A DNA stretch of 32,000 nt from Bellilinea caldifistulae. GTDB taxonomy: Bacteria; Chloroflexota; Anaerolineae; Anaerolineales; Anaerolineaceae. The position numbers and the translations under genes were made by a program. Within the stretch, counting starts at the first letter, position 1; each line of letters begins with the position of its first letter. The notes beneath the pieces were generated by a model, which worked only from the letters and a program-made list of their open reading frames with translations, had not been told where the DNA came from and searched no databases. Positions 1 to 32,000 of this stretch are shown in pieces. The stretch spans positions 8,508-40,507 of the forward strand of contig NZ_LGHJ01000005.1 in NCBI RefSeq assembly GCF_001306055.1, read 5' to 3'.

Positions 1-1
1 T

Positions 2-235
2 CCCACATTGAGCGAAGCTCAAGAACAATTCAAGGGTGTTGTTTGTGGTGGTTTAAGGCAGTGGGAAACGATGGTAATGGGAACACCTCAAGCAGTTTAT
101 CAGGAAGCGCAAAAAGCTATTGACCAAACCGTAGGGAGCCGTTTCATCCTGGGTACAGGTTGCGTGATTCCCATTACAGCTCCTTATGGTAACATTCTTG
201 CTGCCCGTCACGCAGTAGAATCGCAAAAAGAATGA
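2..235 (+). CDS. URO-D/MtaA-like (uroporphyrinogen decarboxylase family) protein, C-terminal fragment; 5' end lies outside the window
   Basis: The frame is open to the window edge; the track start at 8 is an internal TTG. The C-terminal 'SRFILGTGCVIPITAPYGNILAARHAV' resembles the conserved C-terminus of URO-D-fold enzymes. Stop TGA 233-235 overlaps the next ATG (ATGA). Confidence 0.5.
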   Translation, partial: PTLSEAQEQFKGVVCGGLRQWETMVMGTPQAVYQEAQKAIDQTVGSRFILGTGCVIPITAPYGNILAARHAVESQKE

Positions 236-795
236 GCAACCCACGAATCATTTCCGGCAAAGCCAAAGGAATACGATTACAAGGTGTACCCGGCAATATC
301 ACTCGCCCAATAACAGACCGGGTTAAAGAGGCTTTGTTTAATATTATTGGGTCGGACATTGAAAACGCATCTCTACTGGATTTGTTTGCGGGCACTGGTA
401 GTGTTGGAATTGAGGCTCTGAGCAGGGGAGCATCTTTTGTCCACTTCAACGACATTCATCGGCTGGCAATCGCAGCTATCCGCGCAAATCTTGAACGTGC
501 CCGTTTGAAGGATAACGCAAAAATTACCCAACAGGACGCTTTTCTCCTTCTATCCACTCCCCCTCATCAATCTTTTGACTACATTTTTATTGCCCCGCCT
601 CAGTATAAAAATCTTTGGAAAGAAATCTTGACTAAGCTCGACCAAAATATAAACTGGCTGGCTGATGATGGTTGGGCAATCGTTCAAATAGACCCCCTCG
701 AATACGAAAAGCTGACCCTTGATCATCTGATCGAGGTTGAACAGCGGCGTTATGGCAGTACATTACTTGTGTTTTTCGAGAAAAATCAAAAATAA
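232..795 (+). CDS. rsmD: 16S rRNA (guanine-N2)-methyltransferase RsmD-like
   Basis: 187 aa. N-terminal 'RIISGKAKGIRL', SAM-binding 'DLFAGTGSVGIEALSRGA', and motif IV region 'IFIAPPQY' (a variant of DPPY/F). ATGA overlap with the upstream gene. Confidence 0.8.
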   Translation: MSNPRIISGKAKGIRLQGVPGNITRPITDRVKEALFNIIGSDIENASLLDLFAGTGSVGIEALSRGASFVHFNDIHRLAIAAIRANLERARLKDNAKITQQDAFLLLSTPPHQSFDYIFIAPPQYKNLWKEILTKLDQNINWLADDGWAIVQIDPLEYEKLTLDHLIEVEQRRYGSTLLVFFEKNQK

Positions 796-798
796 TTG

Positions 799-1302
799 TT
801 AGTTCGAAAAGTCAATTCTAAGGTGATCGTTTTCATCGTACCAGTATCGGGCATAAAAAAGCTCACCATTTCTTTTTGCACTGAGCACCTTTGGCAACAA
901 AACTGGTAAATCCTCTACAAGGGGATATTCTCGCAATTTCTCTAGAGCAATCCATTCCAACGACCCCTCCGCTGAATTTTCTACAGGTTGTTGATCAGTT
1001 TCTCCGCGAAAAACAAACAAACCGATTCCAGTTTCTTCTCCGGCATCAATCATCACAATTCCACATAACCAGAGGTGGTCAATTTCCAACCCCGTTTCTT
1101 CTTTCAGCTCACGCCGGGCTGCTGAAAGTACATCTTCACCCCGTTCGATATGTCCCCCAATTCCATTATACAAATTCGCCCATATTCTCTTCTGGGGGTG
1201 CCCCTTAATCAGCAACAATCGGTTTCCCTGCGTGATAAATATCAAAGTACGCGGGATAATTTGAAACCGATTGTTGCTGACACCCTGATCTTTTTTGGGC
1301 AT
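799..1302 (-). CDS. NUDIX hydrolase
   Basis: 167 aa with a complete Nudix box 'GHIERGEDVLSAARRELKEETGL' (GX5EX7REUXEEXGU). Confidence 0.85.
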   Translation of the reverse strand: MPKKDQGVSNNRFQIIPRTLIFITQGNRLLLIKGHPQKRIWANLYNGIGGHIERGEDVLSAARRELKEETGLEIDHLWLCGIVMIDAGEETGIGLFVFRGETDQQPVENSAEGSLEWIALEKLREYPLVEDLPVLLPKVLSAKRNGELFYARYWYDENDHLRIDFSN

Positions 1303-1309
1303 AAAAGAC

Positions 1310-2479
1310 TCAGCTCAAAAACATGGGCACACCCATGAAATCACGAATCTTGGGTTTGTAATTTTCAATGTCGTAATAAGCCGGTACATCCACTCGTTTT
1401 CGACCCGCCAGAACCATCTCAATCGGCACGGTGGTGTATTTTCCACCATGTAAAGCGACCATTTTACCGGTCTCATTTCGACGGATTAGCTGAACCGCCA
1501 TTGTGCCAAATGACATCGCCACCATTCGATCTAACGAATCGGGAGCGCCAGATCGCATCAAGTACGCCAGCTGTTGATACATGGTATGTTGACCGGTCAA
1601 GCGCTTGATTTCCTCGCAAACAATCTGACCAATTCCACCCAATTTCCGGTGGCCAAAGGGATCCGCTTCTCCACTTTCCACCACTTCACCACCTTCCATC
1701 ACAGCGCCTTCGGATATGGTCATAATTGCATAGTTTGAGGGATTGCGGCGTTTATCTGCCATCAAAAAGTCAGCCAGTTTCTGCATATTGAACGGTACTT
1801 CGGAAATGATAGCCCGATCAACATAAGCCAGGTAAGCCGTGATCAGACTGGTTTCTCCAGAATTTCTTCCAAATAATTCAACCACCCCAATCCGTTCATG
1901 AGAACCAACGGAAGTGCGCATATTGGTGATAAACTCAACACTTCGGGTGACTGCCGTGGAAAAACCGATACAATAATCCGTACCAAAGATGTCATTGTCC
2001 ATAGTTTTCGGACAGGCTACAATCGGGAATCCCTCTTTATGCAGTCTAACGGCGAAGGATAGTGTATCGTCCCCACCGATAGGTACCAATACATCAATAC
2101 CTAAATTGGCTAAAACCTCAAGAACATAATCGGTGTAATCAATCTTTTCCTCACCGGCTACTTTCTTCCCATAATTGGAATTTTTTAGAAAATCTGGAGC
2201 ATCTTTCAGTGATACCCGTTGAGGATTGGTTCGTGATGTATGTAGAACGGTTCCCCCTGTGCGGTCAATCGTACGAACATCTTCTTCGTGCAATTCACGA
2301 ACATAGTAATCACGCGTAGATGGCTCATTCTGATTGTAATGCAATAAACCTGCCCAACCCCGACGTATACCGATGACCCGATACCCCTGCTCTAAAGCAT
2401 TCATCACAACTGCCTTGATGCAGGGGTTCAATCCCGGTACATCTCCACCCCCGGTTAAAATACCGATTGTTTTTGTCAT
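1310..2479 (-). CDS. pfp: 6-phosphofructokinase, predicted pyrophosphate-dependent type
   Basis: '[14 protein letters not shown]', 'PIGGDDTL' and 'CPKTMDNDI'. Asp and Lys occupy the positions equivalent to E. coli PfkA Gly104/Gly124, which discriminate PPi- from ATP-dependent PFKs. I moved the start from the track GTG at 2491 to the ATG at 2479, which lies 5 nt after a GGAGG. Confidence 0.85.
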
Positions 2480-2513
2480 ATTTACCTCCACCTTGAATAA
2501 AAGTTATGATGTC

Positions 2514-3569
2514 TCAGGTTGTTTCTTCATGTGAATAAGGAATTTGAAATGACACTACAGTTCCACTGCCACCGATGCGAGAATCGATGTTGAAGTAGCC
2601 ACCCAGCATCTCAACCCGTTCTTTGATTAATTTCAAGCCCAAACCCTTGCCGGCCATTGCCTTGGAAGGATCAAAGCCCTTTCCATCATCTTTTACCTGC
2701 ACTTTAATCAATTGAGAATCCATGATGATCGAAACCTCTATCTTTAATTTTTGGGAGAGGTCGTTATTGTGCCGGGCGGCATTCCCGATGATTTCCTGAA
2801 GTGAACGGAATATCAAGACCTCAATATAGGGTTCCAGTCGCCTTTCGGCGCCCATTATATCGAGCTTAATATCAACGCCACTTTCATTTTGGAAGTTTTC
2901 CACATATCGCTTGAGAGTGGGAAACAACCCCAAATCATCCAGCATCATCGGTCTCAGATCCGTGATGAACAAACGGACTTTTTGGAAGGTGTTCAAGGCG
3001 GCGGCCTTTAGATTCTCCAATTCCTGTTTTGCGCGAGTAGGGTCAACATCAAACAAACGACTGACAATTTCCATTTGAACCACAAAGTTCGATAATGCCT
3101 GAGCCGGGCCATCGTGCATTTGTCTGGAGAGGCGCTGGCGTTCCGCCTCTTGAGCATCAATCAATTTCTGCAACAATACGGTTCCGCGTTCTTCCCCCGC
3201 TCCACCCATCTCCTCTTCTAAAAATCGGTTGGTTTTTTCAATTAAGTCCAATAATTCTTCAAGATATTGTTTTTTGGTTTGTAATTTTTCTAATTGACTC
3301 CTTTTTTGAACCATTTGATTGAGGGATTCAATGGTTTCCTCATAAGTTCTGACAATATCCTGCCTTGGCAAACTGTCAATTTGAGCTTTAACAAAGTTCA
3401 ATTGGGTAATTTTTTGCTTGTTAAGTTCGTTCAGCTTGGCGATTTGTGAATTTTGTAAATTGATCAAAGTATCATTGTCATCCAGATCTTTTGTGAATTG
3501 AGCCTTTTTTTCCCTTAAAAAGGTAAGATATTCTTCCCGTGTATCCTCATTCTTCAGATGATTGCTCAT
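2514..3569 (-). CDS. Soluble sensor histidine kinase, HisKA_3 (DegS/NarX-like) type with N-terminal coiled coil
   Basis: 351 aa with no hydrophobic segments. About 130 aa of heptad-rich, Q/E/K/L-rich N-terminus. H-box 'ERQRLSRQMHDGPAQAL'. HATPase motifs 'GNAARHN', 'DDGKGF' and 'GLGLKLIKERVEMLGG'. Confidence 0.8.
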   Translation of the reverse strand: MSNHLKNEDTREEYLTFLREKKAQFTKDLDDNDTLINLQNSQIAKLNELNKQKITQLNFVKAQIDSLPRQDIVRTYEETIESLNQMVQKRSQLEKLQTKKQYLEELLDLIEKTNRFLEEEMGGAGEERGTVLLQKLIDAQEAERQRLSRQMHDGPAQALSNFVVQMEIVSRLFDVDPTRAKQELENLKAAALNTFQKVRLFITDLRPMMLDDLGLFPTLKRYVENFQNESGVDIKLDIMGAERRLEPYIEVLIFRSLQEIIGNAARHNNDLSQKLKIEVSIIMDSQLIKVQVKDDGKGFDPSKAMAGKGLGLKLIKERVEMLGGYFNIDSRIGGSGTVVSFQIPYSHEETT

Positions 3570-3635
3570 GGAGGCCCTCTCTTTTGTACAACTTGAAAAT
3601 CATGCCAAGTATAGCACAACCTGTTGTTGCTGTTC

Positions 3636-5288
3636 TTATTTTTTAAACCAGGAAATCTCCCCCCACCCCCATTCCGCCTCCGGAAGCAACAAGAAGAAGT
3701 GAACTCCCTCGTGAGTCTCCAGCAAACGCACCCCACTCATATCGTGAGGGTTTGCGTACAGATTGGACAGGTTTTCCTGATTTTCTTCCAGAAGCAAGTA
3801 GGTCGCTCCGTATCTTTTCGCGGCTGCAAGGGCGTGACGGATATCCCCATCAGGGATGACAATACTGGGTCTTCTGGTAGCCCAATAAAAACCCGGCGGA
3901 TTATTGACCATTGCAATAAATTGTTTGGAAATGTGGAGGTCATCAAGCCTTTCCCCAACTCTCTGATACCGCTCGATACTTTCATTCCACACAAGATGAT
4001 TGGGGACTCTATATACGCGCTGGTAAAAAAACCATCCTGCAATGAATAGATTGATCAAGATTAAAAAGGTGCCAAACAACGTCATTGAAGTAGACATACC
4101 CCAACCGCGCGCCTTTTTCATCCAGATAATAAGCTGCTCCAGGCCAGCAACCGACATGCTCCAAAAGAATATCTGAATAGCTGCTCCCGAATGCAAAAAC
4201 CCCCCACGTGAACCAGCAAACGGAAACACAATAGTCATCATTCCCAATATCAACAACCACATCATGGTTTCAAATTTTACTGCCGAATGATGTCTTTTGC
4301 TCCAGCACCCCACCAGGATAAGTGGTACCAGGATGATTGAACCCTGAACAACAAGAAAGTTCTGCAAATTCAAGCTGAGTGCATCCAGCCTTGCGTGGAT
4401 AATGGCCGGCAATCCGGCTTTAAGCCAGTTTGTAAAGGTCAGGTGATCATTCGGATAAGCAAAAAGCTGGTTGTAGCTTGTCAGCCAAAGACTTTTTCCG
4501 TTGCCGGGTGGAAACATACTCCCAAAAACAACCCAATTTCGATAGTACCAACCCCCTGTCAGAATCAAATAACCGAGTAAAAGAGCCAACAACCCGTTTA
4601 TGGCTACGCGCATTTTTTGGCGGGATTGCCATGGCCGGATTCTCCAAATGACAACCCCAAAAGCGGAAATCAACCAAATCAAACCATCCGCCCTGGTCAA
4701 ATGCATCCAACCGGCTATAAAACCCAGCAGTAAAAATCTTTGAAAACTCTCTAATCCTCCAATCCACTGATTGTTTGCAAAAAATGCAATAATGACAAAT
4801 AACCCTCCCCCTATCATATAAGGTATAAAGGTTTCAGGAATGGTCAGATAAAGGGCATAAACCCCCGGAAAAACTGCAAGGCCGCCGGCTATCCAGGCAT
4901 AGGCGGGATTTGTTATCACTTTCCTGGTAAGATAAACGGTTAGTACCGGCAAAAATCCAGCCATCAAGAGAAACGGTAATTTTGCCCACACAAAATCTGG
5001 AGAACGACCAAGCCACATGCCCATAAACGCAAGCAGCGACGGTAGAGGCATCCAGTAAACAAATGCCGGAGCAGGCAATCCTTTTGGATTAGCGAGGTAA
5101 TTCCAAATATATGGTTCTACAAAGCCATTTCCTTCAAAGAGTTGCAGACCTCCCACCGTGTAATATGCTGAATCCATATATCCCGGTCCCTTTTGAAATT
5201 GTGTTCCAATCAGGGCAAAGATTATTCCACTCAGGTACCAAAACCAATTTGATTGGGGGATTTTTCTTGCCATCTCCCATCCTTTCAT
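3636..5288 (-). CDS. Polytopic membrane protein, putative GT-C-fold glycosyltransferase with C-terminal extracytoplasmic domain
   Basis: 550 aa with more than 10 hydrophobic helices. First-loop acidic motif 'GYMDSAYYTVGGLQL', followed by about 130 aa of soluble C-terminus. The ATG at 5288 overlaps the stop of the upstream gene (ATGA). Confidence 0.5.
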   Translation of the reverse strand: MKGWEMARKIPQSNWFWYLSGIIFALIGTQFQKGPGYMDSAYYTVGGLQLFEGNGFVEPYIWNYLANPKGLPAPAFVYWMPLPSLLAFMGMWLGRSPDFVWAKLPFLLMAGFLPVLTVYLTRKVITNPAYAWIAGGLAVFPGVYALYLTIPETFIPYMIGGGLFVIIAFFANNQWIGGLESFQRFLLLGFIAGWMHLTRADGLIWLISAFGVVIWRIRPWQSRQKMRVAINGLLALLLGYLILTGGWYYRNWVVFGSMFPPGNGKSLWLTSYNQLFAYPNDHLTFTNWLKAGLPAIIHARLDALSLNLQNFLVVQGSIILVPLILVGCWSKRHHSAVKFETMMWLLILGMMTIVFPFAGSRGGFLHSGAAIQIFFWSMSVAGLEQLIIWMKKARGWGMSTSMTLFGTFLILINLFIAGWFFYQRVYRVPNHLVWNESIERYQRVGERLDDLHISKQFIAMVNNPPGFYWATRRPSIVIPDGDIRHALAAAKRYGATYLLLEENQENLSNLYANPHDMSGVRLLETHEGVHFFLLLPEAEWGWGEISWFKK

Positions 5289-6760
5289 GGCCGATTCCCG
5301 AATTCGTAAATATCTAAATCACCGATTTGTGTGTGACTTAATTGTATGTATTGGCTGGAAAGAGCCTCAAGAACCGGATGCTTAAAGCCCCTCTCTGAAA
5401 ATTCCTGAACGGCTTTCCTGAAAACGACAAAGAAGAATCGTTCTTTTTCCCGAATTATTCGGGAGTAATCTTCTATCGGGTAAATCCCCATCGCTTGTTG
5501 GGAAACCAGCGCCAGTGTATCGTTGGGAGAGCCGGGTTCATCTGCGAGAAAAGCCGCATCGTGATTTTCATCATAAAAGCGCATCGGGAAGTAGCTGAGT
5601 TTATTGTCATGCAAAATGAACACATCCCGGTTTTGGGGTAAATTGAGATATTCCACAGCCTGACGGAAAGGCGAGCGAGGAAATTCAGCATAGGTATAAA
5701 AAGAAGGTAAAGATATTGCAGCTGTCACAAGAAAACCCCCTAAAAGAAATGCTCCTATTCCTCGTTTCCATCTCAAGACAATGATCCTTGCCGCTACAAT
5801 GGAATACATAACACTGGAGAGAATGAAAACCCTTGTAACAAAAACCGGCTGCATGAAGTAGGAAATCACAAATAACAGAATGGGTAATCCGAACAGAATC
5901 AGGTTTAACAGCATTATGGCTGACCTGTCACTCCGATCTTTCCACAATTCCCAGAGTACAACAAAAAACAGCTGTGCGCTGAAAACGGCTGCTATTGGCA
6001 ACAATGCACCTTTCAAGGGTAGATTGGCATGAAATAATATAACAGCCTGAAAAATCTCCACAATCCCAGGCCTGGGGGTCCAGAAAGCTCTCTGAACTTT
6101 GGCAATTTGACCAGGCAACAAGAAAGCCCATGGTAAATAAAACAATCCAATAACCAGCTGAGCTTTAATTATTTGTATCTGGTCCTCCCATCTTTTTTTC
6201 CAAAGAAGATAGACGTTTCCCCAAATTAAACCGAACCCCGCTAAGGCATGGCTATACATCGCCACGACACCGCTCAAGACTAACCCAACCCAAAAACCCG
6301 CCTTATCCTGTTTTTCTTCAAATATTCGGTAAAAAAACCAGTAATAACCTAGCTGCCCCGCCAGCATTAAAGCGTACATCCGTAAATCCTGGCTGTGATA
6401 AATTTGCAGCGGCGATATCGCCAGCAATATACCGGCGGTGATACCAGTGCGCCACCCAAACATCCGCCGGGCAAGGTCAACCGCGATAAACCAGCCGATT
6501 ATGGACAAGCCAACACTGAACAACCTCAAGAAAACCAGATTATCATTCAATCCCTGCCAAAAATGAAGCAAAAAATAATACAAAGGCGGCATCGTGTCTG
6601 CTGCCGTTCCTTTGATAATATTCCCCAAATCCTGACGGGCAAGGAAAATACTGAAGGCATCATCATACTGGATTTCACGGCTTCTGATCCCCGTCAGCCG
6701 TAATCCAACGGCTAGCAGTAGAGCAAGTGTCAAGTAAGACCGCTCACTTCCTTTCGACAT
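5285..6760 (-). CDS. GT-C glycosyltransferase, family 39/PMT_2 (ArnT-like)
   Basis: 491 aa. 'IQYDDAFSIFLA' followed by 'MPPLYYFLLHFW', the DE/DD plus PPLYY signature I associate with PMT_2/ArnT-like proteins. Many TM helices and a soluble C-terminal domain. Confidence 0.7.
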   Translation of the reverse strand: MSKGSERSYLTLALLLAVGLRLTGIRSREIQYDDAFSIFLARQDLGNIIKGTAADTMPPLYYFLLHFWQGLNDNLVFLRLFSVGLSIIGWFIAVDLARRMFGWRTGITAGILLAISPLQIYHSQDLRMYALMLAGQLGYYWFFYRIFEEKQDKAGFWVGLVLSGVVAMYSHALAGFGLIWGNVYLLWKKRWEDQIQIIKAQLVIGLFYLPWAFLLPGQIAKVQRAFWTPRPGIVEIFQAVILFHANLPLKGALLPIAAVFSAQLFFVVLWELWKDRSDRSAIMLLNLILFGLPILLFVISYFMQPVFVTRVFILSSVMYSIVAARIIVLRWKRGIGAFLLGGFLVTAAISLPSFYTYAEFPRSPFRQAVEYLNLPQNRDVFILHDNKLSYFPMRFYDENHDAAFLADEPGSPNDTLALVSQQAMGIYPIEDYSRIIREKERFFFVVFRKAVQEFSERGFKHPVLEALSSQYIQLSHTQIGDLDIYEFGNRP

Positions 6761-6762
6761 AT

Positions 6763-8013
6763 CTACGAAGATGCCCTGGATTCGAGCGTTTCAAACCACA
6801 ATCGCGGTGGTCTAACAGCCCACCAGCGATTCCAATACAGGACGAGGATCAAAAACAGGGGTAATGGCAGGAACATCACCGGGCTTTGAATGGGTTGGTA
6901 ATCCATCTCTACTGTGGTTAGAAAAATCTCCCAGATTCCGACAAAAAGTAAAAACATGGTAGCCACGGAAAGAACTACTCCCCGATTCCGCCAACGCTCA
7001 ACCCAAACAGCGAAAGTTAAAACAACCCCCGGATAAGCCACGATGAAATTACCAGGATCGGTTTGCAACCCGACCCAAAAGCTGACAGTTATAGTGAGAC
7101 ACGCGGTCCACAAAAAAGCTCGAAATTCACTCTTTCGATTGATGAACCATTCCACCATCAAAATCAACACCACCATCCCGGAAACCACTCGGCCAAGGCG
7201 CTCACCTCCCTGTGGGATAATTGCCCCTAATGCAGCCGGCAAAGTACCCGGAGGATTATAAGATGGATAGCGTAGAACTTCCCGTAAGTTTTGGATGATC
7301 CAATCCGGGATCAAAATTAACGCCAAACCAATTAGGAAGCCCATACCAATCAAAAACCAGATGATAATTTTCCAGCGGCGATGGCTGGCCGCCCAAAATA
7401 ACACAAACACAATCAACAACAAAACAACCTGCGGTTTGATGGTGATTAAAGCCATGAGAATCCCGGCCAGCTCATCATTACCGGCGCGGACGGCAAGTAA
7501 TATCCCCACTATGGCGAGGGCGATTAAAATGACCACATTCCCCAGAATCACTGGTCTTAAGGCATGATACCAGAAGACCGAAAACAATAAAAACAAGGCC
7601 AGAATGAGCGGTTTTGGCCGCCATCGTACCAACCCTAAAGACAAAAACGCCATAAGGATCAAACCGGATTCCAAAACCGCCATCCAAACCGCACGGGCAA
7701 GGTTGTAATCTGCTATCAGCGCAAACGGCAAAAAGACGAGAATCGAATAGAGAGGATAAGCAACCCGCAATTCATGTTCACCCGCCCTGGCTGGCCGGCC
7801 ATACACCATATTTTGAATGCGAAGTGCCACCTCATCAGAATACGGGCTCAACCCATCTTCAAAAAAGGATTTCGTTCCCATCCAGTGAACTAAAAAATCA
7901 TTGCCCCCTGGATTTTGAGCCGTATAACGATAATTCCCCCACACCAACAGACCAAACAAACCACTTCCGAGCACAAAAAGCACTATAATTGCCAATGAGG
8001 AATTTCGTGACAT
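6763..8013 (-). CDS. Polytopic membrane glycosyltransferase, GT87/DUF2029-like
   Basis: 416 aa, almost entirely TM helices. First loop 'GGNDFLVHWMGTKSFFEDGLSPYS' resembles the D-x-x-x-Y loop of PimE-type GT87 proteins. Ends 2 nt before the start of the next gene. Confidence 0.55.
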   Translation of the reverse strand: MSRNSSLAIIVLFVLGSGLFGLLVWGNYRYTAQNPGGNDFLVHWMGTKSFFEDGLSPYSDEVALRIQNMVYGRPARAGEHELRVAYPLYSILVFLPFALIADYNLARAVWMAVLESGLILMAFLSLGLVRWRPKPLILALFLLFSVFWYHALRPVILGNVVILIALAIVGILLAVRAGNDELAGILMALITIKPQVVLLLIVFVLFWAASHRRWKIIIWFLIGMGFLIGLALILIPDWIIQNLREVLRYPSYNPPGTLPAALGAIIPQGGERLGRVVSGMVVLILMVEWFINRKSEFRAFLWTACLTITVSFWVGLQTDPGNFIVAYPGVVLTFAVWVERWRNRGVVLSVATMFLLFVGIWEIFLTTVEMDYQPIQSPVMFLPLPLFLILVLYWNRWWAVRPPRLWFETLESRASS

Positions 8014-8056
8014 CGAGAACGCTTCTCCTTAAAGTACCGACCAACCCCTAATCAAT

Positions 8057-8062
8057 TATAAT
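8057..8062 (+). promoter_or_regulatory. Candidate -10 box (TATAAT) for the amidase gene; would give a leaderless or near-leaderless mRNA
   Basis: A perfect TATAAT lies 10 nt upstream of the ATG at 8073. No purine-rich SD lies between them ('attcagcccagt'). The -35 region is poor. Confidence 0.25.
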
Positions 8063-8072
8063 TCAGCCCAGT

Positions 8073-8876
8073 ATGAAGACAAAAATTTCACTTGCCCAAT
8101 TTGAAGTTCAAATTGGAAAGCCTGAGCAAAATTTTAAAACAGCACTGCCCTATATTGAACAGGCTGCCCGCTCAGGCTCTTCAATCATTTTACTGCCCGA
8201 ATTATGGAGCAGTGGTTACGATTTACAAAACGGTTCAACATATACCCAAATTAATCAGGAAATTATTGGCGAGTTAAAGTCACTTTCCGAACAATATCAT
8301 CTTTCTATTGGGGGGTCTTATATCACTTGCGACGAAGTGGGCTGCCGCAACACTTTCTTGATCACCTTGCCGGATAAAAGTGTCACTCCTCCTTATCACA
8401 AAGTCCATTTATTCCGTCTACTAGATGAAGATCAGTTTTTTCAGCCGGGTGACCAATATCTCTCCGTTGATTTTAACTGGGCTAAAGCCGGTTTGGCCAT
8501 CTGTTATGATCTTCGTTTTCCGGAATTGTTCCGTTTTTATTCAAGGCAAGGTGCATCTTGTGTTTTGATCGTTGCCCAATGGGGTGCCAAACGTGCCGAA
8601 CACTGGCGCACATTTCTCAAAGCCAGAGCCATCGAAAATCAATTGTTTGTGGCGGGTGTCAATGCAATTGGAATGATTGGAAATACCCCACTGGCCGGGT
8701 ACAGTGCAGTCGTATCTCCGTGGGGAGATGTACTGGCAGAAGGGTCTTCCAATCAAGAAGAATTAATCACCGTAGAAATGAACTTTGATTTAATTGATGA
8801 GGTAAAACAACACTTGAATTCAGGACAGGATCGCCGTGATGATTTGTATAAGGAATGGTATAACCGGTTTCCTTAA
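8073..8876 (+). CDS. Carbon-nitrogen hydrolase (nitrilase superfamily), YafV/omega-amidase-like
   Basis: 267 aa. E-K-C catalytic triad contexts 'ILLPELWSSGY', 'HKVHLF' and 'LAICYDLRFPE'. No TM segments. Confidence 0.85.
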   Translation: MKTKISLAQFEVQIGKPEQNFKTALPYIEQAARSGSSIILLPELWSSGYDLQNGSTYTQINQEIIGELKSLSEQYHLSIGGSYITCDEVGCRNTFLITLPDKSVTPPYHKVHLFRLLDEDQFFQPGDQYLSVDFNWAKAGLAICYDLRFPELFRFYSRQGASCVLIVAQWGAKRAEHWRTFLKARAIENQLFVAGVNAIGMIGNTPLAGYSAVVSPWGDVLAEGSSNQEELITVEMNFDLIDEVKQHLNSGQDRRDDLYKEWYNRFP

Positions 8877-10393
8877 TCCGACTGGTCCCCCTCTCGTGCA
8901 ACGACAATACTGACCTCATCCTCGTAGAGTACTCTCCAACCCTTTTTGATTAATTTCTCTACTACGGGTTGTTGGGGCTCAATCAAAAACCAGCCGATTT
9001 TCCATTTTTCTACGGCTTCTTCCCACCCCTCACCGGTGTTGAGAATGTTCAGCCAATCCTTCAGAATTTCATCGCCAAATAGGTCGGTTCTCCCGTCAAC
9101 AAAGACCGGTGTTTCAGGCATATTCCAGATCAAATAACCTCCCCAACCGTAACTATTCCATAATCTGCCGTCCGGAATTCCCTTCTCTTTCAAATACGCT
9201 ACGGCTTTTTGAGGATAGAACCGAGCCTCATAGGCACTAACCACCACTGGATGAGTCACATAAAACCATTTTCCAATGGCAACCATTCCCAGTAATCCGA
9301 TTATCGTCATATTGATGACCCGGCGAAAGTTGAATGGAAAAACAACCTGGTTTCGACTCATCCGATTACCATGTTGATTAAAGAAATTTTTCAAATTTTT
9401 TGTAATATCAACGAAGATCTCAGGCAAATGATTACCAACGGTCAGGGTAGCAAAAATCGCAAACGGTGCAAAATTGCGTTTTGCAACCAGGGCTAAATAA
9501 GTAAATCCCAAAAAGCCGACAATTTCAAAACCACTGACCGTCTTTTTTGAATATGCGAATGAAAAGATAACAATAAAAAGTAAAACAAGAAATGGCTGCA
9601 TTGCCAGTTGATGAAAATCAGGTGACGCCCACTCATCAATCAAGGATTGCAAGGTTTGCACCCCTACGGTCTTAAAAGGAACAATCAGGGTATTTAAACC
9701 ATTCGGATTGATTAAGACACCTGACAAAGCCACCAGTATCCAAATGAAATATTTTTTCAGCCTCCCAAATCGCTTCCCTTCATTCGAGGGTATCAAGAGA
9801 GAATCCAGGATCTCGCCCGCCAGCAGAAAAAGTAGAAGAAAAATTCCCAAACCATATCCACCGTGAAGATTGGACCAAAGAACAAACAAAGTAAAAAACC
9901 ATATCGTACCCTGAAAACCGCCATGCTTCCGATATGTTCGAATCAGCCCCAATAAAATTACGAACATCAATAACGAAAATATTTGCGGGCGTGGTGACCA
10001 GACGAAAGAACAGATGATCGCAGCCAAAATCACAAACCACGCTTTAAATAAGGCTCCGCCCTCCATGATTTTATATAATATTCCCATACTGGCTACCGCT
10101 GTAATCGCTACACATAAACCCAACCCCCAAAAACCGGCATTTTCAAAAAACCAATAAAGAACAACCTCACCCAGCCAAGAATGATTAATCCAGTTCTCCC
10201 CTGCCCGGGTATAAGAAAACACATCCTTTAGCAGTGGACTTCCGTTCTGAATTGTCCATTGACCTGCCCTGAGATGCCACCACATGTCGCTGTCCAGCGG
10301 CACACGCACAGCCATGATAAACACCAGCAACAGGGTAATGCAAAACAGCAAATTATCGAGGTTTTTTTGATCTTTTTCCAAAAGGTTGATCAT
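8873..10393 (-). CDS. Polytopic membrane protein, putative GT-C-like glycosyltransferase (unassigned family)
   Basis: 506 aa. First loop 'PLDSDMWWHLRAGQWTIQNGSPLLKDVFSYT' (DxD-type). About 12 TM helices. C-terminal soluble domain 'YGWGGYLIWNMPETPVFVDGRTDLFGDE'. The start overlaps the upstream stop (ATGA at 10390-10393). Confidence 0.4.
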   Translation of the reverse strand: MINLLEKDQKNLDNLLFCITLLLVFIMAVRVPLDSDMWWHLRAGQWTIQNGSPLLKDVFSYTRAGENWINHSWLGEVVLYWFFENAGFWGLGLCVAITAVASMGILYKIMEGGALFKAWFVILAAIICSFVWSPRPQIFSLLMFVILLGLIRTYRKHGGFQGTIWFFTLFVLWSNLHGGYGLGIFLLLFLLAGEILDSLLIPSNEGKRFGRLKKYFIWILVALSGVLINPNGLNTLIVPFKTVGVQTLQSLIDEWASPDFHQLAMQPFLVLLFIVIFSFAYSKKTVSGFEIVGFLGFTYLALVAKRNFAPFAIFATLTVGNHLPEIFVDITKNLKNFFNQHGNRMSRNQVVFPFNFRRVINMTIIGLLGMVAIGKWFYVTHPVVVSAYEARFYPQKAVAYLKEKGIPDGRLWNSYGWGGYLIWNMPETPVFVDGRTDLFGDEILKDWLNILNTGEGWEEAVEKWKIGWFLIEPQQPVVEKLIKKGWRVLYEDEVSIVVAREGDQSD

Positions 10394-12075
10394 TGCGCGC
10401 TATCAGTTTGAATAAATAATTTTTCGAAATCAACTATCCGTATAGGATTTGACAGGTTGTAATAAATGACAAAGTCACCAATCTGTTTCTCGTTCCATAA
10501 AATTTTTCTCTCTTGGAGCAAACTACGCAGTTTTTGATCCAGGGCAGGATTTCGAGTGGTTATCAAAGCCACCTTGTCCGATTCCTCAACCATTTGTGTA
10601 TAGAGCGGGTAACGATCATCGCGCCGCGTATATCTTAAATCTGGATGATACGGGAATCGGGGACTGAAAATGATCTCTTCGTGTGTAAGAAACGCCAGCG
10701 GATAAGCAACCCAGTAGTTCGTATAACCCCTCAATTCGCCATTTTCCCGCAGATATTGAATTACTTCCGGCATATCTCCCATATCCACCCGTGCAGGGGC
10801 GTAAAATTGGGTTGTCAAACCCGGTGGATTGGATGCTGTACATTGCAAATTTCCCCACAGGTTGAAAAGTGCAATCAACCCGGCCAGACTTAAATATGCA
10901 GGCTTCTTTTTACCCCATTCATCCAGAACTTTTCCCCCCATCAGACTTAATACCAGCCAAACGGGTAAAAAATATCTTCCACTTGGGTCAACACCAAACG
11001 AAGTAAACACAAAACCGAGAATGAAAGTAAAGATAACCCCTTCAATCACTTTGACTTGAAACGAACGAGGCGATCTGATCCAATCCCAAAAAATTTTCCC
11101 CCATAAAAGTAATGTGAATGGGATCAATGGCAATCCCAGCCAGAAAACATCCCACGGAGGACGCAACCCGATTGCAGCAGGCAAACCCAACACTACAAAG
11201 TAGACCATATGATTAATCGTTCTTAACCAAAAAGGCTCACGCTCCACTGCCACAGCCGCACCGAATAATTCGTGAATCAGTGAGCCTAAGCCATTTTGAA
11301 ATGCAAAAAACCACCAGGGAAATGAGCCCACCAGTAATCCCACCAAAACCAGGGTTATCCTCCAGGTAATGATTCTTAAGTTTTTAATCCGGAAGGTACG
11401 AAGTAAAATTCCGATACCTGCCGGAACACTGTAAACCATAGTCAACCCATTCACCCATAATCCAAACCCACACAAAAAACCCCATAACAACCACAAAATA
11501 ACGGAGTGGCTCCCTAGTCTAAATGTACGCATTCCTGATGCACGATTAACTTCTGTATCGGCTTCACCACCGCTTTTACTAACTCGAAAACTGATTTCTG
11601 AACTTGCTTCTGAATATTTCAACAAGTAAAATGTTGTTATCAAAATTAAATTCCCGATCAGCAAGGCTTCGCCATATCCCCCTAAACTGACCGTAGTATA
11701 TAGCGTCGTATTGACCGGCGGTATTGCCAGTAATAAGGTAGCGATCAAACCGGCACGGAACGATCCAAAAAATTGATAACCGACCCAAAAACCTGTCAAT
11801 ATCGTTAAAAGATATAAAATTACCTGAACAAGCCTGATTCCAAAAACCGATTGACCAAAAGCCTTAAAAAAAAATGCTACAAGGAAGGCATCTAAACTGC
11901 CCATGTAGGCCTGTCCGTAGAAAAAGATGGGCTTTTCCCCCGCCAATATGTGGCGAGCCATTAACCCCACCACTGCTTCATCTGCATTGAAGGGAAAAAC
12001 ATTTAAAACAAGCAGGGAAACTTTCAGAGATAGCCCCAGTAAAATCACGAAGGCCAAAAGCAGGTATCGCTTCAT
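10390..12075 (-). CDS. GT-C glycosyltransferase, family 39/ArnT-like
   Basis: 561 aa. 'FPFNADEAVVGLMARHILAGEKPIFFYGQAYMGSL' first-loop motif, multiple TM helices, and a soluble C-terminal domain of about 150 aa. Confidence 0.65.
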   Translation of the reverse strand: MKRYLLLAFVILLGLSLKVSLLVLNVFPFNADEAVVGLMARHILAGEKPIFFYGQAYMGSLDAFLVAFFFKAFGQSVFGIRLVQVILYLLTILTGFWVGYQFFGSFRAGLIATLLLAIPPVNTTLYTTVSLGGYGEALLIGNLILITTFYLLKYSEASSEISFRVSKSGGEADTEVNRASGMRTFRLGSHSVILWLLWGFLCGFGLWVNGLTMVYSVPAGIGILLRTFRIKNLRIITWRITLVLVGLLVGSFPWWFFAFQNGLGSLIHELFGAAVAVEREPFWLRTINHMVYFVVLGLPAAIGLRPPWDVFWLGLPLIPFTLLLWGKIFWDWIRSPRSFQVKVIEGVIFTFILGFVFTSFGVDPSGRYFLPVWLVLSLMGGKVLDEWGKKKPAYLSLAGLIALFNLWGNLQCTASNPPGLTTQFYAPARVDMGDMPEVIQYLRENGELRGYTNYWVAYPLAFLTHEEIIFSPRFPYHPDLRYTRRDDRYPLYTQMVEESDKVALITTRNPALDQKLRSLLQERKILWNEKQIGDFVIYYNLSNPIRIVDFEKLFIQTDSAQ

Positions 12076-12175
12076 AGTTGAATGGTAGTAAAACCTTTTT
12101 GCTTGAAAATACAGTAATATTATTGTATTCAGGATTGGAATTCACTACCAAACAATTTTATCGGGGCATTACCCA

Positions 12176-13462
12176 ATGATTCAAAACCTGAAGAAAAAAG
12201 CCTTTCTTTTTGTTGTTATTTTTCTTTTCAGCCTTTTATATTTTATTGGAATTCGTGAAGTTCCCTTTCACCCAGATGAAAGCACCCAAATTTTCATGAG
12301 CCGGGATGTTGATTTTTTCTTCTCCCAACCTTCCTACCTTTCCTATAATCCAAACAATTCTGAAGATTTGCGTCAGCGATACCGATTGCTTGATCCACCT
12401 GTCAGCCGCTGGTTTATCGGCATGTTCGGCTTGATTTTTAAGGTCCCCCCGTTACCGGCCGATTGGGATTGGGGAAAATCGTGGGAAGAAAACGTACAAT
12501 CGGGTGCTTTGCCTCCCCCATCCACCCTTTTGATTTCTCGATTAGCAGTCAGTTTCGTCTTTCCGTTGCTTCTTTACTTTGCTTATAAAACGGGCGAAGT
12601 GCTGGCCGATAAGAAAACTGCCTGGCTTAACCTTGTTTTTACAGCCTTGAATGCCTTAATCCTGCTCCATACTCGCCGGGCAATGGCAGAAAGTCTTTTA
12701 GCCTTTTTTTCTTGCCTTTCTCTTTATCTTCTGGTTTCAGGGAAAAAGCCCGTTTGGCTGCTGGCAGTTCCAATCGCATTGGCATTTAATGCCAAATACT
12801 CAACCGCTCCACTGGTTTTGGCTGGATGGATTAATTGCCTGATGAGTTCTTCAAATTCGCCTTTCCACCATCGTTTGAAACCGGTGCTGCTTTATTCAAT
12901 TATTTTTATCCTGACTACATTTTTACTCAATCCGGTTTTATGGTCATCCCCACTGGATGCTTTGAAAGCTGCCGCCAAAGAAAGACAAAATTTATTAGCC
13001 GCTCAAACGACTGCAATTGGAGGTTTCAATCCCTCTCAAACACCCCAAACCGTTCCAGAACGTTTATTGGCACTAATCGCCCAGATTTATATCGCCCCAC
13101 CAGCGGTTGCTGATGTTGGAAACTATCTTTCTGCTACAGAACTCCCCGCCCAAATTTACTTCTCCCGCCCATGGAATAATCTAACCAATGGATTTTTCAA
13201 GGGAGGCTTCTTTCTTTCCCTGACCATCATTGGCCTGTTCTGGATGATCCGCCGGCATTGGAGTTCAATATGGAAATTTTCAAATCCGGCCACTCTTTTT
13301 CTGCTGACTTTTATCGTTCAATTCGCTGGAATTATCGGTGGAATTCCACTCGCTTTTCAGAGGTACTATCTACCCCTTATGCCTTACATCACCTTCTTCA
13401 TTGGATACGCCATAAGCCAGGGGATTGATCTTGGTAAAAACACAATCAAACGTTCGATTTAA
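12176..13462 (+). CDS. Polytopic membrane protein, putative GT-C (PMT_2-like) glycosyltransferase
   Basis: 428 aa. 'VPFHPDESTQIFMSRD' acidic loop after TM1, and many TM helices. Divergent from the 10390-12075 gene. Confidence 0.45.
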   Translation: MIQNLKKKAFLFVVIFLFSLLYFIGIREVPFHPDESTQIFMSRDVDFFFSQPSYLSYNPNNSEDLRQRYRLLDPPVSRWFIGMFGLIFKVPPLPADWDWGKSWEENVQSGALPPPSTLLISRLAVSFVFPLLLYFAYKTGEVLADKKTAWLNLVFTALNALILLHTRRAMAESLLAFFSCLSLYLLVSGKKPVWLLAVPIALAFNAKYSTAPLVLAGWINCLMSSSNSPFHHRLKPVLLYSIIFILTTFLLNPVLWSSPLDALKAAAKERQNLLAAQTTAIGGFNPSQTPQTVPERLLALIAQIYIAPPAVADVGNYLSATELPAQIYFSRPWNNLTNGFFKGGFFLSLTIIGLFWMIRRHWSSIWKFSNPATLFLLTFIVQFAGIIGGIPLAFQRYYLPLMPYITFFIGYAISQGIDLGKNTIKRSI

Positions 13463-13463
13463 G

Positions 13464-13508
13464 AAGGATTGGCATGGCGCCGGGATGTCAGAAGTCATGC
13501 CAATCCTT
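13464..13508. terminator. Perfect 13-bp hairpin between convergent genes (possible bidirectional terminator; no clear U-tract)
   Basis: 'aaggattggcatg' (13464-13476) pairs with 'catgccaatcctt' (13496-13508), with a 19-nt loop. It sits between stop codons at 13462 (+) and 13530 (-). Confidence 0.45.
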
Positions 13509-13529
13509 TAAGTCCCGCAAGCAACAAAA

Positions 13530-14657
13530 TCAAATATGCTTGTAATATACTCGATGATTCTTATAGGGTATTCCCCCGACATTGATCAGATCTTTTCGCA
13601 TTTGAACAGCCGTTTCTGCCACCTGGGTCAATTCAAAATGTTCAAATCCATATTCCTTGATGGTTTTATCCATTTCTGAATATAACAAGGCATTTCCACC
13701 TCGTCCCTGATATTCCGGTAGAATTCCCGCTCCATTTAAAGACACCCATTTCGTTCTCTTCATTTCCGCCAGTAAATCAATAATTGCCCAGGGCGTCAAC
13801 CGGCCTTTTGCCCGTTGTAGTGCCGCCGAAACATCTGGAAAACCGAACAGGAATCCCACAATCTTATCCCCATAGAGAATGACTTTAATCAAACGCGGAT
13901 CGGCAATCGTCAACAGGTTCTGCACCACAAAATCAATCTCCCGCTGCGTCAAGGGGTAATATTCCCAATTGTTCACAAAAGTCTTGTTATAGGCTTCTCC
14001 AATTTGAGGTGCGTAAGCCTTTAATTCCCGCTTGGTATTAAAGGTTACTACCCGAAAAGTGCCCTTTTCCTTGACCCGCTGGGCAACCAGATGAACTTTT
14101 TCTGGCATCTGAAATTTATCCCGATGAAGATAACACGAGACGAAGTCCACTTCTTTTTGAAATCCCAAATTTTCTACCAGCTTCACGTAATAGGGAGGGT
14201 TGTAATTCATCATCACCATCATTTGGCGGTGTTCAAATCCTTCAATTTGAATACCGTAACCATCAAACGGACTTAAGCCTTTGGGACCAACCACTTCATT
14301 CAATCCACGAGCATGCGCCCATTCAAACACCCGATTGAACAAAGCGTTAGCCACATCTTGATCGTCAACACATTCGAACAAATAAAACTGAGCCTGACGG
14401 GTGTCATGGTATTCGTTGAAAGGCTTATTCTCCAACGCTCCAATACGGCCAACCATTTCCCCATTCATGCGAGCCACAAAAAACTCCCCTTCGGAATGTT
14501 CATAAAAGGGATGTTTTTTCGGATTCAACATCAACTTGATATCACTCAGAATGGGCGGTACCCATTGAGGAATATTTCGATAAATTTTGAAGGGAAATTC
14601 AACAAATTCATTGACCGCTTTTTTATTGGATAAGTCAACCTTTTCAATTGTGATCAT
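13530..14657 (-). CDS. GNAT-superfamily N-acyltransferase-like protein (two-lobed, about 375 aa)
   Basis: C-terminal half carries a GNAT motif-A-like 'GILPEYQGRGGNALLYSEM'. The conserved-looking N-terminus is 'FPFKIYRNIPQWVPPILSD...HPFYEH'. Substrate unknown. Confidence 0.5.
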   Translation of the reverse strand: MITIEKVDLSNKKAVNEFVEFPFKIYRNIPQWVPPILSDIKLMLNPKKHPFYEHSEGEFFVARMNGEMVGRIGALENKPFNEYHDTRQAQFYLFECVDDQDVANALFNRVFEWAHARGLNEVVGPKGLSPFDGYGIQIEGFEHRQMMVMMNYNPPYYVKLVENLGFQKEVDFVSCYLHRDKFQMPEKVHLVAQRVKEKGTFRVVTFNTKRELKAYAPQIGEAYNKTFVNNWEYYPLTQREIDFVVQNLLTIADPRLIKVILYGDKIVGFLFGFPDVSAALQRAKGRLTPWAIIDLLAEMKRTKWVSLNGAGILPEYQGRGGNALLYSEMDKTIKEYGFEHFELTQVAETAVQMRKDLINVGGIPYKNHRVYYKHI

Positions 14658-14816
14658 CTCTCACCTCACAAGGGATTAATGATGAAAATTACAAACTGAT
14701 GATTGAGTATACTCCCTTTTGCATGACCCAAGCAAAAATTCTGGTTATATTTTGGAAAAAAATATCTGCAAACTTTTGGATAAATAAGGTAATATAAAGT
14801 ATATATAGGTGTGACC

Positions 14817-16871
14817 ATGCCCAATCGTTTAATCAAAGAAACCTCTCCATATCTTCTACAGCATGCCCACAACCCCGTGGACTGGTATCCATGGGGCGAT
14901 GAAGCCTTGCAAAAAGCAAAACTGGAAAATAAGCCCATTTTTCTCTCCATCGGTTATGCTGCGTGTCATTGGTGCCATGTAATGGAAGAAGAATCTTTCA
15001 AAGACCCTCGCACCGCCAGTTACCTCAATCAATACTTTGTGCCCATCAAAGTGGATCGAGAAGAACGCCCCGATTTGGACAATCTATATATGAGCGCGGT
15101 CATTTCAATGACGGGTCAAGGTGGCTGGCCGATGAGCGTTTTTTTGACGCCTGACCTTAAACCTTTCTATGGGGGAACCTACTTTCCGCCGGTTCCACGC
15201 TATGGAATGCCCTCTTTTTTGGAAGTTTTAGAAGGCATTCAGCAGGTTTGGCAAACCAATCGGCAAAACATCGAATCGGTTGCCGAAAAAGTTTCAGAAT
15301 ACCTTCAGGAAACCAATCAGTGGCGTACTGTTACCGCATCTCAAATCAACCCGGAGCTGTTGGATCAAGCCGCAACAAACTTGATTCGGCATTACGACCG
15401 TCAAAATGGGGGCTGGGGCCGTGCGCCTAAATTTCCACAGCCCATGGTGATTGAGTTTCTTCTACACCGTCATTTCAGGGGCCAACCCGAATCGCTGGAG
15501 ATTGCACGACACGCGCTCGATGTGATGCAAGGGGGTGGTCTATGGGATGTTGTTGGGGGTGGTTTTCACCGTTACAGCACCGATAGTCGCTGGCTGGTGC
15601 CCCACTTTGAAAAAATGCTTTATGATAACGCCCTGCTTGCCCAGACCTATCTTCATGCCTACCTGCTGACCGGTGACATTGAATATCGTTACACCTGCGA
15701 ACGGACTTTGGATTTCATTTTACGAGAAATGACCCATTCCTCAGGTGGTTTTTATTCAAGCCTGGATGCCGACTCGGAAGGCGAAGAAGGCAGGTATTAT
15801 CTTTGGAGCAAAACCGAAATTCTCACAGCCCTTCAAAATCTTCCGGAAAGAGAGATTTTTCTGGCGACTTACCCACTACCAGATGAGGGAAATTTTGAAG
15901 GCAAAATTATCTTACAGAGTCGCGCTCCTTTCAATATTCTTGCTGCCGACCAGGGCTTACCGGTGCAAGAATATCTGAAACAGCTGGATATTCCTATCCA
16001 GGCACTTCACAGAGCACGCAGTGAACGGATTCGTCCTCACACGGATGACAAAATCATTGTTTCTTGGAACGCTCTGGCATTGCGTGCCTTTGCCGAGGCC
16101 GGTCATTATTTACAACGGCAAGATTATTTACTGGCAGCCCAAAGAAATGCCGCGTTTATTCTTGAAAATTTGATAAGCGAAAACACTCTTTATCGCACAT
16201 GGCGGCAAGGTATTTCTCGAACCCCGGCGTTTTTGGAAGATTATGCGGGTTTGGCGGTTGCCTTGCTTACCTTATATCAATTCGATGACAATTCCCGGTG
16301 GTATTTTGAAGCGCAGAGACTTGTGGAGTGGGTGATTGGTCGGTTCAAAGACCCTGAGGGCGGATTTTTCGATGCTGCCCAACAATCCTCAAATATACCC
16401 CTCCTCCCTAAATATCCACAGGACAACCCCATTCCATCGGGAAACGCCTTGGCTGCTCACGCCTTGATGCTTCTCTGGGCATTGGATGAACGCAGTTCCT
16501 ATCAGGAAATCGCTCTTGAATTACTGGCAACTCTACAACAAACCGCCGCAGAATATCCAACCGCCTTTGCATATTGGCTGCAGATTCAGGATTTTGCCGC
16601 TGGCCCAATTCAACAAGTCGCGCTGGTATCTCCCTCCTCATCTTTCCAGCCCCATTTGCAATGGTTTAGTCCGGCGGTGACACCCTACCATCCGCGTCGT
16701 ATTCGGGTATATGCTTCTCTGCCGCTTTCCGAACACGCCCCAAAAATTTTTGAGGAAAAATCCACAATACAAAATCAACCTACGGCTTATATCTGTCAAA
16801 ACTTTTCCTGTAAACAGCCGTTGGTGGACTTTGAGCAATACGTTCGAACCATTTCGGAAGGGTTAGCATAA
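14817..16871 (+). CDS. Thioredoxin-domain protein of the YyaL/DUF255 (SSP411-like) family
   Basis: Highly characteristic N-terminus '[33 protein letters not shown]...[22 protein letters not shown]', followed by a long alpha/alpha-barrel-like region. I prefer the ATG at 14817 (AGGTG 6 nt upstream) to the track GTG at 14811. Confidence 0.85.
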
Positions 16872-17620
16872 AAGCTGAGCATGACTTGATTAAATAACCC
16901 GGGCTGATCAATAGGTAAGGCATGACCACCGCCCTCGATGATCACATGACCGCCGTTAGGTAACAATTCAACTAACCTTTTTTGCAAGTACAATGGTATG
17001 GTTGTATCCTTTGCTCCGCTAACAACCAGCACCGGGTTTGTGATCCTTTTGGCCAATTCCCGCCCATCAAACCGGGTTAATGCCAGCATGGCCTGGCGAT
17101 ACACCTTTGGATCAGCCTGTTTAATGCTTTGAGTAAGCATTTCCCGAAAAAGTCTTTTGTCATCGCTTGGGAAAATTCTACTGGCAACCAATTCAGCCTG
17201 AGCTTGTGGAGAAAGGAAAAACGCCCGCACCCCTCTGCGAACAAAATACCGAAACTCACTCCATCTGCGGGGACGTAACACAGCAAAAGTGTTGACCAGC
17301 ACCGACATCAGCACAAGATCAGGATATTCTGCTGCAAGTTTCAACCCGATAACTCCCCCCATTGAAATCCCCATTAATCCCATTTTTTTGATCCCCGCGG
17401 AACGCAGAATTTGGACCAACTCTTGGGTAACCCGATCAAAATTCCACTGATCACCCTCAAAAATGGATTTTCCAAAGCCCGGTAAATCCGGTGCAATTAC
17501 CCGATAACCAGCATCCAAAAGCGCAGGTATTTGAAAATACCATGACTCGGCATTTGCCCCCAAACCATGAAGCAGGAGAATTGGAAAACCATCCTGTCGG
17601 CCTTCACTTATAATATTCAT
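16796..17620 (-). CDS. Alpha/beta-fold hydrolase
   Basis: 274 aa. '[14 protein letters not shown]' oxyanion region and 'GISMGG' nucleophile elbow (GxSxG). The 3' end overlaps the convergent upstream gene by 76 nt. Confidence 0.85.
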
Positions 17621-17710
17621 AGAAGTTCTCCCTTTGAGGAAAATTTCACAATTTTGTTCATGAATTTTTCTTATAAGTTTATAATACTATCAACACCTCA
17701 GGAGGAACAA

Positions 17711-18991
17711 ATGGAAAAATTTATTATAGAAGGCGGACATCCTCTGCATGGAGAGGTAACCCCAGCAGGCAATAAAAATGCAGCACTTCCATTGCTGGCA
17801 GCCTGTTTATTAACCGATGAACCGGTAATCCTGAGAAACGTTCCAGATATTCTGGACGTTCGTACAATGCGAGCCTTACTCGAAAGTCTTGGTGTTGAAA
17901 TTAAACCACTGGATACCCACACATGGCAGGTTCAAGCCAAAGTCATCCGTCCTGCCGACCTGGATCCCGATTTGACTCGTAAAATTCGTGCTTCTATTCT
18001 TCTGGCAGGACCGATGACCGCCCGTATGGGTGAATTGCGGCTGCCTCCGCCGGGAGGAGATGTCATTGGCCGTCGAAGAGTGGATACCCATATCCTCGCA
18101 TTGACCAAACTTGGCGCCAGGGTAACTTACGACCGTTATTTTTACTTTTCTGCAAGCGGTTTAACCGGTGCGGATATTCTGCTGGACGAAGCCAGTGTAA
18201 CGGCAACTGAAAACGCAATTATGGCTTGTGTAACCGCCAGAGGTAAAAGCGTAATCCGTAATGCTGCTTCCGAACCACATATTCAGGAATTGTGCCACTT
18301 TTTGAATACCCTGGGTGCAAAAATTGAAAATATCGGCTCTAATACCTTACATATCACCGGGGTCGAGAAACTTCATGGGGGTGAATTTACTATTGGTCCA
18401 GATTACTTAGAGGTAGTCAGTTTCATTGGGGCTGCCGCGGTGACGAAAGGTGAAATTTGGATCCGCAACGCTGGTAATCAGTATCTGGATATGATACGTT
18501 TGGTATTTGGACGATTAGGAGTTCACTGGGAAACCCATGGAGATGATATTTTCGTCCCTTCAAAGCAGAAACTGGAGATTGAACCTGATCTGGGAAACGC
18601 AATTCCAGAAATCAGCGTGATGCCCTGGCCCTCTTTTCCAACCGATTTGATGAGCATCGCCCTTGTCGTCGCTACCCAATCAAAGGGGACAGTTCTCTTT
18701 CATGACTGGATGTACCCAAGTCGCATGTTTTTCACCGATAAGCTGGTGGGAATGGGTGCCCAAATCGTACTTTGTGACCCACACCGCTGCATCGTGCAAG
18801 GCCCCACGGAATTGTATGGTGAAAAAATGGAAAGTCCGGATATCCGCGCCGGAATGGCTCTGGTACTCGCCGCTCTTTCTGCCAAAGGCACTTCGGTGAT
18901 CCGTAACATTGGTCAAATTGACCGTGGTTACGAAAAAGTAGATCAGAAACTCGCAGCCCTTGGGGCCAAAATTCAGCGAGCGATCGAATAA
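17711..18991 (+). CDS. murA: UDP-N-acetylglucosamine 1-carboxyvinyltransferase (MurA), Asp-type active site
   Basis: 'MEKFIIEGGHPLHGEVTPAGNKNAALPLLAA' is a typical MurA N-terminus. Active-site loop is 'LPPPGGDVIGRRRVDTH'. The ATG at 17711 lies 5 nt after a GGAGG. The track start at 17567 overlaps the divergent hydrolase gene and was rejected. Confidence 0.9.
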   Translation: MEKFIIEGGHPLHGEVTPAGNKNAALPLLAACLLTDEPVILRNVPDILDVRTMRALLESLGVEIKPLDTHTWQVQAKVIRPADLDPDLTRKIRASILLAGPMTARMGELRLPPPGGDVIGRRRVDTHILALTKLGARVTYDRYFYFSASGLTGADILLDEASVTATENAIMACVTARGKSVIRNAASEPHIQELCHFLNTLGAKIENIGSNTLHITGVEKLHGGEFTIGPDYLEVVSFIGAAAVTKGEIWIRNAGNQYLDMIRLVFGRLGVHWETHGDDIFVPSKQKLEIEPDLGNAIPEISVMPWPSFPTDLMSIALVVATQSKGTVLFHDWMYPSRMFFTDKLVGMGAQIVLCDPHRCIVQGPTELYGEKMESPDIRAGMALVLAALSAKGTSVIRNIGQIDRGYEKVDQKLAALGAKIQRAIE

Positions 18992-18996
18992 CCATC

Positions 18997-19029
18997 AAAA
19001 AAAATCCCGGTGAGCCCGGGATTTTTTTT
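18997..19029. terminator. Bidirectional rho-independent terminator shared by murA (+) and trxA (-)
   Basis: A8-'tcccgg'-loop 'tgagc'-'ccggga'-T8. The GC stem is flanked by an A-run and a T-run, so either strand sees a hairpin followed by a U-tract. Confidence 0.8.
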
Positions 19030-19048
19030 GAAAGTTTGTATTTTTTTT

Positions 19049-19408
19049 TCAATTGTTCTTGGCGGAAGCGCTTTGAACAACTTCCAAAAATTGATCCAGA
19101 ATCTCACGCAGCATTCCCTCGGGCAAAGCACCCACCTGACGATGTACCACCTTTCCGTTGGCAACAAATAACATCGTAGGAATACCCTGAACGCCATAAC
19201 GCATTGCCCATTCGGGGTTCTCGTCCGTATTAACTTTTGCGACAATTAATTTTCCAGCATACTCCGCAGCAATTTTATCGAGAATTGGAGCAACCATTCG
19301 GCAAGGACCACACCATGGCGCCCAAAAATCAACAATCACCGGCAGATTTGACTGAAGAACCGTTTTTTCAAATGCCGCATCGGTTACATGCACTGGTTCT
19401 TTAATCAT
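19049..19408 (-). CDS. trxA: Thioredoxin
   Basis: 119 aa. 'VDFWAPWCGPCRM' active site (WCGPC). Purine-rich SD 'GAGAGGAGAGAGGA' upstream. Confidence 0.9.
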   Translation of the reverse strand: MIKEPVHVTDAAFEKTVLQSNLPVIVDFWAPWCGPCRMVAPILDKIAAEYAGKLIVAKVNTDENPEWAMRYGVQGIPTMLFVANGKVVHRQVGALPEGMLREILDQFLEVVQSASAKNN

Positions 19409-19497
19409 TCCTCTCTCCTCTCAATGAGTTTAGTATAGTATACCATTTGATAAAAATTCATGTAGAATTTGATGCATTTTCACCACAAAAGTTGCAC

Positions 19498-19548
19498 AAA
19501 AAACTCAGACCTCTCATTAAGGTGTGAAGTTGCCGGGAGAGGTCTGAG
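19498..19548 (-). terminator. Rho-independent terminator downstream of hsp20
   Basis: On the minus strand, a 12-bp perfect stem ('ctcagacctctc' / 'gagaggtctgag') with a 21-nt loop is followed by TTTTTT (the A-run at 19498-19503 on the plus strand). Confidence 0.65.
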
Positions 19549-19583
19549 ACAATTTCTCTCGTCTTCCTGATCACCGGTGATAA

Positions 19584-20024
19584 TCACTTAACTTTTACCG
19601 AGATCGTCTTGGGACGAACCTCCTCCACCTTGGGCAATATCAGCGTAAGTATACCATTTTCATACTCGGCTTTGGCTTTGTCCACATTGACAGTCACCGG
19701 CAACTGGACAGAACGGGTGATCATGCCGCTCCGACGTTCGCGGATATGATAGATGGCATCTTCATTGACCTTTTCTTCTTTAACTTCACCACGAATAGTG
19801 AGCACTCCATTTGCAACCGAAATATGGATATCTTCCGGTTTTACACCCGGCAGAACAGCTTTGACGACCACCTCATCATTGGTCTGATACATATCCAGCG
19901 CCATCCACTCATATCCGCGCCAGCCTTCTAATTGGCGAGTTAACATGTTGTCGAAAACTTGATCCATCATTGAACGCAGTGTTGCCATTTCGCGGAAGGG
20001 ATCAAAAACGGTCAGGTTTGCCAT
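19584..20024 (-). CDS. Small heat-shock protein (Hsp20/alpha-crystallin family)
   Basis: 146 aa. Alpha-crystallin domain ending in 'AEYENGILTLILPK'. SD GGAGG lies 6 nt upstream of the ATG. Confidence 0.9.
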   Translation of the reverse strand: MANLTVFDPFREMATLRSMMDQVFDNMLTRQLEGWRGYEWMALDMYQTNDEVVVKAVLPGVKPEDIHISVANGVLTIRGEVKEEKVNEDAIYHIRERRSGMITRSVQLPVTVNVDKAKAEYENGILTLILPKVEEVRPKTISVKVK

Positions 20025-20049
20025 AATCCACCTCCTTCAGAATCAATAA

Positions 20050-20088
20050 ATTCTTATGCTCTTATTTAACATCGAAGAACATAAGAAT
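20050..20088. promoter_or_regulatory. Inverted repeat in the hsp20 upstream region (candidate operator)
   Basis: 'attcttatg'-N21-'cataagaat' (9-bp perfect arms), located 26-64 nt upstream of the hsp20 ATG. It matches neither CIRCE nor HAIR consensus. Confidence 0.2.
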
Positions 20089-20129
20089 ACTGCATAAAAA
20101 TTATTAATGTTTTGTTGAAAAAATGCAGA

Positions 20130-20870
20130 CTAATCGGATGATTTCTTGGACGCCTCTCGCGAGAAGTCCACGAAGCGATAGCCCACCCCTCTTTCAGTGA
20201 GAATATACTTGGGGTTTGCCGGATCTTTCTCCAATTTTTGACGGAGATAGTTGATATACAATCTCACATAATGTGGCTCATCTCGATATTCGTAGCCCCA
20301 CACCTTTGAAAGCAATTGGTCATACGTCATGACCCACCCTGCATTTTGAACCAGATGATACAGCAGCCGATATTCTGTCGGACGTAATTTGACCAATTTG
20401 CCATCCACCCACACTTCTCGTCTGCCAAAATCAATTTTCAAACGATCGTCAATCTCATAGACTTCCTTGGAACCAAAACCGCTGGCTTCTGTTCGACGCA
20501 AAACAGCCCGAACCCGGCTAACCAGTTCCCTCGGACTGAAAGGTTTGGTTACATAGTCATCCGCACCCAATTCCAATCCACGCACCCGGTCATCCTCTTC
20601 CCCCTTCGCCGTCAACATGATCACCGGCACATTACTGATCTCCCGAATCATTTTCAAAACTTCAAAGCCATCCAGATCCGGCATCATAACATCCAAAATT
20701 ACGACATCCGGCATGGCATCTCTGAGTTGATGAATTGCTTCGAGTCCACGGTGCGCTTCCACCACCCTGAATCCATCATGTTCCAGATTCAAACGGATGA
20801 AGCGTGCCATTCGTTCTTCGTCGTCCACAACGAGAATGACGCGATTCTTAAAATCTTCATCTTGAGACAT
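20130..20870 (-). CDS. OmpR/PhoB-family response regulator (receiver plus winged-helix domain)
   Basis: 246 aa. Receiver residues are intact: 'VVDDEE', 'VILDVMMPDLDG', 'MLTAK', 'YVTKPF'. C-terminal Trans_reg_C region 'YRLLYHLVQNAG...TERGVGYRF'. No histidine kinase gene is adjacent. Confidence 0.9.
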   Translation of the reverse strand: MSQDEDFKNRVILVVDDEERMARFIRLNLEHDGFRVVEAHRGLEAIHQLRDAMPDVVILDVMMPDLDGFEVLKMIREISNVPVIMLTAKGEEDDRVRGLELGADDYVTKPFSPRELVSRVRAVLRRTEASGFGSKEVYEIDDRLKIDFGRREVWVDGKLVKLRPTEYRLLYHLVQNAGWVMTYDQLLSKVWGYEYRDEPHYVRLYINYLRQKLEKDPANPKYILTERGVGYRFVDFSREASKKSSD

Positions 20871-20874
20871 GGGT

Positions 20875-21114
20875 TTATTCCCTTACGAAGGTTATAATCT
20901 CTTCTTCCTCACTGGTCGGTAGAATTTCAATGAAGGTAATTCGACTCATCGGCCAAATCACCGTCGTAACATTCGGTTCAAGATAGTGTAAATCCTTGCC
21001 ATCCCTTTTTCTGGGATTTTTGAGGATAACTAAATTATCGGCGGGTGACGGTAAAGTGTCAACCTCACCAACGACGGGATCTTCATTTACAATGTGGAGG
21101 ATTAAGGTTGGCAT
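20875..21114 (-). CDS. Hypothetical 79-aa protein with acidic C-terminus
   Basis: The ORF fits exactly between the FHA gene (13-nt gap) and the regulator gene (4-nt gap) on the same strand. No motif I can assign. Weak Sm-like pattern 'VVGEVDTLPSPADNLVILKN'. Confidence 0.5.
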   Translation of the reverse strand: MPTLILHIVNEDPVVGEVDTLPSPADNLVILKNPRKRDGKDLHYLEPNVTTVIWPMSRITFIEILPTSEEEEIITFVRE

Positions 21115-21127
21115 TGCACCGTTCCGT

Positions 21128-21661
21128 TTATTTGTGAATAATCAATTGAAATTTTAACTTTCCCAACGCAATGACATCCCCATGCTTGACCGGATAATCA
21201 ACATGGGGCACAATTTTCTGTCCATTGACCCGGGTACCGTTAGCCGATCCCAAATCCATGATGGCTACCCGCTGCGATCCAATTTTGATTGCTGCGTGAA
21301 GTCGGGAAACCCCTTGCGTGTACGCTTCAAATTCAGATAAATCAACGTCCGGTAAAATGGGCTGCCCTTCGGCAATTCGCCCCAACGAAAACTCTGTCCT
21401 TCCGCTCAGGTGTATGGTTCTCCCCGAATCAATCATATGCAGAGATACAACCGGCTCCGATCCTTCGGCTACTGCTGTTTCAATTTTCACCTCTGGTATC
21501 GGCGCGCTGGAAAAAACTGCGCTTCCATTCAAAATATCCGAATTGACTTTTTCGAGATTTTGAGTGGTCAGCGTATCAACAGAAGTTAACTGGGCTCCAC
21601 ATTCACTACAAAACAAAGCACCCGGCAACTCCTGGTGCTGACAATTAGGGCATCGAATCAT
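21128..21661 (-). CDS. Zinc-ribbon plus FHA domain protein
   Basis: N-terminal 'CPNCQHQELPGALFCSECG' (CxxC-N12-CxxC). C-terminal FHA signature 'FSLGR...GVSRLHAAI...DLGSANGTRVNG'. The ATG overlaps the upstream stop (ATGA at 21658-21661). Confidence 0.85.
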   Translation of the reverse strand: MIRCPNCQHQELPGALFCSECGAQLTSVDTLTTQNLEKVNSDILNGSAVFSSAPIPEVKIETAVAEGSEPVVSLHMIDSGRTIHLSGRTEFSLGRIAEGQPILPDVDLSEFEAYTQGVSRLHAAIKIGSQRVAIMDLGSANGTRVNGQKIVPHVDYPVKHGDVIALGKLKFQLIIHK

Positions 21662-23133
21662 GACTCCCTCCTTGCCGGACTGGGCAATAAAAACAACGCT
21701 CGTGTGCCATACTTAATCTTCTTATCCCCTTCTTTACTGAATGAATGGGTTCTCTGAATATGATCCGCCTCAACAAGAACCGTTTTCGCCAGTTCACGAT
21801 CTCCCTGTGCAAGCAAATGCGTCGCCAAATGCTGCAAATGGCGCGTTGCTTTCCCAATATCTCCTGCCAATACTTCCAGCCGGGCCTTTTCCTGCAACCG
21901 ATAGAGGGTAATCTTTGACATTGCTTGAAGGATGGAAGTAGGGGGTTTCTCCGTCTGCCAATTCTCTCTGGTCTGTCGGGTAAGATGGATCGGATAACGG
22001 CCAAACGGATTCGCCAGGGATGGAACCTGCATTTGAATATGCCCTCTTAATAATTCAACCTCAATTTGGGTGCTGGAGAGAGGAGGTAGTTTGAATTCTA
22101 ATATGATACTGGTTTTTTTTCCATACTCAATTGTACCCAAAGGTATGGGCGATTCATTGCCAAGTGGCGTTATATCCGGATGAATGCGAAATACATAGCG
22201 GAGCTCGATACCTTCAGCCAAATTAAAAAACCATTCGATTTTTCTCGCGTAACTGACGGAAATTGATTTGATTTTATTTTCAATAAATTGGGTTAAGTCC
22301 TCATTACGGCTAACATAAATCGCATTTCCTCCGCTTAAAGCCGCAATCCGATCCAGGAAAATATCGTTCCATTCGTCCCCTATTCCCAGGGCATTGATGG
22401 GCACACCTTCCTCTCTGGCCTGAGCGGCCAGATCAATGCAATTTTGTTCATCTCCGTAGGTATGCCCATCCGTAATTAAAATCAGCTGTTTAATCATTCC
22501 TTCCCGGCTAAACCGTTGAATGAGGTCATAGCCGGTAGAAAGACCCTGGAAGATTTCTGTCGCCCCTCCAACCTGCAATTTACTGATCACACCATCCACT
22601 GCCGCCGGATCTTCCAGCTCTTTCGGGGGCAAAATCACCTCAGCCCGATCACTGAATGCCACGATGGACAACCGATCCTTTGTTCTCAACTTCCTTGCCA
22701 GGTAGATGATATTTTGCCGCACCATGTCAATACGATCACCTCGCATAGAGTTAGACCGATCTACAACCAGGCAAACATGAATGGGTGGCAGGTCTTTGGG
22801 ATCAGGTTGTTTGGGTGTGTCCAATTCCATCAGGACGTAAAAGAGTTGAGGCTCTTCCAACAATGGAATTTGTGACCGCCCGTAGGTGATCGAAATATTA
22901 ACCGCCGGCAATTCTTTTAACTCCGCCGGGAGTTGTTCATCATAGGCTGTGCGTTTTTTAGGATTAGAAAGTACCTCGTAGGCTTCCTGGATTTGTAAAA
23001 ACTTTTGTTTGGCAAATGGATCGGGATTAACATCCGGATGAAAACGTCGAGCAGCCTCGAAGTACGCCGTCCGGATTTCTTCCGCACTGGCATTGAAAGG
23101 CAATTCGAGGACTTGATAAAAAGTCGTTTTCAT
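21658..23133 (-). CDS. J-domain (DnaJ N-terminal) / von Willebrand factor A fusion protein
   Basis: J domain 'FYQVLELPFNASAEEIRTAYFEAARRFHPDVNPD...AYEVLSNPKKRTAYD' with an HPD tripeptide. vWA domain with a complete MIDAS ('VVDRSNSM', 'GGATEI', 'ILITDGHT'). About 200 aa of unassigned C-terminal region. Confidence 0.85.
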   Translation of the reverse strand: MKTTFYQVLELPFNASAEEIRTAYFEAARRFHPDVNPDPFAKQKFLQIQEAYEVLSNPKKRTAYDEQLPAELKELPAVNISITYGRSQIPLLEEPQLFYVLMELDTPKQPDPKDLPPIHVCLVVDRSNSMRGDRIDMVRQNIIYLARKLRTKDRLSIVAFSDRAEVILPPKELEDPAAVDGVISKLQVGGATEIFQGLSTGYDLIQRFSREGMIKQLILITDGHTYGDEQNCIDLAAQAREEGVPINALGIGDEWNDIFLDRIAALSGGNAIYVSRNEDLTQFIENKIKSISVSYARKIEWFFNLAEGIELRYVFRIHPDITPLGNESPIPLGTIEYGKKTSIILEFKLPPLSSTQIEVELLRGHIQMQVPSLANPFGRYPIHLTRQTRENWQTEKPPTSILQAMSKITLYRLQEKARLEVLAGDIGKATRHLQHLATHLLAQGDRELAKTVLVEADHIQRTHSFSKEGDKKIKYGTRALFLLPSPARRES

Positions 23134-23143
23134 TCTTTAACTT

Positions 23144-24079
23144 CTAGAAATACTGAACTAGAACCACACTGATATTGTCTGGACCTCCAGCAAGATTAGC
23201 GGCATCCACAAGATTTTTACAGGCAACGGAGGGATTGCGGGCACTGGCAATGATTTGGAATATCTCAGCTTCCGGCACCACTCCCCATAAGCCATCGCTA
23301 CAAATCATCAAATACCCTGGATGAGGCATTGGTAAGGATTGAATATCTGGACGGAACGGCTCGGCCTGACCGAGGGCACGATAAAGTACATTTCGATTGG
23401 GATGGACGGAAGCCTCCTGTTCGGTGATTTGACCCAATTCAACCAGGCGGCGCACCAGCGAATGATCCTGGGTTATCAACTGCATTCTACCATCCGGAAA
23501 TATAAAATAGGCTCTGCTATCTCCCACATGAGTAATTGTTACCTGTTCGCCAATTACCAGCGCAGCGGTCAGAGTCGTTCCGCCGCCCGGAGCGCGGCGA
23601 GTGACAGATTGTTGGGCTTTTGCAACCGCAATCTCCATGACCTCTTGTAGGCTTTCGCCACTTGATTCTCCATCCACACTGATGTGAGGAAGGTAAATTT
23701 TGCTCAGGATGGTTTCTACCACAGCTTTTGCAGCCACACTGCTGGCAACTTCACCATATTCATACCCTCCCATTCCATCCGCAACAACGAATAACCCGAA
23801 AGGTATTTCATTATTCCCGTCAGCAAGGACGGCAGAAAGGGAAAATAAAGCATCTTCATTATGTTCCCGCTGCCTGCCAACCGATTGACCACAACCCACC
23901 AGAAAGTGAGGAGGGGACATGGAAACCGTCGGGATAGAAACAACCTGTAATTGCTCCTCAGTTAATGGAGCAGTTTGAATATTCTCCACCAAGGGGCGGG
24001 TTTGAATACTATCTTTTTTTTCACGACCAAAGAGATTCTTTATAAACTTAAGCACTATTCCTCCAAAAATTCCCGCCAT
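23144..24079 (-). CDS. PP2C-family Ser/Thr protein phosphatase
   Basis: 'REHNEDALF', 'VVADGMGGYEYGEVAS', 'MICSDGLWGVV' and 'GGPDNISVVLV'. The ATG immediately follows the kinase stop codon (TGA|ATG). Confidence 0.9.
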   Translation of the reverse strand: MAGIFGGIVLKFIKNLFGREKKDSIQTRPLVENIQTAPLTEEQLQVVSIPTVSMSPPHFLVGCGQSVGRQREHNEDALFSLSAVLADGNNEIPFGLFVVADGMGGYEYGEVASSVAAKAVVETILSKIYLPHISVDGESSGESLQEVMEIAVAKAQQSVTRRAPGGGTTLTAALVIGEQVTITHVGDSRAYFIFPDGRMQLITQDHSLVRRLVELGQITEQEASVHPNRNVLYRALGQAEPFRPDIQSLPMPHPGYLMICSDGLWGVVPEAEIFQIIASARNPSVACKNLVDAANLAGGPDNISVVLVQYF

Positions 24080-25897
24080 TCATACCAAAATGGCGTAGAA
24101 AATGTGGTCTGCTGAACCAAAATAGACCGTATCGTTGAAGATCAATGGGGTACTTGTAATCGGACCTTCTGTTGCAAATTTCCAACGCAAGCGCCCGGTC
24201 TTCAACTCCAGACAATACAAATTTCCATCCGCCGAACCACAAAAAACCATCTCTTTATGCACAATCGGCGAACCACTCACCTGATGATTAGTCTGGTATT
24301 TCCAGATTTCACGGGAATTATTGGCATCAATGCAATAAATGTTGCCATCGGCTGAGCCGAAGAGCAAATAATGATCCATCCGGTACGGCGAAGATACCGA
24401 GCCTTTCATCATGCGATAGCGCCAAATCACCCAGCCACTTTTTGCATCCAGCGCATAAACCGATCCGTCCAGAGAAGTGAAATAGACAATTCCCTGGGCA
24501 ACCAGCGGCGAAGAAGTGATCGCTCTTTTAGCGCGAAACCGCCATTTTAGCTGACCTCGAAAATCAACACACAAAAAATCTCCACCTTCATTTCCAAAAT
24601 AAATCAGGTCATTGACGACCGCCGGTGAAGAGCGAATCGCCATCCCGGCATCTACTTTCATCACTCGCCGCATGGATAAAATGTTGACGCCGTACAGGAA
24701 GCCATCATCACATCCAAAAAATACATGCCCCTCAACGATTTTCGGAGAACTACGGATAGGGCTTTCCAACGGCAGGGTCCACGCCATTTTACCGGTCTTT
24801 GGTAGAATGGCATATAAATTCCCATCCTCAGACCCAACAAAAATCAAATCGTTGGTAATAGCCGGACGGGTGACGATTCCCCCATTGGTTGGAAATTTCC
24901 ATTTGAATTCACCGTTGGTCGCATCCAGGGCGTATAAATTGTGATCGTAAGAGCCAACATAGATGATCCCATTGTCATAGGAAGCCGAGCCCCGAATTTC
25001 ATCCTCACAGCGGAAAATCCAAATCGGTTTGACAACCTGTTCAGAAACTACCGCGGGCAGACTGATTCGAGATAAGGCACCGGTCTTCTTGGCTGCATTT
25101 AATAAGGCTTCTTTCATCGCTGCGGCAGATTGAAACCGCTCTTGCGGCGAATATTTCAAGGCTGTTTGGATGACGGTTTCCAGTTCGATACTCACGGCTG
25201 GATTGATTTGTCGAATCGGACGTTCCGCAAAGGAGAAAGGCGGTTCCATGCGAGGATCCCGTTTTGTAAGTAAATGATGCAGGGTTGCTCCTAATGCATA
25301 AATATCCGCCAGCGGCGAAGCTTCCCCTCGATACTGCTCTGGTGGGGAATACCCCTCCGTACCGATCATGGTTCCTTTTTGACCTTCACGGAACATTTTT
25401 GCAATCCCGAAATCAACCAGAACTACATGTCCTTGCTGGTTGATCATCACATTCGAAGGTTTCATATCCCGAAAGATAATCGGTTCCGGCTTGTGATTAT
25501 GTAAGTACTCCAGCACATCACAAATCTCAATCGCCCAACTAATGACTTTATCCTCAGGAATTGGCCCTTCACTTTCGTTGAGGATCGCCTCTAAATCCTT
25601 CCCATTAATGTATTCCAACACCAGATAGGAGCGTTCTTCGTGAGAAAAGTAATCAAAGATTTTTGGAATGGATGGATGATTGAGTGTAACCAGAATATTG
25701 GCTTCACGTTCGAAGTTTTGCACCACCGTTTGACGCACCAGCGGATCGCGTGCCTGATTGATCATCTCCTTGACTGCAACAAGTTTTATCACATTGGGAA
25801 AATGCAGATCGCGAGCCCGATAAACCGAGCCCATGCCTCCAACCCCGATTACATCTTGTATTAAGTACCGATCAACCAGAACAAAACCTGTCTGCAA
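24080..25897 (-). CDS. Hanks-type Ser/Thr protein kinase fused to an 8-bladed PQQ-like beta-propeller
   Basis: 'IGVGGMGSVYRA', 'VAVKEM', 'IIFRDMKPSNVMI', 'LVDFGIAK' and 'GTEGYSPPE'. Eight repeats of the type 'G.VY.GS.DG.LYALD..TG...WKF' follow. No TM segment separates the two domains. The only available start codon is the TTG at 25897. Confidence 0.9.
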   Translation of the reverse strand: MQTGFVLVDRYLIQDVIGVGGMGSVYRARDLHFPNVIKLVAVKEMINQARDPLVRQTVVQNFEREANILVTLNHPSIPKIFDYFSHEERSYLVLEYINGKDLEAILNESEGPIPEDKVISWAIEICDVLEYLHNHKPEPIIFRDMKPSNVMINQQGHVVLVDFGIAKMFREGQKGTMIGTEGYSPPEQYRGEASPLADIYALGATLHHLLTKRDPRMEPPFSFAERPIRQINPAVSIELETVIQTALKYSPQERFQSAAAMKEALLNAAKKTGALSRISLPAVVSEQVVKPIWIFRCEDEIRGSASYDNGIIYVGSYDHNLYALDATNGEFKWKFPTNGGIVTRPAITNDLIFVGSEDGNLYAILPKTGKMAWTLPLESPIRSSPKIVEGHVFFGCDDGFLYGVNILSMRRVMKVDAGMAIRSSPAVVNDLIYFGNEGGDFLCVDFRGQLKWRFRAKRAITSSPLVAQGIVYFTSLDGSVYALDAKSGWVIWRYRMMKGSVSSPYRMDHYLLFGSADGNIYCIDANNSREIWKYQTNHQVSGSPIVHKEMVFCGSADGNLYCLELKTGRLRWKFATEGPITSTPLIFNDTVYFGSADHIFYAILV

Positions 25898-26179
25898 TTG
25901 TTTGACAGGTCCTTGTCCTCCGCTAAAACTTTGAGTGATACGATGAGTATCCAGTTTAACCTCCCGGGACCGGAATCACCTTTCCCCCGAAAACACAATG
26001 TTATTAATCAAAGCCAAATAAGAAATCTTTTGAAATGCAAATGAAGAAGGGGTAGGATCAAACCTTTCGTATTGTTAAAATTATATCTACAAAACATCAT
26101 TTTGCAACCAAAATACTCCTTTCATTCTCCAAACAAGTTTTCATTACCTTTCTTTACAAACTGGACGACGCCTCGGTTT

Positions 26180-26208
26180 TTGACTACAATCAAACTAATC
26201 TATGATAT
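26180..26208 (+). promoter_or_regulatory. Candidate sigma70-type promoter upstream of the glnA leader
   Basis: TTGACT (26180-26185), then N15 to TATGAT (26201-26206) or N17 to TGATAT (26203-26208). Spacing is suboptimal for the better -10, so this is only a candidate. Confidence 0.3.
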
Positions 26209-26226
26209 CAACCCTTCCAGACAAAT

Positions 26227-26269
26227 GACTTTTTCTCAAGGATTGCCCCTTGAGGGAAAGTCGTTTTTT
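26227..26269 (+). terminator. Intrinsic-terminator-like hairpin in the glnA 5' leader (candidate attenuator)
   Basis: 15-bp stem 26227-26241 / 26248-26262 (13 Watson-Crick pairs plus 2 G-U pairs), 6-nt loop 'attgcc', then G plus TTTTTT (26264-26269). It ends 34 nt before the glnA ATG. Confidence 0.55.
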
Positions 26270-26303
26270 GTTCAACAGTCCTTACAATAATCAGGAGAGG
26301 GAA

Positions 26304-27722
26304 ATGTTCACCAATTTTGATCAGGCTCAGGCTTTGGTAAAACAAAACGCAATTCGAATGATTGATTTAAAATTCAGTGATTTGTGGGGGCGCTGGCATC
26401 ATGTAACAATTTCAGCCTCAGAATTTACTCCCTCGCTCATGGAGAATGGCGTGGGATTTGATGGTTCCAGCGTAGGCTTTAAATCTGTACGAGCCGGCGA
26501 TATGGTTCTTGTCCCGGATTTAACTACCGGCTTCATGGATCCATTTTGGGAAATACCCACTCTCAGTTTTATATGCGATACGATGGAAGCAGACACCAAA
26601 GAACTTTTCTCGGCTGATCCTCGCGAGACTGCACGCCGGGCAGAGAAATACTTGATCGAGTCGGGAATTGCCGATAAATCCATTTGGGGACCGGAATTTG
26701 AATTTTATGTTTTCAACAGAGTGACTTTTGAAAACGGGGTGAATGTTGCCGCTTATCGGGTTGATTCGATCGAGTCAAACTGGAATAGCGCTCAGGGTGG
26801 ACATGGTCATTTTATTCCCCTTCACGGAGGTTATCATGCCATTCCCCCGCGCGATCAGCTGTTTAACCTCCGTTCGGAAATTGTCAATACGCTTGAAGAT
26901 ATCGGATTAAAGATTAAGTATCATCATCATGAAGTGGGCGGCCCCGGTCAATGTGAAATTGAAACGCCTTTGTTAGAGATCATCTCAGCCGGTAATGCTT
27001 CAATGCTGATAAAATATGTTACAAAAATGGTCGCTTTGAAACATGGGCAAACAGCTACTTTCTTGCCCAAACCTCTTTTTGGGGAAGCGGGCAATGGCAT
27101 GCACTTTCATCAACTCCTTCAAAAAGACGGTGTCAACATCTTTTATGACCCGGACGGCCCTCACCTTCTCAGTAAAACCGCCCTGTACTATATTGGAGGG
27201 TTACTGACCCACGCTCCCGCCATCTTAGGAATTACAAATCCCAGCACCAACTCCTACCGCAGACTGGTTCCCGGATTCGAAGCTCCTATCAATTGTTTCT
27301 TTTCCAGCGGTAACCGCAGTGCGGCCATTCGAGTGCCCCAATACGCCACCACACCAGATAAAGTGCGTTTTGAATTTCGTCCTCCGGATGCCACTTGCAA
27401 TCCTTATCTGGCGATGGCAACGATGTTGATGGCGGGTATTGATGGAATTAAGAAACAAATTGACCCAAAAGATGCCGGGTTTGGGCCAATAAATGAGGAC
27501 ATTTTCTCCTGGCCACCAGAAAAACGGGCAACCATACTCAGTCTTCCAACATCCCTCGAAATGGCGTTACACGCCCTTGAAGAGGATCATCAGTTTTTAC
27601 TGGAAGGAAGTGTATTCAGTGAGGAAATGTTGACGGAATGGATCCGAGTAAAGCGATGTGAAGAAAACCAAATCCGTACCCGTCCCCACCCTTATGAAAT
27701 CGAGTTGTATTTTGATCTGTGA
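26304..27722 (+). CDS. glnA: Glutamine synthetase, type I
   Basis: 'GPEFEFYVF', 'YHHHEVGGPGQCEI', 'KPLFGEAGNGMHFHQ', 'NSYRRLVPGFEAP' and 'NRSAAIRVP'. The ATG at 26304 is preceded by AGGAGAGGG. The track TTG at 26250 lies inside the hairpin and was rejected. Confidence 0.92.
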   Translation: MFTNFDQAQALVKQNAIRMIDLKFSDLWGRWHHVTISASEFTPSLMENGVGFDGSSVGFKSVRAGDMVLVPDLTTGFMDPFWEIPTLSFICDTMEADTKELFSADPRETARRAEKYLIESGIADKSIWGPEFEFYVFNRVTFENGVNVAAYRVDSIESNWNSAQGGHGHFIPLHGGYHAIPPRDQLFNLRSEIVNTLEDIGLKIKYHHHEVGGPGQCEIETPLLEIISAGNASMLIKYVTKMVALKHGQTATFLPKPLFGEAGNGMHFHQLLQKDGVNIFYDPDGPHLLSKTALYYIGGLLTHAPAILGITNPSTNSYRRLVPGFEAPINCFFSSGNRSAAIRVPQYATTPDKVRFEFRPPDATCNPYLAMATMLMAGIDGIKKQIDPKDAGFGPINEDIFSWPPEKRATILSLPTSLEMALHALEEDHQFLLEGSVFSEEMLTEWIRVKRCEENQIRTRPHPYEIELYFDL

Positions 27723-27725
27723 CCG

Positions 27726-28067
27726 TCATTTTGAAGGGCGACAAATTTCACAAGGGCACAATTTTCGCAGGTAATGCCAGTTAAATATCCCAAAATGATG
27801 ACCATCTTCCCATTCGATGGTGATGGCATAGCTCCCAACTGCTTCCAGCTTTTTCATTCGTGTTGCTGGAGATTCAGGAAGATTAACTTCAAAAACCTCT
27901 TCGTCCGGTTCTGAACGCATATATTCATGTCCGCCGCGGCAGGAAGCACACGGGCAGGCTGCCCGTAACAATCCAAAGGGATATTGGGAAACGTGTCCAT
28001 CATCCCATTCTATCGTCAAAATCCGATTGGTGCGGTTGGCAGAAATTTTCGTCGGAAAATGATCCAT
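27726..28067 (-). CDS. DUF971 (gamma-butyrobetaine hydroxylase N-terminal-like, Zn-binding) protein
   Basis: 113 aa. 'ILTIEWDDGHVSQYPFGLLRAACPCASC' and a second half 'AITIEWEDGHHFGIFNWHYLRKLCPCEIC'. Confidence 0.7.
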   Translation of the reverse strand: MDHFPTKISANRTNRILTIEWDDGHVSQYPFGLLRAACPCASCRGGHEYMRSEPDEEVFEVNLPESPATRMKKLEAVGSYAITIEWEDGHHFGIFNWHYLRKLCPCEICRPSK

Positions 28068-28080
28068 GAAAAATACACCC

Positions 28081-28578
28081 TCAAGGTTGAGATTCGTTGT
28101 TCAAGTCAATCACCCTCAAAAAGCGAGAAGCAGCCCAGCCGCTTCTTTTATCGTCATACGGAGCCGTAAGATACCACCACACAAAACCATCTGCTTCTTT
28201 GGGACCATCTTCCACCTTAAACACTTCCGACTCATAACCGAGGAATAAGACATCTGCATTGGTTCCGGCATCTCGCCGGAGTCGCAACCCATCCCCACCT
28301 GTTCCCGAAATTTGGACAAATTTACCAACAGTAATCCCATCTATTGTAATCGAAAGAGCCGGTTGAGTAGCGGTGGGAGTGGAAAAAAGAGACATTTGAC
28401 CAACAGAAGTGGTGGTTGGGGCTGCTACAATCGTTAATACCGCCGTTGCTTTCTGCCCCGATTCAACTTGTGCAGGCCGTAACAACAAGATTGCCGCAAT
28501 GATGGCAGTAACCATCAGTATGGAAATCAAAACCGAGAGAAAAATCATCCTGAAGCCCAACCTTGGCAAACTTCTCAT
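28081..28578 (-). CDS. Membrane-anchored SH3b-like domain protein
   Basis: N-terminal TM 'MIFLSVLISILMVTAIIAAILLL'. The C-terminal 'GDGLRLRRDAGTNADVLFLGYESEVFKVEDGPKEADGFVWWYL...GWAASRFL' resembles a bacterial SH3 domain. Starts 2 nt after the antiporter stop. Confidence 0.45.
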   Translation of the reverse strand: MRSLPRLGFRMIFLSVLISILMVTAIIAAILLLRPAQVESGQKATAVLTIVAAPTTTSVGQMSLFSTPTATQPALSITIDGITVGKFVQISGTGGDGLRLRRDAGTNADVLFLGYESEVFKVEDGPKEADGFVWWYLTAPYDDKRSGWAASRFLRVIDLNNESQP

Positions 28579-28580
28579 GG

Positions 28581-29678
28581 TTACCCCCCGGTCGGTAGCA
28601 GAAAAAAGCCTATCCCGAGGATTATGTAAACTCCAAGCAAGGCTGCTCCCTCCAACCAGTTTGACTCTCCGTCAAAAGCTACCATTGCGGCTATCACAAC
28701 CCCGCCTCCTAACGCAAGCAATTCAAATCGGTTGAAAATTAAGGTTAGAGGATTACCAATCAACAAACTGATGAAAACCAGTATGGGAGCAACAAACAAC
28801 GCAATTTGTAAACTGGATGATACCGCTATTTCCAAGGAAAGGTCCATATTATTCCGAACCGCCATTGTCACCGACACCAAATGTTCTGCAATATTTCCGA
28901 TGAGTGGGATAAGAATCACCCCCAGAAAGAATTCCGACACACCAAGCGACACCACCACTTCTTCCACAGAACCAATCAGAAACTCGCTCATGATCACCAC
29001 TCCCAGGGTGGATAATGCCAGTATGGAAATAGCACGCGAAGGCTTCCAACGCCGGTTGGCTTCGCTCTCCAATTCAACCCCAGCAACCGCAATCGGACTT
29101 CTGGCTACTTTCAGGGTGTAAATCAAACCCACAACATACAAAGCAATCATTACCCCCGCTACCCCAAGACTCAACAATTCAACTCCCCAACTCCCCTCGG
29201 CACCAATTGAATGGCTGAAAAAGGAGGGAATTATCAATGCAACAATCACCACGACCAGCATCACAGCATGGTTCGAAGATTGCTGACGATCAAAACTTTG
29301 AATCCCGTTTTTTAATCCTCCCAGGAGCATAGAAAGGCCCATCACCAGCAATAAATTTCCGATGATAGACCCGGTGATGGAGGCTTTTACCAGATCCAGC
29401 AACCCCTGGCGAATCGCTATAATCGTAATGATTAATTCCGCGGCGTTTCCAAGGGTGGCATTCAGCAATCCCCCAATTTTTGGACCGGTGTATGCAGCCA
29501 ACGCCTCGGTTGACTCCCCAATTAATGATGCCAGAGGGATCACCGCAATCGCCGAAAAAACAAAAATCCAGATTGGCCTCCAATGGAAAATCTCAGAAAC
29601 CACACTGAGTGGGATAGCCAGCAATAAAATGTGCAGGGGGTGTTTGCGGAAGTAAGAGATCAATGAATTCATGAACAA
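28581..29678 (-). CDS. Ca2+/H+ (cation/proton) antiporter, CaCA/CAX family
   Basis: 365 aa with about 11 TM helices. The two alpha-repeat signatures 'LGNAAELIITIIAI' and 'LIGNIAEHLVSV' are both present. Confidence 0.85.
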   Translation of the reverse strand: MFMNSLISYFRKHPLHILLLAIPLSVVSEIFHWRPIWIFVFSAIAVIPLASLIGESTEALAAYTGPKIGGLLNATLGNAAELIITIIAIRQGLLDLVKASITGSIIGNLLLVMGLSMLLGGLKNGIQSFDRQQSSNHAVMLVVVIVALIIPSFFSHSIGAEGSWGVELLSLGVAGVMIALYVVGLIYTLKVARSPIAVAGVELESEANRRWKPSRAISILALSTLGVVIMSEFLIGSVEEVVVSLGVSEFFLGVILIPLIGNIAEHLVSVTMAVRNNMDLSLEIAVSSSLQIALFVAPILVFISLLIGNPLTLIFNRFELLALGGGVVIAAMVAFDGESNWLEGAALLGVYIILGIGFFLLPTGG

Positions 29679-29774
29679 TACCCACGATGAGAATACCTAG
29701 ATTATAACTCCGATGCACCATTAGAAATTCGACTTTAGAGGGTGTGATATAATTCAGCCAATAATATCTCGGAT

Positions 29775-30848
29775 ATGGAAGATTCGAAAACTGTTGTACC
29801 CATTTTAGGCAACCGCTACCAACTGCTCCAAACAATAGGAACGGGTGGTATGGCAGTTGTCTATTTAGGCCGTGACACCATGCTCGAACGGCCAGTTGCC
29901 ATCAAAATCCTGCGCGAGGACTATTCTAAAAACGAAGCCTTCCGAGAAAGATTTCGCTTAGAAGCCAAAGCGGCTGCAAACCTCTCCCATCCCAATATCG
30001 TAACGGTACATGACTTTGGCTTTGATTCCGATCGTCTGTTCCTCGTCATGGAATATTTACCGGGTACAGATCTAAAAACAATTTTGCGCGAGAGAACCCG
30101 TTTGCCGATTGAAGAAGCAGTCAACATTATTGTACAAGCCGCAGCCGGAATTGGCTACGCACATCGGGCAGGGTTAATCCACTGTGATGTCAAGCCTCAC
30201 AATATCCTCGTTACTCCCGATCAGCGCATCAAGGTAACCGATTTTGGCATCGCCCGCGCAATGGCGAGTATTCATCCCGAAGAAAAATCGGATGTGGTTT
30301 GGGGTTCGCCGCTGTATTTCTCACCCGAACAGGCTGCTGGTGAACCTCCTTCACCCGCATCGGATGTGTATTCCTTGGGGGTGGTTTTATACGAAATGGT
30401 AACGGGAAGACTGCCCTTTCAAAGCAGCGACCCCGTTGAATTAGCCCGGATGCACCGGGAAGTACTACCACCGCCTCCTCGTCGCTTTAATCCTGAAATT
30501 CCACCCACCCTTGAGCAAATCATCCTGAAAGTGTTATCCAAAGAACCAGCAGCTCGCTATCGCACCGCCGATCAGTTTGCTAGGGTGTTATCTACCTTTT
30601 TACAAAATAATCCAGAAGCACCTGTTCCAACGCACCAAAACCCCAGCGAGGCAGATACTCAACCTCAATTAATTCCTGTACAACCGGCTTCCTCTTCATC
30701 GCTTCCCCAAACCTCCCAAGTGAGCGATGATGCCACCTTGAACATTGATTGGTTAACCATATTTCTTGCTTTGTTGGCCATTTTAGCGGTTGGCGGTTTG
30801 ATCCCCTTCTGGTTGTATATCTGGTTTTCTTTCAATCCACCCATTTAA
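29775..30848 (+). CDS. Hanks-type Ser/Thr protein kinase, C-terminal tail-anchored, non-RD
   Basis: 'IGTGGMAVVYLGRD', 'VAIKIL', 'LIHCDVKPHNILV' (HCD rather than HRD), 'VTDFGIAR' and 'SPEQ'. A Pro/Ser/Gln-rich linker follows, then a single TM 'WLTIFLALLAILAVGGLIPFWLYIWF' and only 6 residues after it. Confidence 0.9.
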   Translation: MEDSKTVVPILGNRYQLLQTIGTGGMAVVYLGRDTMLERPVAIKILREDYSKNEAFRERFRLEAKAAANLSHPNIVTVHDFGFDSDRLFLVMEYLPGTDLKTILRERTRLPIEEAVNIIVQAAAGIGYAHRAGLIHCDVKPHNILVTPDQRIKVTDFGIARAMASIHPEEKSDVVWGSPLYFSPEQAAGEPPSPASDVYSLGVVLYEMVTGRLPFQSSDPVELARMHREVLPPPPRRFNPEIPPTLEQIILKVLSKEPAARYRTADQFARVLSTFLQNNPEAPVPTHQNPSEADTQPQLIPVQPASSSSLPQTSQVSDDATLNIDWLTIFLALLAILAVGGLIPFWLYIWFSFNPPI

Positions 30849-30862
30849 AAGGGATTACTGGC

Positions 30863-31558
30863 TTGTATTACCTGTCAGCTTCTATTCTTTCTGCAGATTT
30901 TGCTAACCTCGCGGATCAAATACGCCAGGCGGAGGATGCAGGTGTTGACTGGATTCACATTGATGTGATGGATGGCCATTTTGTACCCAACATTACCATG
31001 GGTCCATTCATCGTTGAAACCTGCCGGAGAATTACATCTCTCCCACTCGATGTCCATCTAATGATTGAAAAACCGGAAAATCACATCCAATCCTTCATTA
31101 ACGCTGGTGCCAACTGGGTCAGCATTCATATTGAAGGCAATTCTAATGTCCATCGAACCCTTCAAGTCATCCAATCCCAAGACGCCAAAGCAGGCATTGT
31201 TCTGAACCCGGGAACCCCCGCTCAGGCTATCGAAGCGGTTTTACCTTTCACTGACCTGGTTTTAGTCATGACTGTTAACCCCGGCTTTTCAGGTCAATCC
31301 TTTATACCCCAAATGGTGGAAAAAATCAGTTCCATCAAGAAGATGATGAGGAAAACAAATCCAGACGCCATTCTTCAGGTAGATGGAGGAATTAACCCGC
31401 AAAACATCTCCGCTGTTGCTCAAGCCGGCGCCAATTGCTTCGTTGCCGCCACTGCCATTTTTAAGCATCCACAAGGAATTGCAGAGGGCGTAAATTCACT
31501 CCGAAAGCAATTACAACAAAAAATGCGGCTTTCGCCGCAAATTCAAGAAAGCGATTGA
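30863..31558 (+). CDS. rpe: Ribulose-phosphate 3-epimerase
   Basis: 'SASILSADFANLADQIRQAEDAGVDWIHIDVMDGHFVPNITMG', 'LDVHLM', 'MTVNPGFSGQSF' and 'QVDGGIN'. I set the start at the in-frame TTG at 30863 (AAGGGA 8 nt upstream). The track start at 30749 would overlap the kinase by 100 nt. The exact start is uncertain. Confidence 0.85.
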   Translation: MYYLSASILSADFANLADQIRQAEDAGVDWIHIDVMDGHFVPNITMGPFIVETCRRITSLPLDVHLMIEKPENHIQSFINAGANWVSIHIEGNSNVHRTLQVIQSQDAKAGIVLNPGTPAQAIEAVLPFTDLVLVMTVNPGFSGQSFIPQMVEKISSIKKMMRKTNPDAILQVDGGINPQNISAVAQAGANCFVAATAIFKHPQGIAEGVNSLRKQLQQKMRLSPQIQESD

Positions 31559-31583
31559 TACCGCATCTCTCGAAAGGATTGAA

Positions 31584-31766
31584 CTACTTGGTCTTAACCA
31601 ATGTCCGAATGCATTTTGCACATAATACACGCCGAACTTTCCGACCGCTTTCCATCACCATTACCCGCTGCAAGTTGGGTTTATAGGAGCGGTTTGTGGC
31701 ACGCATGGAGAAACTTCGGTTATGACCAAAAGTGGTTGTTTTACCGCACCGTTCGCATTTAGCCAT
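31584..31766 (-). CDS. rpmB: 50S ribosomal protein L28 (four-Cys form)
   Basis: 60 aa 'MAKCERCGKTTTFGHNRSFSMRATNRSYKPNLQRV...CAKCIRT', a typical L28 with CxxC...CxxC. I prefer the ATG at 31766 to the track TTG at 31826. The ATG at 31772 (MIMAK...) is also possible. Confidence 0.85.
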   Translation of the reverse strand: MAKCERCGKTTTFGHNRSFSMRATNRSYKPNLQRVMVMESGRKVRRVLCAKCIRTLVKTK

Positions 31767-31832
31767 GATCATCAAATCCTTTCCAGCAACAAAGCTTTCT
31801 TCCAGCCGCATAATGACCGGACGCAAGATGGT

Positions 31833-31861
31833 ATTTTACCACACAGCGCATCTTTTTTCAA
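31833..31861 (-). promoter_or_regulatory. Candidate sigma70 promoter for rpmB
   Basis: Minus strand reads TTGAAA-N17-TAAAAT with a TG at the extended -10 position ('tgtggTAAAAT'). The predicted TSS is about 60 nt upstream of the rpmB ATG. Confidence 0.4.
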
Positions 31862-32000
31862 TACGAATTGTTTGAGAGAGTTGAAAAATCAAGCGTAATA
31901 CGCCGAGCAGGCTGTTTGAGGGGTGGAAAAGCCGCACCCGATGGGGTATCCACCCTAAAATAAAGGGGCTGTGTATCTTGATTTGACCTCTTCACCTCCA

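Follow-up and report, generated by a model that had tools for sequence, protein, structure and literature searches.

To our knowledge, all characterised GT-C enzymes have in common the use of polyprenyl-phosphate-linked sugars at the outer face of the membrane. Among the described systems to which the present locus can be compared is the mycobacterial cluster Rv3789 (GtrA)-dprE1-dprE2-aftA-embC-embA-embB, which likewise carries several different GT-C genes side by side, with genes for a GtrA-family protein and for a sugar-modifying oxidoreductase close by. AftA, AftB, EmbA/B/C and PimE are also found among the structural matches of two of the proteins studied here (G1 and G5, below). There are, however, several differences. 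The proteins of the present locus have no Pfam arabinosyltransferase match, a UDP-xylose-synthase homologue lies nearby where mycobacteria have DprE1/E2, the UbiA-type phosphoribosyltransferase was not seen, and the host belongs to the Chloroflexota. A GT87 member is common to both, namely G3 here and PimE in mycobacteria, where it is encoded away from the emb cluster.

Three-component systems of periplasmic glycosylation consist of a GtrA flippase, a GtrB-type GT2 and a GT-C enzyme (Kelly et al. 2024, PMC11127046). The present locus would share their logic of cytoplasmic lipid-phosphate sugar synthesis, followed by flipping and use by GT-C enzymes. Genes for a GtrA-family protein and for an SDR sugar enzyme lie close by, and in one relative (locus L051) a GT2 of the polyprenyl-phosphate-sugar-synthase type adjoins the cluster. 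Yet such systems have one GT-C gene as compared with the six to seven here, and they decorate a pre-made O antigen while no cytoplasmic glycan pathway was seen at this locus; the GtrA gene is 11 kb away, and no polyprenyl-phosphate-sugar synthase or other GT2 was found within 10 kb in the Bellilinea caldifistulae genome. The ArnT/PMT_2 enzymes (GT83/GT39-like) offer a third comparison, through the PMT_2/PMT matches of G2 and of the orthologues of G6 and G7, the DE/DD motif directly after TM1, and the structural match of ArnT to both G1 and G5. As with ArnT and its neighbour ArnA, a UDP-glucuronate decarboxylase-type gene lies in the vicinity, but no ArnB, ArnC or ArnD homologues were seen, and the bacteria concerned, regarded as monoderm (PMC13319060), have no lipid A.

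From the analyses below, we consider it probable that the locus encodes six distinct GT-C enzymes with polyprenyl-phosphate donors, arranged in a class-wide block, which may act on a common envelope glycan.

Gene layout and family assignment

The first-pass annotation had described six polytopic reading frames of 416-561 aa in the window, that is, the whole 32,000-nt stretch of Bellilinea caldifistulae DNA analysed here. Their coordinates and strands were confirmed, and all the acidic motifs quoted for them were found in the translations. The features are as follows:

2514-3569, minus strand: HisKA_3 histidine kinase (Pfam HisKA_3 and HATPase_c), soluble, with an N-terminal coiled coil
3636-5288, minus strand: G1, 550 aa, predicted GT-C-fold membrane protein with a C-terminal alpha/beta domain of ~125 aa
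5285-6760, minus strand: G2, 491 aa, PMT_2-type GT-C protein with a C-terminal domain of ~136 aa
6763-8013, minus strand: G3, 416 aa, GT87 (PimE-like) GT-C protein without a large soluble domain
8073-8876, plus strand: carbon-nitrogen hydrolase (nitrilase superfamily), soluble (Pfam CN_hydrolase, 9.7e-42)
8873-10393, minus strand: G5, 506 aa, predicted GT-C-fold membrane protein with a C-terminal domain of ~125 aa
10390-12075, minus strand: G6, 561 aa, PMT_2-like GT-C protein with a C-terminal domain of ~176 aa
12176-13462, plus strand: G7, 428 aa, ArnT/PMT-like GT-C protein, divergent from G6

The sizeable C-terminal soluble domains noted earlier in four of the proteins are those of G1, G2, G5 and G6, with non-hydrophobic tails of 125-176 aa; G3 and G7 have no such tail of this size. 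The genes are packed into two tight minus-strand units, G6-G5 and G3-G2-G1-kinase, with G7 divergent, the carbon-nitrogen hydrolase gene convergent with G5, and the kinase starting 66 nt after G1 on the same strand. The translational coupling proposed for these units agrees with the ATGA overlaps of G2/G1 and G6/G5 and the 2-nt gap of G3/G2, but the G2/G1 overlap depends on the choice of start: in the deposited annotation both genes start later (G1 = 545 aa, G2 = 482 aa), so that G2 and G1 lie 11 nt apart without an overlap.

All six proteins could be assigned to the GT-C type, as had been suggested, although the support is uneven: it comes from Pfam for G2 and G3, from the Pfam matches of orthologues for G6 and G7 (with homologue names in addition for G7), and from models and fold searches for G1 and G5. 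The set would thus comprise three PMT_2/ArnT-like members (G2, G6, G7), one GT87/PimE-like member (G3) and two without a Pfam model (G1, G5). G2 matches PMT_2 with E = 1.2e-9 (39 bits, cut-off 26.1), and in 98% of 43 orthologues the positions of its D33 and D34 hold acidic residues. G3 matches GT87 with E = 2.3e-11 (44.4 bits, cut-off 25); at the position of D39 in its ‘GGNDFLVHW’ motif, 55 of 69 sequences have D and 5 have E. The PMT_2 match of G6 itself is sub-threshold (0.0016), but the model is matched by 22 of its 33 orthologues (best 1.6e-9), and D32 and E33 are 97% conserved. Similarly, the matches of G7 to PMT_2 (0.021) and PMT (0.28) are both sub-threshold, while each of the two models is matched by 10 of 31 orthologues (best 1.7e-7). 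The motif ‘PFHPDE’ is invariant in the G7 family, whose homologues carry source names such as ‘ArnT family glycosyltransferase’, ‘4-amino-4-deoxy-L-arabinose transferase-like’ and ‘phospholipid carrier-dependent glycosyltransferase’.

Neither G1 nor G5 gave any match in Pfam, NCBIfam or PDB sequences, and their assignment to the GT-C type comes from predicted structures. The AF2 model of G1 (pLDDT 93.8) had 24 Foldseek matches in the PDB at E<=1e-3, all of them GT-C enzymes (best E 2e-9), including AglB, STT3, PglB, ArnT, ALG12, ALG9, AftA, DPY19 and Pmt4. The model of G5 (pLDDT 91.9) had 23, again all GT-C enzymes (best E 1.3e-8), among them STT3, DPY19, AglB, PglB, AftA and ArnT. The G5 family is also very large: a profile search at E<=1e-10 finds 25,120 cluster representatives.

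The top Foldseek matches of both models are STT3/PglB/AglB (GT66; E 1e-9 to 1e-8, TM-score 0.46-0.60), which share with G1 and G5 the layout of a polytopic N-terminal module and a C-terminal soluble domain, the latter being only ~125 aa in G1 and G5. Since AglB, STT3, PglB and DPY19 modify proteins, it could be argued that the six are protein glycosyltransferases, through PMT-like O-glycosylation or in the manner of OST/DPY19, rather than builders of a polysaccharide, with each enzyme serving a separate set of secreted or envelope proteins (S-layer, sheath). The matches of the PMT/PMT_2 models to G2, G6 and G7 (above threshold in orthologues only for G6 and G7) would fit with this. We nevertheless find this explanation unlikely. 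Pfam reported no STT3 match and no PMT MIR domain, sequence-level similarity of G1 and G5 to the GT66 enzymes is lacking, and the WWDxG motif of the OSTs is absent, with a ‘YGWGGY’ lacking the Asp in G5 and nothing comparable in G1. The Foldseek scores of ArnT, AftA and the ALG enzymes are near those of the OSTs, so the fold cannot tell the acceptor types apart.

Conservation of the cluster and candidate donor sugars

In Anaerolineae genomes the conserved order is GNAT-G7-G6-G5-(NIT)-G3-G2-G1-G0x-HK, where G0x is a seventh GT-C-like gene present in most relatives and missing from the Bellilinea caldifistulae clade. The block is ancient and class-wide in the Anaerolineae, and its ancestral set is seven GT-C-like genes. 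Gene content was counted upstream of G1 in 58 species-level genomes and downstream in 65 genomes. G3 was present in all 58, while G2, G5, G6 and G7 were each detected in only 29-36, with content varying in distant relatives; the full set of six was found together in 24. Chance is not a tenable explanation for a cluster whose six genes co-occur in 24 of 58 genomes; at the same time, the six do not form an obligate unit, because only these 24 have all of them detectable. Some of the undetected genes may be divergent orthologues. The carbon-nitrogen hydrolase is at its position in only 17 of the 58 relatives and is probably outside the system. The histidine kinase follows G1 in 64 of the 65 genomes and has a LuxR-type response regulator directly upstream of it in distant relatives; a regulatory role is possible.

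It is worth pointing out that the whole 20-kb neighbourhood is syntenic, including the unrelated genes for PFK, NUDIX, an RsmD-like methyltransferase and URO-D, and adjacency by itself is thus no proof of a shared pathway. The six could be independent GT-C enzymes for lipid, teichoic-acid-like or peptidoglycan decorations, kept together only through the rarity of chromosomal rearrangement, a view to which these housekeeping genes, the interposed nitrilase and the variable content in distant relatives all lend some weight. This possibility, too, seems to us unlikely, since start/stop overlaps or a 2-nt gap occur within both units and extra GT-C and sugar-nucleotide genes gather at the locus in distant relatives, a pattern characteristic of glycan loci rather than of neutral synteny. 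In L054, additional PMT_2 genes and a methyltransferase lie inside the cluster; in L083, a UDP-4-keto-pentose/UDP-xylose-synthase-like gene lies between G5 and G3; and in L051, a glucose-1-phosphate cytidylyltransferase, a CDP-glucose-4,6-dehydratase-like gene and the GT2 adjoin it, the best matches of this GT2 being the polyprenyl-/dolichyl-phosphate sugar synthases PpgS, AglJ, DPMS (5mlz) and ArnC.

The claim that the locus has no donor-synthesis genes is true inside the window, where the ORFs scanned with Pfam showed no GT2, flippase, Wzx/Wzy or ligase domains and the sole nucleotide-sugar enzyme is MurA of peptidoglycan synthesis (17567-18991). It is, however, an effect of where the window ends on the left. 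Just beyond, 2.4-3.4 kb left of position 1, the gene of a UDP-glucuronate decarboxylase (UDP-xylose synthase, UXS) homologue (E 7.6e-107 vs human UXS1) overlaps the GtrA-family gene (PF04138, 5.5e-24). Both belong to the same conserved block, and six unrelated genes separate this pair from the GT-C cluster.

To return to the proposed common envelope glycan, the six enzymes most likely use sugars carried on polyprenyl phosphate, and do so at the outer face of the cytoplasmic membrane; the conserved Asp/Glu with which the first extracytoplasmic loop begins would serve in the transfer to an acceptor. Synthesis of the donors would take place elsewhere. One candidate is a UDP-glucuronate-derived pentose (UDP-xylose-type): an unlinked GT2 may load it onto polyprenyl phosphate, and the nearby GtrA-family protein may flip it. 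Each enzyme may make a different linkage in the product, which could be a wall polysaccharide, a lipoglycan or an envelope glycoprotein. That the six form one assembly line for a single glycan we infer solely from the conserved clustering and the operon structure. Because the gene set stays together across the Anaerolineae, it probably makes a cell-surface sugar polymer that has not been studied before. The suggestion of a possibly uncharacterised system agrees with our literature searches, which found no paper describing these proteins and no biochemical or genetic work on them or their close relatives.

The acidic motif and the divergence of the six proteins

The acidic residues after TM1 are 87-100% conserved in all six families. 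By the charge rule applied to its flanks, TM1 is more positive on the N-terminal side in every orthologue (100%) of five families and in 78% of those of G5, so that the first loop with the acidic motif is predicted to face outward, in line with the earlier proposal. In G1, D39 of ‘GYMDSAYY’ is invariant (n = 50 homologues), as is D201; in G5, D34 and D36 are 90-100% conserved, D36, D57 and E254 are invariant, and the acidic residues of the family are kept down to 26-33% identity. Such invariant residues, with an Asp at the TM1/loop-1 junction, are the pattern expected of an active site, and they make it highly improbable that some members, especially G1 and G5, are non-catalytic scaffold or substrate-binding subunits of the GT-C fold like PIG-U in the GPI transamidase, even though G1 has PIG-U (chains 7wld_U, 9ub7_B) among its weaker structural matches and neither protein has a sequence-level link to characterised enzymes.

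The six had also been judged too divergent for recent tandem duplicates, and the all-against-all BLASTP comparison bears this out, as no pair reaches E<0.1. Profile comparisons with hhalign point to an older relationship: the G1 and G6 families align over 413 columns at 95% probability, and G2 and G6 at 95.5%. By such values (about 73-95%), G1, G2, G6 and the G0x of the relatives, absent here, are ancient paralogues.

The six genes and their assignment to the GT-C superfamily

In Bellilinea caldifistulae, six distinct GT-C-type proteins with conserved acidic residues in loop 1 are encoded in a tightly packed run, and the arrangement is syntenic across the class. The first-pass annotation, made by eye, had described these six ORFs, and each is present exactly where it had been placed, with every motif quoted for it found in the translation.

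The GT-C-type genes of the window and the gene interposed among them
3636-5288, minus strand: G1, GT-C-type polytopic membrane protein, 550 aa
5285-6760, minus strand: G2, GT-C-type polytopic membrane protein, 491 aa
6763-8013, minus strand: G3, GT-C-type polytopic membrane protein, 416 aa
8073-8876, plus strand: soluble carbon-nitrogen hydrolase, interposed
8873-10393, minus strand: G5, GT-C-type polytopic membrane protein, 506 aa
10390-12075, minus strand: G6, GT-C-type polytopic membrane protein, 561 aa
12176-13462, plus strand: G7, GT-C-type polytopic membrane protein, 428 aa

The junctions had likewise been read correctly: G2/G1 and G6/G5 are ATGA overlaps, and G3 and G2 are separated by 2 nt. 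In the deposited annotation of NCBI scaffold DF967971.1 (GCA_001050215.2), which encodes these proteins, G1 and G2 start later (at 545 aa and 482 aa, respectively), which turns the G2-G1 overlap into a gap of 11 nt; the close packing holds with either set of starts. The greater part of each of the six proteins is strongly hydrophobic, and G1, G2, G5 and G6 end in non-hydrophobic C-terminal tails of 125-176 aa. That the six are distinct was borne out by BLASTP, in which no pair reached E<0.1, ruling out a recent tandem duplication. Scans of the window for promoters (33 sites, 25.6 ± 4.3 in shuffled sequence) and terminators (19, against 17.1 ± 4.2) were not above expectation, and Rfam and tRNA scans gave no matches; the top-scoring promoter-like site lies at 8082-8055 on the minus strand, just upstream of G3.

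GT-C enzymes are polytopic membrane proteins with 8-13 or more TM helices and the GT-C fold. The identification of all six as GT-C-type is essentially right, and its support is uneven: it comes from Pfam for G2 and G3, from AF2 models and Foldseek for G1 and G5, and only indirectly for G6 and G7. G2 matches PMT_2 (PF13231) with 39 bits against a gathering threshold of 26.1, and G3 matches the GT87 family of PimE-like mannosyltransferases (PF09594) with 44.4 bits (E 2.3e-11, threshold 25) over profile positions 3-234 of 237, with no sequence-level match to the solved PimE chain. By these curated thresholds the two are members of PMT_2 and GT87, respectively. No match to NCBIfam was found for any of the six, and searches of PDB sequences, by profile or by single sequence, returned only chance-level matches for all six.

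The PMT_2 matches of G6 (19.1 bits, E 0.0016) and G7 (15.5 bits, E 0.021) fall below the threshold of 26.1; further evidence comes from their families. Among the syntenic orthologues of G6, 22 of 33 match PMT_2 at E<=0.01, the best at 1.6e-9, and profile alignment of the G6 family gives a probability of 95% with G1, across 413 columns that take in the C-terminal domain, and of 95.5% with G2. For G7 the hhalign results were one-column alignments with inflated scores and were discarded; it was placed instead by the Pfam counts of its orthologues (PMT in 10/31, PMT_2 in 10/31 at E<=0.01, best 1.7e-7) and by the names of its homologues at NCBI/JGI, which include "ArnT family glycosyltransferase" and "phospholipid carrier-dependent glycosyltransferase". 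This converging, indirect evidence points to both as PMT_2/ArnT-like.

G1 and G5 have no match in Pfam at all, and they are the only two for which AF2 structures were obtained (alignments of 50 sequences each). The models are confident, with pLDDT 93.8 and pTM 0.93 for G1 and pLDDT 91.9 and pTM 0.91 for G5. At E<=1e-3, Foldseek against the PDB returned solely GT-C proteins: AglB, STT3, PglB, ArnT, ALG12, ALG9, AftA, DPY19 and Pmt4 for G1, and STT3, DPY19, AglB, PglB, AftA and ArnT for G5, with query-normalised TM-scores of 0.42-0.60. Transporters and receptors appeared only at non-significant ranks (E>0.01, probability <=0.35), and a transporter identity was rejected. G1 and G5 are thus GT-C proteins by modelled fold only.

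The closest relatives in sequence are ArnT/PMT_2 and GT87. Three other classes were each tried by their defining features. The PMT enzymes proper (GT39) carry a PMT domain and a luminal MIR domain in loop 5; Pfam found the MIR domain in 0/6 proteins, and PMT (PF02366) only in G7, at E 0.28. The oligosaccharyltransferases (OSTs) STT3, PglB and AglB (GT66) carry an STT3 family signature and WWDxG in the C-terminal domain; neither the Pfam match nor the motif was found, and the likeness is at the level of fold only. G5 has an invariant 'Y-x-W-G-G-Y', which lacks the Asp; G1 has no such motif. The Emb/Aft arabinosyltransferases (GT53/GT85/GT89) gave no Pfam match, and AftA, AftB and EmbA/B/C are alike in fold only. 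The features that define OSTs, PMTs proper and the Emb/Aft enzymes were thus looked for and not found, and none of the six is placed in any of these classes.

These comparisons bear directly on one rival reading, in which the role of the enzymes is protein glycosylation. It draws on the fact that OSTs and DPY19 are the best fold matches; however, the signature motifs and domains of OSTs and PMTs are absent.

The families of G1, G5 and G0x (a seventh GT-C-like gene of relatives, described below) have no Pfam model. For G5 this concerns a very large family: its profile matches 35,193 representatives of 50%-identity clusters at E<=1e-3, and 25,120 at E<=1e-10. The members sampled have no Pfam domain, and the distant ones carry only the source name "hypothetical protein". 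Since two of the proteins are recognizable as GT-C by structure only, and the G5 family is very large and annotated as hypothetical, activities assigned here would extend the glycosyltransferase classification well beyond this genome. Full-text literature searches found no paper on GT-C enzymes or on this locus in Anaerolineae or Chloroflexota. The multi-GT-C locus is uncharacterised, and it adds new families to the known GT-C superfamily.

Gene order in relatives and the sugar genes

Scanning one genome per species turned up at least 560 stretches with genes for G1 relatives; judged by their record titles, the best 80 of these all come from Chloroflexota assemblies, mostly Anaerolineae. Mapped by tblastn, the order of genes around them is strikingly stable: GNAT, G7, G6, G5, (nitrilase), G3, G2, G1, G0x and histidine kinase, continuing with PFK, NUDIX, methyltransferase, URO-D, AAA, GtrA, UXS (a UDP-glucuronate decarboxylase/UDP-xylose synthase homologue) and a G5-domain protein. 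Fifty-eight genomes have 9.5 kb or more upstream of G1; that stretch holds G3 in 58, G5 in 36, G6 in 34, G2 in 32 and G7 in 29, and all six GT-C genes occur together in 24. Downstream of G1, G0x is present in 61 and the kinase in 64 of 65 genomes.

G0x lies between G1 and the histidine kinase (e.g. L003:11590-13101 and L001:11602-13104, two loci of relatives), and its product is polytopic and about 500 aa long. In NCBIfam it weakly matches the "LA_3751/LA_3752 putative glycosyltransferase" family (9e-11), and profile alignment with G1 gives 88%. The gene is cleanly absent from the window and from the three closest relatives, in which the kinase comes straight after G1; just 66 nt (3570-3635) separate the two in the window. 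The kinase (2514-3569, minus strand) is soluble, belongs to the HisKA_3 type and has an N-terminal coiled coil, a DegS-like layout. Directly upstream of it, distant relatives have a response regulator of the LuxR/NarL type (L083:13022-13750, L054:13220-13939); none adjoins the kinase in the window.

Evolution is faster in the GT-C genes than in the housekeeping genes around them: compared with the window, the GT-C genes have a median identity of 40-47%, while PFK has 79% and UXS 83%. The housekeeping neighbours are equally syntenic, and this speaks for a second rival reading, in which the six are independent enzymes found together only because this region of the chromosome is rarely rearranged.

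The first-pass annotation had also found the window to be devoid of donor-synthesis genes. As far as the window goes, this stands: GT2, flippase, Wzx/Wzy and ligase domains were not found in the ORFs scanned, and MurA (17567-18991) is the sole enzyme acting on nucleotide sugars. It does not hold for the surroundings, and the lack of donor genes is in part a consequence of where the window ends. At 2.4-3.4 kb left of position 1 in the source genome (L005:6387-7807), a 319-aa gene overlaps a 154-aa gene by 4 nt. The former is the UXS homologue, a close one (E 7.6e-107 to human UXS1) with 75-97% identity across genera; the latter encodes a GtrA-family membrane protein (PF04138, 5.5e-24). The pair is found in the same block in 29 of the 57 relatives with enough flank.

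Distant relatives, moreover, have gained sugar genes at this locus, and this is the behaviour of a glycan-biosynthesis locus. At L083, an SDR resembling UDP-4-keto-pentose/UDP-xylose synthases lies between G5 and G3. At L051, three donor-type genes adjoin G3: a glucose-1-phosphate cytidylyltransferase (392.8 bits, above the cut-off), a CDP-glucose-4,6-dehydratase-like gene and a 259-aa GT2, whose best matches (PpgS, AglJ, a Dol-P hexose transferase, DPMS (5mlz) and ArnC) are polyprenyl- or dolichyl-phosphate sugar synthases. L054 has two additional PMT_2 genes and a methyltransferase, and in several loci an additional polytopic protein, some 660 aa long, is encoded between G3 and G1. The genes added in distant Anaerolineales (L051:845-5242; L083:1345-2340 and 5590-6678; L063:728-1696) also include UXS-like SDRs, a PAP2 phosphatase and extra polytopic proteins.

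In logic, the closest known systems are the GtrA/GtrB/GT-C three-component systems, whose use of lipid-phosphate sugars (PMC11127046) fits the gain of sugar genes at the relatives' loci. In such systems a GT2 polyprenyl-phosphate sugar synthase and a small flippase are encoded with the GT-C gene. Here GtrA is 11 kb away from G1, outside the window; the window and the 10 kb to its left yielded no GT2, and a suitable one stands next to the cluster in one distant relative (L051). In organisation, the closest analogue is the mycobacterial Rv3789(GtrA)-dprE1/E2-aftA-embCAB region.

The acidic loop and a possible envelope glycan

An acidic catalytic residue opening the first loop after TM1 is conserved in GT-C enzymes, and a conserved acid was found at this place in all six families, as the earlier reading had supposed. 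D39 of G1 is conserved in 100% of sequences, D33 and D34 of G2 in 98%, and D32 and E33 of G6 in 97%; D34 and E35 of G7 are at 100%, within an invariant P-F-H-P-D-E. In G5, D36 is invariant and D34 is conserved in 90-100% depending on the alignment, and the motif persists in relatives at only 26-33% identity. Of 69 sequences in the G3 family, 55 have D and 5 have E at position 39 (acidic in 60/69), and a subgroup has the acid one position earlier. A third reading, that these are non-catalytic GT-C-fold subunits, is unlikely given that the acidic residues are invariant.

The side of the membrane was judged by comparing the charges on the two flanks of TM1, a standard way to tell orientation. The N-flank of TM1 is more positive than the C-flank in 100% of the orthologues of G1, G2, G3, G6 and G7 and in 78% of those of G5. 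By this rule the N-terminus is inside and the acidic loop is predicted to be extracytoplasmic, as in solved GT-C enzymes and as the first-pass annotation had proposed. A crude segmentation by hydropathy, with K and R counted in every loop, led to topologies that contradicted one another. Because the acids are conserved and the loop is placed outside, the findings that would have told against that proposal, motifs that are cytoplasmic or not conserved among homologues, are not seen.

While the six-gene arrangement is real, its function we infer. By analogy with known GT-C enzymes, each of the six would take a sugar from a polyprenyl-phosphate carrier at the outer face of the membrane and transfer it to an acceptor, and their clustering suggests that they may all work on one shared envelope glycoconjugate, each with its own linkage specificity. 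More speculatively, one donor could be a UDP-glucuronate-derived pentose made through the UXS homologue; an unlinked GT2 would put it on the carrier, and the GtrA-family protein would flip it. Taken to its full extent, this would make the seven ancestral GT-C genes and the UXS-GtrA pair the core machinery of a class-wide, undescribed envelope glycan of Anaerolineae, polymerised outside the membrane from polyprenyl-phosphate sugars. We put this forward tentatively, as a proposal that we consider rather doubtful on present evidence; the sugars, if it is right, are possibly pentoses derived from UDP-glucuronate.

It is worth considering what such a glycan would mean. Anaerolineae are abundant in anaerobic digesters and sediments, and a locus with six or seven lipid-carrier-dependent transferases would offer a concrete genetic handle on their envelope chemistry. 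If the proposal is true, the locus would be to Chloroflexota what the assembly of arabinogalactan or lipoarabinomannan is to mycobacteria, G1 and G5 would found new GT-C families, and the glycan could explain part of the layered, non-LPS envelope of these monoderm bacteria. The envelope of Chloroflexota is little understood: they stain Gram-negative and are without LPS and BAM genes, and their extra outer layers, thought to be polysaccharide or protein, are in recent papers still uncharacterised "polysaccharides or proteins" (PMC13319060; bioRxiv 2025.08.19.671072).

Other features of the window

Apart from the GT-C genes, the window holds a tightly packed Ser/Thr signalling operon, and a second Ser/Thr kinase is found at 29775-30848.

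21128-25897, minus strand: Ser/Thr operon, comprising an FHA and zinc-ribbon protein, a DnaJ-VWA protein, a PP2C phosphatase and a Ser/Thr kinase-PQQ-type beta-propeller fusion

The G+C content of the window is 45.2% overall, with the window and its PFK, MurA and GlnA genes at 42-48%; the genome of B. caldifistulae GOMI-1 has 52.18% (PMC4574363). The closest 'Bellilinea sp.' relatives have 43-46% G+C at this locus.

The longest ORF for MurA (17567-18991, plus strand) overlaps an alpha/beta-hydrolase ORF (16796-17620, minus strand) by 54 nt. Its Pfam match begins only at residue 55, and the true start of MurA is probably an internal Met near residue 49.

Follow-up and report, generated by a model that had tools for sequence, protein, structure and literature searches.

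What kind of system joins, in one tight block of minus-strand genes, a protein kinase, a phosphatase, a phosphothreonine reader, a J domain, a small protein and a transcription regulator? In the window considered here (the whole 32,000-nucleotide stretch of DNA that was analyzed), the block reads Ser/Thr kinase (STK)-propeller, PP2C, DnaJ-vWA, Zn-ribbon-FHA, 79-aa ORF (orf79), and OmpR-type regulator. All six open reading frames of the original prediction are present where it placed them, with the domain content it described. Read directly in the sequence, the spacing between neighboring genes runs from -4 to 13 nt: in gene order, TGA directly followed by ATG at the kinase/PP2C junction (0 nt), 10 nt, an ATGA overlap, 13 nt, and 4 nt. 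The gene-neighborhood comparison that the original prediction had proposed covered 80 Anaerolineae species genomes, with loci counted only where the contig was long enough; gene order and strand proved identical in every one of the 80 species-level loci so counted. The J-vWA and FHA genes lie within 20 nt of each other in 84 of 86 loci and overlap in 59, orf79 and the regulator gene lie within 20 nt in 75 of 79, and order and spacing are kept over J-vWA identities of 40 to 95%. Such an arrangement is far beyond chance. Because synteny in the main clade reaches past the operon to murA, trxA, and DUF971, part of this conserved order reflects general synteny. Judged from its sequence, the block of six genes is nonetheless a genuine operon, and it is maintained across the whole of the Anaerolineae.

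Transcription as one unit, which had been called almost certain from the junctions, is backed both by the conserved tight spacing and by a single conserved upstream promoter of sigma70 type (26080-26107, minus strand; TTGCAA-N16-TATAAT, extended to TATAATTT; promoter score 10/12). The promoter k-mer TATAATT occurs in 46 of 76 non-redundant loci, whereas shuffled sequences give 13 at most; GTTGCAA occurs in 20 of the 76. Across loci the promoter keeps a fixed position about 110-130 nt 5' of the start codon. That start codon is most likely the conserved CTG at 25954, 57 nt upstream of the TTG at 25897 chosen by the gene-calling tool. The reading frame from CTG 25954 was confirmed, a Shine-Dalgarno sequence (GGGAGG, 25960-25965, minus strand) stands 5 nt 5' of the proposed CTG, and such a sequence lies at most 16 nt from the conserved start position in 43 of 44 loci. 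The N-terminal peptide (L/V/M)[DE]TxRITQxF is conserved, with CTG as first codon in 37 loci, GTG in 4, TTG in 1, and ATG in 1. With the kinase start moved, the operon block would span 20130-25954. A k-mer comparison across loci found no conserved regulator-box-like motif 5' of the operon or 5' of hsp20/trxA.

Downstream on the same strand lie hsp20 (19584-20024; HSP20, 6.9e-19) and trxA (19049-19408; Thioredoxin, 4.4e-32). The original prediction gave each its own terminator, and both were found: a 12-bp stem with U-tract (z = -2.55) at about 19498-19548 for hsp20, and one at 19031-18995 for trxA, which also has a promoter-like site with a TG-extended TATACT at 19466-19437. No terminator-like site was found between the regulator gene and hsp20, and transcription of the operon may continue into hsp20. 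The latter is a variable neighbor, following the regulator directly in no more than 22 of 79 loci; trxA is the usual one, directly after the regulator in 46 of 79, typically at gaps of 50-170 nt. The flanks are syntenic with murA, trxA, glnA, and DUF971, no GC anomaly was detected at the locus, and the operon looks chromosomal and vertically inherited. A Bellilinea metagenome-assembled genome matches the window at about 95% identity.

The first gene (24080-25954, called as 24080-25897; minus strand) encodes a Hanks-type Ser/Thr kinase with a C-terminal PQQ/BamB-like beta-propeller and no transmembrane segment (Pkinase, 5.9e-42; Beta-prop_ACSF4, 1.5e-70). Its best NCBIfam match is AfsK-like, at a score far under the cut-off. 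Kinase identity across loci is 58-98%, and the propeller is well conserved rather than diversifying. The second product (23144-24079, minus strand) is a PP2C Ser/Thr phosphatase, Stp1/IreP-like (PP2C, 7.5e-16; 210 bits against NF033484, cut-off 230). The catalytic residues K43, D144, N149, and D162 of the kinase are each found in 81 of 81 orthologues, and the metal-binding D76, D101, D187, D262, and D301 of the phosphatase in 83 of 83. This conservation supports the competence of both enzymes; across the operon, the kinase, PP2C, FHA, MIDAS, HPD, and receiver residues are kept in about 95-100% of orthologues.

The third protein (21658-23133, minus strand; DnaJ, 5.3e-21, residues 5-65; VWA, 1.2e-20, residues 120-284) consists of a J domain (1-67), two beta-strands (79-105), the vWA domain (118-292), a beta-sandwich (294-389), and a four-helix bundle (399-479), and its AF2 model (pLDDT 87.7, pTM 0.82) has the tripartite topology of ArnB. 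The top Foldseek matches are 4fx5 (3e-24), the ArnAB chains 8s05_A/B (8e-23, 5e-22), and the ArnB paralog 5a8j (3e-19), separated by four orders of magnitude from generic vWA proteins; its profile matches 8s05_A at 1.3e-15. Sequence identity in the structural alignment is only 14-17%, and a Pfam search gave no match of an ArnB_C-type model to the C-terminal bundle. The MIDAS residues D125, S127, S129, T192, and D222 are present in 87 of 87 orthologues. The original description of the J domain as Hsp70-recruiting fits the HPD motif, kept in 84-86 of 87; contact with DnaK is likely, and recruitment of Hsp70 to the complex is a more speculative role. Where helix 4 of the modeled bundle ends lies the invariant motif I-K-Y-G-T477-R-x-L (21694-21717, minus strand), in which T477 and Y475 occur in 87 of 87 sequences and L480 in 86, the J-less clades of loci L081 and L084 included. 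T477 is a candidate phospho-Thr site, with Leu at pT+3 as in a potential FHA ligand; the phospho-sites of ArnB likewise fall within the helical bundle and are followed by Arg (PMC6509490, PMC12852372).

The reader of such a mark would be the product of the next gene (21128-21661, minus strand), which overlaps the J-vWA gene by ATGA and encodes an ArnA-type Zn ribbon, a linker, and an FHA domain (FHA, 4.8e-14; Zn_Ribbon_1, 2.3e-5). The ribbon spacing, CxxC-N10-CxxC, is identical to that of ArnA; its four Cys are kept in 87 of 89 orthologues, and the pThr-binding residues R95, S119, and H122 in 89 and N141 in 88. PDB matches include ArnA (5a8i) and 8s05_C; in sequence similarity ArnA does no better than other FHA proteins.

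The orf79 product (20875-21114, minus strand), a strongly conserved protein, is modeled as a five-strand Sm-like beta-barrel with an acidic C-terminal helix (AF2 pLDDT 89); no family was found for it in Pfam, NCBIfam, or PADLOC searches. It has 363 homologues, of which the best 120 listed show 65-97% identity, and almost all are 79-80 aa long; clustering at 50% identity gave 256 clusters. Its top 50 Foldseek matches are nearly all Sm/LSm or Sm-like, with probability near 1 and TM 0.5-0.6 at E values of only 0.02-0.2. The gene always stands between the FHA gene and an output gene in the loci compared, and remains paired with the regulator gene in loci L091 and L092, where the kinase module is missing. 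The OmpR/PhoB-family response regulator (20130-20870, minus strand; Response_reg, 2e-33; Trans_reg_C, 5.4e-25) begins 4 nt past orf79 and, at 70-98% identity across loci, exceeds all other products of the block in conservation. It had been described as retaining all phospho-acceptor residues with no histidine kinase beside it, and this is borne out: D17, D60, T87, and K109 are present in 80 of 80 loci and D16 in 79, and the sole histidine kinase in the window (2514-3569) is of HisKA_3 type, with no OmpR-compatible one there or in loci L086 and L090. So complete an Asp-phosphorylation site argues that the main input of the regulator is a histidine kinase rather than the STK.

The J-vWA protein is encoded in at least 591 genome stretches. 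Three more distant clades (loci L081/L082/L099, L084, and L102/L103) keep STK, PP2C, vWA, FHA, and orf79 with a vWA protein lacking the J domain, and in these, which are a few metagenomic contigs of undefined taxonomy, the slot after orf79 is taken by the gene for an ECF sigma factor, for a ComM-like AAA+ protein, or for a CpXC protein. Locus L103 also encodes an FHA::winged-helix protein in convergent orientation. That one clade has an ECF sigma factor in the place of the regulator makes a transcriptional output more plausible, and such factors are among the known direct targets of Hanks kinases.

Taken together, we lean toward reading the locus as an Anaerolineae Ser/Thr-phosphorylation switch operon, the core of which corresponds, in bacteria, to the ArnA/ArnB module of archaea and is controlled probably by its own kinase and phosphatase. 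The reason is that the J-vWA protein has the tripartite fold of ArnB and that the gene overlapping it encodes a Zn-ribbon-FHA protein of ArnA type. In the mechanism envisioned, these two proteins would be made together from overlapping genes, while the soluble propeller-kinase would sense a cytoplasmic cue and phosphorylate Thr residues in the C-terminal bundle of the vWA protein (the invariant T477 motif is the prime candidate), with PP2C reversing the mark. By homology with ArnAB, the Zn ribbon may tether the FHA protein loosely until the FHA domain is recruited by phospho-Thr and the complex becomes tight. More speculatively, the J domain could bring in DnaK/Hsp70 as an ATP-driven remodeller, the role played by MoxR-type AAA+ proteins for other vWA proteins. 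The state of the complex might then be relayed, probably via the Sm-like protein, to the product encoded after orf79, which in the Anaerolineae clade is the OmpR-type regulator with its normal Asp phospho-acceptor site. Since that site is kept, the regulator probably combines the switch signal with input from acetyl phosphate or from a histidine kinase encoded elsewhere.

Three other readings are less probable. Two separate units could share the transcript, the STK/PP2C/FHA/vWA set acting on other cellular targets, for instance in growth, the envelope, or division, in the manner of AfsK or of the Fha-PstP-Pkn operon of actinobacteria, while the regulator, perhaps with orf79, serves as an ordinary two-component protein under an unlinked histidine kinase. 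The fully conserved receiver site, the survival of orf79 and the regulator without the kinase module in L091, the lack of a conserved regulator box near the operon, conserved murA nearby, and the kinship of the kinase with AfsK, its closest named relative and likewise a propeller kinase, whose targets are non-operonic, all speak for this. Yet we consider it rather unlikely, given the tight orf79/regulator spacing, an order invariant across widely diverged loci, and the links to transcription from the sister clades, where an ECF sigma factor follows FHA-orf79 and an FHA::winged-helix protein adjoins the third variant. Less likely still is proteostasis as the main output, with J-vWA a phosphorylation-gated co-chaperone handing a MIDAS-bound client to DnaK and the regulator, hsp20, and trxA as co-expressed stress genes. 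Conserved HPD and MIDAS residues would suit it, as would hsp20 and/or trxA after the operon in 68 of 79 loci and the frequent service of vWA proteins as adaptors for remodellers such as MoxR; but three sister clades keep the other five genes without the J domain, which makes the latter an add-on rather than the core function, and the trxA/murA linkage resembles general synteny.

A very improbable role is that of an anti-phage or conflict sensor, akin to the TerY-P triad or the MoxR-vWA ternary/Esr systems, in which the propeller would detect an invader and the switch start a defense. In 2020, Gao et al. reportedly described a defense variant of the TerY-P triad. The vWA, PP2C, and STK are those of TerY-P, the Esr pathway too has propeller sensors, vWA proteins, kinase/phosphatase pairs, and FHA outputs, and the kinase domain matches PADLOC models PD-T4-6 and mad6. 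Those PADLOC matches are, however, to generic kinase and PP2C catalytic domains, with none for vWA, FHA, or orf79; the kinase carries no Zn-ribbon or OB fusion, and its propeller does not diversify. Each genome has a single conserved locus with the same housekeeping surroundings, in 80 species at the least and probably in over 590, and the 32 kb contain neither a nuclease or toxin effector nor MoxR or mobile-element genes. A patchy, island-like spread or a hypervariable propeller would favor this reading, and neither is seen. Of the suggested stress, proteostasis, or conflict sensor with transcriptional output, the output has gained plausibility from the ECF sister clade, the conflict part finds no support, given that inheritance looks vertical and the flanks are housekeeping genes, and the hsp20 link is weak (22 of 79).

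Comparison with known systems places the locus more closely. The H1-T6SS of Pseudomonas aeruginosa (PpkA/PppA/Fha1), the comparator chosen originally, shares a kinase, a PP2C, an FHA reader, and a vWA domain somewhere in the system, yet proves the wrong one: PpkA is a membrane kinase with a fused periplasmic vWA, whereas here a soluble kinase accompanies a separate vWA protein of ArnB fold. The FHA protein scores 17.7 bits as TagH/Fha against a model cut-off of 120, and the window contains no T6SS genes and, as first noted, no MoxR genes.

The combination of vWA, STK, and PP2C, with or without FHA, is itself a recognized recurrent module. In the TerY-P triad, a predicted phosphorylation switch, a TerY-like vWA protein and PP2C are encoded with an STK-Zn-ribbon protein (Anantharaman et al. 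2012, summarized in PMC10542128); here the kinase bears a propeller instead of a Zn ribbon or OB fold, a separate protein combines the ribbon with FHA, the vWA protein is of ArnB type, and the locus shows no association with Ter, restriction, or CoCoNuT genes. MoxR-vWA ternary systems pair a vWA adaptor with an ATP-driven remodeller, and the Esr threat-sensing pathway has, beyond this, a kinase/phosphatase pair, with a propeller as sensor and an FHA protein as output (PMC7159879; PMC13622651). In the present operon the J domain, hence Hsp70, would take the place of a MoxR AAA+ ATPase, the propeller is cytoplasmic and conserved, effector domains are lacking, and the distribution is of housekeeping type. 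By domain types, DRA0331-DRA0334 of Deinococcus radiodurans, a vWA, STPK, FHA, and PP2C operon read as a push-pull phospho-docking module (bioRxiv 10.64898/2026.01.23.701218), is a bacterial likeness, but its gene order differs, its phosphatase has its own KI-FHA domain, and a J domain, orf79, and regulator are not reported there.

Structure and sequence both point to the ArnA/ArnB switch, so the core is of an already known kind. In Sulfolobus acidocaldarius, where they repress motility (PDB 5A8I, 5A8J, 8S05), adjacent genes encode the Zn-ribbon-linker-FHA protein ArnA and the vWA protein ArnB, under Hanks-type kinase(s) and a phosphatase (PMC6509490, PMC12852372). ArnB has the same vWA inserted in a beta-sandwich, an intact MIDAS, and a C-terminal helical bundle with conserved Thr, and the structural match of J-vWA to it is, together with that to 4FX5, the best in PDB. 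Unlike that module, the present one is bacterial, has no archaellum context, and includes a propeller kinase and a PP2C rather than a PP2A in the same operon. We found no published description of the six-gene composition, in keeping with the original failure to recognize one; what sets this uncharacterized operon apart from known ArnA/ArnB is three additions to the core, namely the N-terminal J domain, the Sm-like orf79 protein, and the OmpR-type regulator.

An ORF listing recovers all six minus-strand reading frames (20130-25897) where the original prediction had placed them, and each of its domain calls is upheld by Pfam and NCBIfam. The first gene encodes a Hanks-type Ser/Thr kinase joined to a PQQ/BamB-like propeller without a membrane segment (STK-propeller; Pfam, NCBIfam). 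It is followed by a PP2C phosphatase, a protein (J-vWA) in which Pfam recognizes DnaJ at residues 5-65 and VWA at residues 120-284 ahead of some 200 further residues, a Zn ribbon-FHA protein, a 79-aa reading frame without a family (orf79), and an OmpR-type regulator. The junctions, as read in the sequence, are a TGA|ATG abutment (0 nt), 10 nt, an ATGA overlap, 13 nt, and 4 nt. Genes for hsp20 and trxA lie downstream on the same strand, and a terminator was found for each. Inside the six-gene block there are no terminator-like sites above chance, and the spacer between the regulator gene and hsp20 holds nothing terminator-like; base composition is uniform throughout the window. The tight junctions, the spacing kept among loci, and a conserved upstream promoter bear out the view that the six genes form an operon. 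A strong promoter consensus match within orf79 (21062-21034) was set aside as an internal promoter, since the match count equals the expectation from shuffled sequence.

A conserved operon promoter, GTTGCAAA-N16-TATAATTT, lies at 26107-26080; the leader downstream of it, some 120 nt long, shows no unusual structure. The possibility that this leader contains a regulatory RNA or thermometer was considered and dropped (fold z-score +1.87; nothing relevant in Rfam), and an apparent conserved leader element, CTGGAWAC, proved to be the start of the kinase coding sequence. Translation of the kinase probably begins at a CTG at 25954-25952, 5 nt after GGGAGG on the minus strand. This codon lies 57 nt upstream of the TTG chosen by an ORF caller that accepts ATG, GTG, and TTG (minus-strand region 25898-25965), and its use adds 19 residues (LDTHRITQSFSGGQGPVKQ) to the kinase. 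An N-terminal peptide of the form (L/V/M)-[DE]-T-x-R-I-T-Q-x-F is encoded from the start codon in at least 44 of 83 loci; the codon itself is CTG in 37, GTG in 4, and TTG and ATG in one each, with a Shine-Dalgarno sequence in 43 of 44. The putative CTG start would be a rare documented instance of non-canonical initiation kept across a clade. The same peptide contains a Thr with Ile at +3 and could be an FHA docking site.

J-vWA homologues number in the thousands. Nearly all of the best 120 have 480-495 residues (three are fragments); the full-length ones are 47-100% identical, and those that are named belong to Chloroflexota or Anaerolineae. In a scan with each GTDB species represented by one genome, at least 591 stretches encode a J-vWA relative, and the best 80 loci, those analysed here, all come from Anaerolineae, with Bellilinea, Anaerolinea thermophila, A. 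thermolimosa, Thermanaerothrix, Longilinea, Levilinea, Leptolinea, and Ornatilinea represented. A Bellilinea MAG (L006) is about 95% identical to the window. Every sufficiently long locus among these 80 keeps the order STK, PP2C, J-vWA, FHA, orf79, regulator on one strand, with J-vWA identities of 40-95%; no protein of the block is better conserved than the regulator (70-98%). Spacing is similarly kept: the J-vWA and FHA genes have a median separation of -4 nt (overlapping in 59 of 86 loci), orf79 and the regulator gene 5 nt (20 nt or less in 75 of 79), PP2C and J-vWA 12 nt, and FHA and orf79 15 nt. The gene after the regulator is trxA in 46 loci, hsp20 in 22, and another in 11. Because synteny in the main clade reaches beyond the operon to murA, trxA, DUF971, and a second kinase block, the conserved order alone is no proof of function. 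The full form with J-vWA and regulator is also present in other Anaerolineales (L086, L087, L090).

Structural comparison identifies the core of the operon as homologous in fold to the ArnA/ArnB pair, the Zn finger-FHA and vWA proteins of the Sulfolobus motility-repression switch. The J-vWA family profile matches chain A of PDB 8S05, the Sulfolobus ArnA/ArnB complex (PMC6509490, PMC12852372), at 1.3e-15, and the FHA protein matches chain C of the same entry as well as ArnA (5A8I). In the AlphaFold (AF2) model of J-vWA (pLDDT 87.7, pTM 0.82), the J domain is followed by two beta-strands (79-105), the vWA domain (118-292), a sandwich (294-389), and a four-helix bundle (399-479), so that the model predicts the architecture of ArnB: a vWA domain within an eight-stranded beta-sandwich, then a C-terminal helical bundle. 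Insertion of vWA into a beta-sandwich is an unusual topology shared by ArnB, vWA2, and 4FX5 (PMC6509490, PMC12852372). These proteins also head the Foldseek results for J-vWA, with 4FX5 at 3e-24, 8S05 chains A and B at 8e-23 and 5e-22, and 5A8J at 3e-19 (TM by target 0.66-0.73); later matches begin at 3e-15 and pass to Sec23/24, as expected from the relation that the ArnAB literature draws between these folds. In a Pfam scan of J-vWA, DnaJ and VWA were the only families at E<=0.01; the ArnB_C signature (IPR040929) was absent, and the likeness of the modelled bundle to that of ArnB is structural only.

The FHA protein is built like ArnA, with a CxxC-N10-CxxC Zn ribbon, a linker, and an FHA domain (Zn_Ribbon_1 and FHA in Pfam); the spacing of its cysteines is that of C21/C24/C35/C38 in ArnA, and the ATGA overlap couples its gene to that of the vWA protein. 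In Sulfolobus, ArnA is loosely attached through its Zn finger to the sandwich and bundle of ArnB. Once the kinases ArnC and ArnD have phosphorylated bundle threonines, the FHA domain clamps on and the complex becomes tight; a phosphatase reverses the reaction (PMC6509490, PMC12852372). From the fold match and the ArnA-like partner it follows that the operon specifies an ArnAB-type pair in a bacterium and, on one transcript with it, a kinase and a phosphatase.

Residue conservation, counted across 80-89 orthologues per protein, indicates that this machinery is intact. Kinase residues K43, D144, N149, and D162 and the metal-binding aspartates of PP2C are invariant. In the FHA protein, R95, S119, and H122 are present in 89 of 89 and N141 in 88, with the four Zn-ribbon cysteines in 87 of 89. 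The vWA domain retains an intact MIDAS (D125-x-S127-x-S129, T192, and D222, each 87/87), and the J domain (PF00226, 5.3e-21) has its HPD motif between helices II and III (H32 84/87, P33 86/87, D34 84/87). Judged by these conserved active sites, the "writer, eraser, reader" logic that had been proposed for the kinase, phosphatase, and FHA protein holds. Four S/T positions are conserved in the helical bundle (409, 438, 466, and 477). T477, in an I-K-Y-G-T-R-x-L motif, is found in 87 of 87 sequences, including those of distant clades that lack the J domain; its Leu at +3 agrees with common FHA preferences. The mapped phospho-threonines of ArnB likewise precede Arg (PMC6509490, PMC12852372). We infer from this conservation that T477 is the best candidate for a switch residue of the vWA bundle.

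Sequence conservation marks orf79 as a genuine gene. It has 363 homologues, the best 120 of them 65-97% identical and nearly all 79-80 aa long, and an exhaustive profile search gave 256 clusters at 50% identity, which consist for the most part of standalone proteins some 80 aa in length. It has no sequence-family match in Pfam or NCBIfam. In the orf79 model (pLDDT 89), five strands form a barrel and an acidic helix follows at the C-terminus; nearly all of its top 50 Foldseek matches are Sm/LSm proteins or Sm-like domains, at probabilities of 0.98-1.0 and TM 0.49-0.60 with weak E values of 0.02-0.2. Canonical Sm members have an N-terminal helix and Sm1/Sm2 motifs; the orf79 model has the C-terminal helix instead of the N-terminal one. 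The gene represents a new, highly conserved small-protein family, positioned between the switch and a variable output.

Two further connections of orf79 to kinases were followed and rejected. A Rosetta-stone fusion of the kinase propeller to orf79 (proteins P0363 and P0352) has a propeller-homologous N-terminus (E=5e-20), yet the locus of P0363 looks decayed: L097 2975-4849 has a 312-aa ORF with only the kinase domain, an ORF of 42 aa, and propeller blades fused in frame to residues 15-79 of orf79; PP2C, vWA, FHA, and regulator are all missing. It looks like an internal deletion remnant or decayed copy of the system. The genes of a distant, longer orf79 subfamily (130-175 aa) have no kinase module beside them and are flanked by a Big_5 protein and topA. 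In this subfamily (L094-L096; P0374, P0376, P0379, P0380, P0387, P0388) both the barrel and the C-terminal helix (…ELLRRVREA) are retained, with a long linker, acidic and of low complexity, between them. On the P0387 and P0388 contigs the orf79 gene comes after the Big_5 protein, and in L095 topoisomerase I and xerC are next.

The contexts of divergent orf79 and vWA relatives define the conserved unit as STK-propeller, PP2C, ArnB-like vWA, ArnA-like FHA, and orf79. In metagenomic contigs this unit occurs with a vWA protein that has no J domain, and is followed by an ECF sigma factor 12 nt on (L081, L082, L099), by a ComM/Mg-chelatase-like AAA+ protein (L084), or by a CpXC protein (L102, L103); identities to the window proteins are 26-35% for vWA, 41-42% for STK, and 36-45% for orf79. 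Elsewhere orf79 has an OmpR regulator 4 nt further (L092), stands with a regulator 75% identical to that of the window and no kinase module upstream (L091), or lies between FHA and an opposite-strand gene (L088, L089, L093). These arrangements identify the J domain as a clade-specific fusion and the gene after orf79 as a variable slot. A transcription factor fills the slot in two of the four variants seen, and a third variant has one nearby. The transcriptional output that the original prediction proposed for the operon is probable, with an ECF sigma factor or OmpR regulator directly after orf79 and an FHA::winged-helix protein nearby in L103; direct activation of ECF sigma factors by Hanks kinases is documented.

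That FHA::winged-helix protein (235 aa; L103 6127-6834, minus strand) joins FHA to an OmpR-type winged helix with no receiver domain, and its gene is convergent to the J-less cluster ending in CpXC; such a protein would be a transcription factor reading phospho-Thr directly. In two metagenome contigs of 66-68% GC (L104 95-1408, L105 1819-2949), a Zn-ribbon segment lies directly upstream of an ArnB-like vWA gene and is possibly fused to it, with a Ser/Thr kinase following in L104. The putative Zn-ribbon-vWA layout recalls the Zn-finger and trunk arrangement of Sec23/24.

The regulator itself is an OmpR/PhoB-family protein, with a receiver that has the acidic pocket, phospho-Asp, Thr, and Lys (D17, D60, T87, and K109 in 80/80; D16 in 79/80) and a winged helix. 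It falls below the NCBIfam equivalog cut-offs for RpaB, MtrA, PhoB, and WalR. Regulators of this family usually have their histidine kinase encoded next to them; as had been noted, no cognate kinase is adjacent here. The only histidine kinase in the window (2514-3569) is of HisKA_3 type and about 17 kb away, and HisKA_3 kinases generally pair with NarL-type, not OmpR-type, regulators. A search for a conserved regulator box by k-mer enrichment upstream of the operon gave only the promoter and the coding-sequence start, and in the spacers between the regulator and hsp20 or trxA the same approach gave only Shine-Dalgarno and -10-like words, barely above background. The regulator-hsp20 spacer of the window does contain an 8-nt inverted repeat, TTCTTATG-N21-CATAAGAA (20051-20087, minus strand), about 30-60 nt upstream of the hsp20 start, which could be an operator or a chance occurrence in AT-rich DNA.

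A second kinase block comprises DUF971/GBBH-like_N (27726-28067), the 165-aa orf165 without a family (28081-28578), a Na/Ca exchanger (28581-29678), and STK2, a kinase-only protein of 357 aa (29775-30848, plus strand). In most loci (L001-L087) no more than 10 kb separates this block from the operon, and STK2, orf165, and DUF971 remain its neighbours; in L074 and L086/L087 the block is inverted and on the other side of the operon, still adjacent. ArnAB also uses two kinases, ArnC and ArnD, and by analogy STK2 may serve the switch as its second kinase. An insertion of 1.3 kb in one Anaerolineales MAG (L068 11976-13307) separates the FHA gene from orf79 and encodes an STK2-like kinase 40% identical to STK2 of the window. 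The HisKA_3 gene opens a region (2514-13462) with GT87 and PMT_2 membrane glycosyltransferases (5285-8013), interleaved with large ORFs that have no Pfam match at E<=1e-5 (3636-5288, 8873-10393, 10390-12075, 12176-13462); it looks like an uncharacterised envelope-glycosylation cluster. The called murA ORF (17567-18991, plus strand) overlaps an alpha/beta-hydrolase gene (16796-17620), and its true start is probably the internal Met near residue 49, because the EPSP_synthase match begins only at residue 55.

By homology to ArnAB, the kinase would phosphorylate the vWA bundle, the FHA domain would clamp on it, and PP2C would reverse the modification. Domain logic suggests that the J domain would recruit DnaK to the complex. 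A remodelling or reset role is favoured, because vWA proteins typically use ATP-driven remodellers and because an AAA+ gene follows orf79 in L084; sensing of chaperone availability is equally open. From its gene position, orf79 may couple the switch to the downstream factor. Since the regulator keeps a perfect Asp site, conventional phosphorylation by an unlinked kinase or acetyl phosphate is expected, and the STK module would modulate the regulator by sequestration, release, or Thr phosphorylation. These elements might be combined into an undescribed Anaerolineae device, a tentative proposal that we think more apt to fail than to stand: an ArnAB-type phospho-Thr switch would be equipped with J-recruited Hsp70 as an ATP-dependent reset or remodelling engine, and the Sm-like orf79, as an adaptor, would hand the switch state to interchangeable transcription outputs. 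Hsp70, brought in through the J domain on the vWA subunit, would here replace the AAA+ partners of other vWA proteins, and the outputs would be the OmpR regulator in this lineage and, among sister clades, either an ECF sigma factor or an FHA-winged-helix protein. Were the device real, Ser/Thr, His-Asp, and chaperone-availability signals would be integrated in one complex.

ArnA/ArnB has so far been an archaeal curiosity, though its fold is related to the Sec23/24 core; a counterpart that matches the pair in structure is universal and single-copy in a large bacterial class, and there the operon includes the kinase and phosphatase. Reconstitution should be much easier, since every component is known and cultures exist of several host species. 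Fusion of the J domain to the vWA protein suggests that Ser/Thr signalling is directly connected with Hsp70, a kind of link little explored in bacteria. No new principle is involved; the system is an uncharacterised, lineage-wide, and tractable model with concrete predictions.

By composition the operon stands apart from several known systems. The type VI secretion regulators PpkA/PppA/Fha1, originally offered as comparator, do not fit: the FHA protein reaches 17.7 bits with the TagH/Fha model TIGR03354, far below its cut-off of 120, and none of the window ORFs is a T6SS gene, nor do the 32 kb contain any FtsW or PBP gene. A conflict sensor, also suggested at the outset, fares no better. PADLOC gives only generic kinase and PP2C matches, and none for the vWA, FHA, and orf79 proteins, so that membership in a defence system was rejected; no MoxR, effector, or mobile-element gene is present in 32 kb. 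In the TerY-P triad the kinase carries a C-terminal Zn ribbon, replaced by an OB fold in defence variants, as a defining feature (PMC10542128), whereas the window kinase ends in a PQQ-like propeller; the vWA protein has no TerY-type match in PADLOC, NCBIfam, or Pfam. MoxR-vWA ternary conflict systems link a MoxR AAA+ ATPase and effectors to vWA (PMC7159879); the operon and the 32 kb of the window have no AAA+ or effector gene. The literature searched contains no paper on the Anaerolineae operon or on a J-domain-vWA/FHA system. The nearest bacterial report is the vWA/STPK/FHA/PP2C operon DRA0331-0334 of Deinococcus (bioRxiv 10.64898/2026.01.23.701218). The core logic is already known from its well-studied archaeal precedent; new here is the bacterial form of the ArnAB-type switch, in which a J domain is fused to the vWA protein and members of a new small-protein family and a response regulator are added.
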